Below, in pieces: positions 1 through 64,000 of a stretch of DNA of 64,000 nucleotides (position 1 is the first letter of the stretch; each line of letters begins with the position of its first letter). The stretch covers positions 40,486,001 through 40,550,000 of the forward strand of contig OX638156.1 of NCBI GenBank assembly GCA_951804945.1, in the 5' to 3' direction. The translations under genes and the position numbers were made by a program. The stretch comes from Podarcis cretensis (lineage: Eukaryota). A model generated the notes under the pieces. The model did no database searches and was not told where the DNA came from. It saw only the letters and a program-made list of their open reading frames with translations.

Positions 1-391
1 TGCCCTTGACCCAAAGTGTGAAAGAATCTCTGTTTTAGAAAGCCTATGGAAACATGGGTGTGACAATTTTGCCAGCATGACCCACACTAAGAGCAAGAAA
101 TGGAAAGGGAAGAATATATCTGGTGTAGGTGGGTTTCCATGAGGCAAGACACAGCGATAACAGCAAGAACCTTTATTGACCTACATAACTGTGGAAACAG
201 GAGCAAAGCAACTGCTTATAAAGTGAAGCAGGCCTGTGCTGTTCCTTGAGAGTGCTGAGAAAGAGAGTTCCTCAATGGAGCTATGATAGCTATTGACTAT
301 TGGAAAACCTGGGGTTTTAATAATATTTTTAGTCAATGCCTCCTAGTAGAGAAGGAAGAGGCTGCAAAACTGGGGAAGTCCTTAGTGATGC

Positions 392-394
392 TGT

Positions 395-432
<38 letters not shown>
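392..432. repeat. (TG)n microsatellite
   Basis: Direct reading. Confidence 0.95.
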
Positions 433-433
<1 letters not shown>

Positions 434-543
434 GAAATACTTTTGAAAGCACTGTAGTAAAGGCAGGGGGGAAGGAGGTATAAAACTGCCACTAGCAAGA
501 GCAGGACTGTGCCAGATGTTTCCAGTTGCCTTTTTACCTGTAG

Positions 544-709
544 GTCATATTTGAATTCATCCCTCAACATCTGGACACCACAGAATCATTTTGGACTTTC
601 TTAATCCCTGAACACAACCTTTCTGTCCCATTCCTCTTGGTTGGTCACACCACGGACCCTGCTGTGTCTCTGGAAAGATCCCACCTGAACTTCCGCTCGC
701 TCCTTATTG
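544..709 (+). CDS. HYDIN: HYDIN coding exon (1st in window): VIFEFIPQ...RSLLI(G)
   Basis: tgtag| acceptor, |gtaagg donor, 166 nt, phase 0->1. Confidence 0.93.
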
Positions 710-3700
710 GTAAGGACAGACATGAGAGGCAGCGGGGGTGGGGGGAGAGATCTGTCCATTTCAGTTTCTTATTTTCCCAGTCTGAATATCTATTTGCCAT
801 ATTTCACACAATTTGTATAAACGTATGGTGCAATCTAATCATTCTGCAATTTGATCTTAAAACAAATATTCATAAAAATTCTTTAGTATTTTGGTGCACA
901 AAGAAATCAACTTTGCAAGGTAAGAACCAAATGGTCTTTCCCTTTAAAATATCCATTTTTGTTTTGTTTTTTTAATTTTTTTATTATTATTATCAATAAT
1001 AATAATAATAATAATAATAATAATTTATTTATACCCCGCCCATCTGGCTGGGTTTCCCCAGCCACTCTGGGTGGCTTCCAACAAAACACTAAAATACAAT
1101 AACCTATTAAACATTAAAAGCTTCCCTAAACATATAGTTGAAAAACTGCATTGGCACTGCAAAATTCGAGACATGTGAATTTTAAAGGATAAATGTGTTT
1201 CATTTTGTGTAAGTTTTTATTGGGGAAAAATACATTTTACTCTTAGACAGTAAAGATTCTGAGTAAATATAATTGGGAAGGCGGTGAGTTCTCTCTAGCA
1301 AACTGACTCAAAACCTAGCATTCCACTGCTATTCTTCTCTCCCTAAGGACACGAGGCTCGTGAGAGCATTGACATTATCAACAATGAGAATGAGACCTAC
1401 AATTTTTCCTTCAGAGAAGGCTCTCGTTTTTCAGAGGGGCGAATCAGCTGTCTAAAACTGCAGCCCATGGAAGGCTCAATCCCACCTCATTCCAGGTAAA
1501 AGAGGATGTGGAGCTAGATGACAAGTGCCCTGAATGGCACATTCTTGGTACTCAGGGTGTCCCTGTTGATTGGGAACGAGCCAGACATTCCCTTCATAAG
1601 ATTCTTGTGTTTCTGGTCCCATGGCATTATCTGTAAAGCACTTGTTCTTTGGCCCCTTTCTCCCCTGCAGCTTCACATTCTGCATTGCAGGGAAGGATTT
1701 TGGCTACAGGCTTAGCACAAAGCATGCATTGATATACATGCAAATTTCCGCAGTTTTATGGGGGGGTTAACTGGTCTTGAAAAGCCCTCAGTGCTGAAAG
1801 GGCTCAGCATCCTACAGGATGCAGTTATCCTTGTGACTAGTTTTCTCAGTGCAACCAACCCCAACCAAATGTGTGGTGTTTTCTCACCAGGCTTCCTATT
1901 GGCATCTTATTCATGCCTAACCTGGAGGGGGAGGTAAACTTCAACTTGATCTGTGATGTCAAAAGAAAGAGCCAGCCCCTCTGTTTGAACATCAAAGCCA
2001 CTGGCCACACCATGAATGTGTCTGTGAAGTGTCAGGAAAGTAGCGGTTTGCTTACTGAGCTGGACCCTGACCAGCCACACCGGATCAGCTTTCAAGAGGT
2101 GAGAGCCCAGGATTATCTTATCGCTACTTGACTCCAACAAGCATCAACAATTTGCAGAATTTTCCATACTGATGGCTTGAGAAACAGTGTCTTTAACAGC
2201 AAGCTGTGTTGATGGAAACATCCCCAAGCAGATCGGCTAGGCCGATCCCTAAGCATCAGCATTGTGGATTCATTTGTAGGAAAGGTAGGGTCACAAACTG
2301 AGAGGTCCTTGCAGAAATGTACTCTGATGCTCTTTGGCAATGCTCCAGGTGGTGACAAATTCCCTTCTCTCTCCCACTTCAGAAGGCTCGTATTATGCAT
2401 GCAACGAGAAAAAAATCAAACTGAGCTCAGTGGAGCTTAGACCCTAGTGCAGAGGTGGGGCACGGGTGCCATTGGACTCTTAACACCTGAATGGCTTGGG
2501 TTACTGACACGATCACCCGTGACTGCCTTCTCCCACTTCATGGAGCCTGTTTGGCCCCCTGGTATACTACAGAGCTTAGGGCAAGGAAACAAGCTGGGAG
2601 ACATCTTGAACGCAAGTGGAGGAAAGATCTGAATGAATGCAACTGAACACTGGTAAGGGCTCATTATCAAGCCTACCTAGTGGTTGTGAAGGCAGCAAAG
2701 AAAGCATACTTTGCTGCCTCCATTGCACCCTCATTATGTCCTCCTGCAGAGCTTTTCCAGGTTGTACAGGGCCTTTTACAGGCTGGCCCAAAGGAGGTTG
2801 GAGAACCAACGGTAGCTCGCTGTGACTTGTTTGCAAAGCATTTTGAAGATAAAATCACTTGCATCGACCAAGACCTTGGCTCTGCTGTTATAGCAGATGA
2901 ATCTCATGGGATGTCCAGAGCACTGTCTAGTCCTGTTGTGTTGGATGAGTTTCAGTTGGTAAGGTTTGAGGATGTGGACAAGGTGCTCGGATCAGTCAGG
3001 GCAGCCACTTGCACTCTAGATCCTTGCTCCTCTTGGCTGATAAAAACCAACAGGGAGAGAACTGTTGGCTGGACCAGGAAGGTGATCAATGCCTCTTTAT
3101 GAGAGGGGGTGGTCCCTGCCTGTTTGAAGGAGGCAATGGTAAAACCATTCCTTAAGAAACCTTCCCTGGATTCGGAAAACCTAACTACCGGCCAGTTGCT
3201 AATCTCCCTTTCCTGAACAAGGTTCTGGAGCGAGTGGTTGCAGACCAGCTTCAGGCACATTTGGAAAAAAACTGATTTTCTGGATCCATTCCAATTGGGG
3301 TTTAGGCCCGATTTTGGCACAGAAACTTCTTTGGATGCCCTGTATGATGACCTCTATCCAGAGAGACACAAGGGAAACATGTCCCTGTTAATTATTCTTG
3401 ACCTCTCAGCAGCTTTTGATACCATCGACCATGGTATCCTTCTGGAGTGACTATCCAAACTAGGGGTGGATGGCACCACTTTGTGGGTGGCACCACTAGC
3501 TCAAAGGAAGACAAGCCTATAACAAGCAGTAGCTCTGCAACAGTATTAATGCTGCATCTTCTCTTTGCTCTGGACAGATGCAAGTCAGTGATTATGCTCA
3601 GTGCCATTTCTATATTCTGAATACTGGCAAATTTAACTTCAACTTCTCATGGGAACTTGACCTTGCCAAAGCAGTGCAGCAATATTTTGCCATCTCTCCA

Positions 3701-5729
3701 AATAACGAAGTAGTAGAAGCAGGGGATCGGACAGAGGTCCTGCTGTCCTTCCACCCGCTGAAGCCATGCACCTTAAAAGATGTGGAGCTGAAGCTGCAGG
3801 TAAGGAAGACCCAGGGTCGGTGGTGGTGGGTTTCTTCTGTTGTCTGACGAGAAGGTTTCAAATCACCCACTTAATAGTTACACCAAGGATATAAAAAAAT
3901 AAAGCTTAGAACTCCCAGCACAATCAGATATTGTCTTAAAAATAAAATTAGCCAAGTATATATTAGTCTGACAACTAATCTGACCAGTTCTGAGGCAGCC
4001 TCTCTCTGTGCTCACAGATCAGCCATGGACCAACATTTACTTGTTTGCTGGAAGGCTCAGCTGTGAATCCCAGCATCCATTTCTCCCTCACCAAAGTAGA
4101 GTTTGGAAGCTGCTTCATCTACCAAGGTGGAATGACCGTTTCCAAACGAATCCTGACTGTCACGAATAAGGATGCCAAGGATGCAAGGTAAGCTGGACCA
4201 ATGATGTGCCTCGCAGACACAGAGCACCATGCCAGATGTGCAGGAGGTAAATTCAGGTGCACAGCTCCAGCAGTGGTGTGATGTTGGGCTACAGGCAGGG
4301 CAAAGAGCTAGCAGGGTGGAGGGCAAAAGGTGGGAGAATCAGAACCAAGAATCACAGGCAGGAAGCTCAAATTGACCATTGCTCAGGCAAAGTCCCATGC
4401 CTGCCTTGGGAATTTATATAGCCCCATCAGCAAAGGGCAAATCAATATGCTACCTAGATCAGCGGACTCTCCTTAAGATGCATCACAGCCCTGTCAACCT
4501 TTCAATCTGCAGCATCTGTTGGGGTTGCAATTAGAAGATCTCCAGCTGCTTAGATGGGCTTTTTCGGATGAGCTAGCTGGTATCATTAGTAGTCCCAACC
4601 TCCATTTTCTGCCTCACTTGTTGAAGGCAATTTTGGAAAGTATAAACCTCACCCCTGATGTGGTAGTTGACAAATGTGTGATGCCCCATTTGCACAGGCA
4701 CATTAGCAGTCAGGAAGGGATGAATGTGTGACACAACACTTTGGATCATGTCTTCTCTCTCTTTGCCTGCTCCAACTCTGCCCTGCGAGGGGCCCCTTGT
4801 GTTCTAGTGCCTTGCCTCAACATTGTCAGTGGAGGCAACAGCATTGGTTTGTCAAAAGCCCAAAGCACTGTGCATCTCTCCACTGAGAGCAGCTATTAGC
4901 CCAAGAAAAAATGCACATAGCAGAAGCACAGAGAGTTGGAACAGACATTAGAGCTGATCACTGTATGGAGAGAGAGAGGGGTGGGGTGGGGGGGGAGAGG
5001 GAGATTGTGGAGGCTGTGAGAGGGTAAAAAGGAGAGCAGTGAAGTTCAACCCCTGTCACACTCATTTGCTTTTTGAAAATGTAGCTTAATAATTCCAAAT
5101 AAGTGGCATGGGTTAAATCAGTGGCATGACACAGGGCAGTTGATACAGAATTAATTTGTTTTACCATCTATATTGGCAATCCTGCTACTTTTAGCTGTCA
5201 GTGATACAGATATTATAACCAGAAAGCAAATAATACAGTATACAAATAATTATAACCCCAAGTTAAATAATGCAATAAAATGATGAGGCAGGTTAATAAA
5301 TAATTAAGTAAACGATTAAGTAAAAAGTTAACTGGGTAGGCAGATCAGCATAGATCATATCAGTCACATGTAAATCAATTAAAATGTGCTGTAAAAAGTA
5401 TAAATTGTCACATTGTATACATAAAGATTAACCTAAACCTTAAATATAAATTTCTTCTGAGCAACATATAGAACTCTTACAAAACAGGAGAAGAGTTATA
5501 ACCTGGCACTCCTTGATATGTATTCCAAAAATCCTTTTTTTCAGTCATATTTGAGGTCCACAAGTCAACCTGTTGGAAAGCTGCTCATCTTTCAGAGTCA
5601 GAGGCACCTTTTTGGAGAAAGAATCTTTCTGTTTCAAAATGTGGTATCAGTTCCACCTAAGTATAGAACCTAGTAGGGGCTTAGGCAGGCTTTGTGGCTG
5701 GAGAGAATGACCACCACTTTGTAAGGTTG

Positions 5730-5776
<47 letters not shown>

Positions 5777-8700
5777 TTTTATTTATGATAGTCTCTTCTG
5801 CCTCTTCATAGCCTGGAATGCTTGTTCACCAACACAGCTTACCTCGAGGTTGGTTTCCATGCTGAAGTGCTGGGTGCTGGAGGAAAGGCAGAGATTCCAA
5901 TCACCTTCTATCCCCGAGAGGCCATTTCCTACCATGAGGTCATCACCTTTGAAATCAATGGGGTCTTGCAGCGTAATATTGAGGTCTTCGGGAAGGGCAT
6001 TGAGATGAAGGTGAGACTGAGTGAGTGTCCTGGACCTCTGGGCTCCACAGCCAGAGAGGCCAAATTAAGACTTCAGCTTTTGTGCCTCTTATAAGATGCA
6101 GCTCAAATATGTTATTCTTTAGGCAAGTGGGATGTTTTTCTAGGAGCTGTATCTTATTTATCTTTATTGAATTGGCTTCCTTCAGCCTTGCATTTGTTGA
6201 GTTTCTGCAGTCAAATCTAAGTTGAAGGCAAGGAAAAGATTCTCCAAACGAGCAGAGGCTGCTTCTCAATTTTTACATTGAGATAGAACAGTTAGCGCTG
6301 ACATGGTCATTAACTGAGGTGTGCAGAGTGGGGCAGAACCTACTAAGTTCTTGCAAATATACAGTGACATGAAAGTGGTTGCAGACAGGGTAGGAGCAAA
6401 GCAACATGGTTAGAACTCTTGAAAGTCTCCTCCCTCGGCTGAATATGAGATTGTTGAATTAGGCATTTCTGAAACAACATTGCATCGCAGTCAGGGATAT
6501 CCAAAGCTCACAATGGAAGGAGGATAGAAGTTCACGACAGGGATGGGGATCATCTGTGCCCCAACTCCCAGCAGCCAGCAGGACCAGTGCGCAAGGACTG
6601 CGGGAGCTGTTGCCCAGTACGTTCTCCACCTCTGCTTGGTGACGCGCTAGGCCAGAGGGAAATGGTGAGGAGTTTGACTTTCCACCACTGAAGGAAATCT
6701 GGAGATCTTGGAAGGAGACAGGGAGACTGAGGCATCCGAAAGGAGCACCAGCAGCTTCTTCAGGGCAATCCAGACATCATGAAGGCACAAAAATTTTGAG
6801 TTTTTTCTGCTTTCAGCATAATCGCTCACCTGCTGTTTTTTCCTAAAAGACAATGTTGTTTTCTCATCCTTGAGCCTTTCATGCACTCTCCTGGTATCAT
6901 TTTGTCTTCACGTCTCATTGTTATATGGACCCTTCATCACACTAGCCTGTGCCATTTTCTTACCTGTTTTTCCTGCTCCATTTCAGTTGTCCCCACTGTG
7001 TGTTTTCTTTGCCCACAGATAGAGGTTACAGAACCTCACAACAAAGTGCTGAAATTTGGAGCTGTCCCTCCAGGGCACAGTGTGAAGAAGATGGTGACAA
7101 TAGTGAACCGCAGTGTCACTTTTGTCACCTTCAACCTAAATTTCATGTACTCTGCATCAGAGTTGCAGGAACAGAAGGTAAGGGTCGTCCCCCCCCCCTT
7201 TCCTGCCATGGGACCCCCTGCACCACTGGTCATTCTAACATAAGGGATTGTGTTCTTAATACTGTGATGCATTTCTAATTTCAGTGGCTTAAACATAACT
7301 CCCCCCCCCTTTGTAGGATTGCATATGCAAAATCACTGAGAAAGAATTCAGATTAATAAGTAAGGCTACAATCCATTATTAGCTCAGAAAAGTTAAGACT
7401 TGGATATTGTTCATCTGACTCTGTTTTGAGTGAAGAAAGAAATGCTATTGCATAGCAGAATCATTAACCAAAAATGTCTTACCAGTCAAATTTGGCTTCT
7501 GGTACACTGCCAAAGCTAAACCAGGCATATGCTCACCAAAGAGGGCCCTCCCAAACATAATGTATTTTCTGGCTTTCCTCTCCTTTTGACAACACATGGG
7601 AAGCCTGGAGGGCTTTTGTAGTTGGTTACCTTAGGAGGGGAGAACTCTGGCAAAACTTGGATTCTGCTCCAGTTTGGGCACTTTGAACTGGGTTTGAACA
7701 ACTTCAGGTATATTTTATGCAGACTAATGTTATAACTTATTTTTTTCTTCAACTGCACTCCTGTGAAATTATGACTGGTTCTATTAGCCTTGTGATCTAA
7801 ATGGAACCTCCATGTTCAAGCAGTACCATATGCTGGTGGAATGCAAGGAAAATGAGAAATATGAGTGGTTTGGTTATTTCTAAAAATGGTTGGCTAGAAG
7901 ACCAGCCTGGTCTCTACTGGGGCAATTGAATTGCTTCCCATTTATCTGGCAGGACCTTTAACAACTGCATAGGGAGAAATACGAAGCACTGTCTGTCCTA
8001 CCTAGTAAGGGTGTCAAAGTTTATAATTGAGATGTTTGTTTGGATATCACATTTCACAGTTCTGAAAATTCATACCCATTTTAGATAGAATCCATCTCCC
8101 CTCTGAAGTTCAGCCCAGTGTTGACCCTCCTTGACACAACTGCCTCCAATCCAAGATCACCAAATGGCTATGTTTGCATCAGGAAGATTCCATTGGTCCT
8201 TTAGACTTTGGATATAGCTATAGCAGTATCCTAGGCATAAGGGCCCCTGGGAGCTTTAGTTCCCAAAGATGTCCCAGTAGCATCATCAGGATCCATGGGA
8301 GCTACTTTCCCCAGTTCCAGAGGGGTAGCCATGCTAGATAGTTGCAGTGAAAAGAACAAAGAGTATTGTGTAATCTTCAAGACTGACACATTTATTATGG
8401 CTTAAGCTGAGGTGAACTACAGTCCACTTCATCAGATGTGTGAAGTGTTATCCTGAGTTACAGGTACAGTATATGTTTGACATGTGGAGGAAGTGCAGGG
8501 AGGTTAGAGGGAAATGAATTACAGAAAAGCACAGACAATTAACAGTTGTTGAAAAGACAGCCTAGTGTTCCATAAAGTATGTAGTATCCATGGATCCTGA
8601 TGGGTCTACTAGGGCACTAAGAGCCATGGAACTACATCTCCCATGAATCTTTGCACTGGGAATAAGGTTAAGTCCTCCTAATTGCAACATTTTGCAAGTG

Positions 8701-11700
8701 AGTTTGGAAAAAAGTGAAGCATTGAGGTGGGGATTCCAGGCCTGTTTATCAGGAGCATGAGAGGGTGTTACCTCAGAATGGGACCCAAGTTTAATTTGTT
8801 TGAGGTAGGTCCATTCTAAATCAATCCAGGAAGAGCTTGCCCTTCACTAATTACGTATTCATGGTGCAAAAGCCATACATATGCCTGTTATGCAGCTGTT
8901 CTGCCAGTGAAAAAAGTGGCAACCTTAGCCACCAAACCTACCAGACTTGCTGGAGAAAAGCAGCCCCTTGGAGTTATCTGGGGCAATGTCTGGTCCAGGA
9001 AGTGTTCAGACCCATCTCTCTTTGACAGGTTCTTTCCATGACTCCATGCAATGAAATAACCCTGAAGCCCAAAGAAGGCACATGCCACGTGGAGTTGACT
9101 TTTGCCCCGAAGAGCCGCATCCTGCCATTCAAAGAGGAGGTCCTGCTTGAGTGCCACGGGATCCTGCGCTCCCTCTTCGTGGTGCAAGGCTGCAGCCAGG
9201 GCATCGAAGTCAGTCTGGACCAGGATCATGTCCCTTTTGGAGCAGTGGTGCTACGGAGCCAGGCTTCCCGCCGCATCATGATGCAGAACACAGGAGACAT
9301 CGGTGTGGGGTAAACAAAGAAAGTCCTTCTGGCTGAGTTTCCCTCCCCACCCCACCCCGCCCCACCCCACTCCACCATCCTTTATGCTCCACAAGGCTGG
9401 TCTTCCTCCCTTCAAGTCCTGTCTTAAGTGACCATTCACTTGTTCCAGAGGTGTCAAAGGCAAAACAAAGCAGAGAGGAAACAGGACAGTAAATCCATGT
9501 CCACTGGGCCAGCTGCAGCTGGTAAAAACTTTTGCATGTTTTTGAGTAACCCAGGATTCTGTTAGGGGAATGGCACTCACCTGAGTCTCCTTCCAATCCT
9601 GTTATCCTTCCCCCATCACCTCCCACTGTCTTTGTCACTAGGGGGTTGTGGCTGCATAAGCTCCTTTTTAGTAATTCCTCTCTGTAGCCCTACCATGGAG
9701 CACCAACCATCTTCAGAAGGGCTAATCCAAAATGTGTGTTTTCCCAACCCCAATGGAGGCATTTCTAATAGATTGTGTCTATTACAATACCTCTAATTCC
9801 CTGCATGGCAGCAACTCTCAGCACTAGAGATCAGCAATATGCAGCCAGTGGGTTTGGTCTTCAGCCTCCCAGGTCAGCCTCCTGTCTTTCTCTTCCAAAT
9901 GTGCCTCTTGAAATGGCTCAAGAAAGGAAGCATGGAGGAAACGAGAGCAAAGGGGCTTTCTGGGTTGTCCTCCACCCTCCTGCTGAAATGCTTCTTTTTC
10001 TTTTCGTGAAAAGATTTAAATGGGACGCCAAGCGCTTCAAGCCAGACTTCTCCATTAGGCCAGTGGAAGGCTACATTTCCCCAGGAACGGACGTCTTCTT
10101 TGAAGTGACTTTCCACCCCTGTGAGCAGAGCCAGGACATCTGCTATGAGAACCTTCAGTGTCACATCCAAGGCAGAGAACCGCTCACGCTCATGCTCACC
10201 GGATGCTGTGTGGGAGTCCCCCAGGTCAAAGAGGTACAAGACCTCCTCAACAGGACTGTTTTCGTGGGATGGCAGGTCTCACATGTGACTAGTCTGTGGA
10301 ACACTCTCTGCAGCTGTATTTGCATATTTGGGCAGAGGATTAATGTGTTTGGATCAGGCTTGGATGTGAAACCTCTGAGATTTGCACTCTCTGAACTACC
10401 ATGCAAAAATACAGTTATCCTTCCATCCCCCTCCCCCCCCCCCCTATTTGGCCATGTCCCAGCACTCTCCTTTTAGTTGTTCTTTTCTGTTTATTAAAAA
10501 ATAAAGGTCACATGTGACCACCCTTGCCACAATAACCTGCAACATACACTTTTTATTTGGGAAAACTGTTTGTATACAACCTACAGAGGCCTTTCAGTAG
10601 GTATAGCTCAGGCATAGGCAAACTCGGCCCTCCAGATGTTTTGGGAATACAATTCCCATTATATCTGACCACTGGTCCTGTTAGCTAGGGGTGATGGGAG
10701 TTGTAGTCCCAAAACATCTGGAGGGCATAGTTGATGGCCAGGGGTAATGGAAATTGTAGCAGTATTTGGAGGACACCATGTTGTTGCTATCCCTGAATTA
10801 CCAAATAAGGAGTAATACAGATGTAGCAACTCAAATGTCTTCAAAATGTTCCCCAGTGATAAAATACCAGTTGCAAATGTTTTTGTGCTTGGGGGAAGAT
10901 GTGCTTTGTGGGCTCTTGAGCTCTAAGCTAGCCTTCCCCAACTGGGTGCCCTCTAGATCCTGTTGGACTACAACTCACATCAGCTTTCGACTTCTGGCTC
11001 TACTGACTACAGCTGATTGGAGGTAGAGTCCAGGAACATCTGAGGGCCCAAGGTTAAGTGACTCCAGACTATGAAGGACTGGCAACAACCCCACCACCTC
11101 CAGTCCCACCCATTTATTTTTTCTTTGAGACGGTGCACTGGAACTCTTGCTTCCCCAGTGTAATTCCCATCTTCAGTCAACTGCCCTGAAGAACTTTTTC
11201 CTCTTTGTGAAGGGAAATTATTTAGCAAGGTGAAATTCAGGAAATCAGTACCGAAACAGCTCTGAAGAAAAGGAGGCTTGGACAGCCTGGTTTTGAATGT
11301 GCTAAAACCACCCGGAACATGTTCAGAATTCAAGTGTGTTGACCATATAGGGAAAAACTATGACACACTCCGTCCCCTCCTTTCACTCTTCAGGTGGTGA
11401 ATTTCACATGTCAGGTGCGGGCAAAGCACACACAGACCATTATGTTATCCAACAAGACCAACCAAGCTTGGACCCTGCGGCCAATCATCGAAGGGGAGCA
11501 ATGGAAGGGTCCAGAGTTCATTAGGGTAGAAGCCCACCAGCAAAACAAGCCATATGAAGTCACCTATAAACCCCTTGCCATGAATTCAGACAACAAGAAG
11601 GACCAGGTATTTCACAACAAAGGGCAAAGATGCCGAGGGGAGGGGGCAGAGAGGATATTTTGGGTCTCAGATCAGAATTGCTAGGGAATTGGTCTAGATT

Positions 11701-14652
11701 TGCGGGCTTCTGTCTATGGAGATTTGCTATTGGCAGCCCAAAGTTTCCATGTATCTTTATCAACCAATTGTTTTAAAATAATTATTTTAAAGTAATTATT
11801 AAAAAGAAATATTTTATTTATTGCATTTATATCACACATTACTTCTCCAAGGAGCTCAGGGTAGCGTATTTGGTTCTCTCCTTCCTTATTTAATCCTCGC
11901 AACAGTCGTTTGAAGTGGGTCAGGCTGAGAGGCAGTGACTGGCCTAAGGTCACCCAGTGAGTTTCATGGCCATGGATTACAATTTTTTTTGGAAAAAAAA
12001 ATAAAGATAAAATAACATTAAACTAAAAGAACACTAAAACTAAGAGTTGGATCCAATGCTAGTCATACTCAATTAATGGATCTGACTAACTTTGGTTCAT
12101 TACTTTAGGTGAGCTAAAAGTATTTTAGCTGTAGAAGCACCTCTGCAGCTTCATTTGATGCTCTGCTATGTTGCATTGAGCATGGTGGGCTTACTCTAGA
12201 GAGTGGCATTTCCAGGGGAAGGCAGCTGTTTTGTTTTTCTGTTGCAAATGCCAAGTGACCTAAGAACCATCTTCTTTTCCTAGTGTCTTTCAAAGCAACC
12301 ACATTTCACAGGGGAAATCTGGTCATGCCATGTCTGTATCTTGAGGTTCTCATTTCTCCTCTTGCCTGTTAGGGGTCCATCTTCTTCCCCCTCCCGGATG
12401 GGACGGGGCTGCTGTACCTCTTGCAAGGCACCGCAGAGCCTCCAAAGTCTGCTGGGAACATCATAAGAGAAGTTCCATGCAAAACATTCTACACAGAACT
12501 TCTTCCCATCTCCAATTGGCTAAACAAGCCACAAAGGTAAATGGGACGGGGTGTGTGTGTCATAGGGTTGGGACTGGCAGTGTCTGTTCCATCCAGTGCC
12601 AAGCAGGATTCTACAGTTCAAGGTGTGCCTTGGCATCCATTGTCAGTAACCTGTTTCAGGCCATGGTCCCTGAATTCTTCAGACCTCTTGCCTTTCTCAG
12701 CCCTCCCAGGCTGAGTTTTCCCCAGGCTCTCTCTGCACTTCCAGTGGCTGAGAGTTGCACTCTGTTGGGTGAGCTTTGGTTGCAGTCCAAGGAAAGCCTT
12801 GAGACTTCTGCAGTGACCAGTGGTGAGCTTCATGCAGACTATGACTTATTCCCACAGCATGAAGTGGGAAGGAAGGAAGGAAGGAAGGAAGGAAGGAAGG
12901 AAGGAAGGAACTACAGTTAGGCATACCTCAAAAACCTGGGCAGCACCGGTGAAGGATGCAGCAGATAGGCTAGTCTGTGGTCTAGGTCTTGCAGTTTGGT
13001 TGCACTGTGTGGCACAATAATTTTCACTTTGTTACATCCTCCTCCTCCTAAGTCCAGGGCAACAATATAGCTCTGAGTGAGTCTCCACCTGTCTTTCTTC
13101 TATTTTATGTGAGGAAATTGCAGTACATCCCAGAGCTCCCAGCAGTTGCTTTTCTTAACCTTAGACACTTTGAGGTCCACATAAAATGAACATTGTTTCC
13201 ATAGAGGTGGTTCTGAGCACCCCCAAATGTTGCTCAGACTCTTCCTACCCCCTAACCACACCAGTTTCATGCCTGATGATGATATATCTAAGCAGAAATA
13301 TATTGAAGGACCATGAAATGTGTGAGATTGATGGTCCAGCAGATAGATAAACAAGATAATAATTTCCGAAATCGAGATAAAGGGAAGTCGATCAATGTCA
13401 TCAAAGTTGTATGTATTTCATGTTTTTTTTGTTTGTTTTTTTCTCTTTTTCTGTTTTTTTCTTTTTCATTTTGTCTTTTGTATGTTTGTGAAATATATTT
13501 ATGTCAAAATTTAATAAAAAATTTTAAAAAAAGAGATTGATGGTCCAGCTGTGCAATGAAATGTGACTCTTTTGAGTCAGGTTGGTGAGCCCTCATCAAG
13601 ACTATACTGCTTGTGATGGGCCACAGGAGCAAAATGAATATATTCCTTTCACAATTGCAGTGGGGGGGGGGTGTTTCTCCAGTGCTTCTCCAAGTTGGAA
13701 GTCAACACCTTGCCCCCAAATGGACTTTCAGCCTCCTTTCATCTTTTCCTTCTCTGTTACTTTCTGTGGTCACATCAATCAAATCCCACCTTTGAATATT
13801 GCTCCAGCAAATCCATATTATATTTCTCTGCCAATAAAACCCAAACTAAAGACTTAGGGTGTTATGGAATCAGACAAGAATCTTGGGTATAGGGCAGAAT
13901 ACAAATTTCAGTAGTAGTAGTAGTAGTAGTAATGGCTGCCCTGTGCCTTTAACACCAGCTTAATCTGTAGAAACAAGCAAGAGAAACTTTTCACATCATT
14001 GGAATAAATATGATTTCCTGCTAAATGTCTGCATACCTAGCCCTGCCCATGACCCAGTTGAAGAGGCTAAGCTATTTATTTTTTTAACTTGCTTGAATAA
14101 AAGTTGAAAAGCTGCGAATTATACAGAAGACAGTTATTTGCTTGTGGGTGTTTTTCTTCAGTGGATAAAGCCGGGGAGAAAGTGGCCTCCCTTTGTCTGC
14201 ACAGCCACAGCCAACATTCCACATCTAGTCCCTGTGGAGCATTTAGAGGGTGAATGTGGTGACTCTCCTTCCTCTGACAGATTCCGTGTGACAGTGGATA
14301 TGCTGAAGCCTGAAAGGCTGGAATTGACCACCACACTGAAGACCCTGGACTATGTGGATGTGCCTACTGCTGCCAAGAAGGACCACAAGCTCACCTTCTT
14401 CTCTTACAGGGAAGGCATGTACAGTGCCAAGGTAAATACCCAGCCCTTCTGAGGGTGCCTGAAGTAGAAGGATCCCTCCCATTCATAAGGACCACATCAG
14501 TGGAGGTTTAAGGACAGTCTGCTCAGCAGAGCATTTGGGGATGCAGCTAATCCATCATCAGCCCCTTTCTGGGCTGCAGGGATTTCCATACAAGAGGCTG
14601 TTCTGCAGGTTTTTTAAAGGCATTTTGTATCAAATGGGTGAAGGGCAGCTCA

Positions 14653-14694
<42 letters not shown>

Positions 14695-17600
14695 TTCTTA
14701 TACCCCACCCATCTGGCCGGGCCTCCCCAGCCACTCTGGGCGGCTTCCAACAAAATACCAAAGAGTAATGCATCAAACATTAAAAGCTTCCCTAAACAGG
14801 GCTGCCTTCAGATGTCTTCTGAAAGTCTGGTAGTTGTTGTTCTCTTTGACATCTGGTGGGAGGGCATTCCACAGGGCGGGTGCCACTACCGAGAAGGCCC
14901 TCTGCCTGGTTCCCTGTAACTTGGCTTCTCGCAGTGAGGGTGCCCCCAGGTGTTGTGGACCATTTATTGTTTTATTTATTACATTTATACCCTGCCCTTC
15001 CTCCCAAACAGTGCCAAACAGCTGTAGCTTCCAGTATCTCTGACTGCTGGCTTTGCTGTCTAGGGCTGATGAGTGTTGTGGTCCAAAACATCTAGAGGGT
15101 ACCACATTGGTTATCCCTGGTGCATAGCTGAAAAGGAAAATGTTTCCAATATCAAATGCTTTGGAATCATTTCCCCTCAGGCTCTACATCTGCTGTCTTG
15201 TGTAGGCTGAGAATTCATTGCCATCCTTTCCAGTCACCTGACCATTTTGCATTTCTCCTTTTCTGAGAGCAGCCCAGCCACTGCTGGCAAGAACTGCAAT
15301 TCATCATAGTTTCAGTGATGCTGAGCTCCAACACTAGTTCAGTTGCCCTGCACTAGGCAATCTGAATGCTCAGTGCTTCTGGAAAAAGCAAGGGTGCTCA
15401 GTTTTGCGCAGTGTTTTGGCAAAAGGTGGGTGAGATAAAGCTGACCTGAATGGATTTCCATCCTGCAATGGAGTCACCACCATGGCAGCTCCTGACCTTG
15501 ACACTTCCTTACCTCTGCAGGTGACCTTCCGCAATGAAACGACTCAGGAGTTCCTGTTCTATTTGGTGACTTTTAAGGTCATCCCATGTGGCCCACTTGG
15601 CACCATTGAGCTGATGACCCCCGTGCGGCAAAGCACCTCATCTTCTGTGAAGGTTGAAAACCCTCTCCATGTCCCAGTGACCTTCAACACTGACTGCAAA
15701 GTGCCAGACATCAACATTCCCCCCCAGTTCATTGTCCCGGCTCAGTCGGAGGTATGAATTTGCCTTTGAAGTGGCCAAGAGCCTGGTCTTGCAGCTGCCT
15801 CAGCCAGCAATGGCCAAGACGGCTCTGCTGTCATTCGGCAGTCAGCAGAACTACATCTGGGTGATTGTTTCCTTTCCCTAAAATGTTTTGGTTCCACTTT
15901 GTATATAAATATAATAATATAATTATAATTATAAGTATAATAATAAATCTGGATTTCCCACCTGCTGCAGTCTGGCCTGGAGCCTGGCTCAGACCTGACA
16001 CAATCCCTGGGATAACTTTAGTCCTACCCTTCAGTTGCTGAAGGAACAAATCTTCTCACCCTCATATGTCCTTCTTCACTGATGAATCCAGGACTTCTTT
16101 CTCTTTTTCCATTTCTCTCCTGCTCCCTCACACACCCTCTTTTTCCTCCCACTGTCTCCTTATGGCACGCCTCTAAAAAACCCTTTCACCTTCCCTCCGG
16201 CGTTCTCCTGTGGAGATGCTCCCTCCTTCCCCATGTGTGCATTCTGCCTGCAGGAAGGACTGGTTGACTTTCTTTTCACATTTTGAAAGCAGCATGATAA
16301 GGAAGGGGAGGCAATTCACGAGTTACTGTCAGATGAAAACAAGCTCCTCACAGGAAGGGAAATGTCACTGCTGCTGCTGCTGCTGCTGCTGCTTCCAACA
16401 CCTCCAAGGTGTGGAACGCCCTCCTGTCCCCTGCCCCTCCCAGAGTCATCAGGCAGCCAGGACCTTTGGCATTGGTCTGGCTGTCACTGGCTAGATTGTC
16501 AAAAGGGATTTACTAGCATTGTTCAACAGTCCATACTGTTCTGTAGAACAGAAAGTGACCCAGCCCAACTGAAAATGGGAACATTTGGCCTCTAGAGATG
16601 TGATTTCTCTGTTATCACCTTACCTTCCAAGGAGCCTAGGGTGGTATACATGGTTCTCTCCCTCATTTAATCCCCACAATAACTATTTGAGGTATGTTAG
16701 ACTGAGAGACTGTGAGTGGCCCAAGGCCACTCAGTGAGATTCATGGCCAAGTGGGGAGACCTGCTCTCTCCCAGGTCCTAGTCTGACACTTTTAACCACT
16801 ATGCCATACTAACTCTCTAGCTCTCTATGCCTGCCTATTCTCTTGCCCATTCCTTGCCTGCCTTCCATGCTGCCCTCCCAGCCTGCCACCCTCATCAGCT
16901 TGCCTGCTGCTCAACTGTCTCTAGGTTGACCCACTGGCTGTGGTGCCTCTGTCCCAACCCTGCTCTTGAACCTGCCAGAATTTGCCCCTTCTGCTCTTCC
17001 ACATGCTCTCCCTTCTCTGCTGCTGCCCAGTGTTGGCCATGGATGCTGAACATTCATTCTTGCAGAGAAAGGGAGTTAGGTGGAGCCAGTCAGTCAGTGA
17101 CTGTCAAATCCCCCTCCACTTCTTGACTAGTTGCTTGTTCTGCCTCCTCCCCTCTTTTCTCAGGGGGTGCTTGTGTTTGAGTTCCAACCAATGAGGCCTG
17201 GAGAAGTTACTGGGCGCCTGTCCCTCTACAGCAATGAGCTGGGCTCCTTCCAGTACGACTTGATCCTGAAATCCACCCCAGCCCGGCCAGAGAAAGCCCT
17301 CTCCTTCTGCGCCATGCTGGGCAGCAGCCAGATTGTCTTTGCCAAGTTTGTCAACTACACCCGTCAGAAGACCGAGTACACCACCAAGGTGATTCCTGTT
17401 GCTGTGATGCCACTTCTAGTCCAAGTTGACAGACACAGAGCTTTCACCCACGGTAGCCTTTGCTTGTAGGCAAATCAACTTTCCCATCATCCCGCTCCAC
17501 TAGCTTATGATACTGCCACACCTTTGTGGCATTGTAGCTCTTGCTACAGGCCCTGCAGAAGCAAAATGCTTCCTCCCACCCCATCTTGGCCACAGTGCCA

Positions 17601-19514
17601 ACAAGCTTCTCTTCCCAACTAGCTGGAAAGCATGTGAACATCCCTCTGGAACTGCTTTCTGCTGAGTCAGACCTGTTAACATCTGCTTTTGCAGGCAGAG
17701 AAAGGTATTTCCCAGCCAGGGACGGAAGCAGGGACCATGTGCATATCTTACTTTATGATGTTTATACCCCGCCTTTCTCCAAACACCTCAAGGTAGCATA
17801 CACAGTTCTTTCCCATCCCAACAATCCTACTTGTGAGAGGTAGCGACACTAGCTGAGTCGGGGTTTGAAGTGAGATTCCCAAGTCTCTTTGACTCTCTGC
17901 AAAGCATTTGCTCTGCTGTCCTGAGCTGTGACCCTCCTGTTGCGTGTGCCACCCACTCCCAGCAGACAATGGCAAGGGTGGGGAAGGGCTGTTAAATTTA
18001 TCTGGACTTTGGCTCTGACACAGCTGAAATCTGCGCTAGCTGGTTGTGGGTCCCTCTCCCTACTCAATAGGTTTAACCCAGGCTGACTTGAGCAGTCAAA
18101 TGGTTGTTTATGTGTGTGACTGGGATGAGGTGAGGAGTTCTCCACGAGGAAACTTTGACTTTTCTTTGCAGAAGATGCAAGGAGTTCTATCAGTCTCCCC
18201 CTTGCTGCCAGGCAAATGAAAATTGCAGAGGAAGTGGAAAAGGTTTGAGGCAGCACGAAGGCAAGGGTGGATGTGACAATGCAGTGCAGTGCAAATTTGC
18301 AACTGAGAAAGCAAAGAGGCCTCTGGTCTTGAAAGAAAAAATGGCAGAAAGCCTGGCTGCCCACCTGCTGTGGTATATTGATGCCTTTCCTGCTGTTGCA
18401 CATGAAGCCTCATCACTTTTGAGAGTCCATCCTACACTTCAGGCTGTGTAATTTAGGCCAAACTACTGTGGAGAACCTACTCACCTTTTGGGTTCTGACA
18501 AATATCTCATCCTCCAGAATATTATAAATAAAAATAGCTGCTGCCAGGCTCCAGATTGTTTCCTTCTGTGCCCAAGTTTGGATTCTTCTCACAAGGAAGG
18601 ATTCTGGGTAAAAGGAGATCTGCCTTACGATGCCTGTGTTAGTTTTCAAAGGCTGCCAGGGTGAAATGCCTCTAGGTGCATGGGACCTACCCCCGCCTCT
18701 ATCCCTCCCTCCCCTCTCCAGGGAGACTCCTTGTTTTCAGAACACACCAGTACAATGGGTTGTGCTCTTCTGTCTGGGGTTGGTGGCTGATTGCTTCATT
18801 GCTCCAAAGGACAAAGGCATTGCAGGAGGAGTTTTGCCAGGGAGAGGAAGCAGTAACTGAGCCTGAGCACAACAGTAATGCAACCCAGTTTGTTTGTTCT
18901 GTTTTACTGGAGTTTGTTCTGACCCTCTGGACAAGACTTGAGTCAATAAGAAATGTTACGTTTGTCTGCTCTGTGGTACAACTGCAGCCACCAGACCAAC
19001 CAGACTGTGATTTCTCTCTTTCCAGCTTGACTGCCCTGACTTCCACGTGGATAAAGTCATCAATGCACCTGCAGGATCTCTAGGAGGCACTGAGGTCAGC
19101 GTGGAAGTAATCTTTGAGCCTTGCCAGTTGGGTGAATGCAAGGGAACACTTGTCCTTTCCTCAGCCATAGGAGGCGACTACGTCATCCCTCTCAGTGGCA
19201 CATCAATCCCTCCTAAACCACAGGGGCCTATTCAGATCAGGGCTGGCACCAGCACATCCATTCCCTTTAAGAATGTCTTCCTGCATCCCATGGCTTTCTC
19301 CTACATTGTGGAGAATTCTGCCTTCACTGTGAAGGCCACTGAGACTATTAAGGCTAAGAAATCAGCTACCATCCTAGTTTCCTTTGAAGGGAACCCAAGT
19401 GGCACCAAAGCCGCTGTCACCAGCAAGCTGGTTGTCTCTTGTCCTCGTGCAGCTGGGCTGGGCTCAGGAGTCTCCTGGGTTTATTATCTAAAGGGTATCA
19501 CACCTGAGAAATGA
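544..19514 (+). CDS. HYDIN: HYDIN axonemal central-pair apparatus protein, 3' part (last 15 coding exons, spliced; 5' part upstream of window)
   Basis: 15 GT-AG exons join in frame (3246 nt = 1081 aa + stop). The translation follows the vertebrate HYDIN C-terminus (FWTFLIPEHN, EIPITFYPRE, FFPLPDGTG, NWLNKPQRFRV, WVYYLKGI). It lies directly upstream of VAC14, as in human. Confidence 0.97.
995..1132 (-). mobile_element. L2-type LINE 3' end with (TTA)n tail
   Basis: Same sequence as the copies at 14653-14940 and 59065-59297 (ataccccgcccatctggctggg...cttccctaaaca). Confidence 0.75.
1348..1495 (+). CDS. HYDIN: HYDIN coding exon: (G)HEARESIDII...PMEGSIPPHS(R)
   Basis: ccctaag| acceptor, |gtaaa donor, 148 nt, phase 1->2. 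Confidence 0.92.
1891..2098 (+). CDS. HYDIN: HYDIN coding exon: LPIGILF...HRISFQE
   Basis: caccag| acceptor, |gtgag donor, 208 nt, phase 2->0. Confidence 0.93.
2530..3480 (+). mobile_element. Decayed L2-clade LINE ORF2 (reverse transcriptase) fragment
   Basis: Broken frames read PWYTTELR..., CTLDPCSSWLIK, LKKPSLD, DPFQLGFRP, LDLSAAFDTIDHGILL, with stops and frameshifts. Confidence 0.88.
3578..3799 (+). CDS. HYDIN: HYDIN coding exon: MQVSDYAQ...DVELKLQ
   Basis: gacag| acceptor, |gtaagg donor, 222 nt, phase 0->0. Confidence 0.93.
4018..4187 (+). CDS. HYDIN: HYDIN coding exon: ISHGPTFTC...NKDAKDA(S)
   Basis: ctcacag| acceptor, |gtaagc donor, 170 nt, phase 0->2. Absent from the ORF track; found by manual translation. 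Confidence 0.93.
5730..5776. repeat. (TAA)n microsatellite
   Basis: Direct reading; ends about 35 nt upstream of a HYDIN acceptor. Confidence 0.95.
5812..6010 (+). CDS. HYDIN: HYDIN coding exon: LECLFTNT...GKGIEMK
   Basis: ttcatag| acceptor, |gtgaga donor, 199 nt, phase 2->0. Confidence 0.93.
7019..7177 (+). CDS. HYDIN: HYDIN coding exon: IEVTEPHNK...ELQEQK
   Basis: ccacag| acceptor, |gtaagg donor, 159 nt, phase 0->0. Confidence 0.93.
8313..8470. mobile_element. Penelope-like element terminal fragment, between the arms of an inverted-repeat element (about 8250-8640)
   Basis: Resembles the reptile Penelope terminus as recalled (gggtagccatgctag...aacaaagag...agactgacacatttattatggc...ctacagtccacttcatcagatg). 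Flanking arms: catcaggatccatgg / ccatggatcctgatg. Confidence 0.6.
9029..9309 (+). CDS. HYDIN: HYDIN coding exon: VLSMTPCNE...NTGDIGV(G)
   Basis: tgacag| acceptor, |gtaaac donor, 281 nt, phase 0->2. Confidence 0.93.
10014..10233 (+). CDS. HYDIN: HYDIN coding exon: FKWDAKRF...VPQVKE
   Basis: pyrimidine tract + gaaaag| acceptor, |gtacaa donor, 220 nt, phase 2->0. Confidence 0.9.
10609..10733. mobile_element. Palindromic hAT-like MITE (ccagatgttttggga...tcccaaaacatctgg family)
   Basis: Internal inverted repeat; related pieces near 10930-11056, 15060-15110, 31815-31873, 44963-45093, 53856-53930, 57915-57980. Confidence 0.7.
11394..11606 (+). CDS. HYDIN: HYDIN coding exon: VVNFTCQVR...DNKKDQ
   Basis: cttcag| acceptor, |gtattt donor, 213 nt, phase 0->0. 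Confidence 0.93.
11815..11975 (-). mobile_element. MIR/CORE-like SINE fragment
   Basis: aatcctcgcaacag...ggctgagaggcagtgactggcctaaggtcacccagtgagtttcatggc; similar to 16615-16810. Confidence 0.65.
12373..12536 (+). CDS. HYDIN: HYDIN coding exon: GSIFFPLPDGTG...NWLNKPQ(R)
   Basis: tgttag| acceptor, |gtaaat donor, 164 nt, phase 0->2. Confidence 0.94.
12867..12910. repeat. (GGAA)11 microsatellite
   Basis: Direct reading. Confidence 0.95.
13341..13532 (+). mobile_element. 5'-truncated L1-type 3'UTR insertion with 17-bp TSD
   Basis: TSD GAGATTGATGGTCCAGC at 13324-13340 and 13533-13549; AATAAA plus A tail; GGAAGTC motif shared with the other two L1 ends. Confidence 0.85.
14281..14431 (+). CDS. 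HYDIN: HYDIN coding exon: FRVTVDMLKPE...GMYSAK
   Basis: tgacag| acceptor, |gtaaat donor, 151 nt, phase 2->0. Confidence 0.94.
14653..14940 (-). mobile_element. L2-type LINE 3' end with (TTA)n tail
   Basis: Minus-strand ORF ends ...RAFSVVAPALWNALP...FRRHLKAALFREAF, typical of the L2 ORF2 C-terminus. Confidence 0.85.
15521..15751 (+). CDS. HYDIN: HYDIN coding exon: VTFRNETT...VPAQSE
   Basis: ctgcag| acceptor, |gtatga donor, 231 nt, phase 0->0. Confidence 0.94.
16615..16810 (-). mobile_element. MIR/CORE-like SINE fragment
   Basis: Similar to 11815-11975 and to the SINE split by the L1 at about 45.1-45.8 kb. Confidence 0.65.
17164..17388 (+). CDS. HYDIN: HYDIN penultimate coding exon: GVLVFEFQP...TEYTTK
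   Basis: tctcag| acceptor, |gtgatt donor, 225 nt, phase 0->0. Confidence 0.93.
19026..19514 (+). CDS. HYDIN: HYDIN last coding exon: LDCPDFHVDK...WVYYLKGITPEK*
   Basis: ttccag| acceptor, 489 nt ending in TGA; matches the HYDIN C-terminus. Confidence 0.95.
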   Translation, partial: LDCPDFHVDKVINAPAGSLGGTEVSVEVIFEPCQLGECKGTLVLSSAIGGDYVIPLSGTSIPPKPQGPIQIRAGTSTSIPFKNVFLHPMAFSYIVENSAFTVKATETIKAKKSATILVSFEGNPSGTKAAVTSKLVVSCPRAAGLGSGVSWVYYLKGITPEK

Positions 19515-19989
19515 AACTGTGGAGAGCCACTGTGTTGTCTTGTTTCATTTAAGCATTGCCATAAGGAGAGAGAGAGAGCTAGACGGTCAGCGCATTGTCT
19601 TGCTTTTTGGTATTTGAGCCCCTGCGTCAAGCATCTTCCTTGCTTTTCTTAGGAGAAGGGAAAGTTGGCAATGCCTCTGTACCTTTTGGAAGGAGAGGGG
19701 AGGAAAGCCCTCTGTGATTGTCCTTGCGGCAGGCACGGAGGACAGCAGGGTGTGTTATACAGGGCTTCCACATGCAAGATTTCTGTCAGAACAAACCAAG
19801 TGTCTCCTTGTGTAAGGAGGGCAGCACACACCATACCAGGAATGTCCTTCTTCCCTTAACATTCCTCCAGTGTTCAATCTGCTGAATAAGTTAATGCAGC
19901 AGCATAAAACATCACCTGGAAATGTGCAAAATGAGCTTCTGCCTTGTATTCATGATAAGAATGTCTTGTTACATAAGATTTTATTTTGG

Positions 19990-20005
19990 AATAAAGGTTA
20001 TTAAA
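19990..20005 (+). terminator. HYDIN: HYDIN polyadenylation signal (AATAAA, with ATTAAA 10 nt downstream)
   Basis: AATAAA at 19990-19995 and ATTAAA at 20000-20005, about 480 nt after the stop, preceded by T-rich sequence. Confidence 0.7.
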
Positions 20006-21359
20006 CAAAACAAGAAACTGCTTGAAAGTTTGTCAGGACAAGGCTGCAGGTAGGATTCTGGGATCTGGTTGGGAGAGAGCCAGACCAAAAGCTTAATGTC
20101 TGCTCAGGTTGCCTGCAAACCGTTAGATGATTTGGATGGCAATAATCAGCTGTCAGTTCCCTCCATGGTAGAAAGTGGGAGAGGCAGAACAACCAAGACC
20201 TGTGACATCAGGGTTGTGCATAATGTCACATACCTGTCTGTAGACTCAGCTGTGCAAATGTGCAGGTTAGGCTGAGAGGGACAGCTGGCATCCTGATAAT
20301 CTGTTTCTGGAACTTCTGGCTGCAGAGATATATATAAGGGCATGGACAAAATATCCAGTGAAATATTTGACTCCAGAGGGGATAACAGGACTTCTCTTGG
20401 TGATAGTGATGGAGACCAGGGCCTCCTTGCTTATGACCCAGATGCTTTCCAACAAGGTGCTATTTGCCAGCATGCCTCTCTTCAGAACTGCCCTCCCCCA
20501 GTGTTGGCTCTGACAACATACTAGGGCCAAATAGAGAAAAGTGAGCCATTTCCACAAGTGGCTGATTCCTAATTGAGCAGCACAATCTCTGCCACTGCTC
20601 ACAGTTGTCCTAGTGCCAGGCTTTCATTTAAATAAACAGGTAGAGGGGGTTGTGCTGCCAGTCTTTCAAATGAAACTTAGGGACATGGGAGATAAGTATG
20701 GTTTTGACTGTTTCTCACTCAACATGCCATCATTTATGTTCCTTCAAATTGAAATGCTTTAAGCAGGCTAATGTCAGCACTTTCCAGAAGTTGTTGGGAC
20801 TCCCAAGTCTCCTCAGCTGGATGGCTGCAGGTTCGCCACCCCTCCTTTATAGCAATGCTCTGCAACAGAGGGTTGGGACAGCGGCATTATTTGCCAGAAT
20901 TTTAAAGGGGTCCCCAAATGTCTGTTTGGACGAAAGGTGGGATTCGAGTGTCAAACTGTTGAAGGCAATTAGTTTATACAGTAGAGTGAGGAAAATGCTG
21001 GGTCTACGAGACCCGCTGACATAAATGAAGGCGACTAACTTAAGCCATCTGTATCAGTGGGTCTATGAGCAGCACTGAGTTGGAGGCAGCCCAGAAAGGC
21101 AGAAAAGTGATTTATACTAGGTCAGGCCACCTGCGAGAGCTGCTGGTCCTTGGAGCTGGGCGATCCCGCTCCACAGCCCCAGAGGGGCGTCTGCCGATCC
21201 GGATGAGGCGTCGCTCGAAGGCGCTGGGCGAGATGCCCCATCAAGCCTCCCCGAGCTTCAAGGTGGACTGCGCCACCCTGACTGCGCCTTGATCGCTGGC
21301 GACGCGCAGGAGCCGGTTCGAGGACCGTATGAACGAAGAAAAGCGGCTCGGGGGAATGT

Positions 21360-21418
21360 GTCACGTGAGACCGCCGGGAAGGGGGGGAAAGCAGGAAGCA
21401 CCTGATATCTCACGTGAC
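21360..21418. promoter_or_regulatory. Two CLEAR-like / USF E-boxes (GTCACGTGAG) in inverted orientation
   Basis: GTCACGTGAGA at 21360-21370 and its reverse complement TCTCACGTGAC at 21408-21418. Confidence 0.7.
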
Positions 21419-21423
21419 TGGAC

Positions 21424-21445
21424 CAAGATGGCCGCCGCCTGGTAG
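21424..21445 (+). promoter_or_regulatory. YY1/TISU-like motif CAAGATGGCCGCC containing uORF ATG GCC GCC GCC TGG TAG
   Basis: Close to the YY1 consensus CAAGATGGCGGC; uORF spans 21428-21445. Confidence 0.6.
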
Positions 21446-21605
21446 CCGGAGAGAGAGGCGGGGAAGCGCCTCCTCCGCTACAGCAGCGCCAGTGCCTCCT
21501 TCCCGCCCACCTGCTCCTGCGCTCGGGAGCCGCTCGTCCCTTTCTCCCCTCTTTCCTTCCTTCCTTCCTTCCTTGAGGCCGGGGCAAGGCGGGACGACCG
21601 GCGCG

Positions 21606-21709
21606 ATGAACCCGGAGAAGGACTTCTCTCCGCTGACGCCGAGCATCGTGCGGGCCCTGAACGACAAACTCTACGAGAAGCGGAAGGTGGCGGCGCTGGA
21701 AATCGAGAA
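21606..21709 (+). CDS. VAC14: VAC14 exon 1 (coding part)
   Basis: ATG at 21606, |gtgagc donor, 104 nt. Confidence 0.97.
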
Positions 21710-24700
21710 GTGAGCGAGGGGGGCGGGCTGCCTTCCATTCACGCTCTTGGGCCGCTGAGGGGGCCCTTCTCGCACCGCACTGGCAGCAGCAGCCGCATTA
21801 GTAGTGCTCGGCAGGGTCTTTCCCCGCCCTTCCTTGAGGTGCCATTGGCGGGCCTTCAGCCGCTGAGCCCAAAGCCCTTTCCTCAGCGCCCGCCTCCCCT
21901 TGCTGAAGGGCTGGCCCGTAGGTGCTCCTGCTCCTCCTGTCACCGAAGGGCCTCATCCTTCTCTTGGAGCAGGCCTGAGCAGGGGCGGGAGTGCTGGTTT
22001 AGAGCGGGATCTACAAACAGCAGCTCTGAGGAAGTTGCTCCTCTTCTCTCAATTCTGTATTTCTCCGCTCTCACCACATACCAGGTATAGAGATCAAGCC
22101 TTGAAATAGGTGACACAGAGGCAGGCTGCTGTTCGTATGGTGGAGGAGCCTTATCCAGCCACAGAGAAAACCAAGCCTTTCTCCCTGCACGCACCTTGCA
22201 AAGCTACTTGTCAGCTTGAGTGGGCAAAACTAGGCGAGGTGGACTAGTTTTGGGGCTCCGTTTCATTTGTTCATAGAGGATTCATTTGTAGGCAAACAAG
22301 GTTGCTAATGTCCAGCTAAATTAAAAGAAATATATTCCTCATGTTAAACTGGAGCCAGATATGGACCTGGTGAGACATGATATAGCCTTCTTATTCTCCT
22401 GTTTTTAGGCTGGTGCGTGAATTTGTGGCTCAGAACAGCACAGCTCAGATCAAGCATGTGATTCAGATTCTTTCTCAGGAGTTTGCACTTTCCCAGCACC
22501 CACATAGTCGAAAAGGGGGGCTTATTGGCCTGGCAGCCTGCTCCATTGCTCTTGGGAAGGTAGGTGGTGTTGCTGTTTCTTTGACCCCATAGGAGGACAT
22601 GAGCCCTTGTCCTCTGTTAGAAGGGAGAGAGGCTGTCTGTTCTAACCTCACATTTGTTAAATAAAAATTATTTATCACAATCTCCCAAAAAAAGTTTTAT
22701 GAATAATTAAGCTCTAATGCTGATTTGGTGCAATGTTAAGAAATATCTCCAAGTAACATCTTCATATGTAGGGAAGCATTTAGTCAAGCTGTGTGCTGCT
22801 TCCAGCTGCCTTTGACCAATTTCCTTCCATTTTCCCTGACAAAATTTAGGCTTATTCACACATTACTTGGCTAATAAGGAACTCCAAGTTTTGAGCCACC
22901 TTTGGATGTTTTGGCATTGTCAGAAGGGAACAGGTTCCCTTCCCTCCCATCAGTGGCCAGAAAAGGCAAGGGAGATGGGACTTCTTGTTAGCAGAGTGAC
23001 GGCTCTTCCTACATTCCTGAAAAGAGGCTGAATTCTGGCCCATCTATCACTCTTTAAAATGGACTTTCTTGCCTTTGCTGCATAGTAAGGAGCTTTTGCT
23101 CTAGGTTTGGGGTGCCCATATTTTCTGGATTTGAGGACACATTTGGAAACTTAAGAAACTGTTGTGGGACCAACAAATGTTCATTTCACAGAACACAACT
23201 CTCCACAACAACTCTCCCATCTCATTTTTACAAAATGGACAAGTAATGGAGACTTTAGCACCTGTGTGCCTGAGGAATCTGTGTTGCCCACAAGCATGAT
23301 GTTGGTGACTCCAGCTATAGTCAGTGCCTAGGCATTCTGTTCTTAACCAGGTTTGCTGGCCCTATTCCAAGCCCCCACCCCCTACCCGGTGCACTTGCAA
23401 GAAAGCAGGGGCTCCACTCTGGTGTAGCCGCTGCTTAAGTCCATGGCTCCCCCCCCCCCTTATCCTTGTGTTTTGATTTGCAGGACTCTGGGCTGTACTT
23501 GAAGGAGCTCATTGAGCCTGTGCTGACATGCTTCAATGATGCTGACAGCCGCTTGCGGTACTACGCCTGTGAGGCCCTGTACAACATTGTGAAGGTGGCC
23601 AGAGGCTCTGTACTCCCCCACTTCAAAGTGCTGTTTGATGGCTTGAGCAAGGTAATGGGTTTTCTTGACAGGCCAATAATGTCTCACACATGTAAGGTCT
23701 CTGATGTCCTGTATATTCCTGCTCTGGGGCTCTTTGGAGGTGTGGGTGCTGATTCTGGACAACTGGGGCTGAGATGTGGCACTGAGGATCTCCATAAGCA
23801 TCCCCTAGAGGAAAATGTTCCTCCTACATTGTTGCCTTCACTCCAGTTCATCCTCCTAATACTAACATGTCTGCAGAAGAGTTCTGGGAACCTGGCGGAG
23901 AGTCTGGTCCAGGGGTCCATGAATGTGCTTTCCAGATCGCTCACGGCAACCATAGCTCGGATGGTGGGTGAGGGCTTGCCTCTGGCTTTGCACACTTTCT
24001 GGGCATTTCTGGAGCTCAGTTTATTGTCAGACAGGAGGTGGTGTCCCTGCCCCATTGTTGGGAGTCAATAGCCAACAGAAAATAGTTGTCTCTTGGTCAA
24101 GTCACTACTAGTGTCTTATGCACACGGCTCAGCCATACCACATACTCTCTCTGTTTTTCCTAGCTTGCTGCAGATCCAGACCCAAATGTCAAAAGTGGAT
24201 CTGAACTCCTGGACCGGCTTCTGAAGGTACAGTCCTTCCTGCTGACAGCAGCTCATGATGTGCTGGGGATAGGTTACAGGTGGAGGGATGCATATTTCCT
24301 GCATTAGTCTTGTTTGTGATCTCATGTAGAATCTGCTATCCTGGTTTTCAAGTTTTAAATATAGAAAGGTGCTAAAAAAGTGAGAATGTTCTTCAGGGTG
24401 TGATAGAAGTGATGAGTAATATGAAAAGTAATTTTGCAGAAAGTGGTGAGTTTGGGTGTCTGCCAGGGTCCCAGGCCAGGAGAGAGATCATGTTCTCAGC
24501 AGCCCTGCCATTCATGCTTTATATGAAGCACCTGAGAAGGCTGGAGACTGTGTTGGAACTAAGTACACTGGAATGTGGACCCAACTCCCACAGACAAACG
24601 CTTCTGTTAATTTTTCTAAGGGAATCAGAAATTTATGGGAAAGATGGGAAACCGAAACCAAGTTCATAAAGCAAACTGAGCATGCACAATGCACCTCTGG

Positions 24701-27700
24701 CTGGATGCTCTAGCTACTGGCACTGCATCCTAGACTGCTAAGAAACAAGCCATCTTGTTCTAGAGGCAAGGCAGATGCTGCTGACCAGCCTTCTTCTTTA
24801 GAGATCAGAGGTCACCTTCCTTGTTCCCACTGTCCTCTGAGATTGGTTGTTCCCTGAAGAGCAAGCAGAATTACATGAAAGCGAGCTTCCTCTTCCAGAA
24901 GAAACAGAGTATCTGAGTTTCATAGGAAAGGGGAAGAAAAAGCTATACAGTAAAACCTCTGAAGCAGCTTTGGCGTTTGCCTGGGCATCTGGCTGGGCCA
25001 CCAGAGGACTTCTCAAGCACCCCAGAGAACAAAGAGCAGATATTTAAAATGGTGTGAGGCTTTGGTCTAGGACAAGGGAAACAAACAAGGTTTTTAAAAA
25101 ATAAAAGATTGTGAAGATTTGGTTCTTCACAACCTCTATAGAAACCGGACAGGGCGTGATTGTTCTCTGTATGAGAAAGAAGGCATAGAGTCCAAAAAAC
25201 TAGAAAATGAAAGAGGAACCAGCTCTTCCACAGAATCCCTCTTGGTCATAATACCAAACATGAAAACTAATTTCATGACCAGAACTCTGAGGATCAACTG
25301 GAAATGGAGAAAGAAGTGTGGGAAGAGTGTTGTAATGAGCATGATTTCAACCACATTCACATCAACAGAGTAAAAACATGTTTGGAACACAGTAAATTAC
25401 CTGAAGTTCTAGGTTTACTAAGCTGCTGTGCCTTAGAAAGGTTCTGGTCATGGAGCCTCCAAGAGTGCAGCAACCAGGAACTTAATGCTGGTTTTAATAA
25501 TTAACCCCAGGACCTGTGCCCCTGATACAAATGCTGTTGACTGATCGAGAACACAACGTTACCAAGTGTGTTTGTGTGCATATGGATTCCTCTTTTGAAA
25601 CCAGATGGGACTATGTTTAATTTAGTTGGCGATGTTTCACATTTGTATACATATGAAGGTTACTGGAGATTTGCCAACTAAGTTAACTGTAGTTGCATGG
25701 ATTTTGGAAAATGGATTTTTTTCAATAAGAAGGAAATTAGTTCAAAAGGAAAATTAAGGACATTAAATCTCTGCAGAATGCTTGGAAATGGGGGATGTTC
25801 AGGGATCATCCTCTTACAAATGCTGAGAAGTCATACATTTACACTGGAATATAAAGGCAAGTGTTGGCAATCATGGTGTGTTCAGCAAGCATATGAAGCA
25901 GATTGTAGGACAGCATCAGCCAGATCTCACATCTCTGTTAGGAAAAGGCTGGACCTTCAAGCACCACAATGTCTTGGATTCAGGCAGTTGGTCTGGAGCT
26001 AATGCAGCCTTTGGCACACCTGACATCTTCCAGATATTTTGGACTCTAGCTCCCAACAGCTGTGCTGGCTGTGACCAATGGGAGTTGTCCGGAAGACTCC
26101 TGGCTGGTGAAGGCTGAGCTTATGCATGGCTGGAAGGCTCTCTTTCCTTTCTAGAGTGGTAGAGGTCCTGGACTTTATGTAGGGTTCAAGCCCTGATAGG
26201 AAGGGAGTCAAGGCTCATTCTCATGCTCATTGGCTCTGACTTTCTAGGACATTGTGACTGAGAGCAACAACTTTGATCTGGTGAGCTTCATTCCACTGCT
26301 GCGTGAGAGAATCTACTCCAACAACCAGTATGCTCGACAGTTTATCATTTCCTGGGTAAGTGTTTTTGGTCTGATGCTGGGATTTGTTTCTCTGGCATCT
26401 CGAGTGAGCAGTGTGTTTTATAACTGTCAGCTCAGTGTTTTCTGATACTTTGGAATGGATGGTGGTATAAACAGCAGCATGGGGGTGCTTGTTACCTGCT
26501 TGGGAAGCAGCTGGAGCTGCTGTGTATATTGTTGCTCTTGATGGCTCTGTTAGAAACTGCTGGTAACAGATGATGCATAGTTCCTTTGTGGAAAGGCCTT
26601 TCTTGTTTCTCCTTGGCAATTGTTTGCAGTTTGACTCCAGTAGCTGCTGACTTCCTGATACCTTCCTTCCAAGCCCTGTTGCAGGTTTAGTAGAAGGGAG
26701 TCCCTTGCTCTGACCTGGCTGCGTGAAAAGGGCCTTTGAGAGACTTTCTACAGGTGTGGAATTCCTTACCAGTGAAGACTTGCTGGTGCTGAAGGCACCA
26801 GCTCTCTTCTATGTGAGGTGCCTCTTAGTGGCCTAAAATGACCTTTCAGAGTGGCAAAGGCTGATTTCCACCTTGTCAGACTCAAATACTTTGGGGAGCA
26901 TATTTTAACCTGGAGCTGGCTAAAAATTTAAATGATTAGTGAGGCAAATCTTCCATGTGTCTCAAAGACTTTTTGGGTCTTGTTTCTTTTGAGTGAATGT
27001 ACATAACAGGGAGATCTACTATTAAATAAATGAAGCTTAAGCTGCAGTGCCCTTAATCCTGGAGGGGCTACAAAAGTGAATTTAGTCCACACTGCTTAAA
27101 AATTTTAGTTCTAGCAGTAAGGTAAGGTAAAGGGCCACTGGACAGTTAAGTCCAGTCAAAGGCGACTATGGGGTGCAGCACTCATCTCACTTTTCAGGCC
27201 AAGGGAGCCAGCATTTGTCCACAGACAGCTTACTGGGTCATGTGGCCAGCATGACTAAACCGCTTCTGGCACAACAGAACACTGTGATGAAAGCCAGAGC
27301 TCATAGAAATGCCATTTACCTTCCCACTGCATCGGTATCTATTTATCTACTTGCACTGATGTGCTTCAAACTGCTAGGTTGGCAGAAGCTGGGACAAAGC
27401 AACAGGAGCTCACCCTGTTGTGCTGATTCGAACCGCCAACCACAGCACCACCCGCATCCCTAGCTCCTAGTAGACCCAATTTGAGTTGAGCTTTATTGTA
27501 TATATTTCAACAATCCCGTAGTTTGAGAGTCAGTAGCACAGATGTGAATGTGTGAGGATCTGTCATGGGAACAACCCCATTGAAGAAGATAACAGTGGCT
27601 ACCTAGATCTTGTTTCTGGTTGCTCCCATGACAGTTCAATCTTCAGGGCCTCCAAAATGTAGGTCTGCCACTGGCACATAATCTAATTTTCCAGAACACA

Positions 27701-30700
27701 ACCCATCTCCTTTAGAAACTCACTTGCTAAAGGCCAGACTGGGCTGGCTGAAGGTTGCCCCTGAAATGGTGTTACCCCCACTCTCTGTCCCCTTCCTCCT
27801 CTCCCATTATGCAAGCTGCTTCTAGGACCCGAAAAGCACCACTTGACATCTTGTGGCAAATCCAGTTTAGGTCTAAAGAGACACATGCTACTACTTGCCA
27901 CTGTGCTTCTGTATCATCTTCCTTTTGTTTGTCTTTTCCCCTTGAGTTAGATCTTGGTTCTGGAGTCAGTTCCAGATATCAACCTTCTGGATTACCTGCC
28001 AGAGATTCTAGATGGCCTCTTCCAGATCCTGGGTGACAACAGCAAGGAGATACGTAAAATGTGAGTGCAGAGCTGGATCTGGGAATAACTGCTTGGCTGT
28101 TGATACGCAGGCTTTGCCCCCTTGTTTCCAGGGCAGTGCTCCATAAATTGCATCACCATTTCCTTCGGCTTCAACCCAGTTGACACTCTTAAACAGGAAG
28201 CAGCAGATTTGGGTGAGAGGAGGGGGCTGTTGCCTTGTGTGTCCTGCTCAAGGGCTTCCCACAGGGAAGTCTGCTCGGCCACTTGAAGAATAGGATGCTG
28301 GGTGAGATGGGCCCATCTCGGTGTGATCCAGCTTCAGGGCTATATGTTCAAGTGTCTTGGTAGAAAGCAAAGTTTCTAGGCTGGAACCTGTGCTGGATAC
28401 CCAGCAAGCAGACTCCTGTCCTCGTGTCTGTGTGAGGAGAAAGAGTGAACAGAAAGGGGCAACTGCTTCCCTTTACACCTTTTCATGTTGTTTCCCCTAT
28501 AGCAGAAGACCTATTTCTAACCCCCCTGCCTTTCCCCCCTTGCAAGCAGGTGTGAAGTGGCCCTTGGTGAATTTTTGAAAGAGATCAAGAAAAACCCTTC
28601 CAGTGTCAAGTTTGCTGAGATGGCCAACATCTTGGTGATTCACTGCCAGGCTTCTGGTAAGTCATTTGTATTTCCAGCCCACCCTTCACCGTATGATCCT
28701 TGTGTATGTTCCAGAACCATCACAACTGAAACAAATATTATTAAAATTAAACCACAAGACAAACAAAGCACAGGAGCAGAACAGAAGCAGCACTGTTCAG
28801 CAGTGATGGAGGGAAGAGGAGGGAAGGCTTCCTGGGGAAAGAGAGGCACCTCACCCACCCCTTTCCAGACATTCTGCTAAACCACTTTTTGTTTCCTGAT
28901 CACTTTGACTGCAGATGACCTAATCCAGTTGACTGCCATGTGCTGGATGCGCGAATTCATCCAGCTGGCTGGCCGGGTGATGCTGCCATATTCCTCGGGG
29001 ATCCTGACAGCTGTCCTGCCGTGCCTGTCCTATGATGACCGGAAGAAGAGTATCCTTGCAGCAGAGGCTGTCCTCCTCCCATCCCTTCCTTCAGAAATGT
29101 CCATCAGCATCTGGCAGAAAGGAGGGAGGAGGCTCAGGCTAAGTCAACAGCCCTGGTTTATGCCATTGGAGGATTTTGCTGCTGCAGCTTCCTTGTGAGC
29201 CTGTGGATCATGAAAAGGACTGGGGGCAGCTCCGTAAGCAGCTCTGCTTTCTGTGCTTTCCTTGACATCAGAGCAGCCCCACAATTGCTTTCCCTGGGAT
29301 GCTTAAGCAAAGGGTTGGCTTCAGTAGAAGAGCCATTTTCATGTGGACACCCCTTTTGTGGGTATCTTTACTGAAAGATGTAGCATCGCTCAACTGGGCC
29401 ATGAGAAGGAATCAAACATACTTCAGTATTCCTTTTGGCCCATGAGTTGAGAATCTTCCCAATTTTTTTCTTATAGAGGGTTTGTGCTGTAATGTTCTCT
29501 AAACATGTGCCAAATCTGATATCTGATGCAACCTTTGCCAGCCTAAAAATATCAGCCTGAAACCAGTTTTCTAGCACTTAAAAGGCTATAGAACTCACTC
29601 CTAAAAGAAATAGTGATAGCCACCAACTTGGATGGCTTTAAAAGAAGACCAGACAAATTCATGGAGTAGGCTATCAGTGCCTACCAGCCACGATGGCAAT
29701 GTTCTTCCTTCACTGTCAGGGGCAGTGTGCCTCTGAATACAAGCTGCTAGGAATCTCAAGTAGGGAAAGATGCTCTTGTGCTCAGGTCCTGCTTGTGGGG
29801 TTCCCAGTCAGGCATCTTGTTGGCCATGGTCAGAACAAGATGCTGGACTGGATGGGCCCCTTCTGGCTTGGCCCAGCACCCCCTCTCCCTCCCTCTCCGC
29901 TGTCTGTGGTTCTAGTGCCTATGGGCCCCTGTGAAAGATCTTGAGGCTAGACTCTTGCCATAGGGCCTGTTCTGTATGAGCCTTCTACAATGGTGATTGG
30001 GAACATGACTTGGGAATGAATGTTCCTTACATCCATGGGGTGCAGGCATCAAAGAGGTGGCCAATGTGTGCAACCAGAGCCTCATGAAGCTGGTTATTCC
30101 GGAAGATGATGAGGTTGATGAGACCAAGCAGCCCACAACAGCCCCCCAGATAATGGAGGGTGATCAGGATGAATCTCTCTCCAAGCAGGAGGTGACCTCG
30201 GGTGGTAAGTCCTTATTCCCCCCCCCCCCCAGCAAACTGTCTTTCTGTCTGGCTTTTTGTACAGATACTTATCCCTGCTCTCGTGACCTGGACTTTGGAG
30301 TATTGCAATGTGCTTTCTGTCGGGCTGGAGAGAAGGGGTTACTTGAGAAAAATACGAGGCATGGGGAGTGGCAGGATAATGTGCTAAACAAGCAGAGATA
30401 GGACAGTACAAGTTTCTCACCATGGAATGACTGGGAAAAGATGAGGCAATCAAGATACTGTGTTCCAAGGCCACCCAATCACTCCATGGTGGGAAAATTG
30501 TATCTCCAGTCACTTAGCCTGTCTTATATTGGCTGGGTTTTAAAAGGCATTGTTCTCAAGCAGTTCTGTGTGTAAAAAAAGGGTGGAGGATGCTGTCCTC
30601 GAGAGAGAAGCAAACACCAACTGTTGAGATCAGGTTCCCGGTGAGGGCAGGGTCAGTTGGAAATGAAGCCAGGTCTTCCACAGAGACGTTTAGGCAGTTG

Positions 30701-33700
30701 CTCAGAGTGTCAGCTACACCATGGACCTCAGCAACGAGGCTGCTTGTTTTTCATCATCCTGAATGTTATCTACAGACCTGACTACCTCACTGTCTTGATG
30801 TTTTCAGAACATTCTTACCTGGGGCCACATCACTATTTTGTTTGGGGAGCAGTCCTTGCAAGTGCCAGCCCTTTGTGTTCCTCTGACAGTGTTGTGCTAT
30901 GTTCAAGCTAACTGACACCTGTCTCCCTGCAGGCTGCCTGGATGCCTCCGGCGATTCCAATTTCAGCAACACCAGTGTCTTTATACCAGCCAGGTAAAAA
31001 ACAACTGCCTCTTGTTAATGAAATTGGGGAATCCTCTGTAGCATTTTACAGAGGGGGAGATTCTGCTGTGCATTCCTATGCTTGGATCTTGCGCTGGACT
31101 GGATAGTGCCATTGAGTTGCTGCAAACCATGGTTTACAGAGTACTGCATGGGCTTTGGTGGCAGAGGATGCTGCTTAGAAGGAATTCAGAGCAGCTGGTG
31201 AACTATGAGGCACCTCTCAATGATGTGAGGTTCTTTCCTGCTAGTAACGGGGGGGGGTGCATTCAGATGAAGTGAGCATGTTTCTGCATGCATTCCCCCC
31301 ACAGTGAGGTGATGTGGGAGAGCACACCTGTGCTTGGGATAGTAAACCACCTCCTTCTAACCCACAAAGTGTAGCTTACAAACCCAAACGCTGTTTAGAC
31401 TTGAATTCTGTGAATAGCTATGAAACGTGCTTTTGGCTGTCTCTAGGGGCAGTATTTGAGTTTGTGCAAAACATCTGATTTCAATTGGCAGCAGAAGCTG
31501 GTGAGTGGCAGGTGTTCTGCCTTTGGGCACTCAGCAGTTTTGCAGGATCCCTTCCAGGCATTTGGGATGGGCATTGTCCACTGGGCAGAAAGAGCAAAGC
31601 AGCTGAATCCTGTGGGATAAAAACTTTGCTGAAGCAGAGGAGGTGGTAATTGAGTAGCATTTGCCCCAGACAGTTAGCTTGCCTTCACCCCATAAAATGA
31701 ACAGGCAATGACAGTCTGTTTGTGTATATAAAGGAAGCATGGAACCTGAGTGTGGCCCTCTCAGCAGCCTTGGGTTTCTTGTATACCTGGAAGCTAGCAT
31801 ATCTGTAAGGTTACTGGGGCTGATGGGAGTTGTAGTCCAAAACACATGGAGGGCACCAGGTTGGCAAAGGCTGTGCTGCAGCATGCATAATTCTGCAGCT
31901 CCTCAAGTCTCCCTTCTCCCCCCCGGTCATCTTAGTTTTGCAGTTTGCCTTGCAGGGAAAGTTCTCAACCCAACTTCCCCCCACCACATACTCCTTTTCC
32001 AGCTCTCAGGTGCCCTTTTTTAGATGAGGCAACAACCAGAACTGTATGTATTCATTTTTTTAGAAATGTTATGTTACAATAAAACAGTCTAGACCAGGAG
32101 ATGGCAGAGCAGCACAAAGGCCAAGCCTTGGGAATGGAACTCATGGCTGGAATGCCTTGGAGAGTAAAACTTTTCTTGGCTCAGTGCTGACAGGATATTG
32201 AGCATAGGTGCCAGGGCAAGGCATTGGCACTGTGACGGACCTTTCTCCTGGTGGTTACTTGCTGCTTTGGGGAAATGGGGGCACTCAAAGTTCCTCCCTG
32301 AGGGTAACCTTGGGGCACAAGTAGGCTTTTGTGGGGAAAGTGATCCATACATAACGTTCTGTTCATGCATTGTATTCCACATACAGGTTTATATGAAGTA
32401 GTTATAGATTTGACTTTTAACAATAACAGCATCACAACTTTTAACTACAATAGTTACAAACGATAGTTGATCAATATGCTGAGAATGGTCAGGAGGAAGG
32501 AAAAATTCTTGGAGAAGGAGCAATGAAAACGAGGAGTCAAAAGTGGATGTGGTGATTTGGAGGCAAGCAGTCAACACAGTTAGCTGTGGACTCACAGATA
32601 AGGGGCTGCATAAGAGCTGGAGAAAGAGAAGTGCCTTAGAGCACTGGAGGCCTGATGCTGGATCTAACCACCCAGGCCACCTCTTTCCCACCAGACACCT
32701 CAGTGAGAACCCCACAAGCTGCTGCTGCTGCTGCTGCTTCTTTGGCGATCACTCATAGCCAAGTAATATTGTCTTCCATAAACACGGTTTTAACAATGAG
32801 TCCATAAGTGACTGTGGAAGCGAATTCTGGATCCACACATCCTTCCACAGTGGGGACATAGATTTCTGGGCAGGAGTTGATCATGGTGATGGTTTGCCAA
32901 ACGTGCCTTCCTCTTAGCACGTTTCTCCCTTTCATCCTGAGCTCGAGTGTCTTCAAAGCCCATGACACCTTTGGTAAAGGCTGTTCTCCAATTGGAACAC
33001 TGGCAGGCAAGTGTTTCCCACAAGCAGGACATGGGAGGGCACATCTCCCTCCTGTCCCTTTTGTTGCCCAGTGACTGGCACTTGGAATCATCTTCCACCT
33101 CTCATCCTGCAGGCTTTGTGACCAGGAAAGGAGGCGAGCTCAAGGGCTGCTTTTCTGCGGTGCTTTTGCAGGGCAGTGGGTCCCATGCAACCCCCAGTAA
33201 AATTAAGGTGCAGTCAGCAGTACCTGGTGGGCTTGCTCCCTGTGTCTTCTGGAATATTGAAATGAGATTGCATAATATCCCCTGTGACTTTTTAAAAATA
33301 TAAAAAAAAAATGTTTTAGAGATGTAATATAAACCTGCTTTTTTCTCTGTTCCACGCATGCCTCCTAATACCTCCTAAAAGGGGCAGCATGCATTCCTTC
33401 CAGCCATTCTCTGTATGGAACTGAATTGGTTGCTAACTGTGAGGCTACCAATTTTCTTCCCTTCCTTCCAGATCTGCTTGGAAGGGAGACGTGATCTGCC
33501 CTTGGGAGTAGCAGGAGCCTTTGTACTTCCTTGGAATTGGAGTAATATATTGACATCCCACTGTTCTTCCATTGTGGAGCTCAAAACTATGCACATGGCG
33601 CTTCCAAGTGGCCTGCACATCCGTGCACTGACAAGACGCAAACCTGTGTGGCTTTTGCAAAGTGGCTACATCACGTGCTCTCGGGACCAAATCAATAAGC

Positions 33701-36700
33701 ACAAGCTATTATTATTATTATTACTAAAAAATTTATTAGTTTTTACAATATCAGCGACAAACAAAAACATAACACAAACAAAACATAACAAACATAAATC
33801 ATAACCTTATTGAAAATAACAGTTATTTACTTTGTAAAACGACTTCCTCGTTTCCCCTTAGTTGAATTTCATTGCATATCCTTGTAACGGTTTTCCAAAT
33901 CCCAATTTTAATACCCTTTAAATTAAACATTAACATCTTTAAATCTTCTTCTTCTTGTATTAGACATATTATTTTATCAGTTAACATAAATACAATCCTA
34001 AGCCCATTAAGTATCTGGATGCTATTTCCAGTTATTTTAGCTTAACAAATTTAGCTAAATAATCATTAAATTTCTTCCATTCTTCGTGGTGTTCCTCCTC
34101 CTTCTGGTCGCAGACTCTTCCGGTTAGATTGGCTAGCACAAGCTATTATTAGCAACAAAACAAATCACAGAAGGGGTTTGCAGCATGCAGGGCAACACCA
34201 GGAGCAGGGAGGAAATAAGTTACATCCTCTTGGTTATGTGTGTATCTTTCATAATGGGATGGAATGTCAATATATTGCTTCCCTTCTTCCGAAAGCCAAA
34301 GAGAATATTTTTTTTCAGCAACATGCAGCCACACAGATCCACGAGCTGGTATTCAGTCAACGGCAGTTGCTTTAGTCGCCGCAGATTTTTAAGGGTTTGT
34401 TCTTAAGCATACAAAATGGAATGGTGGAAGCAAAATGGAAAAAAGTATTCAATATACAGACAAAGGATGGGAGCAGTTGTTGGAAAATAACTGCCAGCAT
34501 TACTGGAATGGAGAATGACTTTGCTTTCATTCAGTTGGCAGCTAAGGAAAGCAAGCAAAGGAGCAATATTTTAGTGATTTATGGGAGAGAAATTTTGTCT
34601 CTTTGCAAGGTGAAAGCTGTGTGTATGGGAAGTGTTTATTGAGGTGAAATGATGAACCAAGGAGCCTGTTGCATTGTGATTTTCTGTGTGCTGCTTTTAT
34701 ATGGACTCAATATAGGCAGTATTGAGAAGAAGTCATTCAGCAAATGCCATTGACAATAAGGAAACCAAATGGTACAAGTTGCCCTGAGGTTATTTATGTT
34801 GAAGGGCGGTATAGGTATTCATTGAGTGAATGAATGAAACCATGCTCCTGCCTGATCTTACTTCTGTCTCCTTTTACCTTCAGCACTGAGAGAATCCAGG
34901 TGACCCTGAACCTCGATGGAATTGTCCAAGTATTGGACTGTCACCTTCACGATTCAACCATTGGGATGATGACACGGATAGCAGTCCTGAAGTGGCTGTA
35001 CCACTTGTATATCAAGACGCCTCGCAAGGCAAGTCTGCTCATTGATCAGATCAGGCCTGCAGCATGGCCGTTGGCCCACATTAGAGTTTGTTTTCCTCCT
35101 GACTCTTCCTTGAAGAGCAAATGCTATTTTTAAAGCTTTGGAAAGCAAGCTTGCCTCTTAAGAATACATTGGTACCTTGGTTCTCAAACTTAATCTGTTC
35201 CAGAAGTCTGTTTCAAAACCAAAGCGTTCCAAAACCAAGATGTGCTTTCCCATAGAAAGTAATGCAAAACTGATTAATCTGTTCCAGACTTTAAAAAACA
35301 ACCCCTAAAACAGTAATTTAACATGAATTTTATTATCCAATGAGACCATTGAGCCATAAAATGAAAGCAATAAATGTACAGTACAGTACTATAAAATAAA
35401 TAAGACAGTATAGTAGATGATAAAAATTAAAATTACCTGCACTGATGATAGTCATTGTTTGGATGGGGGCTTTTATCCATTTCTGCAGTCACACAATCAA
35501 TCAATCAATCAATCAATCATAAAACAAAGAACAAGCCACAGTGACAAAACAAAAAAGCCACACAAACAAAAATGCAAAAAATAGCAAAAACAAAAGCACC
35601 AAATACAAGCTCCAAATATTACCACAGAACACTGCAGTCAGAAATGGAAGGCTTTGATTACAATGGGGGGCCCCCCGCAAATTAGCAGTGCAACAGTGAA
35701 AATGGAAGCTCAGGACCACGTTCAGCTTCTGAAGCAAAGTTTGCAAACCAGAACACTGACTTCTGCGTTTGCAGTGTTCAAGTTCCAAGTTGTTTGGGAA
35801 CTAAGCTGTTTGAAAACTGAGGTACCACTGTATAGCATTGCACTCCTGATACATGTGCTTTTTCAGCCCAGAAGGAACTAATTTTTTTTTATTAAGTGAG
35901 CCACAGTTGTTGAGTCAGATAAATTTGGGAGCTCTTTTTGGAACATTCAATGGCAGTAGTTTTCTTCCTTTTCTCCTCCAGCTTTTCTGCTCCCCCCTCC
36001 CACACACTTTGGTGTTGATTGGCTTAGTAATAAAGCTGCTTGTAATAGATGGAAGCCCAAATTGTTTCTTGCTTTACATAGAGTCTGCTGAAAGTGCTAA
36101 GGTTATGAGAAGCCAAGCCATGCTTCAGTGTGAACACACAGGCTCCCGGAGAGGAGATCACAGCTGATTTTCTCTCCCTCCAGTGCTGCTGCGCTGCCCT
36201 GACCTAAGCTGTGGTTTGGCATGGAAAGAGCTCTGAACCTGGGGCCTGTAGTTTGTCTCACTGCAGACAAACCATGAGCTGTAAATCAAGAAAAGCCTTG
36301 GCTGCATGGTTTGTCTCCTCTCTGCGTGTTCATGTTAAAACACAGTTTGGCTGAGTGTTACGTGCAAACTAGTTCAATATATCAAAAAGCAATAGAATAC
36401 TTTTCAAAGGAAGAAGCCCTTCCTCTAGTTGGTGACTCTGGCCTCAGCTGCAGAGTTTGTTTGGTAAGCTTGCAGGAAAGGAGGGCATCTTTCCAGCACA
36501 AGGACTGGGGTGCTCTTAAACCTGGAGGCAGCCTTTGCTGTTGTGGTGGCAGCCTCTGCCAGAGCACCAGACACAGTGACTTCTGTGACTGTTATGGACT
36601 TCTTTTGCCTTTCAGATGTTCCGGCATACAGACAGCCTGTTTCCCATTTTGTTAAAGACCTTATCTGATGAGTCTGACGAGGTGAGCATAAATCCTGCAC

Positions 36701-39700
36701 TGGAAACATTTAACTCCATTTATTTTATTTGTGTTTTTTTATATATATAAAAACAACCTGTGTGCTGAGAGAGTAAAAGTGGCTAGTAGGCTACTCAGAC
36801 CACAGGTGAAAAGTTCATCAAATTCATTGTCTCCTCAGCACTGATGCTCTTGGGCAGCTCTATTTAGTGGGTTAGGTTGTAAACAGAGTGAAGCACTGTC
36901 AAACCACCCACATGTTAAGAGGGGATTGAAAGAAGTGGCTTTCAGAGTTTCCCTTCCTCAGCCACAGATTCTCAGCGTGGAACTTCAGATGGTGCTTCCC
37001 TTGGAGGCCATGGCAGTTTGAGCTGTTGAATAATGGAAGCAATTGTACTAGTCGCATTTGCCTGGAAGCTGAGAGGCTGCTGTCTCTGGTGAAGCTTCTA
37101 ATTTGATTCTGCCTCGGAGGGGATGGTTCTTAGGAATGTTTTCTGCGATCTCCTAGAATAAAAATCCATGGCAAGTTCAGCTTCACTTTCACAAGAAGGG
37201 AGCTGCCTGCTGAAGTATTCCCACTTGGTGGATCTTGCGCCAGGATGAGGCCCTTTCTATCATCTAGCTTTGACCTCTCTGCTACTTTCTTTGTTGCAAA
37301 GAGGCTGAGATATTGTTGGGATACTGAAGATATATGAAGCTGGATACACTTGGCAGGAGAGGCCCTGCACGCAGGTCCTTAGTAAGCGATCATTGTGGTC
37401 CAAGGCATCCTTTGTTAGAAGTTAGTGCCATGTGTCCTTGTCCACAATTTGGGAAGTACATGCATCTTGGAGTCACATACCATGATGCAAATTACACTGA
37501 AAGGAATGAGCAACTAGATAGCAGATCAAAGTTTGGAAATACGCTGTTTATTACAAATAGAGGCCATGACTATTTACATAGTATTTGGTTTGGACTGGCA
37601 GCCTGGAAGTTAAATCTAGGACACAGTACAGATGTGAGGGATCTAATAGCAAATATAGACAGTAAAGACCTGCTGGAGCCAGGTGGACAGGTGTGGAGTT
37701 GAATTGCATTGGAGGGGAAAGAAGGATGCAAACACACATCTCTGCAAAGCAGCATCAGTACCTGTGTGAGAGAAAAGCTCAGATATAACCTATTCCCAGA
37801 TGGGGAGTGATTCTTCTTCGGCTGGGTGGGTGGGTTGCAGTTAATCAGGAGTTTGTCTTGGCACTTGGACCCCTGGGGTTACTTAAGCTACCTGAACCTT
37901 TGCCTCTTCATTGATAATATGTATTGCTGCCAGCAAACAACCAGAGAAAAGGTAGTTTGGGAGAGTGGTGGTAGGCTGAGCCCCTGAAGGTTTTCTTGAG
38001 CTCTGTATTGCATCTGTATCGCTGTGAAAGATGTCTGTGTGTTTTGTGCCTCTCCTGGAGCCCTCCCTAAGCAGATTTAAAAAGACAGGAGGGGGGAAAG
38101 GCAAGTAGAAAGGGGGGCAACGCTAACAAGGAGTGGAACAACTGAGGTTGCCCAAAAGCCAGCCTTGAGCAGACAAAGCTGGAATGGGCTTGAATTGAAT
38201 TGAATGGGCTTGAGTAGACCACTAAGATTTAGAAGCAGAATTTTTTTCCTGGCTACTCAAGGAAGGGTTTCCCCCTGCAACAAAGGGGAGCTGGAGTACT
38301 AGCTGGATCTGAGCTTTCCCACTGGGCGTATTGAGAGCCAAAATGCATGATGCACAAGAAGGGGTTCCAGCTGCATACTTTGCATGGAGGTGCATGTTTT
38401 GCATGGATGATCCTAACCTCAATGGATGCTAATGGGTGTTCAGGTACCTAGGATGTGTTTGTCAGGGGATTGCATTGTCTTGGGCATGGGCTGTTCTCCA
38501 ATAGTAAACCAGATCAAGTTGTATCTTGGGTGGATTGATCAGATTAGAGGTTGGGCAGAAAATAAGGCACTACGATGCTTGACTGGCAAGAGCCCCACCT
38601 GTTGATTGATTGATGCAAGGGCACACTGTGTCTTACTTGCCCAGCAAGCCAGAGATTTCAGAGTCAAGATGCCTGGGAGCATCCTTGAGACCACTGTGAG
38701 GCTGAGCTCCTTACCCACAATGTGGGATCCCATGGGAACAGCGAGCCCATGGCCCTGGTGCCACTGGGTGAGTGAAAGGAAGGAAGGAAGGAAGGAAGGA
38801 AGGAGAGGTGCTTGTTTGGGGGGGTGCTCACTGAGACGTTTGGCAGGGAAGAGACTGGCATTTGCTCAGGGTACTGAGACATCCATGTGGTTGTCCTGAA
38901 ACTATTTAGGGTGGTGGGGAGACAAATTGCAAATGCTTCTGAAGACGTTCACGCTCTCCCCCACTTTCCTGTGTCCCACTCTGCCACAGGGCTTTCCTGA
39001 GGGAGGGGCTTTCTTGCACTCCCCTTCCTCGCTCTGTTATCGCCGAGAGCTGCAAGCCCTCTTGCCCCAGCCTTTCCTGCGGAATGGGCTTTTTCACACT
39101 GAGTCCCATGGGGCTTTTCTCCATGTGATGCAGATCCCAAGTACAATGAAGCTTAACAAAAGCTTGTGCCAAAATGAATGGCTGCCTTTATCCGTTTATG
39201 CTTTTATTTGTGCTTGGTTGGATTTTGGCCCGCAGTTCCCCCGGTTTCCCAGCTCCCAGCTTGCCAAGGCTGAAATTTGGGACTTTGGTGTGTTACAAAG
39301 AACAAGGAGGGTGAGCTTGACGTGACCTCGGATGTGCTCCCTTCCCCTTGTTCTCGCTGTAGGCCTGGAGTCACCGTTTCATTTGCAGGCCAGCGGATTT
39401 GCAGGCGAATGTGGCAGCCTTCAGGGACAATGTGGGTGTGGGAGAGCACTTTTAGGGACTGGGCAGCCCTGGGGTGAGGCAGGCAACTTATTCAGATGTG
39501 TGAGCTGGTGCCATGGGAGAGGCAAGCTCCTCTGCCACCCCTCCTTTTAGTTTGTGTACACTCTAGACTCAGGGAAAACATTCGGGTAGTCAGAGGTTAT
39601 GAATTCGACTTTAGAAAATATCTAATTAATAAAAGGTGCACGTTGGGTCATCAAAATTCCTAACCTCTCCTATATGGTCTGAACTAGAGGGGACTAATCG

Positions 39701-42700
39701 AGAAGATCTTGGGGTTGTGGTGGATGGCTCATTGAGAATGGTGTTGGCGCTTCTGGGCATATCCATTTTGTTTCAGTGGGGCTTGCATGGGATAAATTCC
39801 CCAGTGGATTGTGGCTGCTAATGGTGGCTGCTGCTGCTTTGGGGCCTTGCTGGCATTTGTGTTAAGCCACAATAGCTTAAATAAGTGTGGGGAGAAGGGA
39901 GGGACTTTCCTGCTTTCTGGCAATGTCAGTTCCAGATTGAACAGAAGCAGGATGGGGACTGTGAAATTTTCTGGTTCAGAGACCAAGGGGCAAAGTTCAC
40001 CATCCCTTTCCCCCATTGAAAAGGGGGCTAGTTAAGTTGTCACTGGAAGATTGATTGGTTTCTCTTGGAAATGGGGAAGAGGGATCAAGCTTAGTCTTCA
40101 CATTGCACTCTTTTTTTGGGTGGGGATCTGCCAAATAGGGAAGATCTTGTTCTTGACCAGGTTTCTTCTTTCTCTGATGGTTGTACAAAAAGAAAATTAA
40201 TTTGAGGAGCCCTTTGAGGCGACAGGGAGAGAGAGAGAGCTCACCGCCTGCCCTTGCAGAAGGGGAGTTGCGTTCAGGGCCCAGGCCGCCTTCCTATGAG
40301 ATGGATGGAGCCCCTTCAGCCCTCCCACCTCTCAGTGGGGCTGAGCAGCTTGGGCTCCTTGATTGCCCTACAGCTGGGAGCATCAAGTGTTCTGTCAGGC
40401 ACTGGCCACTAGGGGGCCTCAGAGTCTGCAGCCTCTGCATTTTCTGTTGCCTGGTCCTCTGCTATTCAGAAACCTGTGCGGAAGAGTTTCTAGCAGCACG
40501 GTCCTATTTGCACTTGGCAGGTTGTGTTCCACTGATTCATCCATCAGCCCAGGGGCAGTTGATCTGAACATTAAGCTGGAGGACATTCCTCAGTCCGTGT
40601 TTGTCACCTAGATGCCCAGGTGACTTCTGTGGCCAGGATGGCCTTGCCACAATGGCCCATGCATTGCTAACCTCGGGACTTGATCGCTGTAACACACATT
40701 GTGTGGGGCTGCCTTGTAGCTGGTCTGGAAGCTGCAACTAGTGCAGAATAATAATAATTTTATTATTTCTACCCCGCCCATCCAGCTGGGTTGCCCAGAA
40801 TGAGGTGGCAAAGCTGCCCACAAGAGCAGATTTACTGGCAGCATGTTACTCGGCACTGAGAGAGCTGCACTGGTTGCTGATTCAGGGTTCTTGTGTTAGC
40901 CGTAAACAACCTGGACCAAAAGTAACTCAAGGACTTGCCTGGTCTGTTGCTCTCCATCTCCGTCACTGAGATCCTGTAATGGGGTGTTTCTGGTGGGCTT
41001 GGCTGGCTTGTGGAACTCACTGCCAATAGAGGGCTCGGCAAAAACAATCCCTGCCCTCTTGTAATCATCTTCTGAAAACACTGTTATTTAGACAGGTTTT
41101 TGAAACTTGAACTCTTTTTTCTTTTCTTTTTTTGCTAGCCAGTATTTATTGATTCTGTTGATGTTTCTGTTGATTTTATTGCCATGTTTTTATGTGCCTA
41201 TAAATACTTAAATAAATAGACATGCTAATAGCTGGGGAACTGAGCCACGTGGCAGCGGATTGGGGCAGCAGCAGTACCTTTTTCCATTCTTTCTCAAGGA
41301 GGATCTGGAGCTTCCCCCACGGGCTTTTCTGTGGTTGGGGCTAACTCACAAGTTGCATCATCACCCTGCCTATCCCAAGTATAAAGAGGCCTCTATCCTT
41401 TGAGATACTGCTCTCTGCGGATGGTAGGAAGTGAGGGGGAAGCAGCAGCAGCAGCTCCTTTTTCGTGAAGGGAAGATGCTTCTCAGTTGCTGTCGAATGT
41501 GTCATGTCTGCCTGAGCGCTGGAGGTCTGCCAGAGGCCAGCTTCATTTCCTTTAGCTCCAGTTATCTTTGCCAGCTCTGCTCCCTTGGCCGCGCGCCTCT
41601 TCAGAAGGGAGCAGAGAGGCAAGGGAAGCAAGGCAGAGAGCTCAGGGTGACTCCTTTGGTAACCAGAAACCTGCCCACCAGTGGTGGCAGTGGGACGAGT
41701 GGATGGGATTTGACAGCAGTGTCAGGCAGATGTTTCTGCTCAGGATGCTGACTTTTGGACTTGTATGTGTGTGTGAGAGAGAGAAAGAGCCCTTTGTTAG
41801 TGAGCAGCAGAGGATAGCTTTGCACAAAAGTAGGTTGCAAGAGGATGCAAGAGCACCAATGACTAGTGCTAAATAATTGCTGTGTGTGGATTCTGTGTGA
41901 AATGGTGTTCCTGGCATCTCAGAAGACCAATATCAAGCCCTGAGGTTCTCTTTTTGATGTTGTGGCAAAGTTATCTCCTGAATAATGGCATTCCCACTGC
42001 CCCTACATAAGCTATGTGCACATACTGCAAAGCTGCCTTCATTTTATGGAAAGAGGTGACCCATTTACGCAGTGCTCGTAATGCACCTGTATCGTGTAGC
42101 TCTGATGCTAGGGGTACGGAAGGACCAGGGCAGGCACAGGGTGCTGAAGCCCTGGAGGCTACAGGAATTCTGCCTCAAAGCCCAGACCCAGCATTGCCCC
42201 CTTTTGCAGCAGTGGGTATGAGAGATTTTCAGGGAGCTGAATCCAACACGCAGCACCAGTTCCTGCACTGGTGATCCTGGGACAGATATGTCATTCCCCA
42301 CAGACCACTTTCCAGCCATGGTGGCATTTTGTGTTCCCATCCTTAAAGAGGCAGCAAGATGCACTCCCGAGGTGCTGAGGCCTGGCACTCTTGAGTATTC
42401 GAGCCTTGGGAGGAGGAGTGTGTGTTGTGTGCTTTCATGCACTGCCTCTTCAGCAAGACTGGGGCAGCTTGCACATGAGCCAGTGGAGCGAACATCAGAT
42501 TGGTTCAACTGGAACATGAGGCACATTAACTTGACCTAGATCTGGTTAGCAGAGGAAGTCTCGTAGACATGCATTGGGGGAAGGCAGTAGCAGCAGCAGC
42601 AGCAGGAGGATTTTCATTACTAGAAAACGCCTCCTTGAAATGCTTTTGCTCTCCACTCAGCAAAGCTAGTGTCATGTGGAAGGCTGAGCTGTGTTTTTTC

Positions 42701-45700
42701 CACTTTCCGTCACTCTCAGCCATTCCGCAGTGGTAGTAAACATATTAGATGCAAAATCCCAAGACCTCCTTGCAGTGCTGTTTCCTAATCATTGTGGTTA
42801 TGGACAAATACATGAAAACATGTCAAAAAAAGCTCAACTTTATGCTGTGATACACATGCATTCTTTGCCATTCCCAATAAGGCTGTTCCTCCTTCCATCC
42901 TCCCCCTTTGGTGTGTCTCTGCTCTCATCTTTTCCATAAGGCACATCTGATCAGATCCACCATCTGAGAAGAAATAAAAACAGATTTCCAGATTATGTAG
43001 AACTTGGGCAAAAGCTGCTGCGACCTGTGCAAACCAGATTAATATTTGCACGGATGCATGCTATTATTTTTCCCCACCTTCGGAGAATAGGAGCATCTCT
43101 CGCTGCCAGTTTTATCTAGGGCTTTTCTTCCTTTGAGCCTAAATCCTAAAAAAGTAATCTCACCTTCCCATTTTAAAAAATAATCTCTGCCAGCTGATCT
43201 GGTGGCTCTTAATGCTAGAGGTGGTGGTGGCTGTGCTTCTGGGCTGCACCCCTTCCCCCACCAGGAAGCCCCCCCCCCCCCCGCACGCTCTGCCTTGTCT
43301 GTGGGGGAGGGGAAGGGCCTCTGTGGCCTCAGCCCTTTCATGTCCAATAATGGGAGCTTAAAGAGCTGCTGCCTCGGCTGCTTCTGCTTCTGCTGCTCTC
43401 AGATGATGGGACCCAGCTGATGTGCCTTTCTGGCACCTGGCCTGTTGCCGTGGCAACGTTAGGCATTTGTGTTCCTGCAGGATATTGCTTTTCTTACACC
43501 CTTCCAGTTTCATTCTTTCGCTCGCACAAAAGAGAGGGAGAGAGAGAGAGAAGCTGCCTGCTGGAGGCTTGCTTAGTGGAAAGATGCATCACGCATGCAA
43601 AACACTCTCCCTCCCCCTCCCCGCCATCCTGGTTGAGCTTGGTAGGATGCACCATTTCACTTCATTCAAAGGCAGCCTTGCATGTGGAAACCGCCAGGCT
43701 GAATAGGGTCCAGGGAGGTCCAGCTAACTTGACAAGGCAAGGCAGTGCACATCAAAAATGGATATGTGCAAACTCGTTTGCTCGTTCCTCTTCCAGGGCA
43801 GCGGTGGCCAAGATGTGGTGCTTTCCCCTGACAGCCTCCTGGTGCCACAGCTGCTTGCTGCTCAATGCCATTCCCAGGTGGTTCCACATTGTCTATATAG
43901 GTTCAGCAGTAGGGTGTGATGGGACACCGGCCATTGCTGAGGAGAGGTAGCCGCGGGAGGCCTCTTGCCTTCATGTAGGTGCTGGGCCTTGGCCAGAGCA
44001 GATAACTTCATGGTGCTCCTGTGGAGCCTTCCTTCCTTGCTTGCAGAGAGTGCTCAAAGTTCATGATCGAGGCTCCCATATACCAAACGCTCTTCCTCTT
44101 CCAAGGCCAGGCTGTGCGGTGGAGTAACTGAGCCTCACTTGTCCCAACCCAGGGGAAGGATCAGGTGAGGAGAACCTGGGCAAGAAGCAGAGCTCACCCA
44201 CTGAGGTCACCTTCACACCATACATTTAAAGCACTGCAAATAGTCAGTGACTTCCCCCAAGTAATTCTGGGAACTGCCGTTGGCTATGGGTGCGGAGAGT
44301 TGTTCCTCTCACAGAGCTACCATGTCCCAAGTTCCCTTTGAAGAGGGATTGACTGTTAAACCACTTTTTTATAGGATTTTATAGCTCTAACGATGCTCCC
44401 CTAACAACTCTCAGCACCTTTAACAAACTATAACTCCCAGAGTTCTTTGGGGGAAGTAATGACTGTTCAGAGTGGTATTAAAGTGCTTCAAATGCGTGGT
44501 GTGATTAGGGAAGGTGGGTTAGAGTGGACACATTGCAAAAGTGAGAGGCCTATACTGAGTCACCAGATTAAAACCTTGTGTGCCGCCTCTGTTTTGGCTC
44601 CTGTGGGCTCCTGTGGGCAGATTGTGCTACCTGTGCAGTCGTGGTGATGCCACGGCCATGAATCAAGTTTGTGATACTTGTGGCAGCTTGACAAGTGGTT
44701 GAGCGACATGTTAAACATGCAACATGGCACAATACAGGACAGATGCCAAGCTTGGTGCTGTACACATGCCTGGTTTGGTGTTTTGTTTTTTTCTTTTAGT
44801 GGACCTTGGGCAGGGGCTGAAGCTGGTAAAAGACCCCAGGCCCAGCCTCTGGCACTAGGGGGCATCTTTGCCCAAGACCGTGAAAATCCTGTTGCCAGTG
44901 AGAGCAGACAACCCTGTGGGCCTAATGCTTCGTGTATCAGGTGGCATCATAGTAGGGGCAAGGGCAGTCTTCCCGGCCATGGGCCCTCCAGATGTTTCTT
45001 CTACAACTCCCTCAGCCCCAGCCAGCACAGCCATGGGGCTAATAGGAGTTGTAGTCCAAAACACCTGGAGGACACCCAAGTTGGCAGAGGCTGGGTTAGA
45101 GTGTGGGATTAGGACTGAGAAGATCCATATTCAAATTCTCTTTTTTTTTTTAATAAATTTTTTTATTAATTTCCAAATTTTTAACAAACACAAAAACAAC
45201 ATAAAAACAAACACAAAAATCATATTTTCTTTACCTTATTTCCATAAACCTCTTTTCCCGGACTTCCCCATACCTTCCCCTTTTTGCATCCTTTATTTTA
45301 TACAATTATTCAGCAACCCTTCTTAGCCAATTAAATATAAATTCATTCTCCTTTTCAATTTCACCCTAAATTAAACACAATTTACTGCTGCAATTCTACG
45401 TCTTCCTCTCCCTCAGCATTTTAGCACTCCTCAATTTTATAGTAACTCTTAAGATACATCTTAAACTTCTTCCAATCTTCTTCCACAGTCTCTTTCTCTT
45501 GGTCGCGGATTCTGCCGGTCATTTCTGCCAGTCCCATAAAGTCGATCACTTTCGCCTGCCATTCCTCCAGCATGGGTAGCTCTTGTGTCTTCCAATACTT
45601 TGCTAGGAGAATCCTTGCTGCCGTAGTAGCGTACAAAAAGAAAAGAAATACTCTGGTTTCACCTCAGATCGTATAAATCTTTCGCCTTTTACCATATTCA

Positions 45701-46292
45701 AATTCTCAGTCAGCCATGAAACTGGCCTTGGGGTCAGTCGCTATAGCTCTCGGGCCAGCCTACTGCTCAGGGTGATTGTAAAGATAAAATTAGTGGTGAG
45801 AACTATGGAGGCTACCTTGAGCTCTTTGGAGGGAAATTGGTGGGATATTAAATATATTTTCTTTTTCTTTCTTCATTTTTGCATGCTCACCTTACCTGAT
45901 CCCATTGACTGGGGGTGTTGGCTTGACAGGTAATCATTTCTTGGAAAAGCATCCCTGGTGAGATGCATGAAAACAGGTCCTTATCCTCCTGAAAGCCTCA
46001 ATTCCTGCTGACAATGGCAACAGTGACTTGCCATGCCCACGACAACCTCTAAAATGCCTATGCAGAGGACCCTCTGCACTGTTCTCATCATGAAGCCAGT
46101 GAAGAAATTTCCCTTTGGATGTTTGAATTTGCTCTTAGTTCAAAACTAGATTTGCTGGGATGTCCTGCTTATGCTCTGAGTGACATCCCTACACCACCTT
46201 CCCTTGCCCAAGGCACATAAGAGGAAAGTGAGACATTCCATCGTTGCGTTGCAAGTTTCCCCACTATCATAAATGGTGGCCGGTAAGGGACA

Positions 46293-46323
<31 letters not shown>

Positions 46324-49300
46324 CTGGATAGACATGCAGCATGGAGGTATTATACTGCACAGTTTGGATAGCTAGAAATTATGGGATGCAGGGCAGGAGA
46401 TGTGGGAGCTGCGCCATCAAGCTTGTCCATAGTCTTTCAAGTGCAGGGACGGAAGTGAGTTCATAAGAGTCTCATAGAAATCAGAAGATCAATCAGGGAT
46501 TGAATGTCAGTTCATAAGGGCAAGGCAGAACCTGTTCAAAAGACACCATGCCTGCCTGCTTGCCAGCTTAACCTTTGTGGTTGCCAGGGGCTAGTTTTAC
46601 TAGAAGCCGTCATTGTGTTTGGGGTGTACCCATTGCAGGTTAATAACAGCTGGGTATTGCTTGGCTTCCACACTCCCACCTCAAATCCTGTATTTGGCTT
46701 AATCTCCATTCATATGATTTAACCACTTTCCCATTATTTTAAATCCATGCATTTCAAGAGCGCACATTATGGCTATGACCATTAAAACATTTGTTTGCAA
46801 TTGAGTATTCCATATTCAGGATCGTTAAGAAAGGAACTGAAAATAAAACTGCCAATATTAAAGTGACCTTGTACAAACCTTTAGAGCCTCTGCATTTGGA
46901 ATACTGGTTTCAGTTCTGGTTACCGTATCTCAAAAATGGATATTGTAGAGCTGGGGAAAGTGCAGGAAAAGAGCACAGGGAGTCCTTGTCTTCTCTGCCT
47001 GCCTTGCCAGCCACCCCTTGATCTCTTTTTATTCCTTGATTCCAGGTTATCCTCAAGGACCTTGAAGTCTTGGCCGAGATTGCATCCTCTCCAGCAGGTC
47101 AGACAGAAGGACAAGGGGCACCTGACGGCCCCAGTTTACGACCTGGGCAACTGGAACTGCACATTCCTGCTCCAACTAAACCTTCCCAGGTTGGCTCCTC
47201 TGGTAAGTGCCCCTGTCTCTGGCAAAGATCTCACACGCTTTGAGCAGCCTCTGGATATTTTTTTCTCCTGGTGCAAAGTGGCACAGGGCAGCTTTAGACA
47301 GGCGAAGGCAAGTGATTCCCTGGCAGAATCGGCACCAGTATTTGAGGGAAATGTGTTTGCCACAGAGGAGGGCCACATTGTGTGGTTCCAGCTACAGCTG
47401 GAGCCTGAAGACTTCTGTGCAGCTTCTGCTTGTAGTAACGGCTGGTGGGTGGGGAGAGCGAACGTAAGCGTTTGTGTTGATAATTATACACCTCCAGACT
47501 GATGCAGAAGGAGGGTGGGAGGTGAGAAGAGAAGCAACAGTTGTGACACCAACAAGGAGGCAGTTTGGGAATCAAAAATGTTTTGCTGTGTGCCTGCCTT
47601 GAGTCCTCATGCCTGCAGAGTAGAACTGAGCCAGGTGAGAGCTTAGAAGAAGTTTGAGGGTGAGACGTAGACTCCATTTCCTGCTCTTCCCTATTGCTGG
47701 CCAATCTCCTTCATCCCATTCCTCTGCTTCTGAAATGCTGTGTCGTTGGGACAGACTGCAGGGCAGCCCCTCTGGAGCAATTCATCAGGCTGGTCTTCAA
47801 TAGAGTTTGTGTCAACAGGAAAGGAAACAATGGCTAAAGTTTTAACAGGGAATCTATATTTCCACGCAAATCAATCCCAAAGCTTTTAAGGGATGTACAT
47901 TATAGTTGTGCAGTGTGCCTAATTTCTGCCATTTGTGAATAGTGGGAGTCCTTGCCTCTGCCCAGAACTGCTTCTGATTTTGTCTTAGGGCAAGTGAGGT
48001 TTTATGAATGGGGACATCTCAGAGCGCAGGCACCCTTTTTAGCCCAGATGGATGAAACTTGATGAATGTTAGCATTAATCAACATACATAGCAACAAAGC
48101 CGCTATACAGAGGGGTGAAGGTAATAGAGGGGAGGGGAAAGACGAATGAGGATAGAGAGAGAGAGCGCACAAGTGAACAGCCAACCAGTGGTGCTGGGGA
48201 ACTGTGGCATTTGGAACACAGGTCAAAAGCACTGAAACAGCGCCACCTCCCCCTGGGTTTCCAGGCCCAGCTCAAAGGGCTGGAAGGGCTTTTTCATTAT
48301 CAGGGACTGGCTTCCCCCTCTTCCAAGTCATCAGGGGAGGCCCTCCAGGTCCACCCCCTCCCCCCATGGAGCTTAAGGATCAATGCCTCCTCTTTCCATG
48401 TGCCAGACTGCACTGTCTTCCTCTTTGCTGTCCACCTTACAAGAATAGTTAACATTCTTCAAGTAGTTTTCTTCGTCCAGGTCAATTAATTTGGGCTCTA
48501 TGTGTGTGAGAGTGCTGTATTAATCTGCTTATCCTTTGCACTGTTTCCCACGCCACCCCAAAAAAAACAAACACATTTTTACTGTCGTGCTAAACTGCTG
48601 TTTCTTACAGTAATTACTTTAGTCTTTTTTGGATTGTAATAATGTTGAATTTATTTGTAATGTTTCTTATGGTAATGTGAGACATAGCAAAGGCTTGGTG
48701 ACTTGTTTGGTTGCCTTTGAACACAAGGAACTTGGACAGGGGATTGGGTCCTGTTGGTTCTGCTGATTTTGCAGGGGCTTCCATTATCATTGGCCATGGG
48801 CTGCCATTCTGGAGAGCTTTGCACCCCTTTTCAATGGTTCTCCTTAGAGGAGCAGTTTCAATACGCTCACATCTGATGCACATTTGGCAGAAACCCCAAG
48901 CAGGGGCTTCTTGGTGGCTGCTCCCAGTCTCTGGGACTCATTTCCAAGGGGGACGAGCTTGCCCAATTTTTGACCACACACTAGTTGGCAAAAACATTTT
49001 TATTTAGACAGATAAGCTGACTTTAGAATATGTTGAAACTGGGTTTTTTTCTGGTGGTTTTGATTTTATTGATTTATCTGCCTTATTTTTCTGTTCTTCC
49101 TCACTCTGTATTTTATTGCTGTTTCATTACATCTTGTTGTACTTGTGTTGTTGCATTTAGCAACCTGGAGCACCATTTGGTGGAAAGGTGGGAAATAAAT
49201 TTAAAGATCAAAGACACAAGAACATATCAAAACGTGTATGTGGGTAGGTCACATGGCACCAGTGGAGGCTGGTTTCTTTGAAGAAAGGATAACTCACTTA

Positions 49301-52300
49301 GGATTTCCTTATTGGTAGAATACCTAGTTGACTCTTCTTATCTCTCTTCAATCTGTGGCCAATTCTGTAGCAACAAATGTGGCCCACAGAAAGAAGTGGT
49401 TGCCCAATTGGGAGTTCATTTGGGTGGTTCCCGCTCCTGCCTTGCCAGTGTTTCTTTCCAAGGTTCCAAGTTCTTCAAATACCATCTTGGTGGAGACTAA
49501 AGGCAGTGTGAGAACATCAGATGAAGCCTGAAGTTGCAACTGGATCAGGCCAAAGGTCTTGCATCTTGCATCTAGTCTTGCATCTTGTTCTACACTGGCC
49601 AAACAGTTCTCATAATGGGAACCCTGTTGCTGGTGCCAAATCTGCCCAGTAACACAGATAAGAGAGTAACAAGATGCACCTGGTGAATGAGTTGTCTCTG
49701 CTGACTCATGAAGAATTATTAACCCATTAACTGCATTCCTTAACAAACCCAGCATGCGGGACCAGAGTGCAGCAGCAACACTCTCCCCACCTGTGACTCC
49801 CAGCAACTGGCATTCCCAGACATACTGCCTCCAATAGTGCAGGGACAACATAGCCATAATGGCTAGTAGCCCTCTCCTCCATGAATTTTTCTAAAGCTGT
49901 CCAAGTCTGTGGCCATCACTGGCTCTTGTGGGAGCAAATGCCATGCTAGTTCTGCTTCAGCAGAACTTGTTCTTCTATATGTTTGGCAATTCTATCTTTA
50001 ACTATGCTTTCCACCAGCTTTCCTGGAACAGATGTTACGCTAATGAGCCTGTAATGTCTCAAATCCTTTCAAGATGCCCTTTTAAAAACTGGTATTATAT
50101 TGGCCCCTTTCCAGTGCTCAGATATGGAGGCTGATCTTCAGGGTGAGTTGCGTACTTTTGGTAGAAGATCAGCACTTTCACATTTGAGTTCTTTGCGAAC
50201 TCTTAAGAACTTGTTGAGCCTTGTCCGTTCAAAAGACAAAGAGTGGAAGTCCAAGCAACCTCATTCTTTTGTGACTTCAAATCTTCCAGTTTGCCAAAGG
50301 ATCCCAGGTAGCAGTCCAGTCCAGATCTCTAGTAGACGCACCCATAGGGTGCTTCCTTTAGGTTCAGAGCAGGTAAGAATCCATAAAAGTTCATCACCCA
50401 CCCAGATCGCACAGGTATGGCAGGTTGCTGAAGGATGCTCAGAGTGCAACATCTTGGAGATGGCCAAGGTCCTCAGGACTGGGTTTATGACATCTATGGG
50501 AGAATTGCATGCCCTCCCAAGTCATCCCTAATCCTCTTAGCCTCTGTTGGGCAGAGGGGCCACTGAACCAACCCTTGCCTGCTGTCGAAGAGACCCTCTC
50601 ACCTACTAATCAAGGCCCCACTGAGAAGGGAAGATTAAAAAATCGCAGGGAAGATTACAGATTTCATCAGCACCATGGAAATGTGAATTTTGCATGCAGG
50701 AAGCATCTATGCAGACAGCCCTTTACTTGCCTTGATTGACTCACGTTCCAGAATGCTTAAAATGTGTTTGGCAAGGTTAGGGCATGAGGGAAAGGAAGGT
50801 TTTGTTAGGCTTATCACGTTGTGCCTATGTACATGCCATATATTTAAAGCACATTGCTTCCCCCTAAGAGTGCCAGGGACAAGTTTGTTAAGGGTGCTGG
50901 GAACTGTAGCTTTGTGAGGGGTAAATTACAATTTCCAGGTTTCGGGTGGGGGGAATAGTGTGCTTTAAATGTATGGAGTGGATATAGCCTATGTATTTCC
51001 CCCCTCCCCCTGTCCCCCTGGGAGCTCACTCACATGTGCATTTCTCCCAAAGCAACTGTGTAAGAGAATTGAGTCACACAGCAAGCTTCATCCCTGAGCA
51101 GGGGCTTATCCTGGTCTCTCTTCCCTGTCTAATGCTCAGCCCACCACCCTGCACTGATTTCCCATCTGGTGCATGGATGATGAGCAGGAAGGGCAAAGGG
51201 ACAGATCATGACAGGCGGTGGAAAGGGATAATAGGGTAAACGCCAACCATAGCCTGCCTGGTTGTTTGCTTATAGTTCACCATCTGACCAGACGCTCCCT
51301 ACTTCTTCATGAGAGGGTTCCAGGTTACCTGAAGTTGTGGCTGGTTCTACCTTTGCACAGTGCCCTGGTGCTGCTATCTCGGAGGCCCGCTTCTTGGAAG
51401 CTTTTGGTCCAGCCTGTAATGCCCTGGCTAGGAAGCACGATGAGCTCATGCTGCTTGTCCCACTGTTGGCTTGCGCTGAGCACAGCTGGGAGCAAATGCG
51501 CAGGGCCTCGAGTGTGCTATTGATCCTCTGTCTGTGCGGGAGACGGGTGGGGGGAGGAGCTGGCTAGGCGGCTGCAGAGCTGTGCTTTAGATCAAGTGGA
51601 TGGCTTTCTCTTCCCTCCCCTGTAGATTATCTAAAAATAGCCTTGCAGTTGTGGCATTCATCCTAAAGGCTGCCGTGGCCCCTTTAACTCCATTCCAGTC
51701 CAAGCCTTTTATGTCACATAATAATTTGGAAAGAAGATGTCCAAGAAGCTGTGTCTCCCAGCTTTCTTACTACTTAAAACATCCATATCTGTGCAGCCCT
51801 TTTAAGGACATGGCTTTGATTTTTGTGCCCAGGACCATAATATCTGCAGCTGATTGCCAGTAGAAGTGTCTACTGGCTAGAGACTAGGAGCACAAAGAGG
51901 TTTGCCGAATTTTATGAGATGCGAACCCCCCCCCCCCCAGCATCTCATGGCCAGAAACAAGTAGGTGCAGCTCCATCATAACCGTTAAGGCAGATGGCCA
52001 GGTTTGCGGGACTGATCCTGCGCGGCACTTCTTAAGTTCTTTCTTCTGAGAGAAGAGAAGAATTTGGTGATGTGGGGGAAAGTCCAGCAGCTTTTGACAA
52101 ACATGCTTGTGCCAGAGTTTTTTTTCCTTTGGGGGGAGGATTATTCCAGCCTGAGGCCGCAGCAAATTCTGTACATTCAACAAGGCGTTTCTCCAGTTGC
52201 ACAGTGGGCTTCAGGGCCAAGAAGATGATGTGGCAAGCTGCCCGGACTCTTTCTGGGCAAAGAGAGAGCTGGGGGAGGATGGCAAAGATAGGAGGATCAG

Positions 52301-55300
52301 AAGCTGGACTGTTCTTCCAAGTAGACTCCTAGGCATGCTGTGCTAAATGGCACCTTTGCAAGCCCCCATCTCGCCCTCCCTGCTGGTTTCCATTATATGT
52401 TTGCCTGCTCAAATGGCAAACCACCAGATTGGCTCCCCAGGGTGGAAGAGAGGGCCAGTGCCATTTCATCCTCACACTTTCCTCAGAATCTGCTTATGCA
52501 AATGCTGCTGTTTGCTTTTCCTGGCGGGGTGTATTTGCTCTGCTTGCTGAGCAGATCTGCTCCCTGCTTTGCTTCCCCCTTATTTCCCCTTTGAGAAAGC
52601 TGCAGCGAGGTGTGCTGAGTTGTCTTCATGCTTGAGGAAAGTCTTTGTACTTTTTTCAAGCTGCCCTTTCTTTTATTTGGTAATATTTCTGTGACTTCAT
52701 TGGTACATGCCCTCGCTTTCACAGGGCTTCGCAAAGATGATAAGTGCTTTCTTGGTCTGGAAGTATCCTGTTTGTAGCCCAATATGAACATGTGGATCCT
52801 CAAATATTTCCTTGTACCCCACCTTTCCACCGCCCAGTGGGTTCTTCTGGGGGAGTGCAACCTTGTCAGAAACAGGCTGAACATCTAAACCTCAAGTGAG
52901 GGATAAATTTGTAAGAGTAAGTGGATTGTGCCCCACTCCCCCAGACAGAAACAACAATTTTAAAGGGGGCCGGGAGCCAGGATAATAACTATTAGCTTCT
53001 CCGGACTCGTGACTTCTGTTTTAATGAGGAGAAGGCCTGGCTTGTGATCTTGAAATACTTGGGCAGGCTCTCAGAACCAGCAGATCAGCTGCCTTGTCTT
53101 GTGAGGGCCCAGCCAGAGGGGAAGCAGAAAGCTCTGCTGTGAGTAAATGACTTGCTCTGGTGTGCTAGCTAATCCCCTTGCCAAAATGCTGGCTCTGAAT
53201 CTGTAGCTCTGTCAGACACAAAACCACCCACAGAGGTGGGTTGCCCCCTCTGTCTTCGAATTGCTTGGCTAGCACTTCATGGGCTGGACCTCTGAGATCC
53301 TAGTAGTGGGCTGGAATTAACGCCCCCCCCACCCCCCAACCAGCGATTCTTCACCTCAGACTGCTTGATCGAGAAGCAAGTTGCTTTCCCCTCCCCTTGT
53401 GATGGGCTTGGAGGGGGGGAGGTGAAGCAAAGGATTTTGATCTTTACAGTGTCAAATGCCTTGACTTATGCTCCTCCCAGTGTATCCCAGCCCATGAAAG
53501 AAGTCAGCGGTGTTCTCTGGGAAGAGAGGTCAGGGAGGCAGCAGATGTCACAAAGCCAGCCACTTGTGCTAATCTGAGCTGGCTTGCGAAATAGGCTTTG
53601 GGGATTAGGCACTCAGAGCAGGGCCTGAGTCAGGGACCCACAGAGCAAGAGGACAGGAGGATGCTGTGCTTAGAGCCAGACATGGCCTTCCTGGAGTCTT
53701 GCTTGGGCATCACCCATTTCCAGCCTGGCATTCAGATTTCATTTCTGGAGGGAAGTTCCTAGCGTCTGGTTGTGGTGAAGTCTCGCGTACCACATGGGTT
53801 GACCTTCAAACCCTCTTAATCAGCAGTTTTTCCCATGCGGAGAAATGTGTGCATTAACCCTTCCCTGGCCTGGGGCTGATGGGCGCTATAGTCCAAAAAC
53901 ATCTGGAGGGCAGCAGGCTGGGGAAAAGCTGGTTTGCCCCATCAGGTGTTGACATTTTGTAGGCGACTGTTTTGCCTTGTGTTCTGGCCTGGGATTCACC
54001 CAATAAACCTAAGATGTTTCTAAATGTGTGTACATTCCACCCACCCACTTTTTCACTGTGCACCTCTCTTGCTATAAAACCCTGCAGAGGTACGAAGCAT
54101 CCCTGTGAAGATCCCAGGTCTTGTGCCCAATATGCAGAACTGACTGCCTTAGGCAGGGCAGCCATCCCTTTGGGTCCAAATTGGCTTTCTTGATTGCAGC
54201 CATGCCTCCCCTTTGTGCTTCACCACCACGACCGCCCTCCCCGTGACCTCCACACTTTCCCCTTCTGCCTTGTTTCAGTCAAACAAGAGCTTACTCCGGA
54301 GAGGGGTCTTTCTCCTGCCATGCGCCTCTGGAAATGGGCAGGGCAGTCAAGGGTGTGTGGCGAGGGACAGGCACACACCCAGGTGCCTTGTAGTTGGGGA
54401 GGGAAGGAATGAAGACTGGCTTGTGTCTCCATGAGCCTTGGGAAGGGGGAGCCTACATCTTAACAACATCTGTTTCAGTGATGAATTGAGAGGCAAATGT
54501 CTTGGGGCGGTTCTGTTTTTGTTCTTTGAGCTGCTCTATTTTTATCTTCCCATGTGATGTTCCTTTACATCATATTTACCAAGTTGAAATACAAAACATC
54601 CTGTAGTAGTATTAACCGGCTGGAAAGTCTCTCCTGCACATCAGGGTTCACTTAAGATAATCTGCCTGCCTTCCCTGGTGGCGGCGGCGGCAACAGCAGC
54701 AGCAGCAGCAGCAACAATCCTAGTGCATGTTTGGGGATGGAGAAGGGGGTGTGGGGATCTGCTCTTGCACCCGCTCATAGGAGCTTGATGGTCAAAAGGC
54801 AGCTTCTGCCTCCTGAGTGGTTCCTACTTTTAGAAGCATAGGATTGGTGGAGCTGCAGCTCTCTGAAGCCCTTTCACAGCCCCATCTGCCTGGCGGACAG
54901 CTGGGGGAGGGGGATGAGGGCTGGAAGATCATTGGTCTCAAGGCACTCCAGGAACTTTCCAGTGGCCCCCCTCCAACCCCCCTCCGTTCCTGCAGAAGAG
55001 CCAAGAGACAGAAAAATAGTTGCTCTGTGAATGACACAGAATTTCTTCCATCTTGCTCTGCCCCAGAGTCACAAGCAAGAGATACTGAGCAAAATGCTTT
55101 AGACTAGAGGAAGGGGTTTGTAGAGGCTCTCAGAGCAGTTTTCTGTTTCAGGGGGGAACTTGGAAAAGAGCTTGAATAGCAAAGGGCAAGCAAGCAAATT
55201 TGGGGCTAATGTACATCCAAAATGCTCTGTTGGCCTTTACAGACAGTTATGACACCTACCGTAGTTTGGGGACTGAAGCTGCCATGGTTGGGCTGGCAGA

Positions 55301-57570
55301 CTCCTGTTGTGGTGACGGAAGAGGAAAAAAGGTAGCGGGAGGGAGTCGTGCTGAATCTCCTGGGCCCCTCATTAGCATTTAGAACTTTTGGCCTCCTCAG
55401 AACCTTTCTCTGTTGACAGTGGAGGGCACAGTGTTGAGCTAGGGCTGCTTCTGTTTTACAAAAAGCTACCATAATGCAGTGCCGAGAGACAATTGTGCTG
55501 CCACAAGAGGGATGACTCTGCAGGCCAGTGCCAAATTGCAGTCTTCTGTGGTGTTGACCATCTGTATGGAACTGCGGGAGAGGAGAGCAAGTTAAGAATG
55601 TCTAGCCCTCCTGTTGCCTTTACGCAAGGAATAAAGCTGGGCTTGTAGGGAATTTTCGTGGGCAAAAGCATATCATATAGTTAAACGGTGTAGAGCTGGT
55701 CTAAAGAAAGAAAATTGCCTGCAGGAGACTTCCCCAACCAGCTTGTTTTGGAATACTGCTCCCACCAGTGCTAGTCCAAAACAACTGGTGTTTCTGACTG
55801 ATGGTGAGCTACCTGAGTAGGCCCATGCGTATCACACAGTTTCCTTGAACTGCTTATCCTTTTAGGGAATCTTTGCAGAATCCTCCCATACACCCAGCGT
55901 TTGCAGATGCCAGAGAGGTAAAACTTGCTTCAGGACAGTTTCTGCAGAAGTAATGAACACAGGCTAAGCCTGCAAACTGCTGGGTTGCTGGGCAGAACTC
56001 GCCATTATCTTCACCTCTGAGGAAGTAGAGGGAGAGAAGAGAAACCTTAAGGGAAAGGGAAGCTCAGGCACTTGTTTAATACCAGGTGAGGATGTGTGTG
56101 ATAGAGAAGTTGAATTTAGGCACATGTAGCATTTTCCCGCTTGATCAAGCTGTATGGCTGACCAGGTGGTGGAGTTGAGGAGAAATTCAAGCTGTCTTCT
56201 TTCTGAGCTTCCTGCTAGAGTGCAGTCTGCTGTGGCAGGCCACGGGAACATGATGATGACTGGCGAAGGCATGTGATGCTCACCTTGGCAGTGAGAGTTA
56301 ACACCATCCTAGTTGCTTTCCAGGAAACCTCTGCAGCTTCTCCCTGAGCAATTCCCCTGAGACAACCCTACTCAGTTGCAACTCACCCTTGTGCTCAGTG
56401 TGGGCAGCTGAGGTGTCCCAACGCAACACTTGTGGGCTTAGCCTTCTCTGTATGTGTACTAACAGCCAGTCTGGTGTGTTGCGTATCTGTGAAGCCTCTG
56501 ATATGTGAGTATCAGCATGAATGAATCGGTTCAACTGTGTTTTCCTAACACCTCCTCCTGCCTTTCTAGTATTTCTGCTCCTATAAATAGTAAGGCGGGT
56601 TTAATTGTATCTACTTGCTATGCCATCGTGGGCGAGCCACCCATCGGTGGCAGAAGCTGGAACAGGGGAAGTTAAAGGGATCTGGGAGGCGTGGGTGGGA
56701 CTCTTGGAAGCCTCTCTGCTGCCTGACTGTTTCTATGTTGTAACCATGCAGATTAATTGAAAACTGGCTGGGCAGAGATTAGGAGCTGTGAGATGGTGGG
56801 CGCAGGAATACAAAGCTGAGGTCTTGTTATGGATGTACCTTCATAGCAGGAAGTGGGTCTCCTCTCTGCATGCCTCACACTGACCACCGCTTGTACAGTG
56901 TATCCAAATTTAACAAATTTTGCTGCTGAACCAGCAGCAGATTGAAATAGTGAAGCTGCAGCCTGTTTCCTGCTTGTGTTGTGCATTGTGCAGCAATATT
57001 TGCCAACTCCTGACCCCAAATGAGACGTCTGTGATTTTACAAGCTGCCTGGCGGGCAGGGAGAGAGGCAGTCAGAGTGGCTTTTCTGGTCCATTCTGCAG
57101 TGGGGCACATCTTCTTTCCTTGTCGTTCATGAGTGTGGAGCCCAGGAGTGCTGACTGAAGAGCCATGCATTGACTTCCCCATCAACAGCCGATCCCTGGA
57201 ACTGTCTGAACTGCAACTTTTTTTCCTCTTGAAAAGGCATGATCAGCATCTGACTTGTATAAGGGGGAAAAGAGACCTATGTTAGGGTGCAATCCTTGAA
57301 GCTTTTCCTGTGACCTGGACATTCTGCCCGATTACATCAGGTCTGACCCTTGCAGATAACTTCCTTTGAAGAAGGCCCTGTTCAGCCTTGAGTATCAGTT
57401 CCCACCCACCCCTTGTCTTTCTGTTGTTTTCCATATATTTCGACAGGATAGTAAGCCTTTGCAAGAGTCAAGAAACAAGTGGCTTGGGCACGTAAGTGCC
57501 TCCAGACTCTCCAAAACCTTACAAAAACAAAGGAACTGGGTGCTCGTGAAGAAGGGAGGGAGGGAGGGAG

Positions 57571-57622
<52 letters not shown>

Positions 57623-58856
57623 AGGAAGTACATGTTTTGTTTCCTACATCCAAAGAGTTATACCCTAAGTTTGAGGAGAGGCTTTGAGAATGATATTTGC
57701 CTGCTCATTCTGCACCTTTTTAACATTATGCTGTTTGATTGAAGGTTTAAACAAGTATTAAGGTTGATCTTTATTGCCAGTGCCTACCTCAATGACCACC
57801 ACCCTTTTTAGCAAGAGGACATACCTTTCCCCTTCAAAAGAAGTTTGGCTTCGGGGTTGTCTTTTGCCTTGGTTCTCCATGGCCTAGTGACCGACTTGAA
57901 TCACAGTTTATCTATGCTGGCTGGAGCTGATGGAAGTTGTAGTCTGAAACATCTGGAGGGCATCAAGTTGGCAAAGGCTGTTTCTTGGACATATTGAGAG
58001 TCCTGTTGTGCAAGGTAGTCTTGTGGGTTCATAGAGCATCTCTCCTGAGATGCTTCATTTCCATAGGATGTTTCGATTTCCATTTTTCCATAACCTAGCC
58101 TGCTCTATATCTGTTCTTAGCTGGGTTACTTTAACTGCTCTTTGGAATGACTGCCTAATAATCAAGTTTTCACCTTTATCTGTCAGCTTCCAGCTTTGGT
58201 TTTCTATTGCTGTGCCAAGTTTGTGCCAATGTCTACATATAGGAAATGCATTTTTATGCCTTTTCTGTTCAGAGGCATCTCCACACCTTTCCTCTCCCTG
58301 TGACTCAGAGGAGGACCAGAGTTCCTGATCTCTTTTATGACTGTAAAACAAAGGGCAGGCTAAAACAAATGGTAGTGTGCCTTCACTATGTATTGCAGGG
58401 GAAGGTCCACAGTAGCTCAGTGGAAGAGCATCTACCTTGCATGCAGGAGGTCCCAGGTTCAATCCCCCATGGCATCTCCATGTAGGGTTGGGAGATCCAT
58501 GCTTGAAAGTCTGGAGAACTGCTGCCAGTCATTGTGGACAACAGGAGCTGCTTGGTATAAGGCAACTTCATGTAGCTGGAGAGAGTAAAGCTGCCACTTC
58601 AAATCAGAGCTAGGATTGCCTGCTGTGATCACGGGTGACAAGTCGAGCTTAGAAACCCACCTGTACTTCTACAGGTGCTTCTTCCTTAAACAGAGTTAAC
58701 TTCCTCTCTCCTCCTCCTTCCAGGTACCAAAGGCATGGAGTGCTCTCCCTCGACGCCCACCATGAACTCCTACTTCTATAAGTTCATGATAAACTTGCTC
58801 AAGAGATTCAGCAGTGAGCGGAAGCTCCTGGAGTTGCGGGGAGCTTTCATCATCAG
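21606..58856 (+). CDS. VAC14: VAC14 (ArPIKfyve; HEAT-repeat scaffold of the PIKfyve-FIG4 complex), coding exons 1-14 spliced; 3' exons beyond window
   Basis: Starts [35 protein letters not shown]. 14 exons join in frame (1667 nt) to ...[14 protein letters not shown](R), closely matching vertebrate VAC14. Confidence 0.98.
22409..22559 (+). CDS. VAC14: VAC14 exon 2: LVREFVAQN...SIALGK
   Basis: ttttag| ... |gtaggt, 151 nt. Confidence 0.96.
23484..23651 (+). CDS. VAC14: VAC14 exon 3: DSGLYLKE...FDGLSK
   Basis: ttgcag| ... |gtaatg, 168 nt. Confidence 0.96.
24164..24226 (+). CDS. VAC14: VAC14 exon 4: [21 protein letters not shown]
   Basis: tcctag| ... |gtacag, 63 nt. Confidence 0.96.
26248..26355 (+). 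CDS. VAC14: VAC14 exon 5: DIVTESNN...RQFIISW
   Basis: ttctag| ... |gtaagt, 108 nt. Confidence 0.96.
27117..27460 (-). mobile_element. Sauria SINE (Squam1-type)
   Basis: (ACCTT)n-type tail (gtaaggtaaggtaaagg on +), body ggtcatgtggccagcatgactaa...tatttatctacttgcac...ctgctaggttggcag, tRNA-related head with B-box (ttcgaacc on +). Confidence 0.88.
27951..28060 (+). CDS. VAC14: VAC14 exon 6: ILVLESVPD...SKEIRK(M)
   Basis: agttag| ... |gtgagt, 110 nt. Confidence 0.96.
28550..28656 (+). CDS. VAC14: VAC14 exon 7: CEVALGEF...IHCQAS
   Basis: aagcag| ... |gtaagt, 107 nt. Confidence 0.95.
28915..29049 (+). CDS. VAC14: VAC14 exon 8: DDLIQLTAM...YDDRKK(S)
   Basis: ctgcag| ... |GTATCCTT (U12-type donor), 135 nt. 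Confidence 0.95.
29050..30045 (+). other. VAC14: U12-type (minor spliceosome) GT-AG intron, VAC14 intron 8
   Basis: 5' splice site GTATCCTT; branch-site TTCCTTAC at 30023-30030, about 15 nt before the AG; no polypyrimidine tract. Confidence 0.92.
29578..29860 (+). mobile_element. CR1 LINE 3' end, inside the U12 intron
   Basis: gtgatagccaccaacttggatggctttaaaagaag...gacaaattcatggag...agatgctggactggatgggcc. Confidence 0.75.
30046..30204 (+). CDS. VAC14: VAC14 exon 9: [10 protein letters not shown]...QEVTSG(G)
   Basis: gtgcag| ... |gtaagt, 159 nt. Confidence 0.93.
30933..30993 (+). CDS. VAC14: VAC14 exon 10: [19 protein letters not shown](S)
   Basis: ctgcag| ... |gtaaaa, 61 nt; bridges phase 1->2 between exons 9 and 11. 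Confidence 0.88.
32720..33016 (-). mobile_element. RTE-clade LINE 3' end with 9-bp TSD, inserted in a CR1 3'UTR remnant
   Basis: Minus-strand ORF ends with a C2H2-like [21 protein letters not shown]; (CAG)n tail; TSD CCCACAAGC at 32711-32719 and 33017-33025. Confidence 0.8.
33715..34134 (-). mobile_element. 5'-truncated L1 (ORF2 C-terminus + 3'UTR) with TSD of up to 17 bp
   Basis: AGCACAAGCTATTATTA at 33698-33714 and 34135-34151; minus strand reads [34 protein letters not shown], homologous to the L1 at 45.4-45.6 kb. Confidence 0.85.
34884..35028 (+). CDS. VAC14: VAC14 exon 11: TERIQVTLN...YIKTPRK
   Basis: cttcag| ... |GCAAGT (GC donor), 145 nt. Confidence 0.94.
35029..36615 (+). other. VAC14: GC-AG intron, VAC14 intron 11
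   Basis: AAG|GCAAGT; joining KTPRK to MFRHTDSLF requires this donor. Confidence 0.9.
35167..35830. mobile_element. Non-autonomous Tc1/mariner (Tigger-like) DNA transposon
   Basis: Terminal inverted repeats cattggtaccttggttctcaaac / gtttgaaaactgaggtaccactg, flanked by TA on both sides. Confidence 0.85.
36616..36681 (+). CDS. VAC14: VAC14 exon 12: [22 protein letters not shown]
   Basis: tttcag| ... |gtgagc, 66 nt. Confidence 0.96.
40590..41218 (+). mobile_element. Old L2 ORF2 C-terminal/3' fragment interrupted by a 46-bp L2-tail insertion
   Basis: Reads [12 protein letters not shown]...GLP...KLQLVQN|EVAKL...LRELHWL; insertion 40750-40795 flanked by CAGAAT repeats. Confidence 0.75.
44205..44505. 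mobile_element. Palindromic MITE (cacaccatacatttaaagcac...gtgcttcaaatgcgtggtgtg)
   Basis: Terminal inverted repeats; related shorter copy at about 50825-50990. Confidence 0.65.
45141..45645 (-). mobile_element. 5'-truncated L1 (ORF2 C-terminus, 3'UTR, poly(A))
   Basis: ORF 45421-45636 [15 protein letters not shown]...[10 protein letters not shown]; poly(T) from 45141 on +; 16-bp TSD CCATATTCAAATTCTC at 45125-45140 and 45692-45707. Confidence 0.9.
45648..45692 (+). pseudogene. U5 snRNA 5' fragment (nt 1-45), retrocopy fused to L1
   Basis: ATACTCTGGTTTCACCTCAGATCGTATAAATCTTTCGCCTTTTAC; 43/45 identical to the 5' end of human U5B as I recall it, ending in invariant loop I GCCUUUUAC. Confidence 0.9.
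46295..46323. repeat. (TG)n microsatellite
   Basis: Direct reading. Confidence 0.95.
46815..46975 (+). mobile_element. CR1 ORF2 fragment
   Basis: [31 protein letters not shown]...(frameshift) [11 protein letters not shown], matching the CR1 'RPHLEYCVQFWSP...DIVELEKVQ' motif. Confidence 0.75.
47046..47202 (+). CDS. VAC14: VAC14 exon 13: [19 protein letters not shown]...QVGSS(G)
   Basis: ttccag| ... |gtaagt, 157 nt. Confidence 0.95.
49535..49945 (-). mobile_element. CR1 3' end fragments
   Basis: cagcaactggcattcccagacatactgcctc...ggctagtagccctctcctccatgaattt; similar to 59300-59740. Confidence 0.65.
57573..57618. repeat. (GA)n microsatellite preceded by (GGGA)n
   Basis: Direct reading. Confidence 0.95.
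58404..58573 (+). mobile_element. tRNA-Ala-derived squamate SINE (Squam2-like)
   Basis: Head gtagctcagtggaagagcatctaccttgcatgcaggaggtcccaggttcaatccc...ggcatctcca with A and B boxes, then body ctggagaactgctgccagtc...gtataaggcaacttc. Confidence 0.75.
58724..58856 (+). CDS. VAC14: VAC14 exon 14: [20 protein letters not shown]...GAFII(R)
   Basis: ttccag| ... |gtgagg, 133 nt. Confidence 0.96.
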
Positions 58857-59064
58857 GTGAGGCCACATCCTGCCTTGAGTTGCCACCTCTGTGTTTCCAA
58901 ATGCCTTTCTGCTATCTGTGTGTTCCTGTGTACAGGTTTGGTGCCTGCCTCAAGTGCTGGGCTGGGTGGGGCTTAGTTCTCTTCCTGCAACCAGTGGTAC
59001 CTTCCTCTCAGGTCCCTCATGACCCTTCTGTTGGTGTGAGGTCAGGAGACAGGCTGTCTATGGG

Positions 59065-59297
59065 CTGTCGGTAGTGGCACCTGCCCTGTGGAACGCCCTC
59101 CCGTCAGATGTCAAGGAAATAAACAACTACCTGACTTTTAGAAGACATCTGAAGGCAGCCCTGTATAGGGAAGCTTTTAATGTTTGCTGTTTTACTGTGT
59201 TGGATGTTTTAATTTGTTGGAAACTGCCCAGAGTGGCTGGGGCAACCCAGTCAGAGGGGCAGCATATAAATAATAAATCATTATATTATTATTATTC
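59065..59297 (+). mobile_element. L2-type LINE 3' end with (TTA)n tail
   Basis: VAPALWNALPSDVKEINNYLTFRRHLKAALYREAF, same 3'UTR as 14653-14940. Confidence 0.85.
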
Positions 59298-59299
59298 CT

Positions 59300-59742
59300 T
59301 TGAACTTAACATTCTTTGATCAAGCCAATGGCCCATCTAATCCATCATCCTAATCTCACAGTGGTCATCCAGATGCCTGTGGGAAACCTGCAAAAAGGAT
59401 CCAAGCTCAAGATTAAGCTCCCCTTCTGCAGAGTCCAGCAGCTGGTATTCAGAAGCATTGCTGCCTCGCAACTGCAGAGGCAGAGGAGAGCCATCATGGC
59501 TACTAGCCATTGATAGCCCTCTCCTCCAAAAATTTGTCTAATTCTCTTTTAAAGCCATTCAAGTTGGTGGCCACCACTTCCTCCTGTGGGAACGAGTTCC
59601 ATAATTTAATTATGCGGTGCATGAAGAAGCACTTTATTTTGTCTGTCCTGAGTCTTTCAACGTTCAGCTAAGTTGGACGTCCATGAGTTCTAGTGTCTAG
59701 AAGAGCAGGAGAGAAACTTTTCTCTCTCCACTTTCTCCATGT
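59300..59742 (-). mobile_element. CR1 LINE 3' end
   Basis: Reverse complement of the CR1 piece at 29578-29860 (aatttgtctaattctcttttaaagccattcaagttggtggcca). Confidence 0.8.
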
Positions 59743-60392
59743 TTGTTCAGCTTTTCCTCACCAAAGTCAGGGGAGGGGAGAGCAGAGCCTCTGGCTCTTT
59801 GATAAACGGAGATACAATGGAGGCCAAGCAGCTGTGAGCTCTACTTCTGTGGTGGGCTGCAGGCTTGCCTGGGACAATGCTCTGCTCAGCTGGGGCAAAA
59901 CTAGGCTGGCCAGTCGCCCTCTTTCATCAGAGTGTCTCTCTCCCTCCCCCCCCCCCCCTGCACTCGGCTGCCGCCAGCTCATTTGCTTTATGGAAAGGAG
60001 CAGCTCATGAGAGGCCAACTGTTGTTCATGAATGCCTTTTAGTCCAAGTGAACTGCATGCAGCAGCCCATGTGAGGGGAGGCAGCAGCCACAGGTTTCAA
60101 GCCTTGGGTTTCCTGTGTGTCACAGAGCCAGGCCTGCTTTTGGCTACCCTAGATTTTGAGGATGCATTCCTGAATGAGAAACGAAAGGATTCTGTTCAGA
60201 CCGAGAGCCTACAGTCTTTGGCACCATTAGGATGTGCCTCTGTGTGTGTCAAGCAGAGAGAACACTTCTTAAATCTCTCCAATTGTGGGTCAGAGGATAC
60301 AAGGGCAGCTGTGCCGGCAGCCTCACTCTTGCCATGGGCTTGTGGGAAGCCAGATGATGGCAAAGGGGGAGCAGTGTGTCTACAAACCCACT

Positions 60393-61180
60393 CATAGAAT
60401 CAGAATAGTAGAGTTGGAAGGGATCCCATCCAGTCCAATCCCCTGCAATGCAGGAATCAGAGCTAAAGAATCCCTGACAGATGGCCACCCAGCCACATGT
60501 TTAAAAACCTCCAGTGAAGGAGAGTCCATTCTACTGTCGAACAGCTCTTTACTGTCAGAAAGTTCTTCCCAATGTTTAGTTGGAATCTCCTTTCTTGTAC
60601 AGTGGTGCCCCGCGAGACGAATGCCTCGCAAGACGGAAAACCCGCTAGACCAAAGGGTTTTCCGTTTTGGAGGCGCTTCGCAAAACAAATTTCCCTATGG
60701 GCTTGCTTCGCAAGACGAAAATGTCTTGCGAGTTCCTGCGGGGGTTTTTCCCTTTTTTCCCCCTAAGCCCTAAGCCGCTTATCAGCTGATCCGCTAAAAG
60801 CCGCTAAACCGTCAATAGCGCTAATCCGCTAAGCTGTCAGTGGGCTTGCTTCGCAAGACGAAAAGACCGCTCTACGAAGAGCCTCACGGAACGGATTAAT
60901 TTTGTCTTGCGAGGCACCACTGTAATTTGAATCCATCGGTTCATGTCCTCTCCCTCTGGAGCAGCAGAAAACAATCTTGCCCCATTTTCCATGTGGCAGC
61001 CCTTCAGATATTAGAAGATGGCTATCGTGTCACCTCTCAGTATTCTCTTCTCCAGGCTAAATATACTCAGCTCCCTCAACTGTTCCTCATAAGACTTGGT
61101 TTCCCAGACCCTTGATAATCTTGGTCGCCCTCCTCTGCGTGTGTTCAAGCTTGTCAATATAATTCCTAAACTGTGGCACT
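60393..61180 (-). mobile_element. CR1 LINE 3' part, interrupted by a MITE
   Basis: Tail catagaatcagaatagtagagttggaaggg; minus strand reads DSPSLEVFK; sequence resumes after the MITE. Confidence 0.8.
60600..60922. mobile_element. CpG-rich Tc1/mariner (Tigger-like) MITE with TA TSD
   Basis: ta|cagtggtgccccgcgagacgaa ... ttttgtcttgcgaggcaccactg|ta; internal repeat gggcttgcttcgcaagacgaaaa twice. Confidence 0.88.
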
Positions 61181-62153
61181 CTCATACTGCAAGAGTGGAT
61201 CACCTTGAGAACAAATTATATTTTATTATTTATGTCTATTTTTATCCATGTCTGCAGCTCTTTTCCAAGTCATGCCCAAAAGAGAAGCGATTGCTCCTGG
61301 GAGCTTATAAACCACATTTTGGCTATTGCGAGGGAGGGACGGAAGAAAGGCAGATGGGTGAAGAGAAGGAGGGAGTGCTTCTGTTTTCCTCTGTCTTTCA
61401 AATGGTTTGGCAGATGCAGGGCTGAGTGAAGGACATGGGTGAAAGGGCAACTTTTCCAAAATATTAAGAGCCACAGGATCTTCCTGACAGGCTTCTTTCC
61501 TAAAGGCCCTCAGGACAAATTCTGGGGTTTGGCCGCCAAATGCATACCCCAAATGCATCAGTAGCCCATGAAGCATCTGATCAGCGAGTCCAGGTTCATT
61601 TCTAGGTCAGGCCAGCAGACCTTTCAAGCCGTCCTCCCCTCCCTCCTTCCTTCCACATTTTGGTTTTGAGTAGGACACAAACTCTCATAACTCCACTTAC
61701 GTAAGAGTCATTAGGATGCACGGCAGCCCACTCTGTGGCTGTTGACCATTTGGCTTGCAAGGTTGGTGGCAATCGGAGCGTTACTTTGCTGTAGCTAGAA
61801 CTTCGATTCATTTTTAATTGCTCTGTGGCGAGAGGCACAAAGAACCCGCCCTTTTGTGAAGGTTGCCCTTGTTTTTTGGTTGGCATGTCCTGAACATGAA
61901 TGGCTGTTCTTGTTCACTGCTGTTGTTGTCTTCGACACGTCCAAATTGTTAAGACTGGGAGCCATTGGCCAATATTTTTGTTGGCTTCACAATGCCTCCC
62001 TCTCGCTATTCTGGCTGTGCCGCTGGGGCTTGCCTTGACATCCCTTCCCTTGAGTTTCCTCAGAGAGGAAGACTCGGGTGTGTCAAAATGATGAAATCAA
62101 TCGCCACAACTCACTCTACAGTGATACCCCGATGCAGGAATAATGCTCTACGT

Positions 62154-62585
62154 CAGTGGTTCCCAAAGTGGGCAGTACTGAGCTTACTAAGGGAACCTTT
62201 AAGAGGCAAGGAGGCGTGGTGATAGGAGAGTGCTGGAGGTGCAAATGATTATCAGACTTTGAAAAGCTGGTATCACTGGATCAAGTTCACCAGCTTTGTT
62301 GAATTAATTAAATTGAACAGTTTTAATTGGATTTTGAATAAACATGAAATTAATTGTTACCTGTTTGAATTTTATTATGTTATTATTCTCCTTAGTGGGT
62401 CATGCAACCCACTGTTTTGAATAGTGCTTTTCATAGCATAGGGAAGGCGGCACTGGGGATGAGTTTATGGAACCAAGGGGTCAGTGTATTTTTATCTGGT
62501 GAAATGCCCTGAGATCTTTGGGTGAAGAGCAGTATATGAATATAATAAACAAAAATAAATGAAACAAGAAATTTGGGAACCACTG
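62154..62585. mobile_element. hAT (Charlie-like) non-autonomous DNA transposon
   Basis: Terminal inverted repeats cagtggttcccaaa / tttgggaaccactg; partial 8-bp flank match ctctacgt / ctctagaa. Confidence 0.75.
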
Positions 62586-63629
62586 CTCTAGAAGATAAGA
62601 CACCAACCATCCAGTGGAAGTGGCAGTGATCTCTGCTTAGATCCTAAGGGTATTTAGTGGGCCTTCTTCATAACATGTTCTACCTAGCTGCCAGTGTGAA
62701 GCTTTGTAACAATCACTTGTACTTCCTCTTGCTGTTTTGCTGGATAAAGAAAGAAGCACCTCTGGTTCCATCTTTCTGTTTTGCTGTTCAGGAGACTTGA
62801 GTGCGTCTTGCGTGAGGCTCTTGTGGGCATAGTCCTGGTGAGAATCTGAGGGCAGCAAGAAGCAGGTCGTTCTCCAGGCCTTTTTTCATTTGATTACTTT
62901 GCCATTCTAAGCTTGTCACTGAATTCTGGGATACAGGCTGCACTTTTTGGAAAAGACCACTGGTGCCGCAGTGTTCATTCTGCACTTGAAGTAGTAGTTT
63001 ACTGCAGTCCACAGCTGAATGTGGAAGAGGGTGGAGTTGGCTTCACTTGCCCAGTTGGAAATGGGCCTCTTGTGTTATTGGTAGCTGTGCTCTGTGGGTA
63101 TGTCAAGGTTGTTGGAGGTTTTGGAAATCAGAGTTAAGATTCTCTCTGCAAACAAATGTTTTTCATTGAGTTGAACAGGTGCCACAAATGTGCCTGCTTC
63201 TACAAAGACTAAGAAAGAGGGAGGAGTTGAGAGCATGATAGACAGGTGGAGAGGAAGGCACCAACTCAGCATAGTCAGTGCAGAGGACCAGGGAACTGCA
63301 GGGGGGCCACATGTCCCCCCCCCCAAAAAAAATGTTTTCCCCTCTATTGGCTTCTGAGATATAGCTGAATTTTGCCCCCTGCACAGCAGTTGAATACCTT
63401 TTATTTTACTTAAAAATAATAATAAAGCTGATAACTTGCACTGAATCCTATGCCAGGTGCTTTCAAGACAACCCACCTCTGCCCTTACAATTCACCCCAG
63501 TCAGGTTTTTTCAGATTTCTTGAGATTCCAATTTTTTTTGAAATACCACTGAGTCTTAGAAAGCTACTAACCTTTGGCAAAGCAGTATGTGTCAGCTGCA
63601 AACAGCCACTATCCATGGCTTTCAGAATC

Positions 63630-63630
<1 letters not shown>

Positions 63631-63666
<36 letters not shown>
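63631..63666. repeat. (CAG)12 intronic trinucleotide repeat
   Basis: Direct reading. Confidence 0.95.
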
Positions 63667-63669
<3 letters not shown>

Positions 63670-64000
63670 GTTGACATTCTCTTCCCCGTTCGCATGGCCA
63701 GGGAATGCTCATCCTGAGGATTGCAGGGGGTCACGCTGGGCTCCCCCTGTTCTTAGAAGCTGGAAGTCTTTGGGTCTTGCATTGTTTTTAGATATAGGAG
63801 GACTGGATTTTTCTGTTTTGCTCAATGCACTTTGGCAGTGGGTTTCTCAGAGGATGGGAGAGGAGAAGGTGGCTTGTTGGGTTATAAACCAGTGGAATGG
63901 AAGTCACAGTATTCAAGTCCCTCTTGCATGACCAGAGAAGGCCACAGGGCAAGGGGAGCCAGAGCACAACATGGGTGCCTCTCAGTGCTGCTAATGGGGC

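What the first reader, a model, noticed from the sequence alone, without database searches (positions are those of the whole stretch)
45125..45707. Head-to-head L1 / U5-snRNA chimeric retro-insertion inside one 16-bp TSD
Seen in sequence: a single insertion bounded by CCATATTCAAATTCTC (45125-45140 and 45692-45707) holds two pieces. One is a minus-strand 5'-truncated L1 (poly(A), 3'UTR, ORF2 end). The other is U5 snRNA nt 1-45 on the PLUS strand (45648-45692). The U5 piece starts exactly at U5 nucleotide 1, abutting the L1 truncation point, and stops in single-stranded loop I (GCCUUUUAC), where its last C is shared with the TSD. Established: snRNA/L1 chimeras (mainly U6, also U3/U5) typically have both parts in the same orientation, and twin priming normally inverts part of the same RNA. 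Inference: the second nicked DNA end primed reverse transcription in loop I of a different RNA (U5), copied it to the cap, and the two cDNAs were then joined, i.e. twin priming in trans. If recurrent, this would point to a U5-L1 ribonucleoprotein association or an unusual second-strand route in squamate L1.
Basis: partly seen in the sequence, partly recalled or inferred. Interest (0 to 1): 0.8.

Follow-up and report, generated by a model that had tools for sequence, protein, structure and literature searches.

The report
Backwards U5 snRNA piece on L1
A lizard L1 insertion in a VAC14 intron carries, inside the same 16-bp target duplication, a backwards copy of the first 45 bases of U5 snRNA; it is real, but this kind of chimera and its twin-priming explanation are already published for human L1.

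Summary
The 16-mer CCATATTCAAATTCTC occurs only at 45125-45140 and 45692-45707. Between the copies, the minus strand carries A11, a 3'UTR and the last 74 codons of an L1-clade ORF2. The plus strand carries U5 snRNA positions 1-45 (Rfam RF00020, 34.4 bits) at 45648-45692. The U5 piece ends inside the hairpin loop of the Rfam structure, and its last C is shared with the duplication. The geometry fits second-strand priming on U5 RNA, that is, twin priming on a second RNA.

This is not new. Doucet et al. 2015 (PMC4476161) described four human U5/L1 or U5/SVA chimeras of this form, truncated at U5 nt 36, 43, 46 and 48, and proposed this model. Law and Burns 2026 (PMC13174262) report that all U5 segments in mammalian U5/L1 chimeras are 3'-truncated and 80% are antisense. 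The new point is the host, a squamate with its own L1 lineage.

The scan had already noted six similar head-to-head snRNA chimeras on other DNA of this genome; those notes are mostly unchecked.

The parts
45125..45140 (.). Target-site duplication, left copy (CCATATTCAAATTCTC). Its 3' end on the plus strand is the inferred first-strand primer, with the nick at 5'-TTCTC/AG-3'.
   Evidence: exact 16-mer found only here and at 45692-45707
45141..45151 (-). Poly(A) tail of the L1 (T11 on the plus strand). AATAAA lies just upstream on the minus strand.
   Evidence: read directly
45152..45420 (-). L1 3'UTR, including an A/C-rich 12-nt repeat at 45183-45219
45421..45645 (-). Last 74 codons plus stop of an L1-clade ORF2 ([19 protein letters not shown]...KIEEC*), 5'-truncated
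   Evidence: open frame and stop. (92 relatives; P0006 at 9e-14). (relatives align from ..LF(L/M)YATTAAR and continue upstream with KPEAFLLG). (P0088 matches human LINE-1 ORF2p at 1.5e-127).
45646..45647 (.). Two A's at the L1/U5 joint of undecided origin: L1 codon remainder, microhomology or untemplated
   Evidence: No same-subfamily L1 copy was available.
45648..45692 (+). U5 snRNA nt 1-45, inverted relative to the L1, ending in the hairpin loop (loop I). The last C is shared with the TSD.
   Evidence: RF00020, model 1-45/117, 34.4 bits, E 1.2e-4; structure line shows positions 36-45 as loop
45692..45707 (.). Target-site duplication, right copy. On the minus strand its 3' end (...ATATGG-3') is the inferred second-strand primer.

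Best explanation
This is one L1 retrotransposition event that produced a two-part insertion. Shown: an L1 3' end (496 nt plus A11) on the minus strand and U5 snRNA nt 1-45 on the plus strand lie head to head inside one perfect 16-bp target duplication, in an intron region of VAC14, which runs on the plus strand. Inferred steps: (1) The L1 endonuclease nicked the plus strand at 5'-TTCTC/AG-3', and that 3' end primed reverse transcription on the L1 poly(A); the cDNA stopped about 74 codons before the ORF2 stop. (2) The minus strand was nicked 16 bp away. Its 3' end (...ATATGG-3') annealed in the exposed loop I of a U5 snRNA (G pairs with C45) and was extended by the reverse transcriptase to U5 nt 1. 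(3) The 3' ends of the two cDNAs met at 45647/45648 and were joined and filled in. This is twin priming with a second RNA as the second template, the model drawn for human U5/L1 chimeras by Doucet et al. 2015. The fragment has no expected function. It is a young, neutral intronic insertion: the L1 part is antisense and the U5 piece is sense to the host gene.
For: The 16-mer is unique to the two borders. U5 model positions 1-45 lie on the strand opposite the L1, starting at position 1 next to the L1 5' end and stopping in the loop exactly at the TSD with one shared C. The L1 is identified by its ORF2 tail. Strand logic, read directly from the sequence: the plus strand of 45141-45647 has the polarity of L1 first-strand cDNA primed from 45140, and the minus strand of 45692-45648 has the polarity of U5 cDNA primed from the right-hand TSD, so both 3' ends meet at the joint as twin priming requires. 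The nick site is pyrimidine-run/purine only when read in the L1 orientation (TCTC/AG); in the U5 orientation it reads TATGG/AT. Doucet et al. note the same asymmetry. Published human cases have the same architecture and the same loop breakpoints at nt 36-48, and antisense is the majority form for U5. A perfect TSD, a pure A11 and an open 74-codon frame indicate a recent, undisturbed event.
Against: Strict microhomology at the priming site is only 1 nt; it becomes 3 contiguous pairs only if a G-U pair with U46 and a T-A pair with A47 are counted, and those U5 positions come from my memory of the U5 sequence, not from a tool. The nick site matches TTTT/AA at only 3 of 6 positions. The anatomy cannot tell priming by the target's own 3' end from capture of a ready-made U5 cDNA. 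The exact L1/U5 joint is uncertain by 2-5 nt.
Confidence: 0.7

Rival explanations
1. Capture rather than priming. A U5 cDNA made elsewhere (self-primed or aborted) was used as a bridging template or ligated in during end joining at the 5' junction of an ordinary 5'-truncated L1 insertion. Equivalently, the L1 cDNA switched template onto a free U5 cDNA.
For: It gives the same final orientation. Only 1 nt of strict microhomology exists at the U5/TSD border, which fits microhomology-mediated end joining as well as priming. Law and Burns raise the possibility that RNA fragments are cleaved before reverse transcription for tRNA halves and 5S rRNA.
Against: It needs an extra, unexplained primer for a cDNA that starts precisely in loop I. 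The recurrence of loop I breakpoints next to the TSD in independent human events is more simply explained by the target end annealing to an exposed loop.
Confidence: 0.15
2. Two independent insertions. A tailless 3'-truncated U5 retropseudogene and an L1 landed side by side, and the 16-bp repeat belongs to only one of them.
For: 3'-truncated U5 pseudogenes broken in the same loop exist as stand-alone L1-mobilised copies in human. No orthologue was examined here.
Against: The TSD encloses both parts with nothing left over. The U5 piece has no TSD of its own and would have had to land exactly between the L1 5' end and the TSD. The poly(A) abuts one TSD copy and the U5 breakpoint abuts the other.
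Confidence: 0.04
3. The U5-like 45-mer belongs to a repeat family: it is part of this L1 subfamily's consensus, or it is the head of a propagating chimeric element or SINE.
For: snRNA-headed SINEs are known (Kojima, cited). No same-subfamily L1 copy was available for comparison.
Against: All ORF2 relatives continue upstream of ..LF(L/M)YATTAAR with the conserved ORF2 sequence KPEAFLLG.. and the CxxC..HxxxxC motif, not with anything U5-like. The piece is antisense to the ORF. To its right comes the TSD and single-copy flank, not a SINE body.
Confidence: 0.04
4. Assembly artefact: a mis-join created the juxtaposition.
For: The junctions were not checked with reads. The runs of the likely same species hold only 0.65-0.81 of the sampled words.
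Against: A mis-join does not produce a perfect 16-bp direct repeat placed exactly at a poly(A) on one side and at a loop breakpoint of an snRNA that starts at nt 1 on the other.
Confidence: 0.03

Closest known systems
Inverted 3'-truncated U5 snRNA/L1 (and SVA) chimeras of the human genome, twin-priming model (Doucet et al. 2015, Mol Biol Evol, PMC4476161; Group IV, fig. 1A c'-d')
   Same: Opposite transcriptional orientation inside one TSD. The U5 starts at nt 1 at the joint with a 5'-truncated L1. The U5 is broken in loop I (36, 43, 46, 48 in human; 45 here). There is shared sequence with the target at the U5 border. The nick site looks like an L1 site only in the L1 orientation.
   Different: The host is a squamate and the L1 belongs to a lizard lineage (best protein hit is a Podarcis protein at 72% identity). 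The nick site is more degenerate (TCTC/AG). Doucet et al. screened the lizard genome for U6 only.
Antisense small-RNA/LINE-1 chimeras catalogued across mammals (Law and Burns 2026, Cell Genomics, PMC13174262)
   Same: All U5 segments are 3'-truncated and 80% are antisense. 5S rRNA (nt 1-45) and tRNA halves behave likewise and are ascribed to twin priming.
   Different: That catalogue covers mammals only and was validated by multi-species alignment. Here no orthologue could be examined.
U6/L1 chimeras (Buzdin et al. 2002/2003, Garcia-Perez et al. 2007; RtcB ligation, Moldovan et al. 2019, PMC6789731)
   Same: An snRNA copy at the 5' end of a 5'-truncated L1 inside one TSD, made in one event.
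   Different: U6 is full length and in the same orientation as the L1 (template switch or RNA ligation). Here the snRNA is inverted and 3'-truncated, which neither route can produce.
[quoted passage not shown]
   Same: Second-strand 3' end used as a second primer. Two cDNAs are joined 3' end to 3' end. An inverted 5' segment abuts the TSD.
   Different: The inverted segment comes from a different RNA (U5) instead of an upstream part of the same L1 RNA.

Membership tests
Inverted (twin-priming type) U5/L1 chimeric retro-insertion (Doucet et al. 2015) | snRNA part and LINE part in opposite orientation, both enclosed by one TSD | tested here: met
   U5 on the plus strand at 45648-45692. L1 ORF2 tail, 3'UTR and poly(A) on the minus strand at 45141-45647. 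Unique 16-bp repeat at both borders.
Inverted (twin-priming type) U5/L1 chimeric retro-insertion (Doucet et al. 2015) | U5 begins at nt 1 at the joint with the L1 and is 3'-truncated in loop I (nt 36-48) | tested here: met
   Model positions 1-45 of 117. Positions 36-45 are marked as hairpin loop in the Rfam structure line.
Inverted (twin-priming type) U5/L1 chimeric retro-insertion (Doucet et al. 2015) | LINE part is a 5'-truncated L1 with a poly(A) abutting the other TSD copy | tested here: met
   A11 abuts the TSD. The 74-codon tail matches ORF2 C-termini. Relative P0088 matches human LINE-1 ORF2p at E 1.5e-127.
Inverted (twin-priming type) U5/L1 chimeric retro-insertion (Doucet et al. 2015) | L1 endonuclease-type nick site when read in the L1 orientation | tested here: inconclusive
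   The inferred nick is 5'-TCTC/AG-3': a pyrimidine run then purines, but only 3 of 6 positions equal TTTT/AA. The site preference of this lizard L1 is not known to me.
Inverted (twin-priming type) U5/L1 chimeric retro-insertion (Doucet et al. 2015) | Complementarity between the target 3' end and U5 at the breakpoint | tested here: inconclusive
   One shared C at 45692. Further pairing (G-U46, T-A47) rests on U5 nt 46-47 recalled from memory.
Inverted (twin-priming type) U5/L1 chimeric retro-insertion (Doucet et al. 2015) | Single event: the orthologous or allelic empty site holds one copy of the TSD and neither part | not testable with these tools
No lizard genome collection is on hand. Flank ORFs are not in the protein collection.
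U6/L1-type template-switch or RNA-ligation chimera | snRNA full length and in the same orientation as the L1 | tested here: not met
   Opposite orientation, and only 45 of 117 positions are present.
Functional U5 snRNA gene | Full-length U5 with 3' stem and Sm site, reaching the Rfam gathering score | tested here: not met
   34.4 bits against a 40-bit cut-off. The model stops at position 45 and is followed by the TSD.

The most novel reading that the evidence does not exclude
Inverted chimeras between Sm-class snRNAs (U1, U2, U5) and retroposons may be far commoner per megabase in this lizard than in human, and may be made by more than one LINE clade (L1, and BovB/RTE through the Sauria SINE). 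First-reader notes list six further head-to-head cases in the 734 windows noted so far, against seven twin-priming-type cases in the whole human genome in Doucet et al. 2015. If so, lizard genomes would be a natural system for studying how the second strand is primed in target-primed reverse transcription, and for asking whether intronic targets favour spliceosomal RNAs.
Probability: 0.3. Interest if true: 0.55.

Novelty: new member of a known kind. Interest (0 to 1): 0.3.

Why it matters
It extends a rare but published class of L1 by-product, inverted U5 loop-I-primed chimeras, from mammals to a squamate with an independent L1 lineage. That suggests use of the exposed U5 loop as a second-strand priming site is a general property of L1-type machinery and of the conserved U5 structure, not a mammalian quirk. 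By itself it changes no model. Its value is as one data point for a genome-wide census in lizards.

Tried and rejected
- **Rfam, 3-kb scan:** cmscan at E up to 10 did not list U5. The hit appears only when the stretch ends at the breakpoint, so that truncated alignment is allowed.
- **Direct family searches of the 74-aa tail:** Pfam, NCBIfam and PDB gave nothing meaningful. The word-index protein search gave one chimeric hypothetical protein. I therefore used the exhaustive representative search.
- **Other L1 copies in the window:** a self-BLAST of the insertion found no other copy of this L1, so the L1/U5 joint cannot be fixed to the base.
- **Reads:** Rfam gathering scans were run beside them (1-45661 and 45699-64000) and found nothing.
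- **Flanking ORFs:** ten flanking ORFs were looked up by exact sequence as a route to orthologous contigs. None is in the collection.
- **Empty-site search:** the reconstructed empty site (left flank joined to right flank) has no reference and the searchable DNA collections hold no lizard genomes, so that search was left out.
- **"Intron 12":** not verified. I confirmed only that VAC14 lies on the plus strand upstream.

Full report
**Observation**

The region was read directly. The 16-mer CCATATTCAAATTCTC stands at 45125-45140 and 45692-45707. It has no other match in the 64-kb window even with two mismatches, and none of 100 shuffles gave two matches. The repeat cannot be extended on either side: t versus a before it, t versus a after it.

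Directly right of the left copy lie eleven T's (45141-45151), which are a poly(A) on the minus strand. Upstream of them on the minus strand comes an AATAAA-containing A/T-rich stretch. On the minus strand, frame 3 (offset 2) reads 74 codons without a stop. They run from [19 protein letters not shown] to KIEEC, followed by a stop at 45423-45421.

**Identity of the LINE part**

Pfam, NCBIfam and a PDB sequence search found nothing meaningful for the 74 residues. The word-index search found one hypothetical Podarcis protein with 72% identity over 65 residues.

Because these searches left the protein open, I ran the exhaustive representative search. It gave 92 hits at E of 0.001 or better, nearly all matching at their C-termini. 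Among the longer hits, P0088 (940 aa) carries RVT_1 and aligns with human LINE-1 ORF2p residues 322-1238 at E 1.5e-127. The window peptive matches P0088 at residues 869-935. The window piece is therefore the extreme C-terminus of an L1-clade ORF2.

In the alignment the relatives read ...KPEAFLLG...K..LF(L/M)YATTAARIL..., with the CxxC...HxxxxC motif further upstream. The window sequence follows them up to its first residues and then stops. So the L1 is 5'-truncated at about 45645-45647, and the U5-like stretch is not part of an ORF2 consensus.

**Identity of the U5 part**

A 3-kb cmscan did not list U5. When the stretch ends at the proposed breakpoint, cmscan reports RF00020 (U5) at 45648-45692 on the plus strand. 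The hit covers model positions 1-45 of 117 at 34.4 bits and E 1.2e-4, is flagged 3'-truncated, and is identical to the family consensus at 38 of 45 positions, including the whole invariant loop sequence.

The score is below the 40-bit gathering threshold, as expected for 45 of 117 positions. Scaled to the whole window and all families, which is my own arithmetic and not a tool result, the sequence match alone would be worth E of roughly 0.02-0.1. What makes it convincing is the position. It starts at model position 1 within two bases of the L1 5' end and stops exactly where the TSD begins. The Rfam structure line marks positions 36-45 as hairpin loop, so the break is in loop I.

**Strand logic (read from the sequence)**

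- The plus strand of 45141-45647 has the polarity of L1 first-strand cDNA primed by the plus-strand 3' end at 45140. The nick is 5'-TTCTC/AG-3'.
- The minus strand of 45692-45648 has the polarity of U5 cDNA primed by the minus-strand 3' end ...ATATGG-3' of the right-hand TSD copy.
- The 3' ends of the two cDNAs meet at 45647/45648.

This is the topology of twin priming, with U5 RNA as the second template. The nick site is a pyrimidine run followed by purines only when read in the L1 orientation. It matches TTTT/AA at three of six positions. Strict shared sequence at the U5/TSD border is one C. Counting a G-U pair with U46 and a T-A pair with A47 would give three pairs, but those U5 positions come from my memory of the U5 sequence.

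**Literature**

Doucet et al. 2015 (PMC4476161) found seven U5 copies associated with retrotransposed sequences in the human genome. Four are in the opposite orientation to an L1 or SVA inside one TSD. They are 3'-truncated at positions 36, 48, 43 and 46, all in the same single-stranded loop. They show complementarity to the insertion site, and their cleavage sites fit L1 endonuclease only in the L1 orientation. The authors propose twin priming directly on U5 snRNA (their fig. 1A c', d'), and they note that this type of chimera is mainly seen with U5.

Law and Burns 2026 (PMC13174262) report that all U5 segments in U5/LINE-1 chimeras are 3'-truncated and 80% are antisense. They ascribe antisense 5S rRNA (nt 1-45) and tRNA-half chimeras to twin priming.

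Doucet et al. screened Anolis for U6 only. I found no paper describing U5 chimeras in squamates. The host and its L1 lineage are therefore the new element.

**Context**

The insertion therefore lies inside VAC14: the L1 is antisense and the U5 piece is sense to the gene. I did not verify that the intron is number 12. No functional snRNA gene lies in the window.

**What could not be done**

There is therefore no read-level evidence for the junctions and no empty site.
- Ten flanking ORFs were not in the protein collection, which closed the route to orthologous contigs.
- The reconstructed empty site has no reference, so no search was run with it.

**Recurrence**

Notes of this scan, mostly unchecked, list six further head-to-head snRNA/retroposon chimeras in the same genome: U2/L1, U2/Sauria SINE (a follow-up agreed), U2/HAL1-like, another inverted U5, and two with U1. 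These are leads, not evidence. They suggest that a census would be worthwhile.

**Verdict**

It is a single-event inverted U5(1-45)/L1 chimera, best explained by second-strand priming in U5 loop I (confidence 0.7). The main rival is capture of a ready-made U5 cDNA at the 5' junction (0.15). It is a new member of a known kind, of modest interest.

Noticed in passing
same genome, other windows (notes s1-838179, s1-839425, s1-838191, s1-836330, s1-842482, s1-842508): Six further first-reader notes describe U1, U2 or U5 5' fragments fused head to head to L1, other LINEs or the Sauria SINE inside one TSD. One was confirmed by a follow-up agent. No U6 chimera is noted. This hints that inverted Sm-class snRNA chimeras are frequent in this lizard.
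   Followed up: partly
window 44983-45073: A roughly 90-nt hairpin-forming repeat lies about 50 bp left of the insertion. It gives weak sub-threshold hits to mir-3160 and mir-5408. Its motif GGAGTTGTAGTCC recurs at 10697, 10965, 31826 and 45045, so it is a dispersed hairpin repeat, not a specific miRNA.
   Followed up: partly
window 23439-24068 (+) and 9772-10473 (+): There is a Vac14 Fab1-binding region exon (Pfam E 3.1e-21) and, upstream, a CFAP65/HYDIN-type Ig domain exon (E 4.1e-12). Both are on the plus strand.
   Followed up: partly
window 13420-13532 (-): Weak similarity (71-80% over 41-77 nt) to the A/C-rich 3'UTR repeat of the L1. It may be the tail of another LINE copy or just low-complexity sequence.
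   Followed up: no
window 46295-46323: A perfect (TG)14.5 microsatellite. It drew a spurious SCARNA7 alignment.
   Followed up: no
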